A stretch of 64,000 nucleotides of DNA, from assembly GCA_977020255.1 (NCBI GenBank), contig CDROCS010002559.1, forward strand, positions 248,001 to 312,000, written 5' to 3'. This document shows, one piece after another, positions 1 through 64,000 of this stretch (position 1 is its first letter; each line of letters opens with the position of its first letter). A model generated the notes under the pieces. The model did no database searches, had not been told where the DNA came from, and was given only the letters and a program-made list of their open reading frames with translations. Position numbers and translations under genes: made by a program. The stretch is from Obrimoposthia wandeli (Eukaryota).

Positions 1-1748
1 CCCAATATCATAACTTTACCTCTGGAAAATATATTTACACATAGCGATTTAAACTTCAAATAACTGAGAGCAGGAAATATTTCTGGTTCAAACATGCATT
101 CTTCTTTCATTTCCTCTGCAATTTTATAAAGATTTATTGTTTTTCTGAGATTAGCTGAAATTGTGATTGATTGTATGGCACTGATTCGAATTTCAAATAG
201 TAAATTGAACTCATTCAATGGTGTTGTGCATCCAATAACACGACAACTTCCAAAAAGAATTCAATATGAAAATAAAATAAAAACTAACCTGAGGGGAAAA
301 TAACAACTATGAAATCATCAAACATTTTCACATATTGTCTGGGCTTCCAATCATTGAATGATAAGTACGAAATATCATCTACCATTCTTCCTAAATAATT
401 TATATTTACGAGTTTCATTAGACTAAAATTGTCTTCTGTAGATTCTTTTTTATACATTTCTGAACCTGCTTTTTATTGCACATGTCTTGTAAATATCTTT
501 CAAACATATTATAATTGGATGATATATTTATTCCAATCAATTTCGATTTTTTAATATGGATTTAGTCCAATCAAATTTAATGCTTTAGTTATATTAACCA
601 ATGAGATTCATGTCTTTGTTACAAATTAGTATAAAATAATGCACCATTGGAGGACAAATAATAATAAATGCATTCATATAAAAGACAATTATTAAGAATG
701 GATGATAGCCAACGGATATTAAGCGGTGATGAAGATTTAAAAATGTTTAAAGAATCGGATAAGTGTTATAAATGAAAATTTCTGTATTCGAACAAATTGC
801 AAAATCAGAAAACTGTTGAATCCTCCACGATTTGGGTAATTGTTCATATCTTGACTCAATTTGGCATATAGACGTAATTTTCCGAAGAATTATCCATCAT
901 TAAACTTCATTATTTTACTGTAAATCACAATTCCGAGACAGACTTTATAATAATTGATTAAATCAAGATACTTGCCTTCGTCCTTAATTTTTGCACAATT
1001 TCAAAAAGAATAAACGAAATTCCCTTCACTTGATCATTTGTACGCTCTGCTACCATGTTTACGAACTTTATTTTCATTAAACATAAGACTTTATTAAACA
1101 TTTATTCATAAACAACATTAATAACTTTTTATTTATCGTAAACACTTATAGTTTTTTGATAAGTTTAAACAACAACTTTAATTCAGCTCTATTACATATA
1201 CTCTTTCATTTTATCATTCACATATCATTCAGGATCACTAATCTCCCTTTTTATGGTCAGTAACGGTTTTAATTCAACTACAATTTAAACATATTACATC
1301 TTTTTACAGTGGTTTCGTGATGAAATGAATCCATAACCCAGATGTGTCACAGAAAATCACCAGAATTTATTTTGGCTTCCCAAATTATTATTTCTTTCAA
1401 ATGACCCTCGATTGAGAAACAGACCTCTAACAGTTTAGAAAATGAAATAATTGTATAACATTCAATAAAAGGCATACTTTTTCAAGTCCTTTGAGTTTAC
1501 ACTTGAACAGGATAGAACTCTATTAGCAAAAACACGTAAAGAATTGCAGGAAACTATCAAAGTGATGCAACAAAAGTAAAAGTGATATATTTCATTAATG
1601 ATAAACTTTTTCAAGTTGACGCCGAAGTTGCCAGAAGCGAAAGGAATTATTACGCATTCTTGGTATTATTGTCAACGTATTCTAAGTAAGTTCAAGATAA
1701 CAAAGCTTAACGTAATTAACTAAATAATCAAACTGCTATGGCCTAAAC

Positions 1749-1810
1749 CAGCGGTTCCCAACCTGGGGTCACCTGACAATTTGCCTGGAGTCGCCTAAGG
1801 CAGCAAGGCC
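1749..1810. mobile_element. hAT-like terminal fragment
   Basis: CAGCGGTTCCCAACCTGGGG resembles hAT/Charlie-type termini; no partner end or TSD located. Confidence 0.3.
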
Positions 1811-2400
1811 CTTTAAAAAGTTGTTTTATGATACCGAATGTCCTTGTGTTGTATTCTCGCGGTAATATAAAATAATAAAATATAACAAAATGTTGTGTTG
1901 ATAAAATTATTTTATATTTGGGACTCTAAACATACAGTTAAATAATGGTTATTATAAGAAAACTAGAACTTCAGATATATATTGAAACTGATTATACACT
2001 GGGTGTTACATTAAATTTTGTACATACATTGTATTATGGAGTAACTTATTTATAGATATAGGTGACCATAAATGGACAAAGTTTGGATCAAACAATTTAA
2101 CATTGGATCCGAACTGATTTCTCAAAAAGTGAGATACACCCATAAAAGGTGTTAACACTTTAAAACAGAGCAACGTTTAAGGTTAAATATTTCATGAAAT
2201 CAGCTAAATTATTTATAAAACCTTAACAGGTTTTTTTAAAAAAAACATCAAAAACGCTTTTTCAGTTCTCCCTAGGGTAACTTCCACATAAATTATGCTA
2301 TATCCATCACACAAAAACATAAATTATATTTATATATTCAGTAACATTTAAATATTTCAAGAGACAAATCAAGTAAGATAAATGACAACCAAAGAAAATA

Positions 2401-5400
2401 TCAACATAGACATGTATTGATCAAGTGCACCTGCTCGATGAGGTACGCCTCGCCCTGTGGAGCACTCCCCGTACTGGACAGAAGAACATTGAACTGCCGG
2501 AAGCCCCAACCCTTCGTTAGCTTGAGTGCTTCATTCAATTTGTCTTCTTTGGAGAATCCATTGCGTTTATATAAAACACGCAGAGCTCTGAAAATGGGAA
2601 CGCCAAAATGAATACATCAAATACACTGACTATCACATCACGGTTAATAAGGAAAACGGATAAGGGTCATAAAATGACGTTTGATATCTAGAATTTAAGA
2701 AAAGGACAATCACTTTGGTGACATTTTTAAATGTTTAGAGAGTTATTGAAAGTGCCTCAATACTTTTTTAAGTCAAATGATCTCTAATTTCAAAAATCCA
2801 TATACTAGTTTACTTTCTGGAAACTTGGATTTAAATAACTTCATATTTTATAAAATGGGAGTAGCTTTTTGTTATATATGAATAAATTTAGTAAAAGTTG
2901 AATCAAACAAAATTGACTAAAGCAACGTTATAAACGAAATTAATCATACACAAAAAGAATAATAACAGCTTTCCTATCATTTTATCGACCTTTTAGATAA
3001 AGTGGAAAAAAGAGTATGCTGAAGAACTTTTGAATTTATTATAGAATCAGTTTCTAAAGAAGTGGAGCAATTATCACTCAAATGCGCATTACAAATCAGC
3101 AACTTTGAGTAGTTAACTGCAGTATTTTCTAAACAAGAACCTCTTCTGATTTCATCAATTTATTACACTTCCTCACTGCTAATGACAAACTATTGCAAAG
3201 TTTGCATACATACACCTGAAAACAGTTTCCTTTTTTCGATCTTTGATTAACATTATTTATTTTCCAACTAATTGAACTTGGAATTTCAATGACCAGAAGT
3301 CTATACAACTTTAGACTTTAAAAGGATTTTATGAAGCATTTATCGACAGTTCAAAGCATTTATGCAGTTCAAATGGATGGTTCTTCGGTACTCTTTCTTT
3401 AATAGATGATGTATAAATATTCTTCACTGCTTTCTTCATAATTATTTGTAATATCTTTAGATAAAACTGTAGAAGTTCAGCGTTGAAGTGACAATGCATT
3501 CAGAAAAATGGTAGCGGGTTCTTTTAAGAAATATTTTCTAAATGACTTATTGTAAATTATTGACGTTGTAAAACAAGCCATTTACTTGTTTTTATATATA
3601 GTAGTATCCGTTTAAATATGATGAAAGTGATACATTTTAAAACAAACCGTTTCGAGCAAAAACAGGCTACTTAAATGAAAGGTACTGTATATGCATTAAA
3701 ATTAAATAAAATCACTTGTTTTATATAGTAAATAAAATTATTTATTTAAAACGTGTAACTCGTATAACTTTTCACTTAGTACAGAAGGGATGATAATAAA
3801 CTGAAGGGAAGCTCTATAATTTTCTATTGTGTTTTTAAGATAGATATTAACAAATTTGTTATTTCCTGTAGACAACGTTTGCTCGTAAATTCAAAAACAT
3901 TCCCTAAAACGTAACAATTATCCATTGAGTGGTACTAAGGAAAAATAATTAGTTACTTATACTTGAAAAATATTAAAAAAACAATGCTAAGTATAAATGA
4001 TAATGAAAAAGAGAATTTGAACATTGTTCAATAAAATCTTTTTAGAAGCTCACAATTGTTTGTAAAATTTAAAATATTTTGCTTGCGAAAATGGTGTTAC
4101 TGACTTATTAAATATATTGAATGTTGGCATAATCAATTAAATGATGATCATTTCAAATAAAATACTAAGAATAAAACAAACAATACGTAATCTATATTAT
4201 TTGATTCGTTATCTTATTTTATTACACTTAGATTCCGTAATATACACTTTAACAGACATTTTTACACAGTCTGACAAGTGTCAATTAATCCGAGATTTCA
4301 TTTTACTTATAATTATCTTACTTTTTTCTGTCATTTTCTGAAAAATCCGGTAAATAAACTCGATCCTTAGACGTTTTTACACATTCCAGAAATACTACCA
4401 GATTGTTCCGCGTCTCTACACAACATTTAGCGCCATACAGTAAACCAAAGCTAGCCTTACCGAAATTTAGTGAGAGTATCTGCATCATTGTTGCATTTGA
4501 GACGTTGGATGCTACCACAACAACAAATGTGTCACCTTTATCTTCAGAGAACTGACAGATTTGTTCCTGGAATTCTGAGACATTGAAGTTCGAGAAGTAC
4601 TCCTTCTTTAGCATAATCAGGTGACTACCACGCTCCTGGTGAAAATATAGATGGGGTTAAATAAATAACCTAGAGGAAGCACAATATAAGAAAACAATTT
4701 TTAAAATGAAGTACTGTTAACCTCTTAAAAAACAGATTTTCGAAGTACTTCTACAAACCTTGGCAAGCTTCTTCACTAGATTTGTTTTGCCACATCCTTC
4801 TTCTCCGCAAATGAGCGCGCACAGGTTTCTTTGCAGGCGCAAATCCGGTGATATCGGTAGACGCTCTGACAAGTACACCTGTGAACCATTAATCAATTCT
4901 TTCCAAGTACGAATGTACAGATTGAGTTTCAAAGATTTCTAGATAGTATACAATTATACATTTAATTTTCATGTGTAAAAAACTGAATCAATTATACTAC
5001 ATTGGCTTCCTATAAAAAAGTATAAAATTTCAAGTTATTTTGCTAATCCAGACAGTGATATATTATTGACAGAAACTACTAAACAAATACATATTTGAAG
5101 GAATGATGAAAACAGATTACTCTTAAGAGGGAAATTATCGAATCAGAAATGACGAATCTTCTTCATATTTACAAAGTAATCTTAAAATTAATTGTCAATG
5201 AGACAATGTTAAAATATTAGCTGTTCATAAACATTATATTATTAGAGATGTAAATAAAATTATAACATTTATACATATAATATAGTTTGAATGTTACGTT
5301 GTTAAGGTCTTCACAAATTTGTCCAATTAAAAACAATGAAAATAAATTTACTTTAAAAAAACACTTTGATGTTAAAAAGTATGAAATAATTTCAAATAAT

Positions 5401-8400
5401 AACATTAAGTAATTAATAATAGAGCATGAAAATGTAAAATAAATTCTAAAATAAGGATTATGGGGAGAAAAAAAATTTGTAAGCAATTTTTGTTGAAATA
5501 AATAAGTAAATTTAAAAATATTATAAATATATGTTATTTCCACTTCCGATAACTTCCCTTAGAAAAAACTTCGAATAGTTCAGAAGATAGCCTATTGAAA
5601 TATATAATCAGTTGTCACTTCGAATTAGAAATGGCAAAAATATTGATTACAAAAAAGGCTTTTAGAAAATCTTCCTTTTAGGGAATAATTTGAAGTAAAC
5701 CGTAAGCACTTTTGAATAGCTTTCATCAACTATATTCTAGCGCTATATTAAATGTTTGTGTTTATAATCGTACAAAAACGTCAATATATAATTTATTTTG
5801 TTTGTAATATTTATGGACACTTTTAATGTACCTATAATGTTGTACAATCAAATTATATTCAAAAAGTAAAAGTTTAAAAATCAACATCAAGAGATCAGTT
5901 ACGTTTAAATACATTTGATAGATTGAATTAATACCTTGATATATTGTTGAAGAGAGACAAACAAATATAGCATTTAGAAACTCACGTCCGTTCCTTGTGG
6001 ATAGTCGAATAAGTTCTCAATCACGAGATCAGGATGCATTGTGACAAGGGCATTCTGTCCAAACTCTGATAAAGGCAGTCGAATATCAAATAGTAAGTAC
6101 ATACAGAACTTTCTAATTTAAGCTTTCTAATAAAAGTATTTCGGTATTTAGGATTTAGTGTTCTGCATAAGGAAATTTTATTTTCATGAATTCTTGTGGT
6201 ACCTCATCATTACAAGGATTTTCCTACACTAGATTCAATTGGTCACCAACAGAAAAGCAATATATAACGAGAGATCTATGTCAGACTTATAGTATTAAGC
6301 GATACTAACAAATAAAACATAAAAATTAGATACATTTTTGAAACTATTCGCGATATTATTCATTATTTTGGGACTCAAATGGAAATACGAAATAATAGTA
6401 TGAGTACAGAATTTGCTAAACTATTCCTACCTGTCTTTGAATACGATCGATGTTGTAACAGCACTTCACTCAGCATCTCCATGGTTACACACTCCTGGTC
6501 ACGTATGACCTTTGTTAGGGTGGCTAAGGTGGCCTGGCTGCATGTAGTATGGATGGTATCATGTTTGTCATTTTCAGATAAAAAAGATTCCCTAAATTGC
6601 ATAAATAATATGTGTTTCTGAAAAATACTTTGTTAAATATTTTAAAACAATATATGAATAAAATTTTAAAAATGCAAATTAAATATCGTTGAAATATTTT
6701 AAATAACTATGCAGCCCTCAAAAATACTCTTATTGGTGTAAAATGTGTTATATAAAGTCATTCTCAAATTAAACTAAACAATTTAATTAGAAAGGAATGA
6801 CCTTTATTTACGTTTATGGTCCAATTAAACTGTGATTTCAATAAAAGTAATTTCATAGACTATTTTGATAATTAGCACAATGGTATAAGTTGGTAAGTGA
6901 ATACAGTGGATATTCGATTCATTATAAAGTCGTGTTACCTATATATGATTGACAGATAGATGCAGCACTATACATACATATATATACGGTATAGACACAG
7001 TAAATCAACATACATACTTACGTATATAGGTGTAGTATATTACAGATTTTCCTTCAGACCAATAATATTTATTTCAGATGAGTAGAATCAGAAATAACGG
7101 TCATTTTGGATTTTTTACAATAAAAAAATGTTTATCTCATTTAGATTGCTTTTAATTCATGTACAATTTAAAGTGCATTTACATAAGATTAAGCCATTTA
7201 GGAGAATATTAGATTGTGTTAGCTACTGGCTAGGGTTTCAATTGGTAGTCACCCAAAAAGATGTAGAATTGTCAGCTGAATGAAGAAACCGAATAGCTGG
7301 TGATGTGCTGATGTGATACCAGTCACCCCGTAATATGTTGACTGCATCGGTGGGGTGGTTTGCTGCCCACTCGATCAATTTCAAAAAGTGACTCAATAAA
7401 TACGCTCGCTATGTATCTAGTCGCTAATAAATTTTAAATGGTCAAAGTTTGAAGACCGTCAAATCAGAATAATTTATTAGTCAATTTTTGTGTTAACATA
7501 GATCTATTTGAGACAGCGAGATGCAATACCTTTTTGTTGCAGGTATCTTTACAACTAGTCAAATGTCCACAGTTCCTACCTCCAGTCGCGAGTGAAGTTG
7601 TCTGTGGCGACCTTAGACAGCAGAGTGACTCTGTCCTCTTCGCTCTGGAACTTGGCACACCGAAAGAGAGCCGTCAGCACTGCCAGGCGGTCTACCGGGG
7701 ACTTTGGTGGCGCCAACTGCACCCGGGTGGCGAGTCTGTGGGGCCGCAGTAACGCCTCATGTAGGCCGCTTCTTGCAGTACAAACGACCAACACCTGGGG
7801 CCGCTGCTGCTGGCGAGCTAGACTGTCCAGCTGGTTGAGAAAGCAAGTCACTGGGTCACCGCTGCTGTTGCCGGAGCACGAGAATGGCGTGTGGGCATCA
7901 TCCACCAACAGAATGGCGGGTTGGGCGGCCTCTGCGGCTCGGAACCAGCGCTCTACAGTGGTTCGGGCCTCTCGTGGGCCTCGAGTTTCAGCCAAGTCTG
8001 CACCCCGTACTTCCACCAGCGCCAGACCTGTTTCATTGGAGAGTGCTCGAACCAGCATCGTTTTGCCGATCCCGGGCTCACCCTCTAGCAGTACACCTCT
8101 ACTACTACCCGCATCTCGCACCAACATCGCCGTCTGCGATGTCAGAGCGAATCGGTCAGAGATACAGTCAAAACTCACTACTAACAGACAAGCAAACGTG
8201 TGGCTAGAAACTATACTAGTAGACTCCATTTGAAATAATGAATGTCAGATAAACACGGCAAATTTTGCATGTATTACAGTGTTTGTGTCATCCAGTGCCG
8301 CCACAGACGTTGCTACCCCTATACATTCCCCAATATTAAAACTGAACAATGAATATTAGTAATGTTAGTAATGAATCACATTGATAAGAGTTTTAAAAGA

Positions 8401-11400
8401 ATAGTAGTTCTAAAGGACCTCACATCACTTTGTATTGCAGCAGTAACGAGGAACTCTTCTGTCTATATTGTCATCAACAGTATTCAACTGAAAGTCATAA
8501 TCTTCATCTAACAGATTTATCTTCGTGGAAGAAATCGTAAAATATTTATCAATGCTAAACGTGAGCTTCGATGGAAGCTTATACGGTTTTTGGTCGACGA
8601 ATAGTTCAGATTTTGTTTCCAACACCAGTACACTATATAATTTCAATTTGAGACGAGACACGAGATGAGAAACACAAGACGCAAAGACTGAAATGAGAAA
8701 AACGAGACATAAGGTAGCAAGAATTGAGTTGTTCAGCGACGGTTGAATCGATGATTAATTGTTTCCTGGATGCTGTGAAAAGCTTTGACATACAAGTCAA
8801 CGTGAAGAAATCAATACATATATTTCTCCAACGCCTCCTGTTATTTTGATAACTTGTAGGAAGTGGAACTGCCTCAATTTTATTTTTAGCAACTACGTAA
8901 TGACTAAGTACGGTTTTCAGTGATAAGAATTCAAATTTTAACAATTTAGATGTAATATACTGTAAGCCGTTGTTCAAAAAATATGGTTTAAAAAGTAGTA
9001 AAATCTTAACGATGTAATTTTTTAATTCCGAACTACATGGCATATGTTCCATTCCACAATGAGCCGTTACATTTCCCAAGTTCCATCTTGCTACTTCATT
9101 ATACAATTCATAAAATGCCGCCACATCCTCTTCAAGGTACGTCAGTGATATATTATACATACACAAAACAACCTCAGATATACCAAAAAATGATGGTCTC
9201 TTCAAGGCTTTTTTAATACCGAATTTTACTGTACAGATAAGTCAATAAGTCCCTAGCCTACCATAGAAAAAAGATAGATACAATCCTTAATTTCTTCATA
9301 TAACTACATAATTATATATAGGTAAAAACTATATACTTTATTTTAATGTGTTACTTTTGTTTATATTTTTAGTGGTCCATTTTCAAATTTTTGATAAATC
9401 AAATGAAATACAGGAGTGTTATCAAGTTTTTTGTTTTGCAAGGACTAAACGCAACTGAAATAAATAAAATGCTCCAAGATACGTAGAAGGGTGATTCTCC
9501 ATGTTATGCTACTGTGAAAACGTGGGTCAAGTATTTTAAAAATGGTCGCACTTCAGTGTTTGATGATGAAAGAACAGGAAGACCTCAAGAGATTCCAGAT
9601 CAAGTTAAGGAAAATTAATTAAGATCGTGAATGATGAACGCAGAAACTCTTTTAAAATGCTGTCCATTCGTCTTAATATCAGTGTGGGAAGCCTTCACAC
9701 AATGGGGAAAGATATGGGTATTCGAAACCTGTGTTCAAGATTTGTGTTGAAAATTTGCAACTTTATGAACAGTGGGGTGACCGTTTCCTAAGTAACATTG
9801 TAACAACTGATGAAATAACTCTTTCTATGTACTTGGTCGAATCTCGTCGTGAATCCAAGGAATGGAAGTTTCCAAATGAGCCGTCAAACAAAATGAGATC
9901 GGAAACAATTCATCGAAAAGAAACAATGCTGACAGTATTTTGGGACTCAAGGGGTGTTATACAACTAGATTTCACTGAGAAATGCAACATACTACAGTAA
10001 TCTTGTAACAACTACTAGACAGAACAGACGCAAAGCACGAAACACACCTTTATGGCTATTGCATGATAATGCGCCAGTTCACACTGCAAACCGCACAGGA
10101 CAGACAATTCTGGAGATGGGCTTTTCTCTACTGAATCATCCACCCTATAGCCCAGACCTCGCACCTTGTGACTTCTACATGTTCCAGTATCTTAAGAAGC
10201 ATTTGAGGCATTAAGTTTGACAGCAGAGATGATTTGATCAACAATGTTCGTGATTTAAATAAATGTGAGCCTGGTTTCTCTGAAAAGGCTTTTCGGGAGC
10301 TAATCATCCGCTGGAAAAAATGTCTAATAAAAAAATGTATCATATGTCGAAAAATAGACTCTATATAGTTACATGTTGTTGTAAAATAAAAATATATTTG
10401 GTTATTTTTTATAAGGTAGGCTAGGGACTTATTGAACGTTCCACGTACGTATCGACAAGCAGAAACTTAATTTCACTATATGCTTACTAAATTTATTTAA
10501 AATAATTTACCTAATCTGATGAGCTTTTAAAAATATCATCAAAAATGAACAAATTGGACAAGCAGCATCTTTCGTTCTTGAAACCACTTCACTATCTTAA
10601 GACTGTAAATGTCCTTGGTGATTCTGCGACCTAAGCTTCTTTTAGTTTATCTTTTTTCTTTTCCATTTTTAACTATTTTATATTATATATGAATATATTC
10701 GCGCATTATTTCTTTGGTTAATACGAAACTCATGATTGACTAACTAAAATATGAATCAAATAATACATAGCAATTTTGAAAGGAAAATATGTTTTAACAT
10801 ATTATTGATCTGGTAAAGCAAATTTAATTGATTTCAGTTTTATGGAGCCAATCTCATTATTTAGAGTTCATGTTAATATTTGGCTCACGTTTGCTACAAT
10901 GGAATCTATCTAGAACAAACATTCGTAGTTAGAACTAAATAAACTTTTTTTGTGTACAAACATGTATTTTCTAACCATTTCGATATCTCAAAATCCTGAG
11001 ATGGATTTATTTAAATAACATTTTTGTAATAAGCATATTTTTAATCTAAGAGGGGTAAAAGCATTATTCCCTACGTAATGTAATAAGTAATTCGAATGAA
11101 TATGAAATAGTTTCCATTTGTGTCACTCACAACAAGACTGTGAAGAGCAGTCTTGGCGGAGTCGTGGCCTCCCACGTCTTCCCAGCTGACGTCTTGAACA
11201 AAGAGTCGGGCCCGCTGGTTAGCAAGACTGCGCCGTTTCTCCGTCACAGCAGTCTGCAGCTCCGATGTCGGTGTGAACTCGCCACGCCGAGCCAGCTGCC
11301 GTAACAGCTGCTTCAGATCCACGATTTCAAACCCCACTGTCCATTGGGCCAGCTTATCCCGATCCTGCCCCTGCACCGGACCTAACTCGGGACCACAGAA

Positions 11401-14400
11401 GTACTCGATCATACTGACAGGCAGTTAGCAGTGACATACTTTAGCAGTTTCCAATCCCATCATTTAATAAAAATAAATATTTAGATGATTTCAGATTTAT
11501 TATTTTTCTTTTTTCTTAAGGTAAATATGATTTTACCTTTGTTTATCCTTTAAAAATGTGCTTTTTATAAACTAATGGTTCAAATAGTAGTCTGTATTTA
11601 AAATAATTTAATATTAAATATGCATTCCATTTGGCAACCAATTTCACAAAGCGACAAAATAGATGCAATTCATTGTCTTGGCGATTATAAGAAGTAATGT
11701 GGTATTTTATATTAAAACTATACATTTTTATTATACTGTCTAAATTAACAGCATCAAATATTAACAGAATTCAGGGTTATGAAACTTACAAAAAGCTTAT
11801 TTTCGAGGTAGAACTTACATTTTTGAACAGATTTATTATATGGGATAAAAAATTTAAAATTCAAAATAAACGTATCTTAAATTATAAAAATATAGTATTT
11901 TTCCAGGGTGATTCAAAAAGATTTACTAGGAAATGAAGTTGTAACAGTTATTTTGAATCACCCTTTATCAAAGAAATTAAAAACTCAGCTAAGATGATAG
12001 GCTTATTTTTGGGGTAGGAATTAAAATAGGAAAATCACGGTAGCTTTTAATAAAGATACCTAAATTTTGATATTTAAAAATATTAGGATAATTGACAAAA
12101 TCTAAAGGAAGTTTTAAAAAAAACTTACGCCAGTCTGTCTAATTTCGTTGTTGGAGGGAAGGCAACACAGATTTTTTGACCAACATCGATAGTGGATGGT
12201 GTATTGGTCTCAAGGATCATTAGAAACTTGTAGCCGGGCAAAAGTTCTGAAGATATGAGAATATAACAGCTTTATGTCTCTATCTAAAATCGAGGAAAAT
12301 AATTAATTTGAAAAATTATTAAAGACACAAAAAATCTAAACAAAAATGAACATAATTCAATTATTATAAAATTTATAGAAATGTTTTTCAATAATATTTT
12401 AGAACATATCTAATCAAAAATAAAATCAAATAATACAGGAAACGCCGGACATTGTTAACTCAGCATTTTATAATAATATAATAACATTTATAAATGATCA
12501 ATTAGACAAAATATTAAAGTTAGATTGTATATATCTAAAATTAGGCGATTTTATTTATATGTAAGATTTGTAATAATTAATATTAATAAATATTAATTGG
12601 CGTTTGTTTTGAACAAAAATGAAATAATAAAAGGGAATAATTCGACAAAACGCGAGATAAAAGCTGAAAAGAAATAAGTCGACATTTTGACTTTTTTGTA
12701 AGGTGTTAGGAAATCTCCCAGTAGACCTAAACAATTATTAACGACGGAAGAACAGAAGAAATTCAGATTGGCTTCGTCAATAAAGATAATGCTGAATTAA
12801 CATCTTATAATATAAGTCAAAGGAAAGTTTCACCTAGATCACTAAATTAAAGTTATCACAAAATGAGAGAAAAAACACCAAAGCTAACATTGCACCACAA
12901 AGAGGAAAGAATTTGTTATGCTGAAAAAACAATTATATAGCAAACCGTAAGGTCAAATATTTAGTGATTAGAAATTTAATTTGGATGGGCCAGATAGTAT
13001 TTAATACTACTAGCTTGATTTACGAAAGAAACCAAAATGTATTTCAAAGCGACAATATGATAAAGATTCTGTGATTCTGGCAATCTTGAAAGTTAGATTT
13101 AGTAGTTTTAAATGGATCCGAGACATATGCAAAATAGGTTTCAACAGATTTTATTACCAGAGGTATCAGAAATATTTGAATATGTATTTATATTTCAGCA
13201 GAATAATGCCTCCATGCTTACAACTAAATCAACAACAAAAATTGATTTGAGGCTAACGCTGTGAATGTTATGGACAGGTCATTCCAGGTCTGTATCCAAT
13301 CATAATAATGGTTCGTAAAGATATATCAATATTTAACCAGGGGTGATCTATTTGATCCAATTCGACATGTTTGGCAAGATATATTTGGAAAAAAATTAAC
13401 AGAATTAGTTCAATCAATGATAAAATGATGTTTAGATGTAATTAAAATAAATTCTTAATAGTATGTTTAACGTTATGTAATAAATGTTGTCTATATTTTC
13501 TAATGTTTCTATATAATAATTATTACATTGTATAAACTCTTTGACGCCCTCTGATCTTTTTAGAGATTAGTTAAAAATATGTAAATTTATTAACTGATAA
13601 AACAAGGAATTAAAACAAACATTATTTGACATAGGGTATAAATCTCAGTGATGTATAAAGTAAAGAGTTAGAAAAAATACAATTGAAAAAATATGACGAA
13701 ATAATTTGGGCGTAAATGTGTTTAAAAAAAGTTTTTGTGATATCTAATAAACTGTTTCGAATGTTCATTGGTAACATATGATAGATCGTATTATTATAAA
13801 ATAGTATGCTTATTTTTTATAAATACATTGTTATTGAGTATAACATAATTTATATCACAATAACATTTAGTTTTGTTTTCATAAAAATATTGTATTAATA
13901 CTAAATAATAAATTCTAAATTTTAAACAAAAAAAGAATAATTTATTTAAGCTCAACAGGTAATTAGTTTGTTTAAAAGAGGTATTTGTGTATTTTAAAAA
14001 AATAACACAAGATTGAAGTGAACTCAAAAACATTCAAATAATTTATCTTAAATTTCGGCATATATATTGCACAAAATTAGTCTACTGCATTTTATAAATT
14101 ATTTAAAATTTGGTTACCGCTAAAACGTATGTACCTGGGGCAGTAAGCCGCAAATTGCGGTATTCCATTGCATCCATTTCATTGAGTTGAAGATGAACCA
14201 ACACTTTCTTGAAGAACTAAACAGCAAAAAGAGAATGTATAAAAACTTTCAAAACATAAATAATATACAAAATCCAGTAAAATTTATTTTAATCATCGCA
14301 AATCTACAACATATTGATGTTAACCCCAATCACTAAATTACCTCTGTTTTGGACACAATAAATGTCATAAAATCTTCATTCTTGAAGGATCGTAGAGTTG

Positions 14401-15787
14401 TCGGTCTGAATGCAATGTACTGGTAACCATTTGTCTAAGATGAAATCGATAAACAATGATTAAATAACAAAACAATACATAGCAGAAGCATTGTGTAAAA
14501 CTGGTTTTGCCGACGCCTCTGTTTCCTGTCAGTTGGGTGATAAGTGATACATGATCACTTTCATCAAAGGTCCTGAACTCAGTCTAGAAACACTAATAAG
14601 ATTAACAGAAACCGCATCATACCCATACAGATTCAGGAAACGGTGCAAGATTGGAATTCATTTTTTTCAGCGCTTCAGTATCGAATAAAACGGCATCTAA
14701 AAATACAACGATTATTTATATTTAGAATTAGTCTGCAAGCTGAAACTCAGTCAACTTCTTTTATACTAAAAATATTTTTGTATCTAAACCCCATGAGTGT
14801 CTGTTAATACATATTCGTACATGTTTTTAGTCAATTCATTCCAGGTATATTTTTCTTATTGGAAAAACGAGTAACTTTTTTATGATATATGAAAAGTGGT
14901 TTGACTTTATTAAACGTTTAATAAAATGTAATGATTTGTAATCTGATACAAGTTTAATTGAAAATTGAAGGGGTTTAAAATAATAATAAAACCTGTTTAC
15001 TTCCACATTAAAAATAATTTAGTTTACTTAATTTAAAATAACTTGTTTAATAACATTTTAGTATTGACATGAGTATTACCACATAATATTTTTCGCTAAA
15101 ATAGAAGTGCTTTCATTAAAAGATATTCAAGTATATGTTAAGTTTTATTTTTGATCAAATAATGGACATATCAAAGTGTTAATATATAAACATAAGTTTT
15201 CATTGAATTAATGTGACGAAGTTTTCAAAACTAATGAAACGAGTTTCTTGTTACTAATTTCTGTAATGTATTCATATTTATGGGAATATCAAACAAAAGC
15301 ATACCAAAATCCAATTTAGCCATCTTTTTAACATTGCAATTCGAATTTGGAGTCGGCATAGATTCTGCAATTCTCTCCAAAACAGCACTATAATCATTTT
15401 GATCATTGTTTTCACTATTCATGTCAAATTTTCTTTTTCTAACATTAGGTTTACATCTCTCTAATTTAAAATAAAGTTTTACAACTACACTATATACCTT
15501 GGATATTTTTCAACTCTTCATCAGTAAAGACACTTATTCCACTAATAAACCAATGATTTAAAGGTATTCCTGTAGCATTTTGATCCATTACGAACTTAAA
15601 TCCTTTTCTATACTCATCAATATCGTTATTAGTCAATGCCTTTCTAGTAGAAATATAAGACAAAAAATATTCTACATTTCTGGATGGAAAATCTTGGCTA
15701 TACTGAAATATATTGTAATATAGTAAACAATTAACTTACAAAAAACGCTTCCTTAATATATGTCAGGCTTTGCAATATTTGGGACAT
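2401..15787 (-). CDS. Highly diverged multi-exon AAA+ ATPase (p97/PEX1/PEX6/AFG2-like clade) with three AAA modules
   Basis: Phase-consistent GT-AG exons: 15787-15740, 15702-15498, 15460-~15250, 14583-14479 (Walker A GNRGVGKT), 14434-14342, 14216-14135, 12246-12129, 11413-11131 (VSWEDVGG), 10909-10889, 8133-7580 (GEPGIGKT, LLVDD), ~7400-7230, ~6590-6430, ~6110-5986, 4938-~4760 (GEEGCGKT), ~4640-4320, 2587-2401 (stop). Exon joins between 7580 and 6110, and between ~15250 and 14583, are not fully resolved. Confidence 0.72.
8245..10595 (-). pseudogene. Unknown spliced ORF nested in the AAA gene intron, interrupted by mariner
   Basis: 190-aa ORF 9205-8633 and 78-aa ORF 8661-8425; phase-2 splice 8429/8341 to a terminal exon ending TGA at 8245. 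Removing the mariner restores an open frame from 10486 into the 190-aa ORF. No recognisable domain. Confidence 0.45.
9234..10445 (+). mobile_element. Mariner (DD34D) transposon, decayed
   Basis: TIR core TCAATAAGTCCCTAGCCTACC at both ends, TA TSD (9232-9233, 10446-10447). Motifs WVKYFKNGRTSVFDDERTGRP, IVTTDE, LTVFWDSRGVI, LHDNAPVH, HPPYSPDLAPCD, with stops and frameshifts. Confidence 0.93.
12750..13460 (+). mobile_element. Tc1-like transposase relic in an intron
   Basis: Degenerate FNLDGPD and FQQNNAS motifs; boundaries approximate. Confidence 0.45.
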
Positions 15788-16303
15788 ATTTTTATGTGAA
15801 ATAATAATAAAATAGACAAAATTAAAAATTGTATCCCAGCAATTTGAATGTTCCGGTAAATTATTATATTTATTAAATATTATTTAAACAACTGTGATTT
15901 TTAGTTAATACCACGTGCTTAAATAAATAAATAAAATTTTATTTTTAAAAACGTTAAAATACATTTATTATTAAATAGTTTGATGAATTTTTAATAAAAC
16001 ATTACATTGAAACATTATGATTTTTTTTTAATTAAATTTTACTTTACAGATTTAAAATATAATTTTAAATCATAGTAAACAATATGTTAGCGTAAATACG
16101 CTTAGTAAACTCTCCCAAATCATTTAATATACAAATCTAGGCAGTTTGCAAAGCCAATCAAATTTTTTAAAATCATGATATTGAATCCAAGCTTTTTGTC
16201 TTTTTAGAGACATGTTGTGTAATTAAATTGAAACTTTGGAACAAATGTTTGCGCTCCAAAGTAGCATCAGATAGTTAATTTCGTACTCTATTACAGACTC
16301 TAC

Positions 16304-16627
16304 CAGTGGTTTTCAACCATTTTCTGTTGCGACACACTCTTTAGGTTTGATATATTTCGTGACACATCATGATTAGAGATGGGGAGAATTTTTTTTTTAA
16401 AACTGCTTGTTTCTTATGGTTAAAATATGTCTAATTCATTTGATAATAATAATAGGTGTCATAGTCGTTTTATCTGGTCATTCATTCAGATTCAGAAGTG
16501 TTTTATTTCTTTAATTATCTTGTGTTGCCACTCTAAAATTTTTAAAATCATCTAAATTTTGTCGTGCACACTTGTATGACATTCGCGACACAATAATGTG
16601 TCGCAACACGCCTCTTAGGAAACATTG
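16304..16627. mobile_element. hAT-type MITE
   Basis: Termini CAGTG...CATTG, subterminal TTGCGACAC/GTGTCGCAA inverted repeat, near-perfect 8-bp TSD GACTCTAC/GACTATAC. Confidence 0.75.
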
Positions 16628-17064
16628 GACTATACAATCGAACTTGCACCATTTAGGTTTGATTCAAAAATATTCGTACTGCTTTTTTTTAAAGATTATC
16701 GATACTCTTCTTACAAAAAATTGAAAAAGCTTTGAGATCCCATTTAGTTCCTAAATTAGAATATTATATTCCTGAGTAACTGATATGGAGTTTTTTGGTT
16801 CAACTTAGAATATTAACAACTTAAAGGTAATTAAATCAGGTATCAATGTCGATGAAAACTTAATAGAATTGAATAGTTTTTGTAAAAGATATTGGATGTT
16901 GGATATTGACTCAGTTCTGTATATGTTTTCACAAATAAATTTCGCAGTATCTCACCATGTACAGTATATTTAAAAATGTCCCTTCTATACAACACTCTTT
17001 AGTTATTATACATCAATATTGATGAGATATAGGCGTTTGTTTATTGATACTCTGTAATAGTATA

Positions 17065-18560
17065 TGTTGGGAATGAGAAAATGTTTGATTGTTGTGTTAG
17101 GGTTGTTTTGGGGAGATGTTAATTGATTGTTCCCTTAATTAAGGGGCGATTGGGGGAATTATTGCAATGCACTTTGGCATTTAACAGCGGCAGTCTTTTG
17201 TGCACTCAGAGACACATGGCTGGCGGAGAGACGGATCCACTGCAACTACCGGATTCTCCAGTGCAGTTTGCACAAATCAATCCAATATCCCTCTCTCCTT
17301 TGAGTCAATGCGACCGTAGCCTCGTTATCTCTACCAGCACTACCCACTCTGCTGCTCTGACCGATCCATGCAGTATATGTGTGTGCACGCTACACCGATT
17401 CTCCATCAACGGCATGGATCAATACTTCCACTCTTCCCTTATTTGACACCTATATATAAAGGAAAGCGTAGTCTGACAAAAACCCAAACAAAAATTGATC
17501 CACATAAATTTTGAAACAAGTTTTTGAAATTATGCCATTACTTTTTGATTGAAATTTGTTTTACGAATTTAATTTTAACCCAGTGGATATTAGAAACCAT
17601 CAAACAATTATACTTCGATTGGAATTCAGATTAACATTTTTGAATTATTAACAAATTGGTGAGCCCGACCCAAAACACAGGTCATATTTACATTTGATTT
17701 AAGATTTTACTTTTCCTTTGATTTTGTGAGAACAGTTTATATTTGTTGAGGGATTGAAAATTTATTTTGCATTTTTAACTATAGTTTGCTTATATATTGT
17801 ATATTTTTATTTATTTTACGATTAATTTTGACATTTTTAAATTTTCCTATAGTTGAGGTGTTTGCAGCTTCGCGCATAAGCCTCGTAAATTTAAAATACT
17901 AAATAGTTGAGGTGTTTGCAGCTTTGCGCACAAGCCTCGTAAGTTTAAAATACTAAATACTTGAGGTGTTTGAAGCTTTGCGCACAAGCCTCGTAAGTTT
18001 AAAATACTAAATAGTTGAGGTGTTTGCAGCTTTGCTCACAAGCCTCGTAAGTTTAAAATACTAAATAGTTGAGGTGTTTGAAGCTTTGCGCACAAGCCTC
18101 GTAAGATTAAACATAATTTTGTTTTCTGAAACATAGTCGAGTTCTATTCTCTAATTTTCTTTTATAATTTGAGTTGTGTTGGTCACTTTAATTGTAAAAT
18201 TAATAAAAAATAATTTATCGGTTTTCGGAGTTCTGTTCACATAAAGGCTAAACACTGGCTGTTGTCGGATAGAGTTTTGAACACTGACATATTTATTAAA
18301 AAGTAATCAACAAACGAAGCACAACTCAAATTTTAACATTTTCCTTCAAACTGCTTTACCAATAAAGATTCGTTTTTGAGAACTATAAATTGGAGTGGAT
18401 TTATCTATTAGAGGCGTAATTGTAAAATAAAAAACTATAAAGATAATAAAAATTTAAAAGAATTATATATATATATTTTTGTATAAAAAATAAAATTGAT
18501 CAAAAATTGGAAATTTGTTCGCAAATTGTCTTGTTTCCCAAGTTACGTCGAGTGCTATCA
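17065..18560 (+). mobile_element. LTR-like element related to the solo LTR at 36731
   Basis: The first ~130 bp are clearly similar to 36731 onward (TGTTG.GAATGAGAAA ... CCCTTAATTA ... ATGCACTTTGGCATTT). Candidate 3' end ...CTATCA is followed by TATA, matching the left flank TATA; the 3' boundary is uncertain. Confidence 0.55.
17849..18110. repeat. 54-bp tandem repeat, ~5 copies
   Basis: Unit ATAGTTGAGGTGTTTGCAGCTTTGCGCACAAGCCTCGTAAGTTTAAAATACTAA starting at 17849, 17903, 17957, 18011 and 18065. Confidence 0.95.
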
Positions 18561-18959
18561 TATAAAGACTATATACTGGTTGGCGGTGGTAGTGCTCAAA
18601 GTGATAAGGGACAGAGATTTTTGAGAGAAATTTTTGAGTCTTGATATTGTACTCTAAATTAAAAACAACATAAAATCAAATAAAACTTCGGATAGATAAA
18701 TTTTCTCCAGAGATTTTCAAAGAAAGTATTTTTGATATTATTAAGAGAACTTGATTTTGAGATTGACCAAATAACTTTTACGAATATCATCGAAATATTT
18801 TTAGTTTCAGTACGCATTACACATTTATCATTTGTCACAATATTTGTTTTTGAAACTTTAAAATAAATTAAAACAACACAAACCCAAAGAACTATCACAA
18901 AAAACAAACACACAAAATAAATAAACAAAAACGTAGCGCTAGCCTTCACTGGAGACGAA

Positions 18960-20290
18960 TTCAAACAAGATTAGTTTGGACAGACTCCAGTGAAAAAACG
19001 ATTCAAAGACCCAAATCACAAATCAGTCTTGCAACAAATAACGATTTACTTACACAAACTTCCTCACTCTCAGAACATCTAAACCTAACATTAACTTCAG
19101 ATACAGAGAGTTTACCTTCACCACAAACATCTGACTCAGATAGTTCGTCAGAGATAACAGAAGCAGTGGCCGTACCAGAACCACATATTATACAGATAAA
19201 CAACAAACAAATAATCAATCAACCTCAAATAATAGCTGCACATAAGTTAAATGTTCCATTAGACGCTTTCAATGGCGATAAATCTTCACTACCTGAATTT
19301 TTAAATAGGTTTGATTCATTTGCTCAGTCATTTGAATGGACTAATGTAGAGAAAATTAGGGTTTTTCCGGCGTATTTAAAGGGCACTGCCTTGACAATTT
19401 ATAGAGGATTAAATAATGAACAAAAATACACATGGGACCATTTGGTTCAGAATTTTCAAAATATGATTTTAGGAGCACAATCAGAACAAAATTACCTTAA
19501 CCAATTTAGGCAACGTGAGCAACATATGGGAGAACCCACAAATATCTTTGCAGTTGAATTACGAAGATAAGCCTTAAAATCATTTCCCGGAATTGAGGAA
19601 ACCTTAAGAGAACGCTTACTACTACATCAGTTCCTATATGGACTAAACGATAAAATCAAAAATCACCCAGCACTACTAGAAGTAGAAAATTTTCAACAGG
19701 CTGTAAATAAAGTTCAACTTGTAGAAACCCGCTTAAATATGTTGCAACAAACAGAAGTTTCAGCAATGACTCTTGAAAAAATACAACGACCATCAACACC
19801 ACAAAATAGCAACCAAACTGAAAACTTTAACCCAAACACACAATTTTATTACCAAAACCAACAACAATATAGACCACCGACCAATAACTTTAATAGAAAT
19901 CAAATAAATAGAAACTATACAGACTCACAATTTACACAAAGACCTTACCAGAAATGCACAAATTGTGGACTGCAAGGTCACACAATAGAAAATTATCGGA
20001 AAATAACTAATAATAAATTCTGTAGATTTTGTAAAAAAGATAATCATAACATTGAGACTTGTCAAAAATTGTTATATAGACAAAATAATAATGTAAGACC
20101 CCAAAATTATAATTTCAATAATCCAAATAATAATTTCAGAAGTCCATATAACAATTTCAATAACCAGAATAATCAAGCTAAATATTTTAATGCTAATACA
20201 AAATTTTGTAAAATATGCAATATGAAAAACCACAACACTGACGAATGTGGTAAACTAAATACAGTAATGAATCAATTTAGTAACACCTGA
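18960..20290 (+). pseudogene. Gypsy Gag (capsid plus three CCHC knuckles)
   Basis: LDAFNGDKSSLPEFLNRF...WTNVEKIRVFPAYLKGTA...TWDHL; knuckles CTNCGLQGH, CRFCKKDNH...C, CKICNMKNH...C. One in-frame stop at 19568-19570; start approximate. Confidence 0.85.
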
Positions 20291-20699
20291 ATAAAACAAC
20301 AACAACAACCACAAATTCAAAAGTCAGTGCAGTTTAACAATCAAAATCAACAATTTGCTTACAAAAACCCAATACATACTATAGAAAACACTGATATAAC
20401 CCAGGAAACTGAAGAAGTCTCACTATTAAGATTAAGACAACAAAAGATAGATAAACGTTACAAAGAAACACAACAACAATATCAGGATGATGGCCAAAAT
20501 ACAAATGGTTCAAACGCACAGTCAGAATTTGGAGACATGTTTAGAAACGGTTGCCTGACATTAAAACACACAAATATGAAAATAAACCAAAATACTCAAA
20601 CACAAAACACACAGTCAAAAATTAAAAATAGAAAGCGAAAGTCACCAAAAAAGCGAAAAATAAAAACTATTAAAAATACATACTGTTCTAACAAAAACA

Positions 20700-22613
20700 T
20701 ACAAAAACTATGGAAATTAATTCAATTAATATTTACAATATGTATAATTATGAATATAATAAAACCTATAAATGCTCTTGAAGCATATGATTGCTCAAAA
20801 TATAGTATCCAAAATAAATACTCCTTAATGGATTTACAACAATGCGCCGACGCAGACCCAAACGAAGTAAAAGTTAAAACCACTAAGTTATTCCACGTAT
20901 ATCAGGAAACAGATTTTATAAACACCGAAGTTTTTGAGTGTAGGGTACACGTAGAAACATTCATAACATATTGCGGACAACACAGCCATAATTCGATTGT
21001 CAAACCTGCACTAGGAAAAATACCAATAATTGTCGACGCACTAAATTGTAAGGACGCTTTTGCATCAGGAGAACTAAGAATAGATAGATAAATTAAAGGA
21101 CGAGCAGTAAAAAATAAAATAATACAACAAATGATTACAGTAGTAGGAACAATAAAATCTGACGGTGCATGTACAACAGGTACATACGTCGTGATGGGAG
21201 TCAAACAAAGTGGCTTAGTAGTTATAAAATACTTTGAAGTGGAACTAAGAACGTTCAAGGCAACATTTGACCCATCTACAAATAATATGGTAACTTTGCC
21301 ATTTTGCGAAGCTAATATATAGGTCATTGCAATACAGGATCCTCAATTTTAAATTAGAAGGTAAAAACAGACCAATGCAAATTAATACTCCTTAAATCTG
21401 AAAGTTTTCAAATAATTCAAGGTCAAAGATTTAAAGATGACCCAGAACTTGATCAAAGAGTTCCAAAAGATATACATAAAAAATATAGGTCAAGAAAAAT
21501 TCAAAAAACATCAACCCAAACTATTTTAATGTCAACAGAACAAGGTTCTGGAATGCGATTTATTAAAAAGAAAGAGGAATCCCGATGTGGACATTCTATT
21601 TATACAACAAACTATAAAGGAATACATTTAAGTAAAGAAAAAATATATACGCAAAAACCACACCATCAAAGTTTGACATAAAAAATTATGATTATTTTAA
21701 TAATAAATTAGATTATTTTTATCATAAAGGCTTAATGACAATTGAGTCAATTTATAGAGAGACAATAATGAATGATTGTAAATTAAACCAAGAAATTTTA
21801 AAAACAAAATTGGCCATAATTGCTACAAATCCAGAATTAATAACACCATTATTACCGTTAGCGGATGGTACTTTTGGAAGAGTAATGGGAGAAGTGTTAT
21901 ACACTTAACAATGTAAAAAAGTAATAGTTAACATAAGAAATCATAATAAATGTACTAAAGAATTACCAATTTCATATATAAATCATTCGTTATTCGTTGA
22001 ACCAATTACCAGAATAATACTTTTTAAGACATTTAGCATAAAAAACATAAATTGCTCAAATATAATGGCACCTCACTATCGAATTTCTAGGGATATTTGG
22101 ATATCACTCCCAAGAAGAGACATAGTAGCTCAACCATTAAAGTTACAGTTAACCAACCTCAATAATGACATATAAATAAAATCAGACAATGACATAAATA
22201 CAAAAGGCATATACATACAAGAAGACATAGATAAATTAAGAAAATAAATTTTATTTCCTCAAATTAGATCACGAATTTTAACACAAATTATTGAAAGATC
22301 AGTACCAGACGGAATTGGCCGTCCTGATAACGATTTATTACTTTCTCCAAATCATTTTATAAAAGCTACTAAAAATACAATGTCAAAAATATGGGGAAAA
22401 TTTTTAATTTTTGGTCAAGCATTTTCTGGACTTGTAGGAATATATGCACTACTAATATGCTTTAAAATCCTTTTGAGTCAAATTTTATCTACATATTATA
22501 TTTATAAAGTTGGTGGATTGACATGGAAACTAATTTTGAGATGTTTTCCATTTTTGGCATAATTTCTTATATTTAACCATCATCAAAATACAGCAAATGC
22601 ATTATCGAACGAA
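20700..22613 (+). pseudogene. Envelope glycoprotein, chuvirus (Monjiviricetes)-like class III fusion protein
   Basis: Hydrophobic signal ...IIKPINA followed by LEAYDC...SL...C, FECRVHVETFITYCGQHSH, GACTTGTY, GEVLY.xQCKKV, ELPISY...FVEPITRII, and a C-terminal hydrophobic region WGKFLIFGQAFSGLVGIY. Stops and frameshifts present. Confidence 0.8.
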
Positions 22614-25593
22614 ATGCAAGAAACAAATTTACAAAACCTAGTAGACAATAAAAATAAAGATAATACAGAATCTGCACAATATCCCGATTTAGAAAAATAT
22701 AAAGAAGAAATAATAATTCAAAAATCAACTGCACCAACAATATATACTATAAATCAAATGGATAATGATAGACGACCTTATGTAAAAGTTGAAATAAATG
22801 AGTACAAATTAAAAGCTTTAATTGACACAGGATCAAGCGTAACAGTCTTGGACGAGTCTTTCTTAAAACCACACTAAAAATGACTACTTCTCAGAGATAA
22901 TAGTCAAGTAACAGCAGCAAACGGTCAACCCATAAATATTATTGGTAAATTAGATTGCATTTTTAAAATAGGAGATAAATTTATAAAAATACCTACTAGA
23001 ATAATGAAAAATTGTCCATGCCAGATAATAATTGGAATAGATACATTAAGGAAATTAGGAAACAATTTTCATTTCGACTTCGAGAAAAATTAAATTAAAG
23101 ACATTTAAAGATCAAACGCTAAAAGCGAATAAGAATTAGAAATAAAAGGAGACATCATCCTTCAACCTAGAACAGAAACAATATTACAACTATAAACTAA
23201 CATAATTACAGAAAAATACATTATTCGAATCTTATAAATATCAACAAGAAACACTAAATTACGTTCTACCAAATATAATTTGTAAAATAAAAAATAATAC
23301 AATACAAATCAAAATATTAAATGCAGACATAAACGAGATTCATCTAAAAGTAGGAACGCGCCTTGGAAAAATAAGCGTTATAGAAAATATAGAATTAATT
23401 AATAATGAAAAATAGAAGACAATTCCACTGTAAAATTTGAAAATATTAAATTAAATGATTGAGAAATCAAAACTAAAATCATTAATAGAAACATACGACG
23501 TAATTTTTGCAAAAAATGAATATGACCTTGGACGAACAGATTTAATTAAACATAACCTTCCTTTAACTATTAGTACGGCAATTAAACAACGACCTTATCG
23601 TGTCCCATATGCCTACAGAGATGAAGCTCAAAGACAAATAAAGGGAATGTTAGAAAATAAAATAATAAGAAGAAGTTTTTCAGCTTGGACATCTCCAGTC
23701 GTTTTAGTAAAAAAGAAAGATGGTTCGTTAAGATTCTGCGTAGATTACCGAAAATTAAATGAGGTTACACATAAAGATACATATCCACTCCCAAGAATCG
23801 AGGAAATCTTGGATAAACTAAAAAATGCAAAAATATTTACAATCTTAGCTCTACAAAGTGGATATTGGCAAATAGAGATAGACGAATCAGACAAAGATAA
23901 AACAGCATTCTCAACAGGCGAATGACTGTACGAATTTAATGTTCTACCTTTTGGACTAACAGGTGCTACAGCAACATTTCAGAGATGCAAGAGCCACATT
24001 CTAATGGACGCAGATCACGTCATGGTATATATCGATGACATACTAATTTTCTCAAAAAACTTTGAGGAACATTGAAAAGATTTAGAGAATGTATTTCTTA
24101 GACTAAAAATAGCAGGTTTAAAATTAAAACCAAATTATCTAGGTCATGCAGTGTCTGCAAAAGGAATTCAACCAGATGAAAGTAATATAGAAAATATTTT
24201 AAAAAATCCGATCCCAAAAACAGTAAAAATATACAAGAATTTTTGGGACTCGCAGAATATTATCGTAGATTTATCAGAAACTTTGCACAAATAGCGACAC
24301 CGTTAAATAAACTCATTAAAAAGGATGAAAAATTTGAATGGGAAACAGAACAACAAGAATCATACGAATACTTAAAACAATAATTAATTGAAAACCTATA
24401 CTTAGATATCCTAATTTTAATAACTCATTTTTGGTAATGACTGACGCAAGTGGATACGCGTTATGAGCAGTACTAGGACAACAAGATAATAACGTAAAAG
24501 ATCATGTGATAGCTTACACAAGCAGAGGTCTTACAAAACACGAAATAAATTATTCAACTATAGAAAGAGAATGCCTAGCTATTTGTTTTGCTATGGAACA
24601 TTTTAAACATTACTTATTAGGTCGAAAAGTTTACGTTTATACTGATCAAAGACCCTTACAGTGGCTACTAAATCATAAAGATACAACATCTAGATTAATG
24701 AGATGGGCATTAATTCTTTAAAAATATGATATCGAGATAAAATATAGAAAAGGTAAATCAAACGCTAACGCAGATTGTCTATCTCGAATAAGAGAAGACA
24801 TAAACACAATGACTTTAGATGATACTGAATTAAATCTTTTCACAATAATTAAAGCAAAATATGATGAAAAAGTAATCACAGATATTCAATGCAAAGATAC
24901 TGAAATACAACAAATAATTAAGTACATCACCATCAATCAAGTTCCAACAGATGAAAAATTAAGAAAACATTTGAAAATTCATAAATCTCGTTATAAATTC
25001 AGTAACAATATTTTACATTATTTAAACGATAAAAATCTGTACTCACTAGTTATTCCTAAAGAAATACAATGTCAATTACTCCTTTAATATCATAACGGAG
25101 CTTTAGGAGGAAATCTTTCAACAAAAAAGACACATTCGAGATTAAACTTAAAATTAGAGAAAAAATAAAACTAGCATTCGAAAAAGCTAAATTATTTGTA
25201 AAAAACATACAAGAAAATTACAAAGAATATTATGATGGAAGAACTAAGCCATCAAATATAAAAATCGGAAGTAAAGTAATGATTCACAATCCACAAATCA
25301 ATGTAGGATTATCACACAAATTATCAAAACCATACAAGGGACCATATACAGTCATTAGTACCAACGTAACTAACATAACAGCTAAACTCGACAATGAACC
25401 AAAATCACAAGAAATAAGAACACATATAAACAGATGTCGAGAAATACCTGAGGAAAATATAAAATTAAAAAGTCACAAATATAACTTCAATAATACTGTT
25501 CTACAAATGTTAACTATAAAAAACTCACAAAAACAAAACAAGTCTATTTTGAGTCATCAAACTAGAAATACAATAAAAATGTCAATAAAATAA
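22614..25593 (+). pseudogene. Gypsy pol (PR, RT, RNase H, IN with catalytic core deleted)
   Basis: ALIDTGS; SPVVLVKKKDGSLRFCVDYRKLN; SGYWQI; YIDD; TDASG; YSTIERECLA; NADCLSR. IN jumps at ~25150 from the zinc-finger region to IREKIKLAFEK and the GPY region. Confidence 0.92.
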
Positions 25594-25605
25594 ATATGTA
25601 AAATA

Positions 25606-26758
25606 ATGATGTTATTAGTAATATATGTTGCAGTAAAAAGTAACCTAATAAAAGTAAACGCTATAAACCTGAATGAAAATCAATTAATAGTAAAAGACGA
25701 AATAAATAGATACGACTCATCAACACATCTCATAAAAATTTTGGACTAATTACAATAATACCTGAAATCACATCAATAAAGTTGAAAATATCACTCTTTA
25801 CAAAAAAATTAGGAAGAATTCAAATAATACAATCTGAAAAAAATCAAATCATAAATATTTACCAAATCGAATCAAAAAATTATATAATACCATTTTTAAG
25901 AACAGAAACACAATACAAAATAAGAGTAAAGTCGAATTTAAAGAATATAACACTCTATGAAAGAATTATAGAAACTCACTTATACTTAGCTTCAATATTA
26001 AAAACGACAGAAAAATATATATCAAAACATCAAATCATGATAGATTGGGAATTTCAACTTAAAATATATAACTTAGATAAAGCCCTCATTAGAATTAGAT
26101 ATAGAGGACATAATGCTCATTTTTGGAAAGACGCAGAAAAACAATTAGAAAAATCACAAATCAGAACAAATATAACTATAAAAAATATAAGATATCCAGA
26201 ACAAATAATTATGAATAATAGAGAATGTGTAATTACTAACAAACCAATAATGTATAGACAATGGGACAACAATTTGAGACTTGTAGAAATCTAACAAACT
26301 TAAGGATTTTAGGAAATAAAATATCCAAATTATATCAACCTACGATTTTTTGTGGCCAGTGGTCAGTAATTACAATTAGGAAATGTATCAAAGAAACAAC
26401 CATAAAACAAATACCACATACTACAACCTTCACAACAAAGGCTTATGAAATTACAAATTAAAGTAATATCACAGAAAATAAAACAATTAACAAAAAATTA
26501 AAACAACAGAAACAATACCCTATAAATCATTTAATGAAAGTCTAAAAATACACTTTAGTAAACAAAAATACTCAAAAAATATGAATAACAAGGAAAATTT
26601 TATAACAATCATAATAATTGAAATCTTTACATTAATCATAAAAATAACATGGAAGATCATTAAAGTAAAAAATAACACAATTTTCAAAAAACATTATCGG
26701 AATAAATATTGTGAACCACCTGGCCCATTTATAATATCCATCATACCTAGCTCTTCAA
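25606..26758 (+). pseudogene. Extra 3' ORF: signal-like segment, fibronectin type III-like repeats, Thr-rich stalk, putative TM
   Basis: MMLLVIYVAV...KVNA; NYIIPFLRTETQYKIRVKS and IMIDWEF...IRIRYRG...FWKD match FN3 strand patterns; TTTFTT stalk; hydrophobic FITIIIIEIFTLII. Frameshifted. Confidence 0.5.
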
Positions 26759-27510
26759 ACCTCATGAGGTCATGACCCCCCCTATGCTCAGGAAAAATGT
26801 CTTTGTCTTGAAAGACACACATACAGTAGGGGGATGTAAGTCTTTCAGGACAAATACATTTTGAGCATACCCCCCTTGAGCACAGTTTAAGGTCACGATG
26901 AGGACATGTCCTCATGAGGTCAACTTAAGGTCACGGTGAGGACAAGATGTAGGTCATGACCTCATGAGGTCAAGTCAAGTTAAGGTCATGACGTCATGAG
27001 GACAATGTACTTTAAGGTCAAGTTAAGGTCATGACGTCATGAGGACAATGTCATTTAAGGTCACGCTGAGGTCATAAGATGACTCATCGATGACTCATAT
27101 TCTATTTTTAGTAACATTCTTTAAAATTATATATCTTTTTATCTAAAGGTGGTATTAACACCAATTCAATAAAATACATATCGTGTGTGTGTGTGTTTTC
27201 TAATTTATTTAAATTAAATTATCTACTTATAAAATAAAGTATTATATAATTTGATAAATTTATTTAAACTAAATTCAATTAAATTAAACTATCTACTTAT
27301 AAAATAAAGTATTATATAATTTGATAATCATGTTTAAACGTTCCTGCATCTATCTAACAAAGATAGTCACGAACTGCATCTATATTGCAAATACTTGCAT
27401 CTTTATGTAATCAATAGTAACAAGTATTACATTTATTCTTATACAAGCATGTATATATATGTGTGAGTGTCTAACAAAGACAGTTACGTACTGCATCTAT
27501 ATTGCAATGT
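26759..27510. repeat. Polinton left TIR (outer ~150 bp missing)
   Basis: Reverse complement of ~44965-45728; rich in TCATGA and TGACGTCA palindromes. Confidence 0.9.
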
Positions 27511-27512
27511 AA

Positions 27513-27935
27513 TTACAAAGTTTTTGGTCGGTTAACTAAAAAGTTTAGTTTTTTACCAAGATAGGCACTAGGATCCTTTTCAAATACTTTTGTAAGTTTA
27601 TCTAATTTTACAAAAATATCAAGCATACCATCCCCTTTTTGTATACCATCTCCTTTTTGCAATCCATTCCCATTTTGTATACCTCTCATGTAATCCACAT
27701 TCTTTTTGTGCTTTATAGCTTTTTTATCAACTCCTCCAAACCATCTACCTAAAAGATTTGCTGCCATCATATGAATACCCAAACCCTCCATGATTTTCTT
27801 TTTACTCATAGTCTTTTTAACCTTAGTCTTTTTCGACTTTAATGATTTAGTAGGTTTTTTAGTCATTTTCATAATAAATATTAAAGTATCACTATTGTTT
27901 ATATATATAAAATGAAATAATACAAATAAAGACAC
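27513..27935 (-). CDS. Basic Polinton protein with repeated QxGxG motifs (candidate virion core protein)
   Basis: Lys-rich N-terminus; QNGNG, QKGDG, QKGDG. Confidence 0.5.
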   Translation of the reverse strand: MSLFVLFHFIYINNSDTLIFIMKMTKKPTKSLKSKKTKVKKTMSKKKIMEGLGIHMMAANLLGRWFGGVDKKAIKHKKNVDYMRGIQNGNGLQKGDGIQKGDGMLDIFVKLDKLTKVFEKDPSAYLGKKLNFLVNRPKTL

Positions 27936-27944
27936 AAAAATTAA

Positions 27945-28334
27945 TTAGTCAACTCTAACAGCATCAATTATTTTCCATATCGGAGTTTCCAATCCACTGG
28001 GTCCGATCTTGCATCCTTGAATTCTGATTGAGAGAATCCATTCTAGTTTAGGAGGAGGTACTTCGTATATTGTTCCATTCTCATGCTTGAAAGTGGCATT
28101 CGATCCTTTGATTACAAATTTGTTTTCCTGAAGCGTATAGTTGATTCCGAATTGAGTCAAGATAATATTGATTCTCTCTTTATCCACAGAAGTCAAATTT
28201 GATATTTCAAAATCAAATTTAAGCGGCTCGATGTTGACGGGAAAAATAAAATTATAGTTATGAGCTTTCTTCAAAAAGTGCATCTCATATCCATAATATG
28301 TATGCATAGGTTGATATAGCTTTTCAAAATTCAT
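27945..28334 (-). CDS. Polinton hypothetical protein (possible OB-fold ssDNA-binding protein)
   Basis: Intact 129-aa ORF with a beta-rich C-terminus (ILSIRIQG...PIWKI); functional call is weak. Confidence 0.45.
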   Translation of the reverse strand: MNFEKLYQPMHTYYGYEMHFLKKAHNYNFIFPVNIEPLKFDFEISNLTSVDKERINIILTQFGINYTLQENKFVIKGSNATFKHENGTIYEVPPPKLEWILSIRIQGCKIGPSGLETPIWKIIDAVRVD

Positions 28335-28407
28335 ATTGACAATTATAAATTGAAATATTCAATTGTTTATCCTCTAAAGCTCCCTTCTAATTGGTCGATA
28401 TTCTTGT

Positions 28408-28635
28408 TTATGAAAATCGTTTAGTATTAGTCATATCCTTAAAGGGCTCACGTTCTTCGGTTACGCGCGTAGGACTTGTTATTGTTTGACTTGATAGATT
28501 AATATTTTCTCCCTGATTATTTCTATTATAATTCATATTATAATATAAATTACTACCGGAACCTATATATGTACTAGCTCTACTTTCAATATTTTCATTA
28601 TTTTGATTATCCATTTTCAATAAAATCATTATCAA
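28408..28635 (-). CDS. Small Asn/Ser-rich Polinton ORF
   Basis: 75-aa ORF divergent from the IAP gene; probably frameshifted at its 3' end. Confidence 0.35.
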   Translation of the reverse strand: MIMILLKMDNQNNENIESRASTYIGSGSNLYYNMNYNRNNQGENINLSSQTITSPTRVTEEREPFKDMTNTKRFS

Positions 28636-28767
28636 AATATTGTTTATACTGTTTTATTCTTAAGACAAAGACATCACATGACTATTCTTGTAAAAACCAA
28701 GAATGTGGTCTAAAAATAGATTTTCACTTACTATATAAGCTAGTTAATTTCATCATTTAATTTTGTT

Positions 28768-29769
28768 ATGACTACTAAATTTATTGCATATTATGTTTCA
28801 GAAAACGGAGAACCCACCATTAGACGACGGCGTTTTGATAAGATTTCAAGAATAAATGAAAATATGATATATGAAGAAAGAAGATTAGAATCGTTACAAG
28901 CAAAGTTTACTGGTTTAGCCAATAATAGAGCTTTAGCAAAAGCAGGATTTTACAAGCACGATGATTCGAAAGATAATGTAAAGTTTATTTACTGTCACGG
29001 AGAAATATCGGGATGGGAGTACTATCTGAAACCAATGAAGCGGCATCAGCTATTTTTCCCAAGATGCCCGTTTGTTTTGAAAATGAATGTTTCAAACGTA
29101 CCAATAATTGATTCCAGCACCGCACAAATTGATTTTGATTCAACTCCAATGGATAAAGTAGTTATTGTACTCAATAATAATTCTAATGATATTGAAATAC
29201 CTACATTATCGATTTTCGATCATGTATATATTTGGAATGATTCTTATCGATGTTGTTTCTGTCAGAAAGTAGTACCCCGGCTTGAGTTTATTGATACTAT
29301 GCCCGAAAGAATCTTTCATACTCGATATTGTAAAGCATCTAGTATGGGAATCAAGAACGGATGTATTGTTGAATATCATATTAGTAATGATGAAATTTAT
29401 GCTCAAATGGAAACTCGTCAAATAGTTTTGCTGAAACGTGATTACAGTCATGATAGAATCAAAGCCGTTTTAGTTAATAGGTTTAAAACATTCGGTAACA
29501 AATATGATTCTATATATGAGTTTATAACGGATTTAAGATCTTTAGAAATAAAATCTGAACCAAAACATCGTATAAATTATCTCGAGTACCTCTTACCAAA
29601 TCCCGAATGTGTTGTTTGCATGAGCGATGCGATTTCCGCGGCATTTTTACCATGCGGTCACTTAAACACGTGTATTAAATATTCAGATCGTTTTATTACA
29701 TGTCCATATTGCAAGACAATTATCATTAGAAGAGTAAGAAATATTAGAGTTCATAGCATAGGCAATTAA
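28768..29769 (+). CDS. Inhibitor of apoptosis (BIR plus RING)
   Basis: RRLES...LAKAGFY...VKFIYC...W...P...H....PRCPF (BIR); second degenerate CCFC...H...C; C-terminal CVVC...FLPCGH..TC...CPYC (RING). Confidence 0.88.
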   Translation: MTTKFIAYYVSENGEPTIRRRRFDKISRINENMIYEERRLESLQAKFTGLANNRALAKAGFYKHDDSKDNVKFIYCHGEISGWEYYLKPMKRHQLFFPRCPFVLKMNVSNVPIIDSSTAQIDFDSTPMDKVVIVLNNNSNDIEIPTLSIFDHVYIWNDSYRCCFCQKVVPRLEFIDTMPERIFHTRYCKASSMGIKNGCIVEYHISNDEIYAQMETRQIVLLKRDYSHDRIKAVLVNRFKTFGNKYDSIYEFITDLRSLEIKSEPKHRINYLEYLLPNPECVVCMSDAISAAFLPCGHLNTCIKYSDRFITCPYCKTIIIRRVRNIRVHSIGN

Positions 29770-29841
29770 ACAAAGACATGCAATCTAAATATAAATGTTC
29801 AAATAGTATAAATAGAAGAAATTAGTTTATAATAATCAGAA

Positions 29842-30365
29842 ATGCTACTTCACAATATCAAATTAGTGAATATTAATTACAAGGGAATGGTTGTAAGTAA
29901 CATTCAACACTTACCATTTAGGACTTCGAAGCCTCATCAGTATCGACTCAAGTGGGAAGGTTACACTATTATCATTTTCAAATCTGGTAATTTATTTTTA
30001 CATTTATATATAATTATAATTTAGGGACATGCAGAATAATGGGTTGCACAACAGTGCTGGATGAAAGCAGTCTTCCTTTTGATATAAAAATCGAAAGAAT
30101 CCAATCAATCAGTCTCAGCAGCAATCTAGAAACATCAATAAACCTAAACAAGATGAGCAAGTGTATGGGTTCGGAAGCTGTTTACGAGCCAGAAATCTTC
30201 CCGGGACTTCGATACGTCAAATACAATCCCCTATGCGTGAACATTTTTGCGAGCGGAAAGATTATGATACTTGGTGTTAAATCTTTAAATTATGAGTATC
30301 TGATTGAATGTATTTTGTTTAATATAGATCTTCACACTTGTGTTATTTATTTATTTATTTCCTAA
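29842..30365 (+). CDS. TATA-box binding protein-like, spliced (intron 29987-30024)
   Basis: Repeat 1 TIIIFKSG|TCRIMG is restored by a 38-nt GT-AG intron; repeat 2 YEPEIFPGLRY...NIFASGKIMILGVKS matches the TBP signature. Confidence 0.85.
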
Positions 30366-30515
30366 ACAAAGACAACCAAATAGTCGTAATGTTGCTAAAA
30401 ATAGATTTCTCTTAGAGACAAAGACATCACATGTCATTACTTGCAAATAGTATTAATGTTGTCTAAAATAGAATTTTCTGGGTTATAAACGATATTTGAT
30501 TTGCTTTATCATAAA

Positions 30516-30759
30516 ATGGATGAAATTATTGAATGTAAAGAGGTTCAGCATGCATTAAATGATCTTGGCTCAGTTATTCTCAATGCTTAAATTAGGAAAA
30601 ATAATCACGAGTAATATTTATATGTAGTTTATTTAACTCTTTAGGTTACGTCATCAAATACATTTACATGAGATGTTAAGTACAATGGAAAGGTTGAATA
30701 ATACTCCAATCACATCATATGATGAAACTGATGCTCCAATGAAATCAAACCTCGTTTAG
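30516..30759 (+). pseudogene. Small Polinton ORF with a putative 34-nt intron (30611-30644)
   Basis: ATG after a repeated promoter-like motif; phase-2 GT-AG splice keeps the frame; one internal stop. Confidence 0.35.
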
Positions 30760-30792
30760 TATATAAGAGTAAATTGACTCTGAATTGATAAA

Positions 30793-31140
30793 ATGGAGAA
30801 AATCACATCAGCAACATCATCACTACCAGCAGCAACATCATCAGCAACATCATCACTGGCAACATCATCGCCAGCAACATCATCAGTAACATCATCACTG
30901 GCAGCAACAACAACAGTTATAAGAAGAGAAGAAACTATTGATGAAGTGATGATAGAAGAAGAAATTATTATAGATCCAATTATTGAAGATAAGAGACGGA
31001 TAGATTTTTTAAATGCTTTGGCTTTTATGGAACCCATAATAGCTCATGCTTCCAATATGGAAATGAACCATATGACCCATCTTTTTGATAGTTTGTTTAG
31101 TGCTAGATTTACTCAACATAATGTAGAAAAATTAAACTAA
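30793..31140 (+). CDS. Ser/Thr/Ala-rich low-complexity then acidic protein
   Basis: 115-aa ORF in the operon-like plus-strand run; built from GCAACATCATCA repeats. Confidence 0.5.
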   Translation: MEKITSATSSLPAATSSATSSLATSSPATSSVTSSLAATTTVIRREETIDEVMIEEEIIIDPIIEDKRRIDFLNALAFMEPIIAHASNMEMNHMTHLFDSLFSARFTQHNVEKLN

Positions 31141-31145
31141 CCGCG

Positions 31146-31562
31146 ATGAGTGAGATTTTAGTAAATCAATTATATATTGGTAATTATAGAGATGGGTTTG
31201 ATGAAACTAATCTGTTGAACTCCAATTTCACTCATGTAATCAATACATCTATACTGGATAAAATATCTTATAAGAAATTAAAATATACTTCTGTCTTTGT
31301 AAACTCAAAATTAGGAGAAACAATAATGAAGTATTATAAACAGACTAATAATATAATTAAAGAAACTATCGAAAATGGTGATAAGATTTTAGTATGTGGT
31401 CATTATGGTAGTTTACATGCTGCTTGTATTGTTATTGCATATTTATCTCATTCGATGGGTGTTACTGCTGCTTCCAATCTTGTTAAATCTAAACGGACTA
31501 TTGCTGCTCCTAATGAAGCTATGCTTCATCAAATACGTATTTTTAATCATTATCATGTGTAA
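31146..31562 (+). CDS. Dual-specificity phosphatase fold, catalytically degenerate
   Basis: LYIGNY...FTHVIN...KILV...CIVIAYL...VKSKR...PNE...QI. The P-loop reads VCGHYGSLH in place of VHCxxGxSR. Confidence 0.82.
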   Translation: MSEILVNQLYIGNYRDGFDETNLLNSNFTHVINTSILDKISYKKLKYTSVFVNSKLGETIMKYYKQTNNIIKETIENGDKILVCGHYGSLHAACIVIAYLSHSMGVTAASNLVKSKRTIAAPNEAMLHQIRIFNHYHV

Positions 31563-31582
31563 ATTTTATTCGTCTTTATCTT

Positions 31583-31699
31583 TAATCAGTGTTTTTATTA
31601 ATCAGTATCTTTATTAGTTAGTGTCTTTATTAGTCAGTGTCTTTATTAGTCAGTGTCTTTATTAGTTAGTGTCTTTATTAGTCAGTGTATTTATTAACC
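31583..31699. repeat. 16-bp tandem repeat, ~7 copies
   Basis: Unit TCTTTATTAGTCAGTG. Confidence 0.85.
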
Positions 31700-31755
31700 A
31701 ATCAGATTTCAGATGTATAGTATATAAGCAGATTACTTTTTACTGCTTCTTCATT

Positions 31756-32049
31756 ATGTCCACTCCAAATCATTTCAAGCAAGATGTTGACAAGGCGGTG
31801 AAGAGCTTCATCTCGAAGAATGTCATAGAAGAAGATGTCCTGAAACTCATTGATGTCTCAAATCTACCCCTGGAAGAACACGTAAGAAGAATGGTGCATA
31901 TAATTGATGACAAGGCAGTCAATCTTCTCATTCTGGGATACAATCAGAAGAAAGAACGTGCAAAGAAAGAAGAGAAAAGGAGCTTTTTCTACGAAAAGAG
32001 TTTTTTATTGTTTGTTGCTGGATGTATAATAATAAAATATTTTAAATAG
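31756..32049 (+). CDS. Small protein with a C-terminal hydrophobic tail anchor
   Basis: Likely ATG at 31756 downstream of a TATA box; ends KSFLLFVAGCIIIKYFK. Confidence 0.55.
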   Translation: MSTPNHFKQDVDKAVKSFISKNVIEEDVLKLIDVSNLPLEEHVRRMVHIIDDKAVNLLILGYNQKKERAKKEEKRSFFYEKSFLLFVAGCIIIKYFK

Positions 32050-32092
32050 TTTTGTCTTATAAACATTATCCCGATAATCTAATATTTTTAAT

Positions 32093-32743
32093 ATGAACTT
32101 TAAAAATAATTCAGTTTTTCAGATTGTAGGTCCTAGTGGTAGTGGGAAAACACATTTTGTATGTAAATTACTGCAAAATAATAAATACTTTACCTTTAAG
32201 TTTAATAAGATATACTGGCATCAGGGAGGAGATGGAGAAGCTGGTTTAACCAGTAAAGAGTTTAAGAAAATCAAAAATATAAAAGTCATTAATGGATTCG
32301 ATGATAATTGGTCTGAGCGATTACAACGACATGATGTTATTGTTATTGATGATTTATATCAAGAAGCAAATAAAGAGAGTGATTTCAATAATTTATTCAC
32401 TAAAATAGCACGACATCGGGAAGTAACTGTTGATTTCATCACACAAAATCTATTTCATTAAGGAGGGAACCATAGAACTCATAATTTAAATGTACATTAC
32501 CTTGTTCTCTTCAAGAATCCACGTGATCAGACGGTTGTTGATTTTGTTTCAAGACAAGCTTATCCAAATAATAGAAAGTTCCTAATTGATTCATTTCAAG
32601 ATGCAACTACTATTCCTCATGGATACATTTTTATTGATTTTACTCAAGATTGTCCCGATGACTTTAGAGTTAGAACTGATGTATTCAATCCATCAGGAAT
32701 TACCGTCTATAAACAAACAAAGAAACCAGTTTCTCGAAGATGA
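32093..32743 (+). pseudogene. A32/FtsK-like packaging ATPase
   Basis: GPSGSGKT, VIVIDDL, ARHR...ITQNLF, FKNPRD, HGYIFID. One in-frame stop at 32459-32461. Confidence 0.92.
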
Positions 32744-33129
32744 ATTTTAAAAAGGAAACTGTTAAACCCGAAGTTAAAAAATTGATTAAATCAGTTTTAA
32801 GTGCAAGGAAAATGGTTGCTCAAAAATCCAATAAGAAAAGAACTGTTGTTAAAAAATCTAGGAGTATTGCCTATTTCAATTCTCTCATGCGTGCACCTGC
32901 TATTCGCCGCCTAGCTATTCTTAAATCATTCCCTACTTTTGTAATTGATGATTTACTTAATATGATACAGAAAATAGTTTCTGGTAAAATAATTGTCAAG
33001 GCTAATATGAATCGGCATAAGAAACCTCTACTTGCTTTGTTTCACGCCAAAACACGGATCGGTAAACGTAAGTTGCTTTATAAGCAAAGTGGTGGATTTT
33101 TAGGATTTCTCGTACCAATTATTAGCTGA
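32740..33129 (+). CDS. Conserved basic Polinton protein (QSGGFL type)
   Basis: Basic ORF ending RKLLYKQSGGFLGFLVPII, located between ATPase and integrase. Confidence 0.6.
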   Translation: MNFKKETVKPEVKKLIKSVLSARKMVAQKSNKKRTVVKKSRSIAYFNSLMRAPAIRRLAILKSFPTFVIDDLLNMIQKIVSGKIIVKANMNRHKKPLLALFHAKTRIGKRKLLYKQSGGFLGFLVPIIS

Positions 33130-33265
33130 ATAGTTGGTGCACTTGCTAGTAGACAAATAAAACGATGATTATAAACATAAATTCGATTCAAAAATATGAA
33201 TTTATATATGGGATCACTTCCATCTATTCCTAAATTCAATATAAAAATCAAATCGTCTTGCTGTA

Positions 33266-34293
33266 ATGGAGAAAATATGGTTCGATCCAAGTCACCCCGT
33301 TGGTTACACAGGGGTTTCAAAATTAGCAAAAGAGTCAAAGAAGACAAAAAGGAAACTCAGGCGTGGTTGAGAAATCAATTAGCTTACAGCTTAAACAAAC
33401 CAATGAGACGTCGGTTCCCGACGAGATCATATAAAACGAGCGGCCCGAATGATTTATGGCAAGCAGATTTGATGGAAATGATTCCGTATGCAAGTATTAA
33501 CTACGGACATCGATATATTTTAACTTGTATTGATGTCTTTAGCAGATTCGCGCGAGCTATTCCATTAAAGTCTAAGTCTGGTATCGATGTTTTTGCCGCA
33601 AGGAAGCTTTTGATTAAAGAAATTAAACCAAGAAATTTCCAAACAGACAATGGAAAGGAGTTTTATAATAGACATGTTGGAACACTATTGAAAAAACATA
33701 ATATTAATCATTACTCAGTATTTTCCCAATATAAAGCTGCCCTAGTTGAACGTTTTAATCAAACATTGAGAGATCGATTGAAAAATTATTTCACAAAGCA
33801 GGGAAATAAGTCATGGGTCACTGTTTTACCTCAAATAATACATGCATACAATCATAGTGAACACTCATCATTAGACCGGAAAAGACCCGTTGATGTTACA
33901 GATGAGAGTGCTATGAAAATTTGGCAACGTTGTAACCAAAGTCAAGTTGTAAAGAAACCCAAGTATAAAGTTGGTGATTATGTACGTATTTCTCAAATTA
34001 GTACTACTCCTTTTATAAAGAATTTCAAAGAGAATTGGAGCGATGAAGTATTTCGTATAACTAAAATTGATAATAAACGTGTGCCGGTAATGTATTTCAT
34101 TGAGGATGAAACCAATAATGTAATCACGGGTAAATTTTATCATGAGGAATTACAAGTCTTGCCTGAGAAACCAAATGTATATAGAATCCAAGAAATTTTA
34201 GAGACAAAAGGTAGAGGAAAGCATAAACAATATCATGTTAAGTGGCATGGATATACTGAACCTAGTTGGATATTAGCTTCTCAAATAGAATGA
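33266..34293 (+). CDS. Polinton retroviral-like integrase with chromodomain
   Basis: MEKIWFDPSHPVGYTG (frameshift) ... WQADL, CIDVFSRF, QTDNGKEF, VERFNQTL, YHVKWHGY..PSW. Confidence 0.92.
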
Positions 34294-35328
34294 ACTCAAT
34301 GTATGTTGTATTACCAAGTAATGGTTCGCCATTAACTCAGCCGAATAATACTGCTAATAGTTTTAGTATTGATTATCAAAGCTCAATCAATTTACCCGGT
34401 GCTTGGGAAGCTGCTCTTACGGAAATTTCTTTCAATTACTCTCCTCTATCTATTCAAAGTGAAACTGAGATTGAATATATTACCAAACAAGAAGCTGATA
34501 AAGTAACTGATGTGACTTTACTATTTGATAAGGGTCAAATGGATTTGGCTCGTATTAAGTCAGGCGATGATTTCACAATCTATTTAAATAAAGAGAATCG
34601 AATTCAAATTATGGGAAAAGGGGATAATTTTGAAATAGTTTTTAATGATGAAATTGTTGCAGAACAATATGGATTTCCGTCTAACGTTGAAAAAGGTAAG
34701 CATGCAGTTTCGGGAATTATGGATAATCATGTCAAGTATCCGATAATTACATTCAAGATAAAAAACAGATTCACTAAACGCGAGAGGAAAATATATTCAG
34801 TTCCCAATGATTTTCTTTTTCCCGATAGCGAAAGCATGTGTAAACATTTTAAAACAGTGTTACCAAATGTATTTGAAAACTTTAAACTAGTTAATAAATT
34901 GATTCATTTCAAATTTAAATCAAATATTGTTAAAGTTGTGATGGATAAATCATTAGCCTCAATTATCGGTTTTGATGAAAATGAATTTGAAAATAAAAAT
35001 GAGGTTTTAAAAAAAAAAAAAAAAAAAAGCAAAGATTATTCCTAAAATGACTAATGCATATAATCAGATTTATATCTACACGAGTATTACCGAACAAATA
35101 TTCGTAGGAGGAAGGAAACTTCCCTTAATTAAAGCAATTTGGGTTCAACAGGAAAAGCACAAGTATGGTGATGTTATACATATTCCAATTGAAAATCCAA
35201 TGTATATTCCCGTGAGTTCTTCTTCTATAAACAATATTGAAGTTAATATACGTAATGATTCTGGAAGATTAATTACATTTGCTTACGGAGCTAAAACAAG
35301 TTTAACGGTTCATTTTCGTAAATTATGA
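34290..35328 (+). pseudogene. Minor capsid protein (penton, PX), frameshifted at a poly-A tract
   Basis: YVVLPSN...NNTANSF...LPGAWEAALTEI; C-terminal IYIYTSI...VGG...PMYIPV...IEVNIRNDSG...VHFRK. Confidence 0.85.
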
Positions 35329-35687
35329 TTGATTCAAGTATAATCGATGCGTATAGTAAACCGATGCAAGGAGGTGATTTACCTTATTTTGCGGGAAAAC
35401 AGTATGGATCAGGATGGCTGAAGGTTTTTGGTCGCTTTGCTTTCCCACTACTCAAGCGACTCGGGAAATTTATTCCTAATGTTGGATAAAAATACTTGTC
35501 TGGTGATGGGAAATTTCTTCCCACACTAAAGAATGTAGCCTTGGATCAGGTGAATGAAATTTCACCAAGTCTAGCTGAATTTTTGAAAAAGAAAACTCAA
35601 AAGGGAAGTGGTTATAAACGTAAGAAAACATCTAAAGCATCGGGTATAAACAAACGTTTGAAACTAGGTGGAACAATTTTTAAGTAA
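35325..35687 (+). pseudogene. PZ-like basic core protein
   Basis: QGG, QYGSG...FGRFAFPLLKRLG, QKGSG; one stop; ATGA/TAATG overlaps with penton and MCP. Confidence 0.6.
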
Positions 35688-36730
35688 TGAGTTGTGCTAA
35701 AACTGAATTGTGTATATTCGATAAACCTATACCTCAGGTTGTGGCTGATAGTGCTAGTTTTGAAGAAATATTTCCGACAAATACGGTTAACGGTACATCT
35801 TCTCCGGATTTAGAATTCAATATTAATGGATCCAATACTCAATATCTTGATTTGAATGATAGTTTATTTCTCGTTAAATTGAAAGTTACAAAGGAAGGAG
35901 GAGGTGATTTGGATGATGATTTGGATATCAAATCAGCTAATTACATGTTGCATACTCTTTTCAAGGATGTGATTCTCAGTCTCAATAATGTGAAAGTTGA
36001 GGGAAATAATACTAGTTACACCCATAAAGCAATGATTGAAACATTACTGAATTACGGTAATGATACGAAATTGATTAATCTTGATGCAATTGGGTTTGAT
36101 GATGATGAAAAAAGAAGAACAGCTTCGATTGCGAAATCTAAAGTATTGTCACTTTGTGGGAGTCTCCATTTGGATTTCTTTAAGCAACCAAAGTATATTT
36201 TACCCGGTGTAAGTACACATATTCGAATGAAGAGAAATCCAGTAGGTTTTAGTGTTGTTTGCGCCGATACTATTAAAACCGCAATTGAGATTACGGAAGC
36301 AAAACTGTTGGTTCGAAGAGTAAAGGTGGAACCATCTGTACTTGTTGCACATCGAATAGGGTTGGAGAAGCAAAATGCATGTTATCCTATTAGAAAAACT
36401 AATCTTGTTTCTTACGCTATCCCTACGGGGGCTCTATCTTATTACAAGGATCAGATTTTTGGTGATATGCAACTTCCAAACTTTGTTTTAATTGCTTTTC
36501 AAAAAACCTCTACCTATGGATGTGAGTCTAAAAATGAGGTTTCTCAATTTGAATACACGAATGTGAGTTCAATTAAACTTGCACGAAATATTGATTATCA
36601 AGAATCTTATACGAATGACTTTGAAATTAATGATTATGTATTTTCTTATGTGCAATCTTTAATTAGAAATCTTGGTCATTTGGATAAGGATGCTAATATT
36701 GGAATTTCAATGACTGATTTCAAGGATAAG

Positions 36731-39116
36731 TGTTGAGAATGAGAAATTTTGGGTTAATTGTGATTGTTTTGTGGGGGAATTAATTGATTGTTTCCCTTAA
36801 TTAGAGGGCGATTAAAGTAATTAGGGGAATGCACTTTGGCATTTGGTGGTTGGTTTGGCTGATTCAGTCCCCGACCGGCTTAACCGGTTTCGCCCTGCCG
36901 GGCTCGTCAGGGAGACGGCAGATTTATCTCTGGCTTCGCGGTGGGCAAAATGCCCGCGAAGTCAGAGATAAAAGAGATAAAGGACATGAAGTAAAAAGAG
37001 CGAATAAAACACAGGACACGTACCTGTTAAAGTCACCCAAATTCCTCGCTCAGCAACAACATATGCCAGCAGATCCGACTGATGTCGAATTCAACTGGCA
37101 ATATATCTCTCTCCCTCTGTGTTCAGACCGCTACTGGGTCTTTTTCAATCAGCCCAATCTCTCTGTGGTAACGGTGGGTGATTCTGGAGGGCCACTTGTC
37201 TCCCTGGCCTTATCTGATACTGTCACTTGTCAAGGCGCCGGTGGTCTTCTACGTTTTTGTGAGCGCAGTCTGTGGCGCTGTTTGGGCGGAGGGATGGATC
37301 CAGTTGTCGACGGCCGCTGCCATTGGTCTTTGGCCAGTGACAATCTCTCTCCCTCTGTGTCCAATCCGCTACTGGCAACGTCTCTCGTTTTTCTCTGTCT
37401 CGAGACTACCAGCGTGAATTGGTTGCCTGATCCTGATTGATTTTTGTATTTCTGCTGCACATATAACCCCAGTGCAAAATGAACTACATTTAATTTATTT
37501 TTCATTGACACAATTTCCTGTATAAAAATTCTCTCAAAGGACAAATATAACAATATTTTATTGTAACAAATACTTGATTCAGAAAAAGAGTTCGATTAAA
37601 AGTATTTATTTTTTCATTTATTTAATTTGATTATTAAAAATATTTTATTGAATCAGAAAATATTTGATAAGTATTCAATTACCTTTTACAAATAATTATT
37701 CACATTTTCAACTGATTATTGATTAGTAAAGTGACTTTTGTCATTCGGTAAATTAAATTTATTTTGATATTGAATATCATCGCTATCTTTAATTTTGAAG
37801 TAAAATTTTATTTATCAAAATTTATTTATAACAATTGTATTTTAATTATTTGATATTTTGAATATTAGCATTTTTATTGTATTTTCTAGTCAAAGAACAA
37901 ATATAACAATATTTTATTGTAACAAATACTTGATTCAAAAAAAGAGTTCGATTAAAAGTATTTATTTTTCATTTGTTTGATTTGATTATTAAAAATATTT
38001 TATTGAATCAGAAAATATTTGATAAGTATTCAATTACCTTTTACAAATAATTATTCACATTTTCAACTGATTATTGATTAGTAAAGTGACTTTTGTCATT
38101 CGGTAAATTAAATTTATTTTGATATTGAATATCATCGCTATCTTTAATTTTGAAGTAAAATTTTATTTATCAAAATTTATTTATAACAATTGTATTTTAA
38201 TTATTTGATATTTTGAATATTAGCATTTTTATTGTATTTTCTAGTCAAAGAACAAATATAACAATATTTTATTGTAACAAATACTTGATTCAAAAAAAGA
38301 GTTCGATTAAAAGTATTTATTTTTCATTTGTTTGATTTGATTATTAAAAATATTTTATTGAATCAGAAAATATTTGATAAGTATTCAATTACCTTTTACA
38401 AATAATTATTCACATTTTCAACTGATTATTGATTAGTAAAGTGACTTTTGTCATTCGGTAAATTAAATTTATTTTGATATTGAATATCATCGCTATCTTT
38501 AATTTTGAAGTAAAATTTTATTTATCAAAATTTATTTATAACAATTGTATTTTAATTATTTGATATTTTGAATATTAGCATTTTTATTGTATTTTCTAGT
38601 CAAAGAACAAATATAACAATATTTTATTGTAACAAATACTTGATTCAAAAAAAGAGTTCGATTAAAAGTATTTATTTTTCATTTGTTTGATTTGATTATT
38701 AAAAATATTTTATTGAATCAGAAAATATTTGATAAGTATTCAATTACCTTTTACAAATAATTATTCACATTTACAACTGATTATTGATTAGTAAAGTGAC
38801 TTTTGTCATTCGGTAAATTAATTTTATTTTGATATTGAATATCATCGCTATCTTTAATTTTGGAGTAAAATTTTATTTATCAAAATTTATTTATAACAAT
38901 TGTATTTTAATTATTTGATATTTTGAATATTAGCATTTTTGTTGTATTTTCTAGTAAAACATTGTTGATTAATTTTGATTTGAAAAATTATTCACATTGT
39001 GCTCGTGCTACTTTATTTTAATTAAATTTTTTAATGACCAAATTTCAATTATTAAAATTGAATTAAAATTTACCTGAAAATACTATTGCATAAATAATAT
39101 ATTATCTAATATAACA
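36731..39116 (+). mobile_element. Solo LTR, 2386 bp
   Basis: TGTT...AACA termini, 4-bp TSD TAAG (36727-36730, 39117-39120). Confidence 0.9.
37535..38955. repeat. ~355-bp tandem repeat, 4 copies, inside the solo LTR
   Basis: CAAATATAACAATATTTTATTG recurs at 37542, 37898, 38253 and 38608. Confidence 0.95.
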
Positions 39117-39335
39117 TAAGTATACACTGTTCACATTTGTTCTCTCTCCTGATTTCGATATTAGTCAAGCTCAAATCCCTAAACAGGGAAATTTGAAAGT
39201 AGAAATCAAGTTTTCAAAAGCACTTGAACATCCTACTAATATTATAATCTATGGAGTACTCGATTCTGAGGTTCAAATTACCAAGGGAGGAACAGTACTA
39301 GTATAAACAGAATGAAAACAATAAAGAAGATATAA

Positions 39336-39686
39336 ATGAAGTAAGTCAGTTTGAATTTATTAATTAATATATATTCTAGTTCGGACGAGATAACAAAAAG
39401 CGGAAGAAAACTACTCGGTTCGCGTTTCAATGGAGTCTACAGTCTTGATCACATGCCCTCTTTGACTCGTTTAGATGGATATGTAATCAATACATATTCA
39501 TCTAATTTGCGTGGTAAACATTGGATTGCAATACATGTTAAAGAAAATGAAATCTTTGTTTTTGACCCCTTTGGGATATATTACCCTTCTAAATTAGTAT
39601 CTACAGTACTTGATTCTGGAAAGAAAGTACATTTTAGTAAGAAACATTATCAAAATGTTTTAACACAGTCATGTGGACAGTACTAG
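39336..39686 (+). pseudogene. Adenain-like cysteine protease, copy 1 (3'-truncated; intron 39341-39379)
   Basis: ATG AA|intron|T TCG gives MNSDEI; HWIAI, FDPFG, QSCGQ then stop at the duplication junction. Confidence 0.85.
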
Positions 39687-39720
39687 TATAAACAGAATGA
39701 CAACAATAAAGAAGATATAA

Positions 39721-40098
39721 ATGAAGTAAGTCAGTTTGAATTTATTAATTAATATATATTCTAGTTCGGACGAGATATCAAAAAGCGGAAGAAAACTACT
39801 CGGTTCGCGTTTCAATGGAGTCTACAGTCTTGATCACATGCCCTCTTTGACTCGTTTAGATGGATATGTAATCAATACATATTCATCTAATTTGCGTGGT
39901 GAACATTGGATTGCAATACATGTTAAAGAAAATGAAATCTTTGTTTTTGACCTCTTTGGGATATATTACCCTTCTAAATTAGTATCTACAGTACTTGATT
40001 CTGGAAAGAAAGTACATTTTAGTAAGAAACATTATCAAAATGTTTTAACACAGTCATGTGGACAACTCTATCTGCTTTGGTTAAAGCATAAACAATAG
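39721..40098 (+). CDS. Adenain-like cysteine protease, copy 2 (intron 39726-39764)
   Basis: Same structure offset by 385 bp; catalytic His, Asp and Gln/Cys present (HWIAI, FDLFG, QNVLTQSCGQ). Confidence 0.88.
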
Positions 40099-40135
40099 AT
40101 ATAAACAATATCAAATAAAATTATTGCTATAAAAA

Positions 40136-40676
40136 ATGTCTGTTTATTTTATTGATTTTGAAGCTTTTATTGATAATAATACTGAATTTGTAATAAAAGA
40201 ACTATGTATAATGGATGTGGATGTATAATAATACTGAATTTGTAATAAAAGAACTATGTATAATGGATGTGGATGCAATCTTCTATCCTAAACATTATGT
40301 TTTTAAAATGCAACCTATATGGGACATGATGAATAGAAAATCAAGAAAAATAAATAGATATCTCATTAAGCATTACTATCGACTAAAACTAGTTGATGGT
40401 AATAGTTTTTTCAAGATACAAGAAATAACTGAGGAAATAAAACGTTGTTGTGATGTATCCAAATCAATTTTCTATGTTTTGGATGAAAATAATGGAGCTA
40501 AAATAAAGACAATCAATAAATATTTTCCTGAATTTAGCTCGATAAATTACTCGAAAACATTAAAACAATTAAAACCATCAAATATCAATTGTCCATATAT
40601 TAAACATGGAGAGCATTGTGCATACAAGAAATGCTTTGCAGCTAGTTTAGATTATTTAAATATTAATGAAAAATAA
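40136..40676 (+). pseudogene. DEDD-like nuclease-family Polinton protein, frameshifted by a 52-bp duplication
   Basis: YFIDFEAF...FVIKELC...HYVFK; duplication 40173-40224/40225-40276. Removing one copy restores the frame. Confidence 0.6.
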
Positions 40677-40828
40677 ACTACTCACATCTTTCAGTAAACT
40701 ATTCTGATTAAAATGAATCTGATTAGTTTAAATAATAAATGAATCTGATTGTCTTAATACTAGCTCGAAAATAGTATATAAGCAAGCATCAATCAACAAA
40801 TAACTCTATATTATAAACGAAATTTAAA

Positions 40829-43800
40829 ATGGTAAGTTTCTTGTTATTTCTATATTTATTATATTTCTAGAATTGCAATATGAATAAACGACTATGCTTC
40901 GAGGAGAGTCACAAGGAATGTGACGGAAAAATGAAGAGCTACTTTGGACAGAAGTTCAATGGACAACAATTCTACGTATGTCCAGTATGTCTCTCCGCGG
41001 AGGAGATTGATTGGGTAGAGTTTGTGGCGCGTCATCGTGTCCATCTTCGCCATTTCCAGCAACGTGGCAAGAAGGCCATCTTTCAGAATAGATCTGCTTC
41101 TCCTGCTACTATTTCTCAAGTTCCGGTTGCTGCACCAGTTAGTGCTCCAGTATCTACTCCAATTGCTGCTGTTCAAGTTGCTGCACCAATTACTTCTCCA
41201 ATTGCTGCCCCAATTGCTTCTCCATCATCTGCTGCACCAATTACTATGGTTCAAGTTATGCCTCCTCCAGTTAGTATGATCCCCGCGCCGTTACCAGCAT
41301 ATACCCACAAGAGAAGTGTTATGCCCACTTCAGGTAGCTCTGTTGCGAAGTTTCCCAGGGTTGATGGTGTTAAGCGTAAGACTAGTCTTCGGGGCACGAT
41401 TGAGACATTGTCACTAGATGTTTCTAATGACAATGTCATCGATTTACAAGTTCCTGTATCACTTTTGACTAGCTTAAGGGACACAGTCAGCAAGTTTGCG
41501 ACTTGCAAGGTTCAATTCGGGGTGCGTGTTGAATTTTCCAATATTGGAGAAACACGCGCTTGGAATTTTTCCAATAGAGGGCTCCCCATAGATGAGGGGT
41601 TTATAGATGCGGGAGTAGATGGAATCAACAATAAGATTGAGAATTATTCTCAAAGTAGCAGTAATTGGGTAGTGAACCGCTTCCTGGAGATTTCGTTTGT
41701 TGTGACTAAAACAACAACAATGAACTATCTCCAGGGAAGTAGTTATATACCTACTCCATCTGAGTTAGCACTCTCACATTGCGTTATCAATGTGCAGAAC
41801 TCTAACACTTTTTGCTTCCTTTACAGTATCTTATCTGTACTTTTCCGCGAAGTATTTCGCTCTAATCCTCATCGGGTTAATCAATATGATGCCCTTTTGA
41901 GTCAATTAGTTTTTGATGAGAATGAGATGCCGATGCGTCTATGTAATATACCGCGATTTGGGAGAAAGAATCCATCTCTCTCAATCAACGTATTTACATT
42001 CAATAGGTTCTCTAATGTGCAAACAGATAGGGATATCTCCAAAGATCCCTATGTGGATGTCATATACAGGATCACAAACCCATACGCTAAGCCAATCAAT
42101 CTTCTCCTTTTAGAAAATAATGATAATTTTCATTATGTCGGTATTCCTAAACTCAATAGGCTGCTTAATTATAGGAACAAAGGTGTATCTAATTGCATTC
42201 AGTGTACTTGGTGCCATAAGTGTCTTCATTGGTTCCAGAAAGCAATAAGTTACGCCAAACACGTTCCGCTCTGTAGGATGAATTTAGATCATACAACACT
42301 TTATTCAATGCCTACAGAGAAGCATATTGAGTTTAAGGACTTTTCGAAAACGATTTCTCCGCCTTTTGCTGTTTACGCGGACTTTGAGGCTGTGCTACCG
42401 CCGCATGGAATCCACCATCAGATTCAGCTTCCAATCTCGGCCGGTATGCTCATGTCTCCCGTTGCAGCCACGAGAGGGTACACACATGAATACTCGGTCT
42501 TTACCGGGGAATCTTGTGTGGTATCCTTTTTGCAGAAATTAGAGGACTTGGCGAAAGAGGTTGTACTCCCATGGTACAAAAAGCATGCGATCGAGGTGAT
42601 GCGACAACTCACACAGGAACAGGTATCGAGTTTCAATGCCGCAAGAATCTGTTACCTGTGTAAGAAGAAACTCACAAACAAAGTTCGAGATCGCGATCAC
42701 ATGATTGGCGAATACCTGGGAGCTGCACATCCAAATTGCAACTTATCAAGGAGACTCAATCGATCTTTTCCCGTCATATTTCATAATCTGATGGGTTATG
42801 ACATGCACCACATATTGAAACACGCACTGTGCAAGTTTCCTGATTGGAATGTCTCTGTTATACCTCAATCAACAGAGAAATTTCAGGCTATGATGGTGTA
42901 TATTGGAGGAGTCTGTATACGTTTCATCGATTCCCTTCAAATTTTGAACAGCAGCCTAGAAAAACTTGTGGAAAACCTGGGTGTGACTCCTCTAACACAT
43001 TCGGTCTTCCCGCAACATCTGGTGAGCGCCAAGGGAATTTTCCCATACGATATGGCAGTATCAGAGACTGCTCTTCGTGTAATCACCAGCTTACCGCCAA
43101 AGTGGGATGAGAAGATCAAGCCAGCACAATATGAAATGGCGAAGATGGTCTGGACTCAGAGCGGCTGCTCATCGCTCTGGGACTATATGCTGGTCTATAT
43201 GAAGATGGACGTCTACCTTAGACGTGTTTACAGCATTCCGGACCAAGGCCATTGCCGACGATGGATTGGAGCCACTCAATTTCTTCTCCATCCCTGGTTT
43301 GTATTTTACTAATTTTTAAACTTTCACCAAGTAATTTTTATTAAGTAACTTTTCACAAAGTAATGATTTTCACAATGATTTTCACAATGATTTTAATAAA
43401 TGTTTTTATTTCCAGGACTGACTTTTGCGAGTGCTTTTAAATCCCTGCTTCGCCTGAAATCTTCTGCTCCCGTTGTACGAGTCGAGCTAATACAGGATCC
43501 AGAAATGTACCGTCTTTTCCGGTTCGGGATTCGCAGGGGTATGACCTTTGTTAATGAACACCGCGTGGACGCCATCAATGGTACAGAACTTTTGTACATT
43601 GATGTAAATAATTTGTACGGGTGGGCTATGTCCCAGTTTTTACCTTGTGTTAACCTTTCCTGGGTGACTGATCGCTTAGAGTTGGGGAATATTATTTCCA
43701 GTATAAAATAAGCAGATTTATCCTGTAGTCGCTTCGCTTATTTATTGGAAATAGATTTATCCATTCCCAATGAGCTTCATAATAAATTCGACGATCTTCT

Positions 43801-44779
43801 CCTTGCTCCAATTAAACAGCGTCCACCAGGGTGTAAGACTGAAAAATTGTTATTAACACATTACCCTAAGAAACATTATGTTGTGCATTCTAGATTGCTA
43901 CAAATGTACATTAGACTTGGTGCTAAGGTAGATTTTGTATACAGAGCAATACAGTTTGAACAAACTAATATTTTTTCAAAATATATTGAGGATAATTCTC
44001 TCAAAAGAGCTGCGGCTACAACAGATTTCGAGCGGGATTACTACAAACTGAAGGTGAATTCTTTATTTGGAAAACTCATTGAGAATCTGATGAAAAGAAT
44101 AAACCTCCGGATTTGTAATACTCCACAGAAGCTGGTTACCTATTGCAGTAAAGCCCACTTTCGTAGGACAATCGAAATCGATACGGACCTTATTGCAGTT
44201 CTACTGGATAAGGAAAATATTGTTTTGGATCGTCCTAATTATATGGGCCAGGCAGTATTAGATTTAAGCAAACTTCGTATGTATGAGCTACAATATGAGC
44301 AGTTGGAGAAATATCGAGTTCAATTTAACTGCGACATTAGAATTATAGCGGGTGACACTGATAGCTTTTTCTTGAAGTGTAATAATGTAAATGTTCAAGA
44401 ATCACTGTTACCTGCTATGATTGCTGATGGACTGTTGGATAACTCGAAATTTCCAAAAACCCATCCGCTTTATACGACGCTTAATACAGCGATAGGAAAA
44501 TTTAAAGATGAGAGCAAGGGATTATTTAGCTATAGGCAAGGGATTTTTCTACGTCCAAAATCATATAGCCTAGAGACTACAGAAGGTGAATCTCAGATGA
44601 GAGCAAAAGGTATTAGTCTCCGGCAGACAAGTATTAGGCACTCTAATTACTTAGCCGTATATGAGAGTGGCGTTAGCGAGCGTGTACAACAACAACGTAT
44701 AAGCTCACTAAATCATCAACTTTTTACTATAAGGTTAAGTAAAATTGCCTTAAGCAGTAGCGATGATAAACGCAAGTGA
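40829..44779 (+). pseudogene. Protein-primed family B DNA polymerase with two introns (40832-40870, 43297-43415)
   Basis: YADFEA, DRDHMIG, FHNLMGYD, FIDS, KGIFPYD, YIDVNNLYGWAMSQFLP, KLKVNSLFGK, GDTDS, GKFKDE, RPKSY. Frameshift ~43220 and stop at 43709-43711. Confidence 0.95.
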
Positions 44780-44964
44780 GTGGAGAAAAACCGATCAGTT
44801 GCCTACGGTCACTTTTTATACCCGGATGAAGTTGTATAAACTTTTTATATGTGTTTGTATATATTTTTACTCTCCTTTGTGATTTTAAGGAATATATGTG
44901 TTAGAAATACATGTCTTTATTTTAAAATTATTGGTATTTACATAAATTTGCAGGTTTTTTGCAA

Positions 44965-45879
44965 TATATATGCAGTACGTGACTGTCTTTGTAGGTATTG
45001 ATTACTGTCTTGGTTAGACACACACACACGTGACTGTCTTAGTAGGTATTGATTACTGTCTTTGTTAGACATACACACACGTGACTGTCTTTGTTAGACA
45101 CTCACACACATATATACATGTATAAGAATAAATGTAGTACGTGACTTGTTACTATTGATTACATAAAGATGCAAGTATTTGCAAGATAGATGCAGTACGT
45201 GACTGTCTTTGTTAGATAGATACACGAACGTTTAAACATGATTATCAATATTTATAATACTTTATTTTATAAGTAGATAATTTAATTTAAATAAATTATA
45301 TAAGCTTGGACACACACACACGAGATGTCTTTTGGTGAAGACCGCGTGTTAATACCACCTTTAGATAAAAAGATATATAGATTTAAAGTATGTTACTAAA
45401 AATAGAATCTTTTTGACCTCACCGTGACCTTAAAGTACATTGTCCTCATGACGTCATGACCTTAAGTTGACCTTAAAGTACATTGTCCTCATGACGTCAT
45501 GACCTTAACTTGACTTGACCTCATGAGGTCATGACCTACATCTTGTCCTCACCGTGATCTTAAGTTGTCCTCATGAGGTCATGTCCTCATCGTGACCTTA
45601 AACTGTGCTCAAGGGGGGGTATGCTCAAAATGTCTTTGTCCTGAAGACGCACATCCCACTACTGTATGTGTGTCTCTCAGGACAAATACATTTTTCCTGA
45701 GCATAGGGGGGTCATGACCTTATGAGGTCATGACCTAGATTTTCCCATGACCTCATGAGGTCATGACCTACATATTGTCCTCACCGTGACCTTAACTTGA
45801 CCTAGATTTTTTGTCCTCAACTTGACCTGAACTTGTCCTCAGGGGGGGCTTTGTTCCAGAAGTGCTACATCTACCTACT
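44965..45879. repeat. Polinton right TIR (complete terminus)
   Basis: Pairs with 26759-27510, carries extra internal copies of a GTGACTGTCTT...GTTAGAC unit, and ends at 45879 where BEL integrase sequence resumes. Confidence 0.9.
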
Positions 45880-48800
45880 GTATATAGACAAACAAACTTT
45901 TTTGCTCTTACTTGTCTCCGACCTTGCTTTGTCAAAAAAGGTCCTGCAAAATCAACACAGACTCTTACAAACGCCTTGAGTGGTTCTTCCAATCTGAACT
46001 TCGGTAATGGGGCCATCATATTTTGCATATTGGCTGCTTTTGCTCTTTTGAAAATCACACATTCCGTTTCAATTTTTCTAATTAATCCTCGAGCCTTTAA
46101 AATCCAAAATCTTCTCTGTATTAGACTTAATATATGCTGGATTTCGGCGTAGTAAACATTTCCATCATGTAAATCTTTCACTACTAACTTTGTTAGCCAT
46201 CTTTCACCTGACAATATCACTGAGAACTTACTATCATAATTTAAGAATTCAGCATGAATTAATCTGGAATTTGTTCTTAAAATCCATCCTTCATCTATAA
46301 ATGGTCTTAACTTTAAGATTTTGCTATTTTTTAAGACTTCTCTTGTCTTTACTAAACTTTTTATTTCTATCTGAAATATTTTCTTTGATCTTCTTTGATC
46401 AGTTTACTCATACTGAGTTTCATTTCTGCAACGGTTAATTCTCAGTTTATCCGCACTTCTTTTTTCTTTATACAATTATCTATAAATCGATCCATACAAG
46501 CTCTTATTCTTTTTATTCTTGTCAAACTAGAATACTTTTCAACTTCTAGTATTTCTTCATGTACGGATTTCACCGCGTATGTCATTAACTTGAAGTTCCA
46601 TAATCACATCTTTCCATGGAATCTTCACTTCATATCTTTCTTCTTCCATTACCATCGCCTTTACGCTATTCTCGTAACTCAGTTTATCCGCCTTGTTCAT
46701 TATTTTTGTATCATCACAAAGATTTTCAACTTCCAAAAATCGTCGTAGCTGACATTCTTAATGCAGTGTTACCCAAATAACTTCTGATTAAGTTTGTTTG
46801 GTTTTTGTATGTCCTTCGTAAATTTTCTTGACCTACACATGTCTACCCTAATGGTGTCCTTCGTGCTATTAGATCTTTAGATTTTCCCCGTCGTTCTTAA
46901 ATGCTCCTATGTATTTCAATTAAATCTGCTCCTATTAACATTTTGTCTTTCTTTCCATTATCACTTACTGGGAACTTAATATTTTGTAGGTATTTCCAGT
47001 TCTTGTTGTAGTTGTTCCAATCAACTACTTGTAAATCACCCGTGACTTCTTTTATCGACAACGCCTTTATTTTCCTTCTAAATGACTTTCTAAATTTTGA
47101 AATAGGAATGACACCCTCTTGCACTCCAAATTCTTAATTTGCCCGCCGATAACTTCTACTGGTGTGCTTACTGCTTCACCTTCTAATCCTAAGTAATCGG
47201 CAGCTGTCTTGCTAATGTAGCTTATCCTGCTCGTGTCATCCAATAGGGCGTAGATCTTTATTTCTTTTCCTCCATTCCTAATAATTTCTGGTACCGTTCT
47301 TAACATCAGAGTTGAATTGTTATCAACGTGGAAATTTGTTAGATCTTTAGATTCATTATTCTTGACATGCAATAGCCAATGATGTTTGGTTTTGCATCCG
47401 TGTATTTTACATAATGGTTCTTTTCTGCTTTATTTGACACAGTGCCCTGACTTTAGGCAGTTATTACACAGCTTCTTCTGCTTAACTGCTTTTCATCTTT
47501 CCACTGTATTCACTTCCCTAAACTTAAACCATTGATCGGTATAATGTGCTTCTCCATAATTGTGATATTTTTTCCATGTTTCAGGAACCGTTCTTGTTGA
47601 TGCTAATTCCGATTGTTCTGGAACCTTTTTCTCAGATTTGTCCCCAAAATATGTGTCTCTTCTAGGAAATGTTTGCCTTTGATTATATTAGTCCATTTTG
47701 GCAAACTTGTCATCTAGCTCAGGTTTTCTTTTAGTATCCTGTCATACTTCTTCTGCTTCCCTTAAATCTCCCCCGTCTTTTGCTGGGCCCATATCAGCAT
47801 GTCTTCTAGGGAATCTTCTCAGCCTTCTCGTTTCTTCCAACTTGTCCATTCTAACAATACTTGTCGAGGTAACTTTCCTAAGAATGTTTGATACAAGTAA
47901 CTGTTTCCTAAATCTTTAGCTTTGTTCAAACTTCTTAATTTTACTAATGTCCTTTCTAATAATTCTGACAGTTTTTCAAATTCTAAGACTTCATTGTGTG
48001 TCATTATTTTTAACTTCTCAACATCCTTCAATACGTTTCGATAATTTCTTTCGTCACCTCCATATCTTTTCTCTAATCTTTCTAATGCTTTTTCATAAGC
48101 TTCTTCTGATAATCCTAAATTTTCTACCAATCTAAATGGTTCCGATCCTAAATGCTGTCGCATATGCAATAATTTGCTCGTTTTTTCTACCATTTTTCTT
48201 CCGATTAATTCGTTAAATGTTGTTTTCCAAATTTCGTAATTTGAATTTTGACAACTAAATATAGGCAAGGTTCACCTTTTTAATTCTGTAAATTCATTCC
48301 TATTATTTGAATGTTTGCTCGTTTTGGATGCTCTTTTGCTTATCCATATCTGTTCTTAACAGTTCTGTTGACAGTATTCCTAATTCGTCGTGCAACATAT
48401 ATATCTCTTCTAATTCTTTCTCTAACTCATTTACCCCTCTTTTCTTCCCAAATCAGAAGCTAACCTTTGTTAACATGTTAGCTCTCCTGATATCATTTCG
48501 AAATTCTCTCCATAGTCTTCCTACCTTCGATCTGTTTCTTTGCCGCTTCTTATGGCCTGAATTGCTATATTCCTAGTCCTTGTCAGTATTGCCTTTTTGT
48601 ATCTTTTTACGTACAAGGCTTTTCTCAAATTTTCCTCATGATAACTTAAACTTCTCTCCTCATTTGAACCTTCTTTTAACTTAAGTATGAGGTGTAATGT
48701 GTTTCCCTTATTGATTTTATAATCTCATAAATTAAATTAATTTCATAATTGTTTTTTACCAAGGTTAAGTTTTGTATCTCTTAGGTAATCCTAATTTTTC

Positions 48801-50541
48801 GTTTGTTATATCCTTAAACTTTATTATCTTAGTGTTCATAGACGTGAAAACGCCTATTTTTCTTCTGTAAAGGTTTTTACGAATATTTGCCTCTTTTTTA
48901 AATCAAATGCCAAGACATAATTATTAAAATTTTTATTAGGCAAAAACATTTTTTTTGAGTAGCTATCATCTGGATAACTTTACACTTCTTTCCTTCATAA
49001 ATCCATTTTGCCTCGTACATTTCATCCATTATTTTTAATTGTGATGGTTTTACTTTTCTTTCTTCAGCTATTATACTTTTTAATTCTTCATTTGAAATTC
49101 CTTGGTTCACCTGCTTTCTTCTGATCTTTCCTTGTTCTTCTATCGCTATTTCCACTTTCTGCTTTTCTTCTTCTTTTAAATTCCAATTCTTATGCAGTTT
49201 TCCGTCCTTTTTAATTTTATTTTTTGTAATTTTAAGACTTTTTCTATCTTTATTATGGGTAGTTGATATTTAATGGCTTTGACTACCTCCTTGCTCCAGC
49301 TTTGTCCTCATATCTTCTCTAAATGTTTTCCCCTTTCTTTTCCTCTAACCAACTTATTCATTAGAACACTCACTCTCTCCTCCTCCCCTATCTCTTTTCC
49401 TTTTTCTCTCTTTCCTATATTTGTTTCCTACAGCTTTTCTTTTATTGTCTTTACTATTACTATTACTTTATTATTAATATTATTTAATCTTTCTCCTTGC
49501 CTCCCGTTTCTAGACTCTCCACTCTTCCTGCTTCCTGGTACAAGCTCTTTGCAGGTTTGTGGAGTTATGTTGACTCGTGTGGCAAGAGGTTGATTTTATA
49601 TTATTTTATTATTTAATTCACATATAGAGTAAGAGACACAAGAAGATACAGTTTCACAATCAATCACAAATGAATCATCGACCCATTCTGGAGTTCCATC
49701 TTCTGTTTCTTCAGCCTCTGGATCCTCTTCAACAGATTTTGGTGTTTCATCAGCAACCTTCACTGCTCCCTCAGTAACTTTGGTTACCTCCTCTACGACC
49801 TTTGGGTTCTCCTCGACAACTTTTGTTACTTCTTTTAAATATAATTTTTCAAAGATGTCTCCAACAGCTTTATGAAATTTTTGATTATTTCCGTAATCAC
49901 TTCCAACTATATTACTCCATGATAGTTTTCTGTTAATGCCGTAATAATTATTTATATGTTTAAAGTAAAAATTTTAAAGTCTTTTTTATTTATATTTTTC
50001 AAATTTACAAAACCTAAACTCCCAACAAAATCCCCTCGTATAATTTCTCGGGGCAATTTGAAGGGGCCACCACAACCTAACAGATTAATCCTAACAAATT
50101 CCAACTCAAATATAGCCGTCACACTCGGTCGATCACCAAGACCTCTCTGTGATAAAAACCTACCAAAACGTCCGCACCAGAACTCTCCATTGTTTCCCGA
50201 CAACTCCCCCATTTGTGGCTATTACATATTTGTGGAGAAATGGAGGTTTACTTCAAAACATTTCAAATAAAGCTACCTCACATGCCCATATATTAACTTT
50301 CTCCTTTTTCCGTTTTTCATTTTTTGTCACTGATCCTCTAGCATCAAACACAGTATGGTTTGGATTCATGGTCACTTAATTCTTTGCCGCATCATCAATT
50401 AATCTTTCACTGTCGGTAAAAGCAACATAACTTGGAGGTGTTCAGTTACCTTGATAACTTGCAACATTTTCCTTTTCAGTGATTTGACTGGAATTAACCT
50501 CGCTATCGGCTACCATTATTTGTTTCCATTTTGACACCAAT
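45880..50541 (-). mobile_element. BEL/Pao LTR retrotransposon, decayed, RT/RNase H deleted, integrase cut by the Polinton
   Basis: PBS-like TGGTGTCAAAA one nt after ...GTCGACA at 50541; DUF1759-like gag (PIFSCQ...WKTTF); CLNCLKSGH...C...HHWLLH; ALLDD, IGADL, ARRTPLG; IN FWIL...APLP..RL...VDFAGP...FVCLYT. Confidence 0.88.
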
Positions 50542-50544
50542 GTC

Positions 50545-50830
50545 GACATATCTGTTACCCGCACTGTTCGGGGTATTGCTGTATAGTAATTTACAAAATT
50601 GTATTTTCAATTTCCAAAGTTATAGTATTTTTTTAAAAACTTTTGATATTTTATTATTAATAATAATTATTATTAATTTATTATATAATGCATCAAACAG
50701 TGTGATTCCGAACAGTGCAAGACATATCTGTTACCCGCACTGTTCGGGGTATTGCTGTATAGTAATTTTAAAAATTGTATTTCCAATTTCCAAAGTTATA
50801 GCCTTTTTTTTAAACTTTTGATATTTTATA
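50545..50830. repeat. Two ~110-bp direct repeats in the presumed BEL 5' LTR
   Basis: GACATATCTGTTACCCGCACTGTTCGGGGTATTGCTG... at 50545 and 50721. Confidence 0.85.
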
Positions 50831-51054
50831 ATTAATACTTCTACTTGTGTCTATTTTTTTTAAAACGATTTTGACTATTTTAATAATTTCCATTTATGTT
50901 TATAGTATTTGAAAGTGTGTTATATAAATGAAAAATTGTAAAAATATAACATTGTACCAAAATAATTTTCCAGTAATTTTCATTATTTAATTATGTTTAT
51001 ACATTTTATTTTCAATATTACTTTGAATATTGCATCTGCATATTCATATAAATC

Positions 51055-52466
51055 TGTTGGGTATTTAATTGAAATTAATTAATTTAAAGTCAATTTAAAT
51101 TGACATTTTATAATTATCTAAAGTGCCCACAATTAGGGAGGTTTTTCAAATTTAGCCTCCGACGGGTTGTTAGCCCGTTTCGCCCTGCCGGGCTCATCAG
51201 GAAGGCGGCGAAAAAAGCGGTTGATAAAAGGGATTCTTATCATAAAAATATTACCGCCCAGTAGCAGCGACCTATCCCCTTCATCATCATCCGGAGAGGC
51301 AACAACCTTAATCATCATCAGCATCCTCATCCATCATCCTCTCGGCAACATTCACACATCCCATCGCCATTCAATCATCCCATCTCGGAAGCAGTTGCCT
51401 CCCTAGCAACAAATACTGGCTAGTGTGTGTAACACGTTCAATCCCTACTCATCTCCCCGCCGGCCAGTCGCTATCTGCAGCCGATCTGATTTTCGCCTAC
51501 CCAACCACCCAACTAACAGTTCTTCACTTTGGCGACAGTACATGCCATTTACTCTCTCGGTCGGCCCTCTTTTCCCAACGCGGTCTCACCTTCATCTCTT
51601 TGCTGACCTCCACACACGGCTGTGTGCTCCGGCCAGTGGTGTCGCAGAAGGAATGTACCTGCGATCACTTCATCAGCCAGATAACTGACGTCAGCCAATC
51701 ATCTGAGGAGTGCAAATCCCGCTGCCCAGTTCCAGTTGGCAGGCAGCATACCTCCATGCGGTTTGCATCCGACTGCCACTGCTGCAGCAGCAATAACAGC
51801 CATTCTCCCTGTGTTGTGTGACCTCAATTATCGACCAGTGACTTAGAATTGGAATATATACATGTGCTGATCGAATTAAATAAACAGTTTTCTCTACAAG
51901 AATAATTACTTCAACTAATTGAAAATTGTGAAATTATATAAAAGCTATAACTACAATTTACATTTATGCCAATTTGAACTATTTATGAAACTACAATTTA
52001 CATTTATGCCAATTTGAACTATTTATGAAACTACAATTTACATTTATGCCAATTTGAACTATTTATGAAACTACAATTTACATTTATGCCAATTTGAACT
52101 ATTTATGAAACTACAATTTACATTTATGCCAATTTGAACTATTTATGAAACTACAATTTACATTTATGCCAATTTGAACTATTTATGAAACTACAATTTA
52201 CATTTATGCCAATTTGAACTATTTATGAAACTACAATTTACATTTATGCCAATTTGAACTATTTATGAAACTACAATTTACATTTATGCCAATTTGAACT
52301 ATTTATGAAACTACAATTTACATTTATGCCAATTTGAACTATTTATGAAACTACAATTTACATTTATGCCAATTTGAACTATTTATGAAACTACAATTTA
52401 CATTTATGTCAATTTGAACGACTGATTTTATTTATTAAAAACAATTTACGTTTGAAATACATAACA
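51055..52466 (+). mobile_element. Solo LTR, 1412 bp
   Basis: TGTTG...ATAACA termini, 4-bp TSD AATC; shares GTTTCGCCCTGCCGGGCTC with the LTR at 36731. Confidence 0.88.
51950..52418. repeat. 40-bp near-perfect tandem repeat, ~11.7 copies
   Basis: Unit ACTACAATTTACATTTATGCCAATTTGAACTATTTATGAA. Confidence 0.97.
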
Positions 52467-53379
52467 AATCTACATTTATCCCAAGTAATTCATTCATGAA
52501 ACCAATTTCTTAATCAGTTCGACTTTATCTACGGATTGACTACATATACCAGTCTTTATATGAAATAGCTCTGTATACAGTGTTATGACTACGTTCATAT
52601 ATAAATTTGTATCAGTTAAAAGAAAATATATTTAAAATATCTTGAGGATATTTGAATTATTTATTAAAAATGAACTAACATACCTTTGTATTTTATACCC
52701 ACATACATTTATTGATATATATTTATATTTAATTTTAATTTGTTTCTAAAATTCCAAAAAGGAAAATTGAAATTTTAATAATTATTTTATTATCAAAATT
52801 TCTTTCAAATTCAAAATTTTGTTTATATACATTTTATAATGGAAATACTTAATAAACCTCTGAATGTATCTTAACTTACATTTTCAAAATAATAACTTTT
52901 TAAAACCAATGAAACAAAATAGTCATATGACAATAACTTTGAGTAAAATAGTTTCAAATAAATATGTTTTTTTATTTAGCATATTGAGTACGTATTATTT
53001 TTTCGATAAAACTCAATTTTTTGTCACTTGATTTAACACTTATATATTAATTATTTTATTTTTCAATTTTTTGTCACTTGATTTAACACTTATATATTAT
53101 ATTTATTACACAAAATATATATATTCTGAGAGTAATTTATAATATTCATTTTCATCATACTAATGTTTATATTTTAGAAGAAAAAAAATTATTTAAAATA
53201 ATCTTTTATATATTTGAAAAAGATTAGAAATTATTAAACCTGATAAAAAATATCGAAAATCTAAATTATAGTTTGATAAAATCTATACGATAAAATAAAA
53301 TAAAACTATAAATCAATTTAACTATTTTTTAATTAAGGTATGTTTTCAAAATTTTCCATTTTATCACTTTTATTTCTGT

Positions 53380-55000
53380 ATTTTATATAATATGGAGAAA
53401 AAGTAGGGAGAACACATATAGTGCAAAGTTAAGCCCAGAGAAACAGGGAGATAACCCTAGCAAGAAGATAGAGAATAAATAGACGTTGTACTGTTGTTGT
53501 ACTGGAGTACGGAGAAGCCTGGCTATGTATATTGATGGCTGGTAAGGAGAAAAATGGTCGCTGGCCAGGGAAAATAAGTTTTTAATTAAATGTAACGTAT
53601 ATGTTTAATTATCCGCATAAAAATAATTGTTGTGTAGGACTAATCGTAGTTTTGTCCAAACAAAATAAATGTCTTGTATTTAATATCCAAATTATAAATT
53701 CCACTTTTGTATTTAAAATTTCATTTCTTCCAATTAGTTCAAGTAGTTTTGTATTGCTTTCAATTAGTACAAATAGATTTTAATTCAATGTTAAAAGTAT
53801 ATTTCACAATCTTGTATTTTCAATTATACCAAATAGTTTTTAATTCCACCTCAATTTTGTCGTCAAAGTAATGTTATTTCAGCTGCAAACTCTGTCGTTG
53901 AAAAGAGAGGGAAGTTTATGGATAGAGTGAAAATGACAGAGGAAAGGTGAGAGAGGAGAGAGGGAAACTGATAATTCCTGAACAGGACAAATGTCATTGA
54001 TGGAGACAGGGGATATTTCTTCCATGACTGTTTCTGCTGAATGCTGCTATGGTTGTGTTATTGCTGCTAATGAACTGTGTTCTGCTACAGCAACTGAGTA
54101 GCGGACAAATATCAAAGGAAGACCGACAGCAGGCTCCTGGCCTTTATCACCATTGCTAAGCCATAGAGGAATTCTTTGAAGACGGAGAACATCCATGAGA
54201 AATGATGGCCATTGATATAGTGAGTGGCACAAGAACAGAAACTCGCAGTAGACTTGTGAATTCAGTTCATATTTGTTCGGCTAACCTGTTGAAAGATGTT
54301 GATAATAAGTTTGTGATAAAATTGGTAAAAATAATATAATATGGTTTTAATATATTTTCGGATTAGGAGACTAAATATAATTTTTCCGGAATTTCAGAGT
54401 GGATTCCAAAATAATAATTTTACTTTTAATTTTTTAAAAGATATAATATAGCCGTGTACAATGTTTCTTTTAATTGTGCATAAGGCGATAGAGATTGAGG
54501 GAAAAGGGATATAGGGAAGACTGGTAGAGAATGAAGATAGGAATAAAGGAAAACAGCTGTACAATAGCTGATATGGTTGTGGCTGCTAATGTTAGAGATC
54601 AGGGAGAGGCCGCAGAGTATTTATCTTGCTGTTGAAGTAAACAGAGAGAGACTAATATGGAAAGAGGGAAGAAACAGTTTGTGTTTGTTTTGGATGGCCA
54701 TTTGATCCGGACGAAAAAGTAGGGAGAACACAGATAGTGCAAAGTTAAGCCCAACAAAACAGGAAGATAACCCTAGCAAGAAGATAGAGAATATATAGAC
54801 GGCTGTTGTTGTACTGGAGTACGGAGAAGCCTGGTTATGTATAATGATGGCTGGTAAGGAGAAAAATGGTCGCTGGCCAGGGAAAAACGACAGAAAAACC
54901 TGCGGTAGTAGCAGTTCGATCAGAAAATTTCTGGGTGGTTTGTCCAGTGGATCAAATACCACCTCGTTGTTTCCTCCTGACTTATCTCCGACTTCGCGGT
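53380..55000 (-). mobile_element. Probable Penelope-like retroelement relic with a ~200-bp internal duplication
   Basis: Direct repeat at ~53395-53575 and ~54715-54890. Weak frameshifted motifs (SHH...ASPYSS...NGHP) recall the Penelope RT thumb; a hammerhead lies adjacent. Confidence 0.35.
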
Positions 55001-55037
55001 AGACAAGTACCTGCAAATTCGAAGATAACCATTCGCT

Positions 55038-55093
55038 GACCGCCTGAAGAGTCCAGCAGGTCGAAACAGTTGAAAGTGTTAACTGTCACGATC
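55038..55093 (+). ncRNA. Minimal type I hammerhead ribozyme (partly degenerate)
   Basis: Core CTGAAGA (55044-55050), stem II GTCC/GGTC, GAAA (55063-55066), perfect stem III ACAGTT/AACTGT, GUC triplet ending at 55087; stem I pairs 4 of 6. Confidence 0.7.
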
Positions 55094-56401
55094 TGTATTT
55101 ACTGCCTGATTGTTGGTATTTCAGTATTCAAAAATTATTTTTACTGAATTAATTAAGATTAATTAAACTATTCTGAATCCTAGCACAGGTGTTGGACCAC
55201 AGTAGAGAGAAATGGTTGCAGATTAGAAGGATATTTCTATCTGTGACTATTCTGGGCGAAACTAGCTCTGGAAAAATTATTTCTGCTTCGATCACAGATC
55301 GATTTGGCCTTCAGCGGTCTACTCCATCTTGTATCGACTCTTCCTCACTACACGTGTTATTTCATTCTACTGGCCATCTCTGTATTTACAGGTGTTTGTT
55401 CACCGCAAAGTTTAAGCTAACACTCGTAATTTCCTTGATGAGTCTGGCATGGTTAAACGGTGATAAAATGAAATTTATTAATATTAAAAATTTCAATTAG
55501 TGCCTATTGTACTTCACAATTACATATTTAATTGTTTTTAATTAATAATCTCAAACCCAAACATGTATGATTTAAAAAATATAAATTTAATTTAAAATTT
55601 GAACTTAACAAAGTAATGTTGTGATTGTTTTTGCTAATATTGAAATATTAAAATATCTACTTGATGTTATTTAAAATAATAATTTGATTTATAAGTAGTA
55701 AAAATAATTTAAGTATTTTAGATTTACTTATATTTATACCTATTACATATTTTAAGAATATAGCATATGATACAAAATTCTTATTTAATTCTTTAACTGT
55801 ATTAACATTAGTTTTTTACAATAAAAATGAAATTTAGTGTAAAACGTATGTACAGTTAAAAATGAATAACAATTAGTTAAAAATCATCCTAAAGTACTCA
55901 TATTAATATATTTGGATTAAAGTCTCATTAAAACTTTAACCCAATTTTTAGATTTGTCGTTCAGTGAATATTACTACACTTGTTTAATGTAAACTGTCTA
56001 ATCAAATAGGTTTTCTTTTCTTTAAATTGAAATATTATCAAACTATTTCTAGTGCTGATAAATCTAAATTTTTTTGATATTTCAATGTAGCAATTGTTTA
56101 ATTTTTTATAGCCTAAATTTGACAAATTACATAATTTTTAATAATATTATTAATAATTTTGTTTGTAGATAATTTTCTGTTGATATTGATATTTTTTAAA
56201 CTTTTTTTGTAATTAATTATCAAAATTTTATTTACCTATATAATATTGACATTATTATCACTATTATTACAATTTAAAATTATAATATTAAAAATAATAT
56301 ACAAATAATATTCAATCAACCATGTGATTATATAAAATAATTTTCAATACAAATTTTGTTTTTTAAAATGTATTAGAATCCTTTTTTTTGTCTTATTTGA
56401 A

Positions 56402-59400
56402 ATGAATGTAAACCCTTCTATTTATATAGGGCGTAAAATTAGAGTAAATTCTACAAAATTTATTTGTGAAGGAGTCATTTTGAAATTAGAAAAGCATTTA
56501 TTGACTTTAGAAAATTGTTACATAAACCAAAGGAAAGCTTTAACCAAATATGTTGGAATCGAGTAATATAATTTAAATAAAGAAAATAATTAAAAAAAAT
56601 TTAGCGTTGAACTAATAAAATCTCTCGTATTCATAAATGATTTTTCTATTGTTGATCCTCAAATTTCAAGCCCAAAAGGTGCTGTTGCTCTTAATGTATA
56701 TAGTTCAGATGTTCAACCACCTGCAATACGCAAAGGTGGTTCATCGTCAGCTGTTTGCAGGAGTTTAGTTCGTAAAAATTCGAGTTCAAAAGAAAGTATG
56801 ATATTTTGTAAATTTGATTTTTGATAAATTAGGTTTCCAAATTCAAGATATATACCAAAACGATAGTAAGCCTCGATCCAGAGTGAATAGCATCACTACC
56901 AGTTCTAGTGTGCCATCTTGGATGAATTACCAAATTGACAATGAATTTGATTTTGACAAAAATCTTGCCTTATTTGACAAGGAAGCATATTCTTCCGAAT
57001 TCAAGATTAGGAACCAACGAATAGAGAGTAAGATTTTTTATTGTTTTTTGGTATTATCTAAATTTATTTGCATTATATTTCTGCATTAGAAACATATGAT
57101 TGATGTATTTTTGGTATTAAATTATTCGGTATGGTATTTGCACTTATTACATATTTGTACTTTTTAATGGTTTTTATATATTGAAATTAAATTTTTTTAT
57201 AATAGTTATAAAATAATAATTAACAGTGTAATAATTACCCATGCAATTACTATATTAACAACAATATATATTTAATATAGTGCTAATATCTAATAAATAT
57301 GAGTTATATATGAGCGTTTTTTCTCATTATACTTCGTAGTATTTTCTGAATAGTAAAATCTCAGCTGCTTCTTGCATTTGTGAACATTGATACAGTTTCT
57401 TTTATTCATCGGTAGATTATTGTAAAGATTCAGAACAAAATTTTCAAATATTCCACCACTCTTTTCTATTTGAGAGGTTCTTAATCAATCTGAACTTTAA
57501 TTTTTTTATATTCACCTTTGCAAAATTTCTGATATTAATTCATAATTTATTTGAAAGAATAGGCTATCGTAGATTCATGCGTTTGTGCAATTCTTAATTT
57601 CCTTTCTTCTTTTTTTTGTTCTCTTGTATTGACTATTTCGCTACTAAATCAATTTTCGATAGCTAAAAACTAATACATGAATATAAATGTTTTGTAGGAT
57701 TCGTGACATTTTAATGAGTTTAACTTTTATGTATTTTTATTACATTCTGTAATTTACTGAATCCAAATTTTGTTGATGAAGACTTGACAAATTGTGATAA
57801 AATTTCCATGAGATTCGAAAGGTTATTGTTCGTAGCCTTGTTTTAATTTATCAGACGAAATGGTTATTTTGTGGAGTAGATCGAGTTGAAAAGTCATATA
57901 GTTACAGCGTAACCTAGTATATTGATCAACCTGGACAGTTTATAGTCGTTATTCAACTTAAATTTCTGTATTTGATAACTAAGTTGGTCATTTATGTTTT
58001 TAAATATATTTATAATTTTTCTACGTTTTTCTACAACAAAATAAGAATGCTTTTATTATATCACAATTTTAAACGGAGAACGTGTCTAATGTTGTTAATT
58101 TTTACATCTGTGTTTATTTTCACCTTTTTGCCTTGGATACAGATGGCTCCGATTCAAGTGATTCCGTGGGCATTAACATCGCTTCTGGTCGGCGTGTTAG
58201 TCAAGGAGGGCAGCAACAGCGTAAGAAGAGGAGTGAAGACAACATCATAAGCTTCAATGCGGACGACTTCTGCAGCAATGATGAGACGAGGCCAGGAAGC
58301 AGCGGTGGCAGCAAGTATCCATTCAGTGACTGCGAGAAACTGGCCTCTTCAACAGGTTCAAACGGAAGATTGTGTAGCGACATATTCAGCGATTTCAAGC
58401 AGATAGGTATCATTCCCACAGATGGTGCATCACAAGAGCCACTTAGTACCTTATCTGCCACCAGTATTTCAGACAATCTCCATCTTCAACCTGGTGAGTT
58501 TTTTTTAATGAGCTCATATTCGTTAATATTTCGATATCATTCAAACCACCATACAGAGAAATATTAAAAACTTAATTTCATATTTTTGATCCACATATGA
58601 AAAAAATGGATTCTATGACAAAAAAGAATACAAAAAAAAGTACACATGAAAATTCTGCTCAGATAGTAACCCACTGTAATAAATGCTCACATGAAAAATG
58701 CTCACATATACAAAAAATTATTTTCTAGATTCTCTTTGTAAAGGAATAAGTGAGCTATCTCTCATGAACCATGTTTTGTGTATGGTGATCTTTACTTTAT
58801 AACTTTTAAGTTGATCTACTACTTGTAGAGCTGTTTATTACATAAATGTACTTCTTTCTTTGCGATAATCTTTGTATGTGAGTATTTATGACAGTAGGGT
58901 TTGTTTGTGTGGAATTTTCATGTAGGCTTTTTTGTATGCGCTTTTGTCTGTTCGCCGTAAAAAGTATAATGGGGTTTTATTGAAAAAACATTATTTGATA
59001 AATAATTTCTAATATATAGCAATATATTAGTAACTTTTGGATTTATTGTTAATCCTTATTATCAAAATAAATCGATAAAAACGAGATAAATGATTCGCTA
59101 AAAATTATTTTTGACGTCACTCATAAAATCAATCAATTATTTTTTACATAATTTGAAATTTTTCCTATCATAATAATCTTTATTTACGATAGATATTGTT
59201 CAAGAAGTAACGAAACGACGGATATTCAAGACACATCAGCACGAATCGTCAATCCTGACAATCCGGACTCCAAATGACCAGTTCAAGGAGTTCATTGACT
59301 TTTGGAAGCTCGACAATGGCAAGTCGTTTCCGGTCTTCACAAACAAGCAGAAAGAACTTCTTTTCCGCAACTCATACAGTGTTGGGCTCTCGCAAAAATA

Positions 59401-59466
59401 CCTCATTGACAGTGTAGGCAAGTCACTCGCAGACTTTGTCATACAGCAAGTTGGAGTACCCACGAG
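56402..59466 (+). CDS. EDC3: Enhancer of mRNA decapping 3 (5' portion)
   Basis: Exons 56402-56562, 56605-56795, 56833-57027, 58143-58493, 59193-59466 splice in phase. N-terminal LSm-like domain, FDF motif EFDFDKNLALFDK, and start of the YjeF_N domain (KLDNGKSFP...GLSQKYLIDSVG). Remaining exons not identified. Confidence 0.85.
58631..58935. mobile_element. MITE-like inverted repeat element in an EDC3 intron
   Basis: Imperfect ~60-bp terminal inverted repeats (ACCCACTGTAATAAATGCTCACAT vs ATGTGAGTATTTATGACAGTAGGGT). Confidence 0.5.
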
Positions 59467-60253
59467 GTAAGAGCAGATTAGTGTAATTTTTGTCTTAATT
59501 ACGTTTGATGGCACATAACACAGTCCGATAAACTTGATGTAAACAAAGATCGAATCAGCTATAAATTTCTTAGAACCACCACTATTTGAGAATCTGACAA
59601 GGCACATTAATGTTCTGCGAGATAATTTTCAAGTGCTACAATACATTTTTTCTGATTTGTAAAAAAATTAAATTGATATATCTGATATTTGCAGTCAAGT
59701 TTCAAATATTCGATCAAAAGTGCCTGAACTTTTGTTAATGTTGGATGATGAGATGCATGTATGCTGAACAAACATCGAACCACGATAGGAATTTATTTAT
59801 AATCGAAAACAAACCCACCCATCTTATTAAAAATTAAATGTAGAAAATTTCCACTATAAATAAATTTGATTAAATAAAATATCTAAATATTCCTGCCAAA
59901 AATTCTTTCTTACTGTGTGCTGATCTTTAAAATGTTTGAAAACTGTACTATCCGGCTGCGTTAATTCATATATTTGAAGAGTACACCTTTAAGTCATCAG
60001 CGGTTTTTCAACATCATATTCTATCTCATCAATGCTTTGCTGAACGGAAGAGTTACTCAGAGACAGTAGCTTCATGCTTTTTCAATTTGATTGTATTACA
60101 ATTTTGTTGTTGAAAATCTCAACTTCATTGATATGATTTTAAATAAATAATAGATTCTTTAGTTGGATTTCCTAACGTTACGTAAAATTTTGACTTAACA
60201 AATTATTTGACGAAATTGGTACAATGGGAATTTATTTATGCTATACTTTGTTA

Positions 60254-62520
60254 CAGGGCGCAACCAGAAATTCTTATTGGGGGTGCAAAAACGATTTAAA
60301 AAAAGAAGGATTTCTTTATTTTATTATATAACAAAGTCTAGTCTCCTTTTGGTTTTAGAAAACAAATTTAAAATTTCACTTTCATCCACTGTAACACCTT
60401 CATAAATATATAATAAAGCTAGTCCATTTAATCTTTCTTGTGCATTTGAATTTCTCAAATACGTTTTAAAGTATTTAATCGTTGAAAAAGATTTCTCTGC
60501 ATTGCAGGTTGTCACTGGTAATGTTGCTAATATCTTTAAAAGTTTGTATATAATGAAATATTTCAGGATTATAAAGTTGCAAATTCTCTATTGCGCAATT
60601 TGGCCTTTCTTCTACTGAATCTTTAAATTTTCTTTGCCACAAGTTATATTCAGCAATTAAGGTGTTTTCTTTACAGTTTGGCAAATAATATAGATATCTA
60701 GAAATTAATATTTTAAGCTTTGCTTCATAATCGATATTATTTTTCCGGGCATTAAAATGTTCATCGACTGGAGTATTTCTTAGTGTTTCAAAAATCTTTC
60801 GTCTAAATGTGTTAAAATTTCATCTAACATTTGGGTAAATATTGATACTCGATAATAAGCATCTGTTGAGTCTGTATTATAATTGGAACGATATATTTGT
60901 CAATTAGCTAATCGGTGTGTACTGATTTCAAAGTTTTTATCAATATTTTGAAGAAATTCTTCAGCTTCCTTATAAATAAGTCCCGGAGGGGGACCTATTG
61001 CCTTGAGTTAGTATGCGCGATTTTCAGACCAAATGTAGGTCAAGTCTCGAAATCCTACATACAACACCAGACATGACTTGGATGAAAATTTTTTTTTAGT
61101 CATTTTGAGTCCTTTTAAGCCAATTTAAACAATTTTAGACATTTTAACGACATTCTGTTTAAAATATGTCTTATACAGACATTTTTAAGCCACTATAGTG
61201 TTTGGACTAAATCAAAGCGACAGAGGGGAGGGGGGCTATGTCGCTTTGGTTTAGTACTGACACTATATACTACTTAAATATTTGAAAATATTTCAGTTGA
61301 AGTATTTTGCATGTATTTCATATCTTGAATGGTATTTGTACATAAATTTAAGGTTTCAACTAAATCAAGTGAAACAGATTGCAGCATTTTACATAGTGGT
61401 AATGTATAAGAAAAACATTTCTCAGCCGTGAGCAATGTAATTACAAAAGTTAAAATTTTAATTGAATTTAAGAGCAAATGTGCTCCAGAGGAAGCATATT
61501 TGTCGTGCCATGTTTCAATGGCTTCCAATGCAGCAACCAAAGGCTTGAATAATTCTTTCATTACCACTACTGATTTATGGCGTAGAATTCAACGCGTGGG
61601 ACACATCTGTTTTAAATGTTCTAAATGTTTTAAATTCTTGAAGTACTGCATTTCGTTTTGGAGTATTCATAAAAGAATAACATTTCTCAACAATTCCCAT
61701 GCAGTTTCGGATTTCTGCAACCTTACTGGCATTTGAAATTGCTAAATTAAGACTGTGATGCACAGTTAACATATATGGCGTTCGGATTTGTTTCCAGAAT
61801 TTTTGCTTGCCACCCATTAATTTTACCTGACATTGCAGCAGCTCCGTCATAACCCTGTCCTCTTAAATAATTAAGATCTAACCCTGTTTCATTTAAAAAG
61901 TTAATGAGAGTGACAGCCAAATATTCACCCCGAGTTGACTTTACAGGAACAAATTGCAAAAAATATTCTGGTAATTTTCTAAATCCACAAATCTAACGCA
62001 AATTGAGAACTGTTCCTTTGTCGATATATCTGTAGTTTCATCCGCAAATACAGAAAAACACTTACTTTTGTTAACTTTTTTAATTAGTTTTCTAAGAATT
62101 ATGTCGATACAAGTTCTTATAATTTCATTTTGTACTTTCCATGAAGTATACATAGCATTTGATGCTGAATTTTCTAAATGGGACTTTAGAAAGTTGTCTC
62201 CAGAGTCAACACGAAATTTTACCAATTGGCGCAAATTTCCTACCTGATGTTGCTCTACAACAGGATTATTGATAATTATACGGCCCGAATCTATATGTCC
62301 TCTAAGTGGTAATCCATTCCTTCCACAAAATAAAACTGTACGAATTATTGGAATCAATTTTAATCTGTTTTCCTCAACCGTCTTTTGACGAGCTATATCT
62401 ACTAAATTTATTACCGATAAGTTTTTTCCTTGATTATTATTTTTCAAATTATCAGCTCGAATTAATGCAAATTTATGGTAATTAGTTTTTTGATGGTCTT
62501 TAAATTTTTCTGTAGCTTTT
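60254..62520 (-). mobile_element. hAT (Tip100/DUF4371-type) transposon, decayed, 5' end cut by a Polinton terminus
   Basis: TIR CAGGGCGCAACCAG at 60254; LRGH...GN, SWKVQNEII, FSVFADETTD, RGQGYDGAAAMSG, CPTR, AEKSFS...KTYLRNS..QERLNGLALL. Confidence 0.92.
60979..61274. mobile_element. 296-bp insertion with 6-bp TSD and AGT...ACTACT ends
   Basis: TSD TAAATA at 60973-60978 and 61275-61280; excision restores the hAT frame (FSNIYKEAEEF). Confidence 0.75.
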
Positions 62521-63250
62521 AGTAGGTAGATGTGTGACTTTAGAAACAAAGCCCCACCCCCCAACCGAAGACAAGATGTCTTTGTTGTAACTTTCAGGTG
62601 TAACAAAGACCATAACTCATATCTTTTGTTCTCCTAAAGTGAATATGACTCATCACGTGATCTTATGAGGTCATGTGATGTAGGTCAAATTTCTCCCTAG
62701 TACATCTGTTTTTTCAAGGTCATGTGACCTCACGAGATCACATTACGTATTAAGTAGGTCAAATTTCTCCCGAGTACGCATGATATTTTAAGGCCATGTC
62801 CTTTGTTTTATTATACTCATCACTTGAGCCCATGTGCTTACTATGAGCTGAAGGTTATTATAAGTTCATGAGCTCATATGCTTACTATGAGCCCAAGGTT
62901 AACATAAGGTTATCATGATATCAAGCTCACGTTCTTTTATAGTGTATTCATCTCATGAGCTCAAGGTTATGCTCTAGGTCATGAGCCGATGTGCCAACTA
63001 TGAGCTCATGCCGTTGTCTTGAAAGACACAATCATATCAGCTAAAAGGTATAAAACACATGGGATGTTTACTCCAATAATGTTTGAAAAACGCAATAGAA
63101 GGACAACAATCAATATATATTTGTCCCACTGTCATGTCTTTCAAACATGTATTGAAATTAAATCAATAATATTAAAACTTACTCAATATTGTCACAGCAG
63201 CAGAATAAAAATAAATAAAATCTTACCTAAATACTATAGTATAAATCTGT
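62521..63250 (+). mobile_element. Terminal fragment of a second, related Polinton
   Basis: Begins AGTAGGTAGATGT...AACAAAGCCCC, matching the reverse complement of the 45879 terminus; TCATGA-rich; inner boundary approximate. Confidence 0.8.
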
Positions 63251-63261
63251 TAGTAATTGGT

Positions 63262-63600
63262 ATTACTTTAATTCAAACTCCAAATGGTTTAGTTATTTGT
63301 ATAATAACGTCGATGTTTCCAAAGGGTAGATCAATAGGAATTACTTTAATTCAAACTCCAAATGGTTTAGTTTTTTGTATAATAACGTCGATGTTTCCAA
63401 AGGGTAGATCAATAGGAATTACTTTAATTCAAACTCCAAATGGTTTAGTTATTTGTATAATAACGTCGATGTTTCCAAAGGGTAGATCAATAGGAATTAC
63501 TTTAATTCAAACTCCAAATGGTTTAGTTATTTGTATAATAACGTCGATGTTTCCAAAGGGTAGATCAATAGGAATTACTTTAATTCAAACTCCAAATGGT
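63262..63600. repeat. 78-bp tandem repeat, ~4.4 copies
   Basis: Unit ATTACTTTAATTCAAACTCCAAATGGTTTAGTTATTTGTATAATAACGTCGATGTTTCCAAAGGGTAGATCAATAGGA. Confidence 0.95.
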
Positions 63601-64000
63601 TTTGCTAATTTATGAGATAAACCGACTGCTATTTGTGGGTTATGTATCATTACTTTACTTCCTATTTTTATATCTGACGGTCTAGTTCGTCTGTCATAAT
63701 ATTCTTTATAATTCTCTTGTATATTTTTTATAAATAATTTAGCTTTTTCAAATGCTAATTTTATTCTTTCTCTGATTTCTATTTTATATTCCGGTATTTC
63801 TAGATATTGTGTTGTGGGTTGTATTAATGTAAGATCGATATGCATTTGAGGATCTCTAAGAAACATAAGATAAAATGGTGTTTCTCCTGTGGATGCATGT
63901 ACTGATGTTCTGTAAGCAAATAAGCATGGTCTGATGTGTAAATCCCAATCTGTTTGATTGTTATTTGTATATGATGCCATCATATCTTCTAAGGTTCTGT
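63598..64000 (-). mobile_element. Gypsy integrase C-terminal fragment, same family as the element at 18.6-26.7 kb
   Basis: DWDLHIRPCLFAYRTSVHASTGETPFYLMF; IRERIKLAFEKAKLF...HNPQ..GLSHKL is nearly identical to 25153-25335. Confidence 0.92.

Follow-up and report, generated by a model that had tools for sequence, protein, structure and literature searches.

Can a Ty3/gypsy element carry a virus-type fusion glycoprotein between Gag and protease, as part of a single polyprotein? This question is raised by the locus described here, which lies in a window of 64,000 nucleotides from Obrimoposthia wandeli (assembly GCA_977020255.1, contig CDROCS010002559.1, positions 248,001 to 312,000). The genetic code of its mitochondria indicates that the host is probably a flatworm. 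All coordinates below refer to this window and all features lie on its forward strand. A polyprotein with env between gag and pol was noted once, for the giant Burro elements, and never dissected. The family studied here, compact and with more than 1,000 copies, strips this layout to its essentials and makes its consequences testable.

A degraded copy of an abundant Ty3/gypsy family

Judged from its sequence, the region holds the decayed remains of one member of a Ty3/gypsy (Metaviridae) family of LTR elements. We found a 5′ LTR remnant (17065–17653) with a TG start and a CA end, which opens with the same motif as the LTRs of sister copies and consists of pieces 96–98% identical to the LTR of one of them (L018), although it is shorter than the sister LTRs (1.1–1.6 kb). 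A primer-binding-site-like motif (TGG…; 17657–17669) lies directly 3′ of it, as in four of the eight sisters examined, and the leader includes a 54-nt tandem repeat of family D1 (17836–18111). Neither the 3′ ORFs nor the 3′ LTR of the element were found in the rest of the window, and the 5′ LTR remnant is the only LTR sequence left in the window. LTR pairs were present in five of nine sister pairs examined, with a partial sixth, and the paired LTRs are 92–98% identical; a 4-bp target-site duplication was readable in one of eight sisters examined. Two sisters measure ~15 kb between their LTR ends, and the coding frame spans ~8.5 kb.

A genome-wide count of exact-context matches puts the family at 1,389 copies or more in the assembly. 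A count by an RT-motif pattern gave 109 matches, but this pattern captures a single sub-lineage and did not enter the copy number.

Gag (19230–20290) comprises a capsid domain and three CCHC-type knuckles, the first of them degenerate in the window copy, which also lacks the Gag start codon present in most sisters. The capsid is 30–32% identical to that of two relatives, P0006 and P0008, and of a giant sister family from the same genome (E values 1e-16 to 1e-25). No Gag family of Pfam matched in the window, and there was a weak match to the Arc2 capsid (E 1.1). Downstream of the glycoprotein, Pfam identified an aspartyl protease (DTG; 22770–23090) followed by RVT_1 and RNase H, that is, a broken reverse transcriptase (YIDD) and RNase H region (23455–24790). 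The integrase remnants (25060–25470) include the start of the zinc finger and the C-terminal domain; a deletion of ~665 nt at 25154, not mentioned in the earlier note, has removed the core, and complete H2C2 and rve domains were found in a sister. When the RT-RH-IN frame of a sister was compared with PDB sequences, the best match was Ty3 Gag-Pol (E 5e-105), followed by caulimovirus (8e-64) and foamy virus (6e-37), in a library without a BEL reference. Both the PR-RT-RH-IN order and a Ty3-like RT were thus found in the family, whose RT is 68% identical to that of a further relative, P0009, and 62% to that of the giant sister family.

A fusion glycoprotein between Gag and protease

Gag, an internal signal sequence (…IIKPINA/LEAYDC) and the first third of the glycoprotein (G) share one frame (18872–21322), with single stops interrupting it at 19568, 20288 and 21089, as had been claimed from the sequence of this copy. 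The signal (signal 1; 20690–20776) has a basic n-region, a hydrophobic core and a small residue at −1, suggesting cleavage at that point, and its position and pattern are alike in P0006, P0008, P0009 and the giant family. It is followed by the ectodomain of G (20777–22400), which matches the Pfam profile of the Monjiviricetes fusion glycoprotein (PF24664) and is broken in the window by stops and two frameshifts. Both halves of G match above the curated cut-off (E 1.4e-27 and 2.1e-58). By its Pfam profile G is a Monjiviricetes-type fusion protein, and its intact form may be a class III-type (gB-like) fusion glycoprotein. In the Atlas comparison the first match of G was a PF24664 cluster (0.90), with the GP64 and rhabdovirus G clusters scoring lower; five homologues of near full length were found, and the G profile had no match among PDB sequences. 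The earlier note had placed an env-like gene between Gag and protease and expected it to match a viral glycoprotein profile; the match is indeed there, far above the cut-off. It had also called G chuvirus-type, and here the affinity to Monjiviricetes stands, whereas the chuvirus label is too narrow because PF24664 covers the whole class.

After the ectodomain come a transmembrane (TM) helix and a second, weaker hydrophobic segment (22410–22570; median hydropathies 2.22 and 1.69), the latter containing basic residues as well as a conserved Cys. As the earlier note also stated, the TM region and the protease lie in one frame, which includes the C-terminal half of G (21636–23093). In the window this frame differs from that on the Gag side because of the copy's own frameshifts inside G, which are found near 21313 and 21649. 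Another frameshift, at a homopolymer in the middle of G, is common to 8 of 31 copies.

One frame across the sister copies

We aligned 35 sister copies and scored the openness of each 150-nt interval of the frame. No junction had a fixed stop or frameshift, and no interval was broken in every copy; the least open were intact in 14/32 copies (at a shared stop), 7/17 (spanning the window deletion) and 15/29. A programmed frameshift or a fixed stop at a junction was ruled out on these grounds. The junction stops of the window, both in Gag and between G and protease, are open in all aligned sisters.

Individual copies are open in frame from capsid to G (4 of 28, over 1,155 nt), from TM to protease (22 of 32), from protease to RT (16 of 32) and from the C-terminal part of integrase into a further protein, X (9 of 20); a control span within pol was open in 14 of 30. 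Natural single frames of 907 aa (capsid, knuckles, signal and G), 968 aa (signal, G, TM and protease) and 1,919 aa (G, TM, PR, RT, RH, IN, signal 2 and X) were recovered, and together the natural open frames cover Gag to G, G to protease and protease to integrase. The full frame is inferred from these overlapping spans, since no copy in the sample is open from end to end. In P0008, an independent relative, Gag-G-PR-RT-RH-IN form a single ORF of 2,146 aa; P0006 and P0009 are further independent single-ORF relatives, and in the giant family Gag to RNase H lie in one frame of 3,206 aa. The family shares one Gag-G-PR-RT-RH-IN frame and domain order in high copy number. The proposal of such a frame, made from the decayed window copy, is therefore borne out by the open frames of its sisters and by intact relatives, with no conserved stop, restart or frame change at the gag, G and PR junctions of the 35 sisters.

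G is under purifying selection. Third codon positions hold 32 of 35 and 51 of 64 shared variants in G, 53 of 67 in RT and 7 of 8 in the ectodomain of X, whereas the share is about one third for singletons and, in the leader, 11 of 26; the C-terminal part of X lacks this bias (7 of 19). Could G be a mere passenger, that is, a secondary insertion or an endogenous viral fragment in an ordinary gypsy element? The one point in favor of this is the decay of the window copy. Nevertheless, G is in frame and under purifying selection, it occurs in every sister whose alignment covers this region and it has the same location in relatives only 52–68% identical in RT, so that a passenger origin is extremely improbable.

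A second membrane protein after integrase

The frame runs on past 25593 into a second membrane protein, X, an extension not described in the earlier note. A second internal signal sequence (signal 2; 25594–25662) is in frame with integrase, and all nine sisters compared lack the stop that separates the two in the window, at 25591. X (25663–26758) is a putative type I membrane protein with a beta-rich ectodomain of ~235 aa, a Ser/Thr-rich stalk, a TM near 26600 and a short tail; in the window it is broken and its 3′ end is cut by a Polinton. P0009 and the giant family show the same succession of signal, ectodomain and TM after integrase; their last ectodomains have no detectable similarity to X with the shallow profiles available.

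No homologue of X was found among 1.84 billion representatives or among longer proteins, no Pfam family scored above the cut-off (fn3 included) and no PDB sequence matched. X is predicted to be a beta-sandwich membrane protein. Its Atlas feature matches to FN3 proteins (0.85–0.89) are at the level of a lead. The structural model of X is of low confidence (mean pLDDT 42, 50–69 in the first domain), with C2 domains as best match (Z 8.6, rmsd 3.4, 99 aligned residues); FN3 is absent from its listed structural matches and may still apply. The single-sequence fold reached a pLDDT of 37.5, and a search of a library of viral folds yielded no match for X at E 0.001.

Sisters also carry short separate ORFs after the main frame, one for a coiled coil and one for an ISG20/ISG20L2-like exonuclease of the DEDDh type (PF00929, E 4e-8).

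A common stop codon upstream of the membrane anchor

Many sisters share a stop codon (22245–22247) ~55 codons upstream of the membrane anchor of G, which was not in the earlier note. It occurs in 13 of 32 sisters and, genome-wide, in 549 of 1,389 exact-context matches including the window copy. Among the 2,160 codons this is the only one interrupted in as many as 13 copies; the runner-up has a stop in four. About 40% of the copies can make no whole polyprotein without readthrough, and would yield only Gag and an anchorless G ectodomain.

The stop is present in both main clades, with at least four forced changes on the G tree and six on the pol tree, which conflict with each other. Both trees rule out a single clade of stop-bearing copies, and the data are not compatible with an editing or transition hot spot.

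Most likely, the stop-bearing copies are defective genomes mobilized in trans, and with its common stop allele the family offers a naturally occurring set of genomes that are defective or act as helpers. Alternatively, the stop may be functional, releasing surplus Gag and secreted G ectodomain (as stoichiometry control or receptor interference) or allowing a low rate of readthrough and hence two-tier expression. Its singular frequency and its presence across both clades are consistent with this, as is the ratio among those G variants that precede the stop and are confined to stop-bearing copies (7 synonymous to 6 nonsynonymous; P = 0.012 against singletons); moreover, free glycoproteins have been proposed to block receptors in the case of mosquito chuvirus EVEs (PMC7642597). 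However, variants restricted to copies with the stop seem to be neutral in Gag (8 synonymous to 14 nonsynonymous) and Pol (3 to 9), compared with 24 to 13 and 19 to 17 for those restricted to open copies, although the direct comparison is not significant (P = 0.06 for Gag and 0.18 for Pol). Only weak structure was found 3′ of the stop, and P0006, P0008, P0009 and most of the top giant-family matches read through G. The numbers are small and blurred by recombination, as seen in the disagreement between trees, and a site 450 nt away linked with the stop (r2 0.57) fits one origin spread by recombination. We therefore regard a functional stop as unlikely.

A model of the polyprotein

Taking all the data together, we consider it likely that this is a ~15-kb Ty3/gypsy element with one frame of ~2,800 codons, in the order Gag, signal 1, G, TM, protease, RT, RNase H, integrase, signal 2, X and TM, that its product crosses the ER membrane and that stop-bearing copies are mobilized in trans. 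The threading through the ER, already proposed in the earlier note, is suggested by hydropathy and signal-like motifs, hydrophobic peaks being found only at signal 1, the G TM, the segment after it, signal 2 and the X TM. Translation would begin in the cytosol on Gag until signal 1 directs the ribosome to the ER, where signal peptidase would cut and the signal remnant would keep Gag tethered to the membrane. G would pass into the lumen and its TM would bring the chain back to the cytosol, with the second hydrophobic segment resting on the membrane surface. Pol would then be made in the cytosol, tethered to the G tail and to signal 2 and freed by its own protease, and X would pass into the lumen. 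Signal-peptidase cleavage would part Gag from Pol, so that Pol packaging and the Gag:Pol ratio would be solved otherwise than in Ty3 or retroviruses; Pol would reach the budding particle via the envelope protein and not as a Gag-Pol fusion. G would fuse membranes and permit spread from cell to cell, and the likeliest role of X would be that of an attachment protein or of a decoy at the surface. The presence of a second membrane protein in frame behind integrase suggests that a retrotransposon may possess an entry system of two proteins.

If the second hydrophobic segment were a true TM, Pol would be placed in the lumen. Part-time insertion of this segment would thus reduce the amount of Pol in relation to that of Gag and G, in a manner similar to the control by marginal TM segments known from alphavirus polyproteins. 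A hydropathy peak recurs there in 22 frames (maximum 1.82), and gB-type ectodomains were described as flanked by two TM domains, which may instead mean an internal signal (PMC13524379). Nevertheless, the segment contains Lys, Arg and Pro and falls below the 1.7 cut-off in P0006, P0008, P0009 and the giant family, making such part-time insertion quite improbable. More ambitious than our preferred model, and rather doubtful, is a combined reading in which a lineage of flatworm retroelements forms a virus-like particle: one frame crossing the ER twice supplies two envelope-side proteins (the fusion protein ahead of Pol and an attachment or decoy protein behind integrase), Pol is packaged via the envelope tail instead of Gag and a co-replicating stop form (~40% of copies) supplies surplus Gag or secreted G ectodomain.

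Comparison with known elements

The layout with a fusion protein in the middle is already published, for the planarian Burro elements (PMC6431247) and, as a gene order, for GAG-ENV-POL elements (PMC13524379). Literature searches, mostly at the level of listings, turned up no account of a membrane protein after integrase or of a common G stop allele; neither the second membrane protein nor the highly frequent form with the stop seems to have been described in print. The ISG20-like exonuclease ORF of the sisters, likewise not found in the print sources consulted, would be an addition to published accounts.

Burro elements are giant gypsy-like elements of planarians with an in-frame env between gag and pol (PMC6431247). 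As described there for Burro/GYPSM1, one polyprotein includes an env resembling the mononegavirus fusion glycoprotein, placed in frame after gag and ahead of protease, a layout shared by the present family; Gag has CCHC knuckles (two or three in Burro), copies number in the thousands and the host is a flatworm. The present family is compact (~15 kb, ~2,800 aa), unlike Burro (>30 kb, 4,873–5,140 aa; PMC6431247), with which we compare it by description only; the review of Burro makes no mention of a membrane protein after integrase, of an exonuclease ORF or of a model of topology. As in Burro, relatives of G (38–42% identical) adjoin a Bcl-2-like domain (P0011, E 0.00096, below the cut-off) or an ankyrin domain (P0009). 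Unlike Burro, the present family has no Pfam match to Bcl-2, ubiquitin-like, BIR, ankyrin or MATH domains in the window and a sister.

In nematode ERVs, gag-env-pro-pol reportedly forms one continuous ORF. These non-canonical ERVs (Sacco et al. 2022, cited in PMC13524379) are described as having a flipped env/pol order, with an RNA-virus glycoprotein captured by a metavirus, and differ in host from the present flatworm family. Errantiviruses of the GAG-ENV-POL type with an HSV/gB-type ENV were listed from Platyhelminthes (nine elements), Nematoda and Bryozoa (Chary & Hayashi, PMC13524379). They share with our family a Ty3/gypsy pol and a chuvirus-like/gB-type env ahead of it; in the text consulted, GAG, ENV and POL are presented as ORFs, the words "polyprotein," "in-frame," "fused" and "single ORF" do not occur and no second membrane protein is described.

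Anakin elements (PMC7642597) are also LTR elements with a chuvirus-like glycoprotein, but they were described as BEL/Pao rather than gypsy, from mosquito hosts. Finally, the rotifer Juno and Vesta LTR elements carry a 3′ accessory exonuclease of the DEDD family, as ours does; theirs, in ORF3, is reported as RNase D-like DEDDy (PMC5408684), whereas that of the present family is ISG20-like DEDDh.

A glycoprotein in frame between Gag and protease

In the translation of the window, a single frame with isolated stops runs from Gag through an internal signal-like segment (signal 1) into the first third of the glycoprotein G, and another frame holds the protease together with the TM region and the remainder of G, which is the layout that the earlier note had described. 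The viral-type assignment made there was borne out by a Pfam search, in which the Monjiviricetes_fusion profile (PF24664) matched two halves of G (E = 1.4e-27 and 2.1e-58) and protease, RT and RNase H followed G in that order. The closest solved structure for the RT-RH-IN frame of a sister copy, among PDB sequences, was that of Ty3.

The window copy is decayed. Compared with its sister copies it carries private frameshifts in G and pol, and about 665 nt are missing from its integrase at 25154. A 5' LTR remnant with a primer-binding motif lies at 17065-17669. The 3' end has been replaced by a Polinton/Maverick (26759-45728) with terminal inverted repeats of about 500 nt (87%) and ORFs for a BIR-RING inhibitor of apoptosis, a TBP-like protein, a dual-specificity phosphatase, a packaging ATPase, an integrase and a protein-primed PolB; its capsid and protease ORFs were recognised by eye only. 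The sister fragment noticed earlier at 63.6-64 kb proved to be a same-family integrase core (63585-63998, minus strand), 85-87% identical to sisters.

Many copies with 88-97% identity were returned by the own-genome DNA search, in which 19 of 9,131 candidates were scored. A 23-base pattern in G matched 1,389 places in the assembly, a figure to be read as an order of magnitude only because both haplotypes may be present. We studied 35 copies. Fifteen were chosen because their DNA resembled that of the window, and 20 came next on resemblance to X, the membrane protein after integrase; three of these 20 align at the 3' end only. Sisters span about 15 kb; the two LTRs of a pair are 92-98% identical, and a 4-bp target duplication is visible in one sister. 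Eight sisters (L011, L013, L016, L018, L019, L022, L024 and L026) have near-identical internal regions and LTRs alike in their first bases, widely divergent inside, suggesting LTR exchange or fast turnover.

One frame, with selection on G

Where the window has stops in Gag and between G and protease, every aligned sister is open. A mean of 1.3 breaks per kb per copy was counted over 50 intervals, with no break fixed. The span from capsid to G is open in 4 of 28 copies, TM to protease in 22 of 32, protease to RT in 16 of 32 and the integrase C-terminus to X in 9 of 20, with a control span inside pol open in 14 of 30. Three overlapping natural frames (907, 968 and 1,919 aa) together cover capsid to X; none of the sampled copies is open end to end. 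The single Gag-G-PR-RT-RH-IN frame proposed in the earlier note is thus upheld by overlapping frames and by single-ORF relatives.

Among these relatives, P0008 is a 2,146-aa ORF with the same order, P0006 an ORF with Gag-G-PR-PR and P0009 an ORF of 4,844 aa. A second, giant family of this genome (L066-L083), probably Burro-like, carries G within open frames of more than 4,000 aa, including an uninterrupted 3,206-aa stretch from Gag to RNase H. Its order is Gag-G-PR-PR-RT-RH-IN. It also has two dual-specificity phosphatase domains, and integrase is followed by three membrane units, each led by a signal. Upstream of its G, ubiquitin-like and Bcl-2-like segments were seen by eye, with no Pfam match.

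In Gag, G, protease, RT, RNase H and the X ectodomain, variants shared between copies sit preferentially at third codon positions; G is therefore a working part of the element. Singletons show no such preference, nor is there a third-position bias in the spacer, X stalk and leader. Domain order, the shared frame and selection are what the sequences show.

A stop at 22245 is common to the window and 13 of 32 sisters (the next commonest among 2,160 codons occurs in four copies) and, genome-wide, to 549 of the 1,389 pattern matches. In trees it is spread over more than one clade, and the conflict between G and pol trees indicates recombination. In Gag and Pol, variants found only in copies with the stop look neutral, whereas those found only in open copies do not; the direct contrast is not significant. 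The truncated G of stop-bearing copies has a weak synonymous excess. On balance, we consider a functional role for this stop unlikely. A second recurrent break is a homopolymer frameshift mid-G, which may reflect slippage or assembly error; the 8 copies with it, out of 31, all belong to the sample chosen for its DNA resemblance to the window.

Second membrane protein and a proposed topology

The frame runs on after integrase, where none of 9 sisters carries the window's stop, into a second signal-like segment, signal 2 (ending with the same pattern as signal 1); next come an ectodomain rich in beta structure, a stalk rich in Ser/Thr and a TM segment. Pfam, PDB sequences and a large protein-representative search yielded no homologue of X. 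Its language-model features resemble FN3 proteins, at lead level only, and a low-confidence structure model matches C2 domains. P0009 and the giant family also terminate in signal-ectodomain-TM units, with no detectable sequence similarity to X. In sisters, two kinds of ORF precede the 3' LTR, one for a short coiled-coil protein and one for an ISG20-like DEDDh exonuclease whose N-terminal half has no recognised match (L020 2865-4528, L025 1124-2960, L012 3314-4230).

The proposed topology, drawn from hydropathy, follows the established behaviour of signal peptides and stop-transfer segments. Gag would be cytosolic, held at the membrane by a signal remnant, G would be in the lumen, Pol would be cytosolic between the tail of G and signal 2, and X would again be luminal. 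Since the signal-peptidase cut would uncouple Pol from Gag, Pol would be packaged via the envelope tail or RNA. The main uncertainty lies in a marginal second hydrophobic segment behind the TM of G. We regard the single-frame model with this topology as likely.

Host and neighbouring features

Multi-copy COX1 reads with AAA = Asn and ATA = Ile, as in the flatworm/echinoderm code. A COX1 copy 91% identical to it shares one contig with the family's RT motif. PMC13524379 reports env elements as absent from echinoderms. Based on the code, the contig, the Burro-like relatives and that report, we infer that a flatworm is the likely host. Bacterial and other-animal COX1 also occur, the latter including a second animal COX1 with the invertebrate code (L065), as do many bacterial heme-copper oxidase genes and many nuclear copies of divergent COX1; from this variety, the assembly mixes host, microbes and possibly prey.

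The window also holds a decayed BEL/Pao-type element (45792-48271, minus strand; DUF1759, integrase zinc finger), a DUF4371 ORF, probably left from a hAT-type DNA transposon (61941-62633, minus), a GC-rich AAA ATPase exon or gene (7576-8244, minus; PF00004, E = 4e-18) and long tandem repeats at 37534-38959, 39292-40064, 51949-52453 and 63255-63610 (periods of about 355, 385, 80 and 78 nt).

Comparison with known elements

The core layout is already known. In planarian Burro, an env that matches fusion glycoproteins of mononegaviruses lies in frame with gag before it and pol after it, which PMC6431247 calls the first such case; our element works alike but lacks Burro's size and defining domains. 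GAG-ENV-POL elements with gB-type env are described from flatworms, nematodes and bryozoans in PMC13524379, which cites Sacco 2022, and by its gene order our element fits the description of these errantiviruses. Other reports describe rotifer LTR elements with ORFs for a DEDDy exonuclease (PMC5408684) and chuvirus glycoproteins carried by BEL/Pao elements (PMC7642597). Apparently new here are the compactness of the element, its exonuclease, the stop allele shared by many copies and a second membrane protein in the same frame (a post-integrase one may already appear in figures or sequence files of PMC13524379 or the original Burro paper).

Follow-up and report, generated by a model that had tools for sequence, protein, structure and literature searches.

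The window, by which we mean the whole 64-kb stretch of Obrimoposthia wandeli DNA analysed here, contains a decayed Polinton/Maverick of the adintovirus type (26759..45879, no strand assigned). Inverted repeats lie at both sides of this copy, the left one without its outer end. A protein-primed DNA polymerase (PolB) and a retroviral-like integrase are present (DNA_pol_B_2 and rve matches), and an ATPase (Pox_A32, E 1.6e-4) and an adenovirus-like protease (Peptidase_C5, E 0.004) were matched on broken pieces at scores under the Pfam cut-off, with full-length homologues of both in related loci. Putative major and minor capsid genes (for Polintons, of the double and single jelly-roll type) have no Pfam match and were identified from where they lie and how they are conserved in related loci. 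Copies of the family carry terminal inverted repeats with AGT...ACT ends, and a perfect 6-bp target duplication is found in four of the eight that have both ends. The element has the features of Polintons/Mavericks at large (adintoviruses, Eupolintoviridae), namely PolB, integrase, ATPase, capsid-type genes, protease, inverted repeats and the 6-bp target duplication.

The interval from the left-arm genes to the A32-like ATPase holds six plus-strand ATG ORFs of 333, 60, 108, 115, 138 and 97 aa. A preliminary description had listed six co-oriented ORFs here, and they do lie where it stated; the genes number five, since a single spliced gene most likely accounts for the 60- and 108-aa ORFs, the 115- and 138-aa pair belongs to one gene, and a small spliced gene had been missed. 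On the minus strand, the left arm holds a gene with a predicted T7 gp2.5-like single-strand DNA-binding (SSB) fold (27945..28334), which neighbours the TBP-like gene in related Polintons and for which an atlas search gave no usable match. The block itself, entirely on the plus strand, opens with an IAP-like gene of 333 aa (28768..29769), 36 nt upstream of whose start is a canonical TATA box, TATATAAG (28732..28739). The shortened TBP-like gene (mini-TBP) follows, with a canonical-type box TATAAAT (29807..29813) 35 nt before its start, a first exon encoding a shortened first repeat (29842..29986), a predicted 38-nt GT-AG intron in phase 1 (29987..30024) and a second exon that completes repeat 1 and encodes the whole of the second TBP repeat (30025..30365). 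A different promoter-like word, YATAAAC (30484..30490), precedes the small gene (30516..30759; ~70 aa, predicted 34-nt intron 30611-30644). The pseudophosphatase gene (30793..31562) is again preceded by TATATAAG (30760..30767) and is separated by a 16-nt tandem repeat (31566..31709) from the last gene of the block, which encodes 97 aa (31756..32049) and has its own TATATAAG (31721..31728). Beyond it, YATAAAC (32058..32064) stands 35 nt upstream of the start of the packaging ATPase (32093..32743, plus strand).

Four short spliceosomal introns are predicted in all, one each in mini-TBP and the small gene and two in PolB (40775..44779, plus strand, behind TATATAAG). The first PolB intron (40832-40870) would fall after the start codon and the second lies at 43297-43415. 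In four contig-level runs of one sample, the 15 joints listed, out of a set with 489 more, include none at the predicted introns, which is neutral as to splicing and expression. The presence of predicted introns bears on the earlier statement that several core genes carry stops. A premature stop in the ATPase and a 2.4-kb insertion in a capsid gene are real breaks of the window copy, and PolB has real breaks as well, but some of the PolB "stops" fall inside the predicted introns.

Most of the identities first proposed for the block are borne out by domain matches. The 333-aa ORF matches BIR and RING (E 1e-10 and 2.5e-9), and each zinc ligand of its CCHC BIR and C-terminal RING is retained in 40-43 of 44 copies. 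The window copy has lost one BIR and one RING ligand that 43/44 and 41/44 copies keep. A dual-specificity phosphatase (DSP) domain (DSPc, E 3e-14) lacks the catalytic Cys and Arg, with Gly at the Cys position, as the name pseudophosphatase implied; the HCx5R motif is missing in 20 of 21 copies, the remaining one being unparsed, and in a diverged subfamily. Gly at the catalytic Cys position is the substitution found in STYX. The element protein resembles STYX-type pseudophosphatases in this and in its DSP fold, and STYX is among its matches, but it has also lost the catalytic Arg, is fused to a low-complexity N-terminal part and is closer by score to DUSP10/19/22. That N-terminal part, a Ser/Thr/Ala-rich repeat followed by an acidic/helical portion, has no family match, nor do the second exon of the small gene and the 97-aa gene. 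The latter had been called tail-anchored; a hydrophobic C-terminal stretch with a basic end is indeed present, but the call is borderline, the best hydropathy being 2.32 over 13 residues and 1.38 over 19. Homolog searches at E<=1e-3 were empty for both the IAP and the DSP domain, and no match to the IAP came from IMG/VR. The functions we attach to the IAP, the pseudophosphatase and the 97-aa protein are those predicted from homology. As for the claim that most accessory frames are intact, the IAP frame is open, but this is misleading: besides its two lost ligands, the pseudophosphatase gene is broken near 31140 (the 115- and 138-aa ORFs form a single frame in 28 of the 35 copies having both ends), and exon 1 of the small gene has a premature stop.

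The TBP assignment likewise holds (E 1e-12). Its two exons most likely correspond to the 60- and 108-aa ORFs. Divergent Polinton families share the intron site. Reading the 38-nt gap as a frameshift or an old stop was rejected, the gap varying from 35 to 41 nt between families with the frame always kept. The second repeat retains the Phe pair and Pro, its second Asn being replaced by Ser, along with an acidic TFIIB-contact loop (YEPE); in the first repeat, aligned by eye, Asn and one Phe are retained and the other Phe is not evident. The residues of the DNA face, three Phe and both NxN/QS strands, are preserved across 31 relatives. The modelled fold is that of P0002, a relative sharing 52% identity with exon 2 (pLDDT 90; TBP match E 9e-9, TM 0.69), rather than that of the window protein. 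Like cellular TBP/TRF and giant-virus TBPs, the latter being weaker fold matches, P0002 is predicted to adopt the two-repeat saddle, with a shortened first repeat. What sets mini-TBPs apart from cellular TBP is the lack of long helices in that repeat, an identity of only ~22-29% to solved TBPs and a separate place in a quick tree of 86 columns. In this tree, for which canonical metagenome TBPs and database proteins were thinned to 81 of 248 matches and the host TBP row was its first repeat, mini-TBPs group apart from host TBPs; it speaks to that separation and not to a donor. Relatives fall into 44 clusters at E<=1e-30, Polinton core genes adjoin mini-TBP in 10 of the 19 closest metagenome loci, and mini-TBP and the IAP occur in other Polinton families at ~39-58% identity. 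Mini-TBP is an old Polinton-linked family and was not captured from O. wandeli.

Nor is the block peculiar to the window. Among 40 candidates scored of 6038, 28 other near-full matches have 87-96% identity, and in 38 copies picked by PolB the accessory segments are found in 22-25, as frequently as core genes (19-24). The Polinton family, present in many copies and now decaying, carries the five genes as a fixed component. Given that the host has IAP, TBP and DSP domains of its own, one might suppose that the window copy alone recently and neutrally captured neighbouring host genes. The copy survey refutes this, the cluster being present in dozens of copies. The domains of 15 flanking ORFs, scanned for a host source, were of transposon type or absent, and the host TBP paralogues and BIR genes are distant. 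Moreover, the IAP is only 28-30% identical to the two best-scoring non-Polinton BIR loci of the genome and the DSP domain 31-34% to its active-type DSPs, while mini-TBP and the IAP recur in the other Polinton families. We give such a capture practically no chance.

Variants among the copies separate two phases in the history of these genes. For variants common to several copies, dN/dS is 0.28 in accessory and 0.21 in core genes, purifying in both; for private variants it is 0.96-0.98 and 0.84, and stops number 30 where 31.5 are expected under neutrality. The accessory genes were under purifying selection while the family spread and decayed neutrally after insertion. Against one diverged subfamily copy, dN/dS is 0.31 for the IAP, 0.07 for TBP exon 1, 0.35 for DSP, 0.18 for the 97-aa gene and 0.09-0.10 for the ATPase. 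The contrast first drawn between intact accessory and broken core genes was not upheld: in the unbiased, PolB-picked copies breaks per kb are 1.33 for accessory and 1.86 for core genes (p=0.17 for stops, p=0.09 for frameshifts), and the IAP is open in only 5 of 23. Over all copies, which take in 20 chosen by likeness to the cluster itself, the figures are 1.27 and 2.09 (frameshifts p=7e-6). One could read these lower rates as the mark of genes domesticated or favoured by the host after insertion, but the significant figure is the one that includes the cluster-chosen copies, the private dN/dS and the stop count are those of neutral decay, and the window IAP has lost zinc ligands. We regard domestication as very improbable.

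Selection also touches on whether the family made particles. Shared variants number 6 N/16 S in the ATPase and 1 N/6 S in the 5' part of the major capsid gene, and the real virus life cycle proposed earlier fits this indirectly, for a family known from integrated DNA. The element may instead have spread only within the genome as a self-synthesising transposon, its IAP and pseudophosphatase protecting the copying cell and no infectious particles being formed. The very high copy number (at least 150 matches per genome search) and the six-base target duplications would suit this, as would the fact that all evidence comes from integrated, decaying DNA; the short, host-like introns fit long residence in the lineage (a host TBP intron is 47 nt). 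Selection on the ATPase and capsid genes stands against it, and in the text available of Barreat and Katzourakis (PMC8097293) purifying selection on such genes is an argument for virions in vertebrate Mavericks; the occurrence of close relatives in unrelated metagenomes does so too. We hold a transposon-only existence to be unlikely, although it would be compatible with the promoter model given below. Alignments of the ATPase, capsid, integrase and PolB, when scanned against IMG/VR, returned no relatives.

The promoter-like words divide by gene class, though not cleanly. Within the family, YATAAAC lies upstream of the ATPase in 42/44, the integrase in 43/43, the minor capsid gene in 36/42 and the major capsid gene in 42/42, while TATATAAG lies upstream of the IAP in 38/45, the phosphatase gene in 40/44, the 97-aa gene in 41/43 and PolB in 14/15, and TATAAA[ATG] upstream of TBP in 44/47; as family copies are non-independent, this test amounts to about 17 genes. 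Of 88 ORFs in independent metagenome loci, 28 have YATAAAC upstream, compared with 3 of 266 near canonical TBP genes; the word precedes none of 16 mini-TBP genes, a canonical TATA being found ahead of only 8 of these 16. Exceptions to the classes occur: a second family of the genome has its IAP behind TATAAACA and its PolB behind TATATAAACA, the SSB gene has CATAAAC in one locus (L055) and no motif in the family of the window element, and PolB of this family also has TATAAAC 17 nt upstream of its start. A Polinton without TBP was sought in ten other regions of the genome, where only mini-TBP-bearing families or fragments were found. Since all families at hand bear mini-TBP, YATAAAC may be common to Polintons generally.

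The split suggests an early/late cascade such as that of the herpesvirus TBP mimics, which serve late genes through a modified TATA box (PMC6541308 and PMC12529657, in the portions available). Copy conservation, purifying selection before insertion with neutral decay after it, the TBP fold and the promoter words by class together form the basis of this model. We put at even odds that the five-gene block served early in a programme of two stages, with the mini-TBP that the element itself encodes switching on the capsid and packaging genes in the second. In a first step, the canonical TATA boxes of mini-TBP, PolB, the IAP, the pseudophosphatase and the 97-aa gene would be served by host TBP and Pol II, with the short introns removed by the host spliceosome. 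Mini-TBP, its second repeat and acidic TFIIB-contact loop kept and its first repeat cut down, would then bind to YATAAAC and turn on transcription of the ATPase, integrase and capsid genes. In the meantime the BIR-RING IAP would delay cell death, and the inactive phosphatase would serve as a phospho-substrate decoy. The fuller reading, to which we assign a probability of roughly 0.45 from sequence comparison, is that an animal Polinton lineage has its own 16-kb early/late cascade, in which mini-TBP, polymerase and anti-death proteins would be made by the host machinery and mini-TBP, with its re-engineered first repeat, would fire the virion genes via YATAAAC.

Host factors might read YATAAAC themselves, whether host TBP on a weak TATA variant or a forkhead-type protein, the word being, we presume, similar to a forkhead site. 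The cluster would still be selected cargo and mini-TBP would act elsewhere, for example by sequestering TFIIB or further partners of TBP and so lowering host transcription. TATAAAC is one position off the canonical box, TBP has been solved on a C(-25) variant box, class exceptions occur and the first repeat of mini-TBP is cut down. On the other side, CATAAAC, which is further from canonical TATA, predominates in two loci (L067 and L069), the mini-TBP gene avoids the motif in 16/16 loci, and the DNA-face residues are conserved across the 31 relatives. We consider reading by host factors doubtful, if a serious contender.

The cascade through mini-TBP would be likest to KSHV ORF24, EBV BcRF1 and HCMV UL87, which are described in the accessible parts of PMC6541308 and PMC12529657 as a virus-encoded TBP fold paired with a modified TATA ~30 nt before structural genes. 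By the same sources, ORF24 is large, belongs to a six-member complex, binds Pol II itself and is without the acidic TFIIB-contact residues, whereas the Polinton mini-TBP has ~150-160 aa and keeps the YEPE loop; a late-promoter role is proposed for it from the distribution of the motif.

Among Polintons, the IAP alone is not new, because IAP and Bcl2 homologues are already reported in the consulted text on adintoviruses (Starrett et al., bioRxiv 10.1101/697771; PMC8502044), and an IAP in leafhopper adintoviruses in that of a further study (10.64898/2026.07.28.741253). More unusual are the introns and the existence of two promoter classes. The Starrett text, to which figures and supplements may add, has TBP only as a figure-legend label on MELD viruses from non-animal datasets and describes for adintoviruses no promoter motif or intron, both of which are predicted in the family of the window. 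A literature search for a TBP-like gene in Maverick transposons found no paper. Protist elements have introner insertions and group I introns, with no TBP and no conserved spliceosomal introns in the portions seen of four reports (PMC12166617, PMC12220804, 10.1101/2023.08.22.554363, 10.64898/2026.10.13.758929). Vertebrate Mavericks, as far as the text at hand goes (PMC8097293), are similarly mostly decayed, with a core under purifying selection, accessory regions beside it and AGT...ACT ends, but their intact elements are stated to be intronless, in contrast to the four introns predicted here; lack of introns is a trait described for Polintons rather than one that defines them. Where Polinton genes have spliceosomal introns, intact elements can score as broken in ORF-based surveys.

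A promoter word with a candidate factor makes both gene control in Polintons and the production of particles by animal Polintons testable. If the cascade is true, Polintons would have arrived independently at the late-promoter trick of herpesviruses, and an on-switch for finding Polinton virions would be at hand.

The accessory cluster occupies 28768..32049 of a Polinton/Maverick copy (about 26759-45879) with long inverted repeats and matches to PolB, integrase, ATPase and protease. In the preliminary description, six plus-strand open reading frames were placed here; they are present, and form four genes, a fifth having been overlooked. The first gene (28768..29769) encodes an IAP with BIR and RING domains, the second (exons 29842..29986 and 30025..30365) a shortened TATA-binding-protein-like product in two pieces (mini-TBP), and the third (30516..30759), the overlooked one, a protein of about 70 aa with a predicted 34-nt GT-AG intron found in 38 of 40 readable copies. 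The fourth (30793..31562) fuses a Ser/Thr-rich and helical part to a dual-specificity phosphatase (DSP) domain, and the fifth encodes 97 aa with a short hydrophobic tail; all five lie on the plus strand. The fourth gene reads through as one frame in 28 of 35 copies; that of the window copy is broken. Its DSP domain is without both catalytic residues, Cys and Arg, in 20 of the 21 copies, and a diverged subfamily shows the same loss. An active-type DSP with HCx5R, and after it another DSP-like stretch that is degenerate, occurs in a different large repeat family (L186-L215; at least 150 matches, with open frames as long as 4633 aa); at the six loci listed the active-type DSP is 31-34% identical to the Polinton pseudophosphatase, and from sequence it is a possible source of that gene.

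The cluster is a genuine accessory block, shaped by selection and present across the family. The ends AGTAG...CTACT are those of other Polinton copies, and a perfect 6-bp target duplication was found in four of the eight copies having both ends. In this 1.35 Gb genome, each of three family or protein searches returned at least 150 Polinton matches. The suggested synteny check found the cluster across the family, with 28 near-full copies besides that of the window (87-96% identity; DNA search, best 40 of 6038 candidates scored). In 38 copies chosen by PolB likeness, which avoids selection on the cluster itself, the copies that carried them numbered 22-25 for accessory segments and 19-24 for core genes. 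Recent capture of host genes, for which a cluster unique to one copy and matching adjacent host genes had been proposed as the signature, is negligibly probable: dozens of copies carry the cluster, the flanks are transposon debris, and the best non-Polinton BIR loci of the genome are only 28-30% identical to the cluster IAP. Other Polinton families of the same genome also carry mini-TBP and IAP (about 39-58% identity). At least two more mini-TBP families were seen (L268-L273, L254-L265), one with the order SSB, TBP, IAP, ATPase and an IAP 39% identical, the other with no IAP adjoining TBP; judged by gene order, the TBP-to-ATPase interval serves as a variable cargo slot.

Several further features were observed. 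A 2.4-kb insertion (36732-39117), probably a solo LTR, interrupts the major capsid gene of the window copy, and other copies lack it; it shows TG...CA ends, a 355-nt tandem array and a duplication of 4 bases. A 385-nt tandem duplication across the protease start (39292-39976) is likewise confined to this copy. ACAAAGAC lies between cluster genes at 28665, 29770, 30366 and 30418, its complement in the terminal repeats, and AAAGACA is denser in the element (15 sites, 0.85 per kb) than in the flanks (15 sites, 0.33 per kb). The IAP and the small third gene have a 63-nt upstream block in common. Outside the element, a decayed retroelement (18872-23925) encodes gag, a mononegavirus-like fusion glycoprotein and RT, the gene order described for planarian Burro elements in the part of that account consulted (PMC6431247). 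Taken with the base composition and the size of the host TBP intron, this retroelement suggests that the host is probably a planarian.

Selection was measured over 58 loci and the window with mutation-spectrum weighting. For private variants dN/dS was 0.98 in accessory genes (658 N, 192 S) and 0.84 in core genes (842, 277), falling to 0.28 (60, 62) and 0.21 (45, 59) for variants common to at least four copies; the drop is significant in each (p about 1e-10), and one diverged subfamily copy agrees with the shared-variant result. Low shared and near-neutral private values imply that the genes had a use during the spread of the family, with neutral decay following insertion. In the proposed comparison of accessory with core genes, the two classes do not differ (p=0.42). 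Domestication of the accessory genes by the host is, in our estimation, very improbable. The earlier contention that accessory genes are intact and core genes broken does not hold: breaks per kb were 1.27 vs 2.09 over all copies, a set including 20 chosen on the cluster, and 1.33 vs 1.86, not significant, in the PolB-picked set, where accessory stop counts match expectation and 5 of 23 copies have an open IAP frame. In the window copy the IAP frame is open, though two zinc ligands have been lost. The preliminary description was right about the nature of the cluster, and wrong in its gene count and in this argument.

The mini-TBP belongs to a family of proteins of about 150-170 aa (44 clusters at E<=1e-30). 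Polinton core genes adjoin it in 10 of the 19 closest metagenome loci, and an SSB-like neighbour in four more, short, loci. In the window this SSB-like gene (27945-28334, minus strand), conserved beside mini-TBP in many related Polintons, has a product modelled at pLDDT 92, the model matching T7 gp2.5/Enc34-type single-strand DNA-binding proteins and ASFV CP312R (Z 7.3-8.2, rmsd 2.5-3.9, 102-124 residues aligned). The predicted fold of a mini-TBP relative is confident and matches TBP. With residue roles taken from the portion consulted of PMC12529657, nothing is missing from the second repeat, which has the YEPE loop, the Pro and both Phe, and the first is without its long helices. A quick tree sets 27 canonical cellular and viral TBP rows, host paralogues included, apart (SH-aLRT 93), and groups the window mini-TBP with metagenomic relatives. 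Several TBP paralogues exist in the host genome (L138-L147). Two lie head to head on a single contig, and a near-identical, divergent pair without introns is found on two contigs.

The gap between the mini-TBP pieces is best read as a spliceosomal intron, predicted from sequence. It measures 37-38 nt and is bounded by GT...AG in all 43 readable copies; three contiguous relatives (P0001-P0003) span the junction without interruption, and alignment to 31 relatives leaves nothing but the junction codon between the pieces. The gap recurs at an identical position, a phase-1 Gly codon, in divergent families (L065, L149, L153, L159, L165-L177), where it is 35-41 nt long and differs in sequence; L153 has a GC donor. 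Many metagenomic relatives are without the gap, and the second piece is the exact start of 13 among the best 150 database matches. The host TBP gene has a 47-nt intron; base composition is 30% GC. PolB has two more predicted introns (regions 40829-40870 and 43297-43415), which may account for part of its apparent damage. The first follows an exon of the start codon only and is readable in 10 of 15 copies; the second is a length-variable gap within a conserved F-S-I-P-G-L-T motif. An intron at the PolB start, or just ahead of it, is predicted in two other families as well. Intact vertebrate Mavericks, by contrast, are described as intronless in the sections consulted of PMC8097293, whereas introns are predicted here in mini-TBP, the small gene and PolB.

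Most element genes have a TATA-like word about 26-55 nt upstream of the start codon; among flank ATGs, 80 of 1556 have one at 28-45 nt. Two promoter-like words split by gene class. TATATAAG or TATAAAT precedes the IAP, mini-TBP, phosphatase, 97-aa and PolB genes, and YATAAAC precedes the ATPase, its downstream neighbour, the integrase, both capsid genes, the small gene and three unknowns. For two genes, the SSB-like one and that in front of the major capsid, neither word was found upstream. As exceptions, a second family of the genome has its IAP behind TATAAACA and PolB behind TATATAAACA. In metagenome mini-TBP loci, including ones of 41-47% GC, 28 of 88 ORFs, spurious ones among them, have YATAAAC upstream vs 3 of 266 near canonical TBPs, the Polintons scored being mini-TBP-bearing. 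The mini-TBP genes themselves stand behind YATAAAC in 0 of 16 metagenome loci and behind a canonical box in 8. IMG/VR scans with ATPase, capsid, integrase and PolB alignments found no relatives. A TCAT(T/A) word shortly upstream of many mini-TBP start codons (L053-L069) is possibly an initiator.

YATAAAC deviates from the canonical TATA box in the downstream half, which in TBP is the half touched by the first repeat; the deviation and the altered first repeat may be linked. The most likely mechanism, to which we give a probability of about one half, is an early set read by the host followed by a late set driven by mini-TBP. Host machinery would express mini-TBP, the polymerase, the IAP, the pseudophosphatase and the 97-aa protein, and mini-TBP would then switch on the packaging, integration and capsid genes of the YATAAAC class. 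Conservation, selection, the fold and the way the two words are distributed come directly from the analysis; that the introns are spliced, that mini-TBP binds the word, the order in time and what the IAP and the dead phosphatase do are inferred. Herpesvirus TBP mimics acting at TATT promoters, as far as described in the part of PMC6541308 consulted, offer an analogy for such a switch. Reading of YATAAAC by host factors instead is possible, if doubtful; spread of the family without particles, which is compatible with the promoter model, seems unlikely.

An IAP in adintoviruses has already been published (10.1101/697771, section 6, and, for leafhopper adintoviruses, 10.64898/2026.07.28.741253, both consulted in part). 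In the sections consulted of the former, TBP appears only as a figure-legend label for non-animal MELD viruses, and the literature searched, partly in excerpt, yielded no description of a TBP family in Polintons, of the promoter word that goes with it or of spliceosomal introns conserved there. The surprise in this family is the mini-TBP with its predicted intron, together with two promoter classes, rather than the IAP.

Follow-up and report, generated by a model that had tools for sequence, protein, structure and literature searches.

It was found that a decayed Polinton/Maverick element of Obrimoposthia wandeli has, in its pPolB, protease, and TBP-like genes, short segments that look like genuine U2-type spliceosomal introns on sequence evidence. 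The element lies in the window, which is the whole 64,000-nucleotide stretch of DNA analysed here. It is probably a dead copy of an animal Polinton lineage that was transcribed in the nucleus by Pol II, and the minimal U2-type introns in the three genes would have been gained during the active phase of the lineage, not after the copy died. No well-described expression cycle is known for Polintons, and they may be either autonomous nuclear viruses or dependent on giant viruses for transcription. If pPolB and the capsid-maturation protease do have spliceosomal introns, replication and virion genes alike would be transcribed by host nuclear Pol II and then spliced in this lineage, which points to its reliance on the nuclear splicing machinery of the host.

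The Polinton/Maverick element

Judged by its TIRs and its pPolB, integrase, ATPase, capsid, and protease genes, the locus is a decayed Polinton/Maverick of about 19 kb. Its ends and the genes other than those with intron-like segments are as follows.

26759..45879, unstranded: decayed Polinton/Maverick element, from TIRs and gene content; left end cut off, ~2.4-kb secondary insertion inside
26759..27507, unstranded: left TIR, outer part missing, adjoined by a gypsy-like element; 88-91% identity with the right TIR
45079..45879, unstranded: right TIR, terminating in ..CTACCTACT, from the TIR comparison
28768..29769, strand +: IAP-like accessory gene (BIR + RING), no intron seen; PF00653 E=1.3e-10, PF13920 E=2.6e-9
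31146..31562, strand +: dual-specificity phosphatase accessory gene; PF00782 E=3.4e-14
32093..32743, strand +: packaging-ATPase-like gene, stop at 32459; P-loop families, Pox_A32 E=1.6e-4
33266..34293, strand +: retroviral-like (rve) integrase, frame break near the 5′ end; PF00665 E=1.9e-12
34290..35328, strand +: candidate minor capsid gene, frame break at an A-run near 35010; no sequence-based identification
35687..39306, strand +: major capsid gene, interrupted by the insertion at about 36731-39126; Atlas features

The minor capsid candidate, so labelled from its gene position, had no Pfam match and no usable Atlas match. The TIRs are ~750 nt in length, and the total span of 19.1 kb, including the 2.4-kb insertion, lies within the 15-25 kb given for Polintons/Mavericks in PMC6431247. 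The left end, next to which the 6-bp target-site duplication of a Polinton would be expected, is missing from the window. The typical genes are also present, namely the rve integrase, pPolB (PF03175 E=2.1e-7; 63 relatives, many with PF03175), a packaging ATPase, an adenovirus-type cysteine protease, and a DJR major capsid; the Pox_A32 match and the Peptidase_C5 match (E=0.003) are both under the curated cut-offs of Pfam. The major capsid has an Atlas feature score of 0.97 to major-capsid/DJR-like clusters (PF21738 in 14-16% of members), with a recognition value (2294) just under the reliable range. The named distant relatives of pPolB are arthropod proteins of about 29-37% identity. The element shares TIRs, pPolB, rve integrase, ATPase, adenovirus-type protease, DJR major capsid, and IAP with Polintons, Mavericks, and adintoviruses; IAP accessory genes are reported for the last group (PMC8502044).

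The decay of the element is seen in frame breaks, tandem duplications (52 nt and 385 nt), repeat expansions, and further insertions. A non-standard genetic code was considered on account of an in-frame TAA in three element genes, and was rejected since, read with the standard code, both host and viral genes otherwise have frames that run open for hundreds of codons. The window also holds BEL/Pao-type (DUF1759), mariner, and gypsy elements, which together with the IAP gene point to an animal host.

Intron-like segments and interrupted reading frames

The original prediction had placed six GT-AG segments in the element, and their coordinates and lengths proved to be exact. All six run from GT to AG and are 80-92% A+T; only 1 of the 2387 39-nt windows in the long exon of pPolB is as A+T-rich. 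The GT donor, YAG acceptor, and U/A-rich body of a U2-type intron are present, and the reading frame is collinear across the TBP-like, pPolB-internal, and protease segments. Restoration of a conserved frame had been claimed throughout; it is shown for the first two of these three and well supported for the protease. The features of the TBP-like gene and of a nearby small ORF (30516-30759) are listed below.

29842..29986, strand +: TBP-like exon 1 (48 codons + 1 nt); 7 full-length relatives align to it over their N-terminal third
29987..30024, strand +: putative TBP-like intron, 38 nt, phase 1, GT-AG, 92% A+T, in IFKS-X-TCRIMG; 8/8 relatives contiguous
30025..30365, strand +: TBP-like exon 2; PF00352 E=1.1e-12, fold match of the modelled relative P0098
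30611..30644, strand +: intron-like segment of the small ORF, 34 nt, GT-AG; in-frame TAA in exon 1

With the 38-nt segment omitted, the flanks align without a gap with all eight relatives, with one residue at the junction. The family consists of divergent proteins of 119-165 aa that are 41-55% identical to the gene of the element and ~25% identical to cellular TBPs. The sequence profile scores only one TBP repeat, and the two-repeat TBP saddle fold was found via the model of the relative P0098 (pLDDT 92.5), whose top PDB matches are all TBPs (E~1e-8; TM 0.6-0.7 over ~170 columns). In the small ORF, exon 1 has an in-frame TAA and the conserved frame stays a prediction; this intron is unproven and is to be discounted. 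Another splice-like segment, 29806-29839, was judged not to be an intron because it overlaps the TATA box of the TBP-like gene.

The pPolB gene has two such segments.

40829..40831, strand +: pPolB exon 1, the start codon alone, from sequence
40832..40870, strand +: likely pPolB intron 1, 39 nt, phase 0, GT-AG, GTAAGT donor, in-frame stop, directly after the ATG, from sequence
40871..43296, strand +: pPolB exon 2, frame break near 43220; PF03175 E=2.1e-7
43297..43415, strand +: putative pPolB intron 2, 119 nt, phase 1, GT-AG, in SIP-X-LTF, from the alignment of relatives
43416..44815, strand +: pPolB exon 3, stops at 43709 and 44777, from sequence and relatives

When the 119-nt segment is omitted, the flanks are contiguous with 26 of the 27 close relatives, as read by eye from the alignment context; P0023 ends before the site. 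An automatic test gave 20/27, since in six the best match of the short right-hand peptide lay at another place. About 73 nt of this segment are short tandem repeats, and it has no second copy in the window. No other intron-sized insertion present only in the window copy was seen in pPolB; the other genes, screened by frame continuity only, are mostly without an intron. For the segment at the start codon, the predicted frame restoration stands only in part: exon 2 has an in-frame ATG after 9 nt, and hence a reading frame exists without splicing. In three close relatives, however, an N-terminal Cys is aligned ahead of this exon 2 Met, and the start-codon intron is likely.

The protease gene is present in two copies.

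39336..39686, strand +: protease copy 1, a shortened duplicate, with a 5-nt first coding exon (39336-39340); Peptidase_C5 E=0.0028
39341..39379, strand +: putative intron of copy 1, 39 nt, phase 2, GT-AG, GTAAGT donor, from sequence
39721..40098, strand +: protease copy 2, with a 5-nt first coding exon (39721-39725); 958 relatives at E<=0.001
39726..39764, strand +: putative intron of copy 2, 39 nt, phase 2, GT-AG; same site inferred in P0106, P0107, P0112, and P0114

As predicted, the putative intron is found in both copies, but these are a tandem duplication (382/386 nt identical) and thus one local event, not independent cases.

Could such segments arise by chance? A segment of fixed length with GT..AG ends within a 2-nt slide is available at 1.4-1.6% of the element positions, and the joint chance for the two homology-anchored segments (TBP-like and pPolB-internal) is about 2e-4. 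Splice-like segments of 33-45 nt on the coding strand number 6 against 1.31 +/- 1.22 in local shuffles, a count reached in 1 of 300. Both copies of the protease and a further, unlikely candidate are counted here, under criteria set post hoc; with an earlier acceptor pattern, which was faulty, there were 3 against 1.1, as in 24/200 shuffles. The pattern ATG-N(0-2)-GTAAGT occurs four times on both strands of the window, three of them at the protease and pPolB gene starts. The copy does have frame breaks, duplications, and repeat expansions, and the small-ORF case is without homology support, as would be expected of fortuitous A+T-rich insertions or assembly errors with GT..AG ends in a decayed element. 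However, given the joint chance, the independent start-codon cases of protease and pPolB, and the signal in relatives, this explanation is very improbable.

Relatives and the age of the putative introns

The prediction called for comparing intron positions with relatives. Compared as proteins, the protease site is apparently shared; none of the relatives seen has the TBP-like or the pPolB-internal intron. The contiguous relatives may stem from genes without introns or from spliced transcripts. Intron positions in protease relatives were deduced from protein sequences, not DNA. Among the nine closest, four appear to read through an intron at the same site, with implied lengths of 37, 37, 40, and 47 nt. 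The N-terminus test covered the best 150 of 958 matches, 40 of which have a surely anchored N-terminal extension of at least 10 aa, and the criteria were a Ser at the acceptor position, an extension rich in F/L/I/Y/N, and a fitting donor. Four of the 40 fit (ranks 1, 2, 7, and 9) and none of the other 36. P0106 and P0112 fit the full ATG-NN-GTAAG/GTATG pattern (9/500 and 4/500 shuffles), while the donor test is uninformative for P0107 and P0114, where 500/500 shuffles also fit.

Since four of the nine closest relatives apparently share the site, the protease intron is probably older than this element copy, and its apparent presence in relatives of only 44-49% identity favours an old, inherited intron. 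A one-clade origin gained no support from the tree (40 rows, namely the window and 39 of the top 40 matches, with the 957-aa P0139 left out), which does not unite the read-through proteins. The trait requires 2 changes on this tree, as few as in 113/500 shuffles, and the bootstrap is not settled; the support of the window's group is 91/84, unstarred. The protease intron may be ancestral to part of the family, and the TBP-like and pPolB-internal introns may be later, lineage-specific gains.

Alternatively, a host introner, MITE, or other intron-gain process may have struck the integrated copy. In PMC11957031, ~90% of the tested viral element-introner pairs of dinoflagellates fit secondary insertion; the present copy has taken other insertions, and two of its introns are in none of the relatives seen. 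On the other hand, the introns share no sequence with each other or with host introns beyond composition (p<0.05 in 2/45 pairs), no junction shows a duplication longer than 2 nt, the window holds no additional copy of them, and the protease site seems common to distant relatives. Nor would insertions into a dead copy favour start codons. Mutual similarity, target duplications, and many copies, by which introners are recognised, were thus not found within the window, although old introners would lose similarity, and an introner origin is unsupported. Overall, insertion after integration is unlikely. Group I/II self-splicing introns were rejected, as Rfam at the gathering threshold gave no match in 26700-46000 and the lengths are far too short.

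Probable nuclear expression, host introns, and known systems

A TATA box lies 28-45 nt upstream of the ATG in 13 of 18 element genes, as opposed to 13 of 699 background ATGs. Nuclear Pol II expression, as originally suggested, is therefore indicated. The 39-nt protease intron follows the first five coding bases, with the usual spacing between TATA box and ATG; pPolB has no box in the -45..-28 range, with boxes at -54 and -17. Host RNA polymerase II would transcribe the element genes in the nucleus from these TATA promoters, and the segments would then be removed by splicing. Unspliced RNA would give no protease or TBP-like protein because of stops or frame shifts inside the introns, so that expression, including that of the virion-maturation gene, would need the host spliceosome. 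The most likely benefit of the introns may be a general effect of introns near promoters, which increase Pol II output and export and give the RNA a host-like look. Splice-junction reads would prove transcription, free of confusion with genomic DNA.

The size comparison with the host rests on five introns.

15703..15739, strand -: host intron, 37 nt, by frame continuity
15461..15497, strand -: host intron, 37 nt, by frame continuity
14435..14478, strand -: host intron, 44 nt, by frame continuity
56563..56604, strand +: host intron, 42 nt, FDF-domain gene, by frame continuity
56796..56832, strand +: host intron, 37 nt, same FDF-domain gene, by frame continuity

These account for five of the six lengths reported before (37, 37, 37, 42, and 44), and the 39-nt one was not pinned down. 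Homology lends thin support to the host exons, with an FDF domain (E=0.0012) in a single exon. A host AAA-ATPase exon used as a query gave 34 matches among 6964 candidates, none of them above 37% identity. Long adaptation to the spliceosome of this host, as had been proposed, does not follow from five host introns with one viral intron at 119 nt. Nor does a host-specific fit, since a 37-47-nt class is implied for the relatives as well and minimal introns would also be retained in a viral genome of limited size; the intron size may be the minimum of the host or of the viral genome. It is conceivable, if somewhat doubtful, that the introns are real and inherited but near-neutral, tolerated through nuclear transcription and short because Polinton genomes are compact. 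The few host introns measured, the drift of one viral intron to 119 nt through tandem repeats, the 37-47 nt implied by protease relatives, the lack of an intron in most element genes, and the many contiguous relatives agree with this. However, neutral gains need not fall directly at a start codon with a perfect GTAAGT donor, as two of five introns do, and need not persist, while the protease site was apparently kept over ~50% protein divergence. This alternative conflicts only with the adaptive part of the favoured explanation, in which introns were gained in an active, nuclear-transcribed lineage.

Introns are ordinary in DNA transposons and nuclear DNA viruses in general, and what the finding changes is the view of Polintons and not that of splicing. 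Nuclear-transcribed DNA viruses with spliced family-B polymerase mRNAs are exemplified by the adenovirus E2B and the chlorovirus polymerase genes; in adenovirus, a tiny upstream exon supplies the first few codons of Pol and pTP. Adenovirus has a few transcription units with alternative splicing over long distances, whereas the element has one TATA promoter per gene, has minimal introns, and integrates. As a tentative joint reading, there may be an animal Polinton clade with a splice-gated, adenovirus-like nuclear programme. The replicase and the virion-maturation protease would have their start codons on micro-exons and yield protein only after host splicing, and a virus-encoded TBP-like factor would drive one TATA promoter per gene. 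The 5′ introns would have been long kept as an expression boost or as a shield against host silencing of intronless foreign transcripts, and the clade would be recognised too rarely, as gene callers of the prokaryote style cut its proteins short or extend them wrongly.

Polinton core genes are usually described as intronless, as the prediction had it, for instance in PMC8097293 and bioRxiv 2022.07.12.499685; this described but not defining property does not hold here, where pPolB has two putative introns and the protease one. Nematode Mavericks (wasp/msft-1, krma) likewise have spliceosomal introns, but in host-derived cargo, while those here are in core viral genes and a divergent TBP-like gene. 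Dinoflagellate maverick-polinton-like proviruses also contain intron-forming sequence, as repeated introner copies, mostly post-integration and in protists (PMC11957031). In contrast, the introns here are unrelated, single-copy, and minimal, two at start codons and one apparently common to diverged relatives. Cryptophyte PLVs have introns as well, although these are self-splicing group I introns of 309-376 bp (PMC12220804). In the literature covered, mostly non-subscription articles, conserved spliceosomal introns were not found reported for core genes of animal Polintons.

As rare characters, such intron positions could serve to trace inheritance and host switches. In surveys, it is assumed that such elements 'do not contain introns' (PMC10120064), or only ORFs without introns count as intact (PMC8097293). 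Surveys of either kind would mis-annotate or discard intron-bearing Polinton families. Besides the four read-through proteins, three further top-10 protease matches begin at an internal Met, and the mis-called N-termini of the closest protease relatives look like an error of assuming intronless genes.

Structure and decay of the Polinton

The element carrying the intron-like segments was identified as a Polinton (Maverick) from its terminal inverted repeats and gene content, and every core feature that could be tested is present. The terminal inverted repeats are ~750 nt long and 88-91% identical to each other. The right end terminates in ..CTACCTACT. The left repeat lacks its outer part and is adjoined by a gypsy-like element; thus, the target-site duplication is unreadable. 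Pfam matches were obtained for pPolB, the family-B DNA polymerase (E=2.1e-7), an rve integrase (E=1.9e-12), a P-loop ATPase and, weakly, an adenovirus-type protease, as well as for the accessory IAP, TBP-like and dual-specificity phosphatase genes. A frame at 35687 resembles double-jelly-roll major capsids (feature score 0.97 in the protein-cluster resource Atlas, with a recognition value slightly below the reliable range). The copy is dead. Stops lie within the ATPase and pPolB genes, frame breaks are found in the integrase, pPolB and candidate minor capsid genes (the last has no confirming match), the capsid gene is split by a 2.4-kb insertion, and there are local duplications.

This insertion (36731-39126) combines a repeat of higher G+C content, which is related to 17103-17182, with a tandem array of four 355-nt units. 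An ORF at 40136-40676 is interrupted by a 52-nt tandem duplication and has no Pfam match; I take its start to be DEDD-exonuclease-like. A small ORF at 33208-33380 begins with MG, contains SSCC, overlaps the 5′ end of the integrase gene and has its own TATA box; I assume that it may encode a myristoylated virion protein.

The original prediction placed six GT-AG segments in the Polinton genes, and all of them were recovered at exactly the same positions.

26759-45879: Polinton/Maverick element
29987-30024: 38-nt segment, TBP-like gene
30611-30644: 34-nt segment, small ORF
39341-39379: 39-nt segment, protease gene, one copy
39726-39764: 39-nt segment, protease gene, other copy
40832-40870: 39-nt segment, pPolB (intron 1)
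43297-43415: 119-nt segment, pPolB (internal)

All six segments have GT..AG ends and are 80-92% A+T, a richness reached by only 1 of 2387 39-nt windows of the long pPolB exon. For a random fixed-length segment with GT..AG ends allowed within a 2-nt slide, such ends are expected by chance at 1.4-1.6% of positions, or ~2e-4 jointly for the TBP-like and pPolB-internal segments. The Rfam intron models gave no matches. Judged from the sequence, the presence of introns in Polinton genes is a real feature, and the predicted introns can be ranked as three strong, one likely and one unproven. The predicted restoration of conserved frames held for the TBP-like and pPolB-internal segments, whose relatives are collinear, and is well supported for the protease; pPolB intron 1 is likely, but a frame exists there without splicing. 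The small-ORF segment is intron-like but its intron is unproven, since exon 1 holds an in-frame stop.

Probable introns and the protein relatives

Eight TBP-like relatives (41-55% identity) were found among 12 candidates. All eight are uninterrupted across IFKS-X-TCRIMG with a single residue at the junction, and tblastn breaks them into two frames exactly at the 38-nt segment. No intron was found at this site in the eight, which are known as proteins only. The gene itself (29842-30365) is a member of a separate family of small proteins with the TBP fold, whose identity to cellular TBPs is only ~25%. The predicted structure of one relative, P0098, is a full two-repeat TBP saddle (pLDDT 92.5), and its top PDB matches are TBPs without exception. 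A TBP borne by a Polinton is of interest in its own right; for related midsize viruses, a TBP-like gene is named in a figure legend (PMC8502044).

The pPolB search gave 63 matches among 2631 candidates, 27 of which form a close group (35-53% identity). In 26 of these 27, exactly one residue separates the left flank of the internal site from the right flank; the remaining one, P0023, ends before the 119-nt site. An automatic count gave 20/27, with the short right peptide best-matched elsewhere in six. The internal intron was seen in none of the close relatives, again known as proteins only. About 73 nt of it are tandem repeats of 12 and 14 nt, which suggests that it expanded from a shorter intron. 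Intron 1 lies directly 3′ of the ATG and has a GTAAGT donor; this ATG-then-GTAAGT pattern occurs four times in the window (both strands), three of them at the pPolB and protease gene starts. An in-frame ATG also lies 9 nt into exon 2. The Cys ahead of the exon-2 Met is shared with the N-termini of the relatives P0002, P0003 and P0004, which would favour the upstream start.

The first coding exon of the protease gene is 5 nt long. Its ATG lies 34 nt 3′ of a TATA box, as in most other genes of the element. Without splicing, the frame meets a stop after two codons, and many relatives have two residues ahead of the exon-2 start point. The 39-nt segment claimed for both gene copies is present in each, but the copies arose by one 385-nt duplication (382/386 identical) and are not independent.

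The best 150 of 958 protease matches were examined, and in 40 of these an N-terminal extension of at least 10 residues is surely anchored. In four (P0106, P0107, P0112 and P0114; ranks 1, 2, 7 and 9; 44-49% identity), the F/L/I/Y/N-rich extension ends in Ser directly before the exon-2-equivalent residue and fits a GT donor; Ser is what translation of an AG acceptor and the next base would give. Of the remaining 36, none passes both tests. The full ATG-NN-GTAAG/GTATG pattern fits P0106 and P0112, versus 9 and 4 of 500 shuffles, respectively, while for P0107 and P0114 the fit rests on the start Met and is uninformative (500/500 shuffles fit). The implied intron lengths are 37, 37, 47 and 40 nt. 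Three further top-10 matches start at an internal Met, and P0109, P0111 and P0113 have short contiguous N-terminal starts. These N-termini apparently match what a splicing-ignorant gene caller would output for DNA whose intron occupies the same phase-2 position. The picture is less simple in a 40-row tree built from the exon-2 region: the window protease groups with two of the four read-through proteins and the three internal-Met proteins with support of only 91/84. The other two fall in an unresolved part, and the read-through label is no more clustered than in shuffles (113/500). Protein-level signs point to a protease intron common to diverged relatives. Since the TBP-like and pPolB-internal introns were seen in no relative, they may be younger gains, or the relatives may be transcripts.

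Size, novelty and possible expression of the introns

The Polinton introns measure 34, 38, 39, 39 and 119 nt. Host introns found by frame continuity (n=5) measure 37, 37, 37, 42 and 44 nt and are likewise A+T-rich with GT[A]..YAG ends; the genome of the host, probably an animal, is A+T-rich, at about 30% G+C. The claimed host-like size is real as a length match, with a host set of five and thin homology support (FDF, E=0.0012), and it would fit adaptation to this host and general compaction equally well. An origin from introners, mobile intron-forming sequences, found no support: p<0.05 was reached in 2 of 45 pairwise intron comparisons, no junction repeat exceeds 2 nt, and within the window no second copy of the 119-nt intron was found.

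The premise that Polinton genes are usually described as intronless agrees with three sources. Intact vertebrate Mavericks have no introns, agreeing with Kapitonov and Jurka 2006 (PMC8097293); nematode Maverick core genes are intronless, with introns in cargo genes (bioRxiv 2022.07.12.499685); and such endogenous viruses are stated to contain none (PMC10120064). Dinoflagellate maverick-polinton-like elements bear introners, ~90% consistent with post-integration insertion (PMC11957031), cryptophyte PLVs have group I introns (PMC12220804), and GT-AG boundaries were looked for in Oxyrrhis PLVs and none found (PMC12721341). Spliceosomal introns in Polinton core genes are unmentioned in keyword passages of PMC11296320, bioRxiv 2023.08.22.554363, PMC9004415, bioRxiv 2026.07.28.741278, PMC11244446, PMC5718144, PMC3671162 and PMC6431247. 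No prior report was found among the openly accessible papers searched. In contrast to the intronless core genes of published Polintons, the window element appears to have introns in pPolB and the protease gene.

A TATAAA/TATATAAG box lies 28-45 nt before the ATG (a range picked after inspection) in 13 of 18 genes; among the element's other ATGs, the figure is 13 of 699. The genes thus resemble individual Pol II units, each with a very short leader. After integration of the Polinton into the host genome, Pol II, perhaps with the aid of the viral TBP-like protein, would transcribe from the TATA promoters, and the host spliceosome would take out the minimal introns before translation. Without splicing, neither the protease nor the TBP-like protein would be made from the RNA. 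Promoter-proximal introns probably help expression, export or escape from silencing, which for the Polinton is a proposal. The first codons of the adenovirus polymerase likewise come from a tiny upstream exon.

A motif, ACAAAGAC, recurs 5′ of the IAP, TBP-like and small-ORF genes (28665, 29770, 30366, 30418), several times in the terminal inverted repeats and at 62578-62603. It presumably resembles a Sox/TCF-type site and may be an early-gene enhancer. The promoters at 31566-31730 and 40715-40790 have a CCAAT-like element and AGTATATAAGCA in common, and a 16-nt tandem array lies ahead of the former.

Other features of the window

A second Polinton-like left end (AGTAGGTAG...) at 62521-63000 is 82% identical over 39 nt to the right end of the main element. 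Similar TGACCTCA-type repeats come next, and no genes lie beyond them within the window. In a decayed gypsy-like LTR element at 18872-26300, the gag-like region and the reverse transcriptase are, unusually, separated by a Monjiviricetes-type fusion glycoprotein domain (E=1.8e-18). A host AAA-ATPase gene on the minus strand (7579-8244 and 11074-11424) has exons unusually G+C-rich for this genome (54% in the frame at 11074-11424), and its best matches are only 29-37% identical. The region is flanked by mobile-element remnants at 45795-51800 and 61944-62633, one of BEL/Pao type (DUF1759, integrase zinc domain) and one of a DUF4371 transposase.
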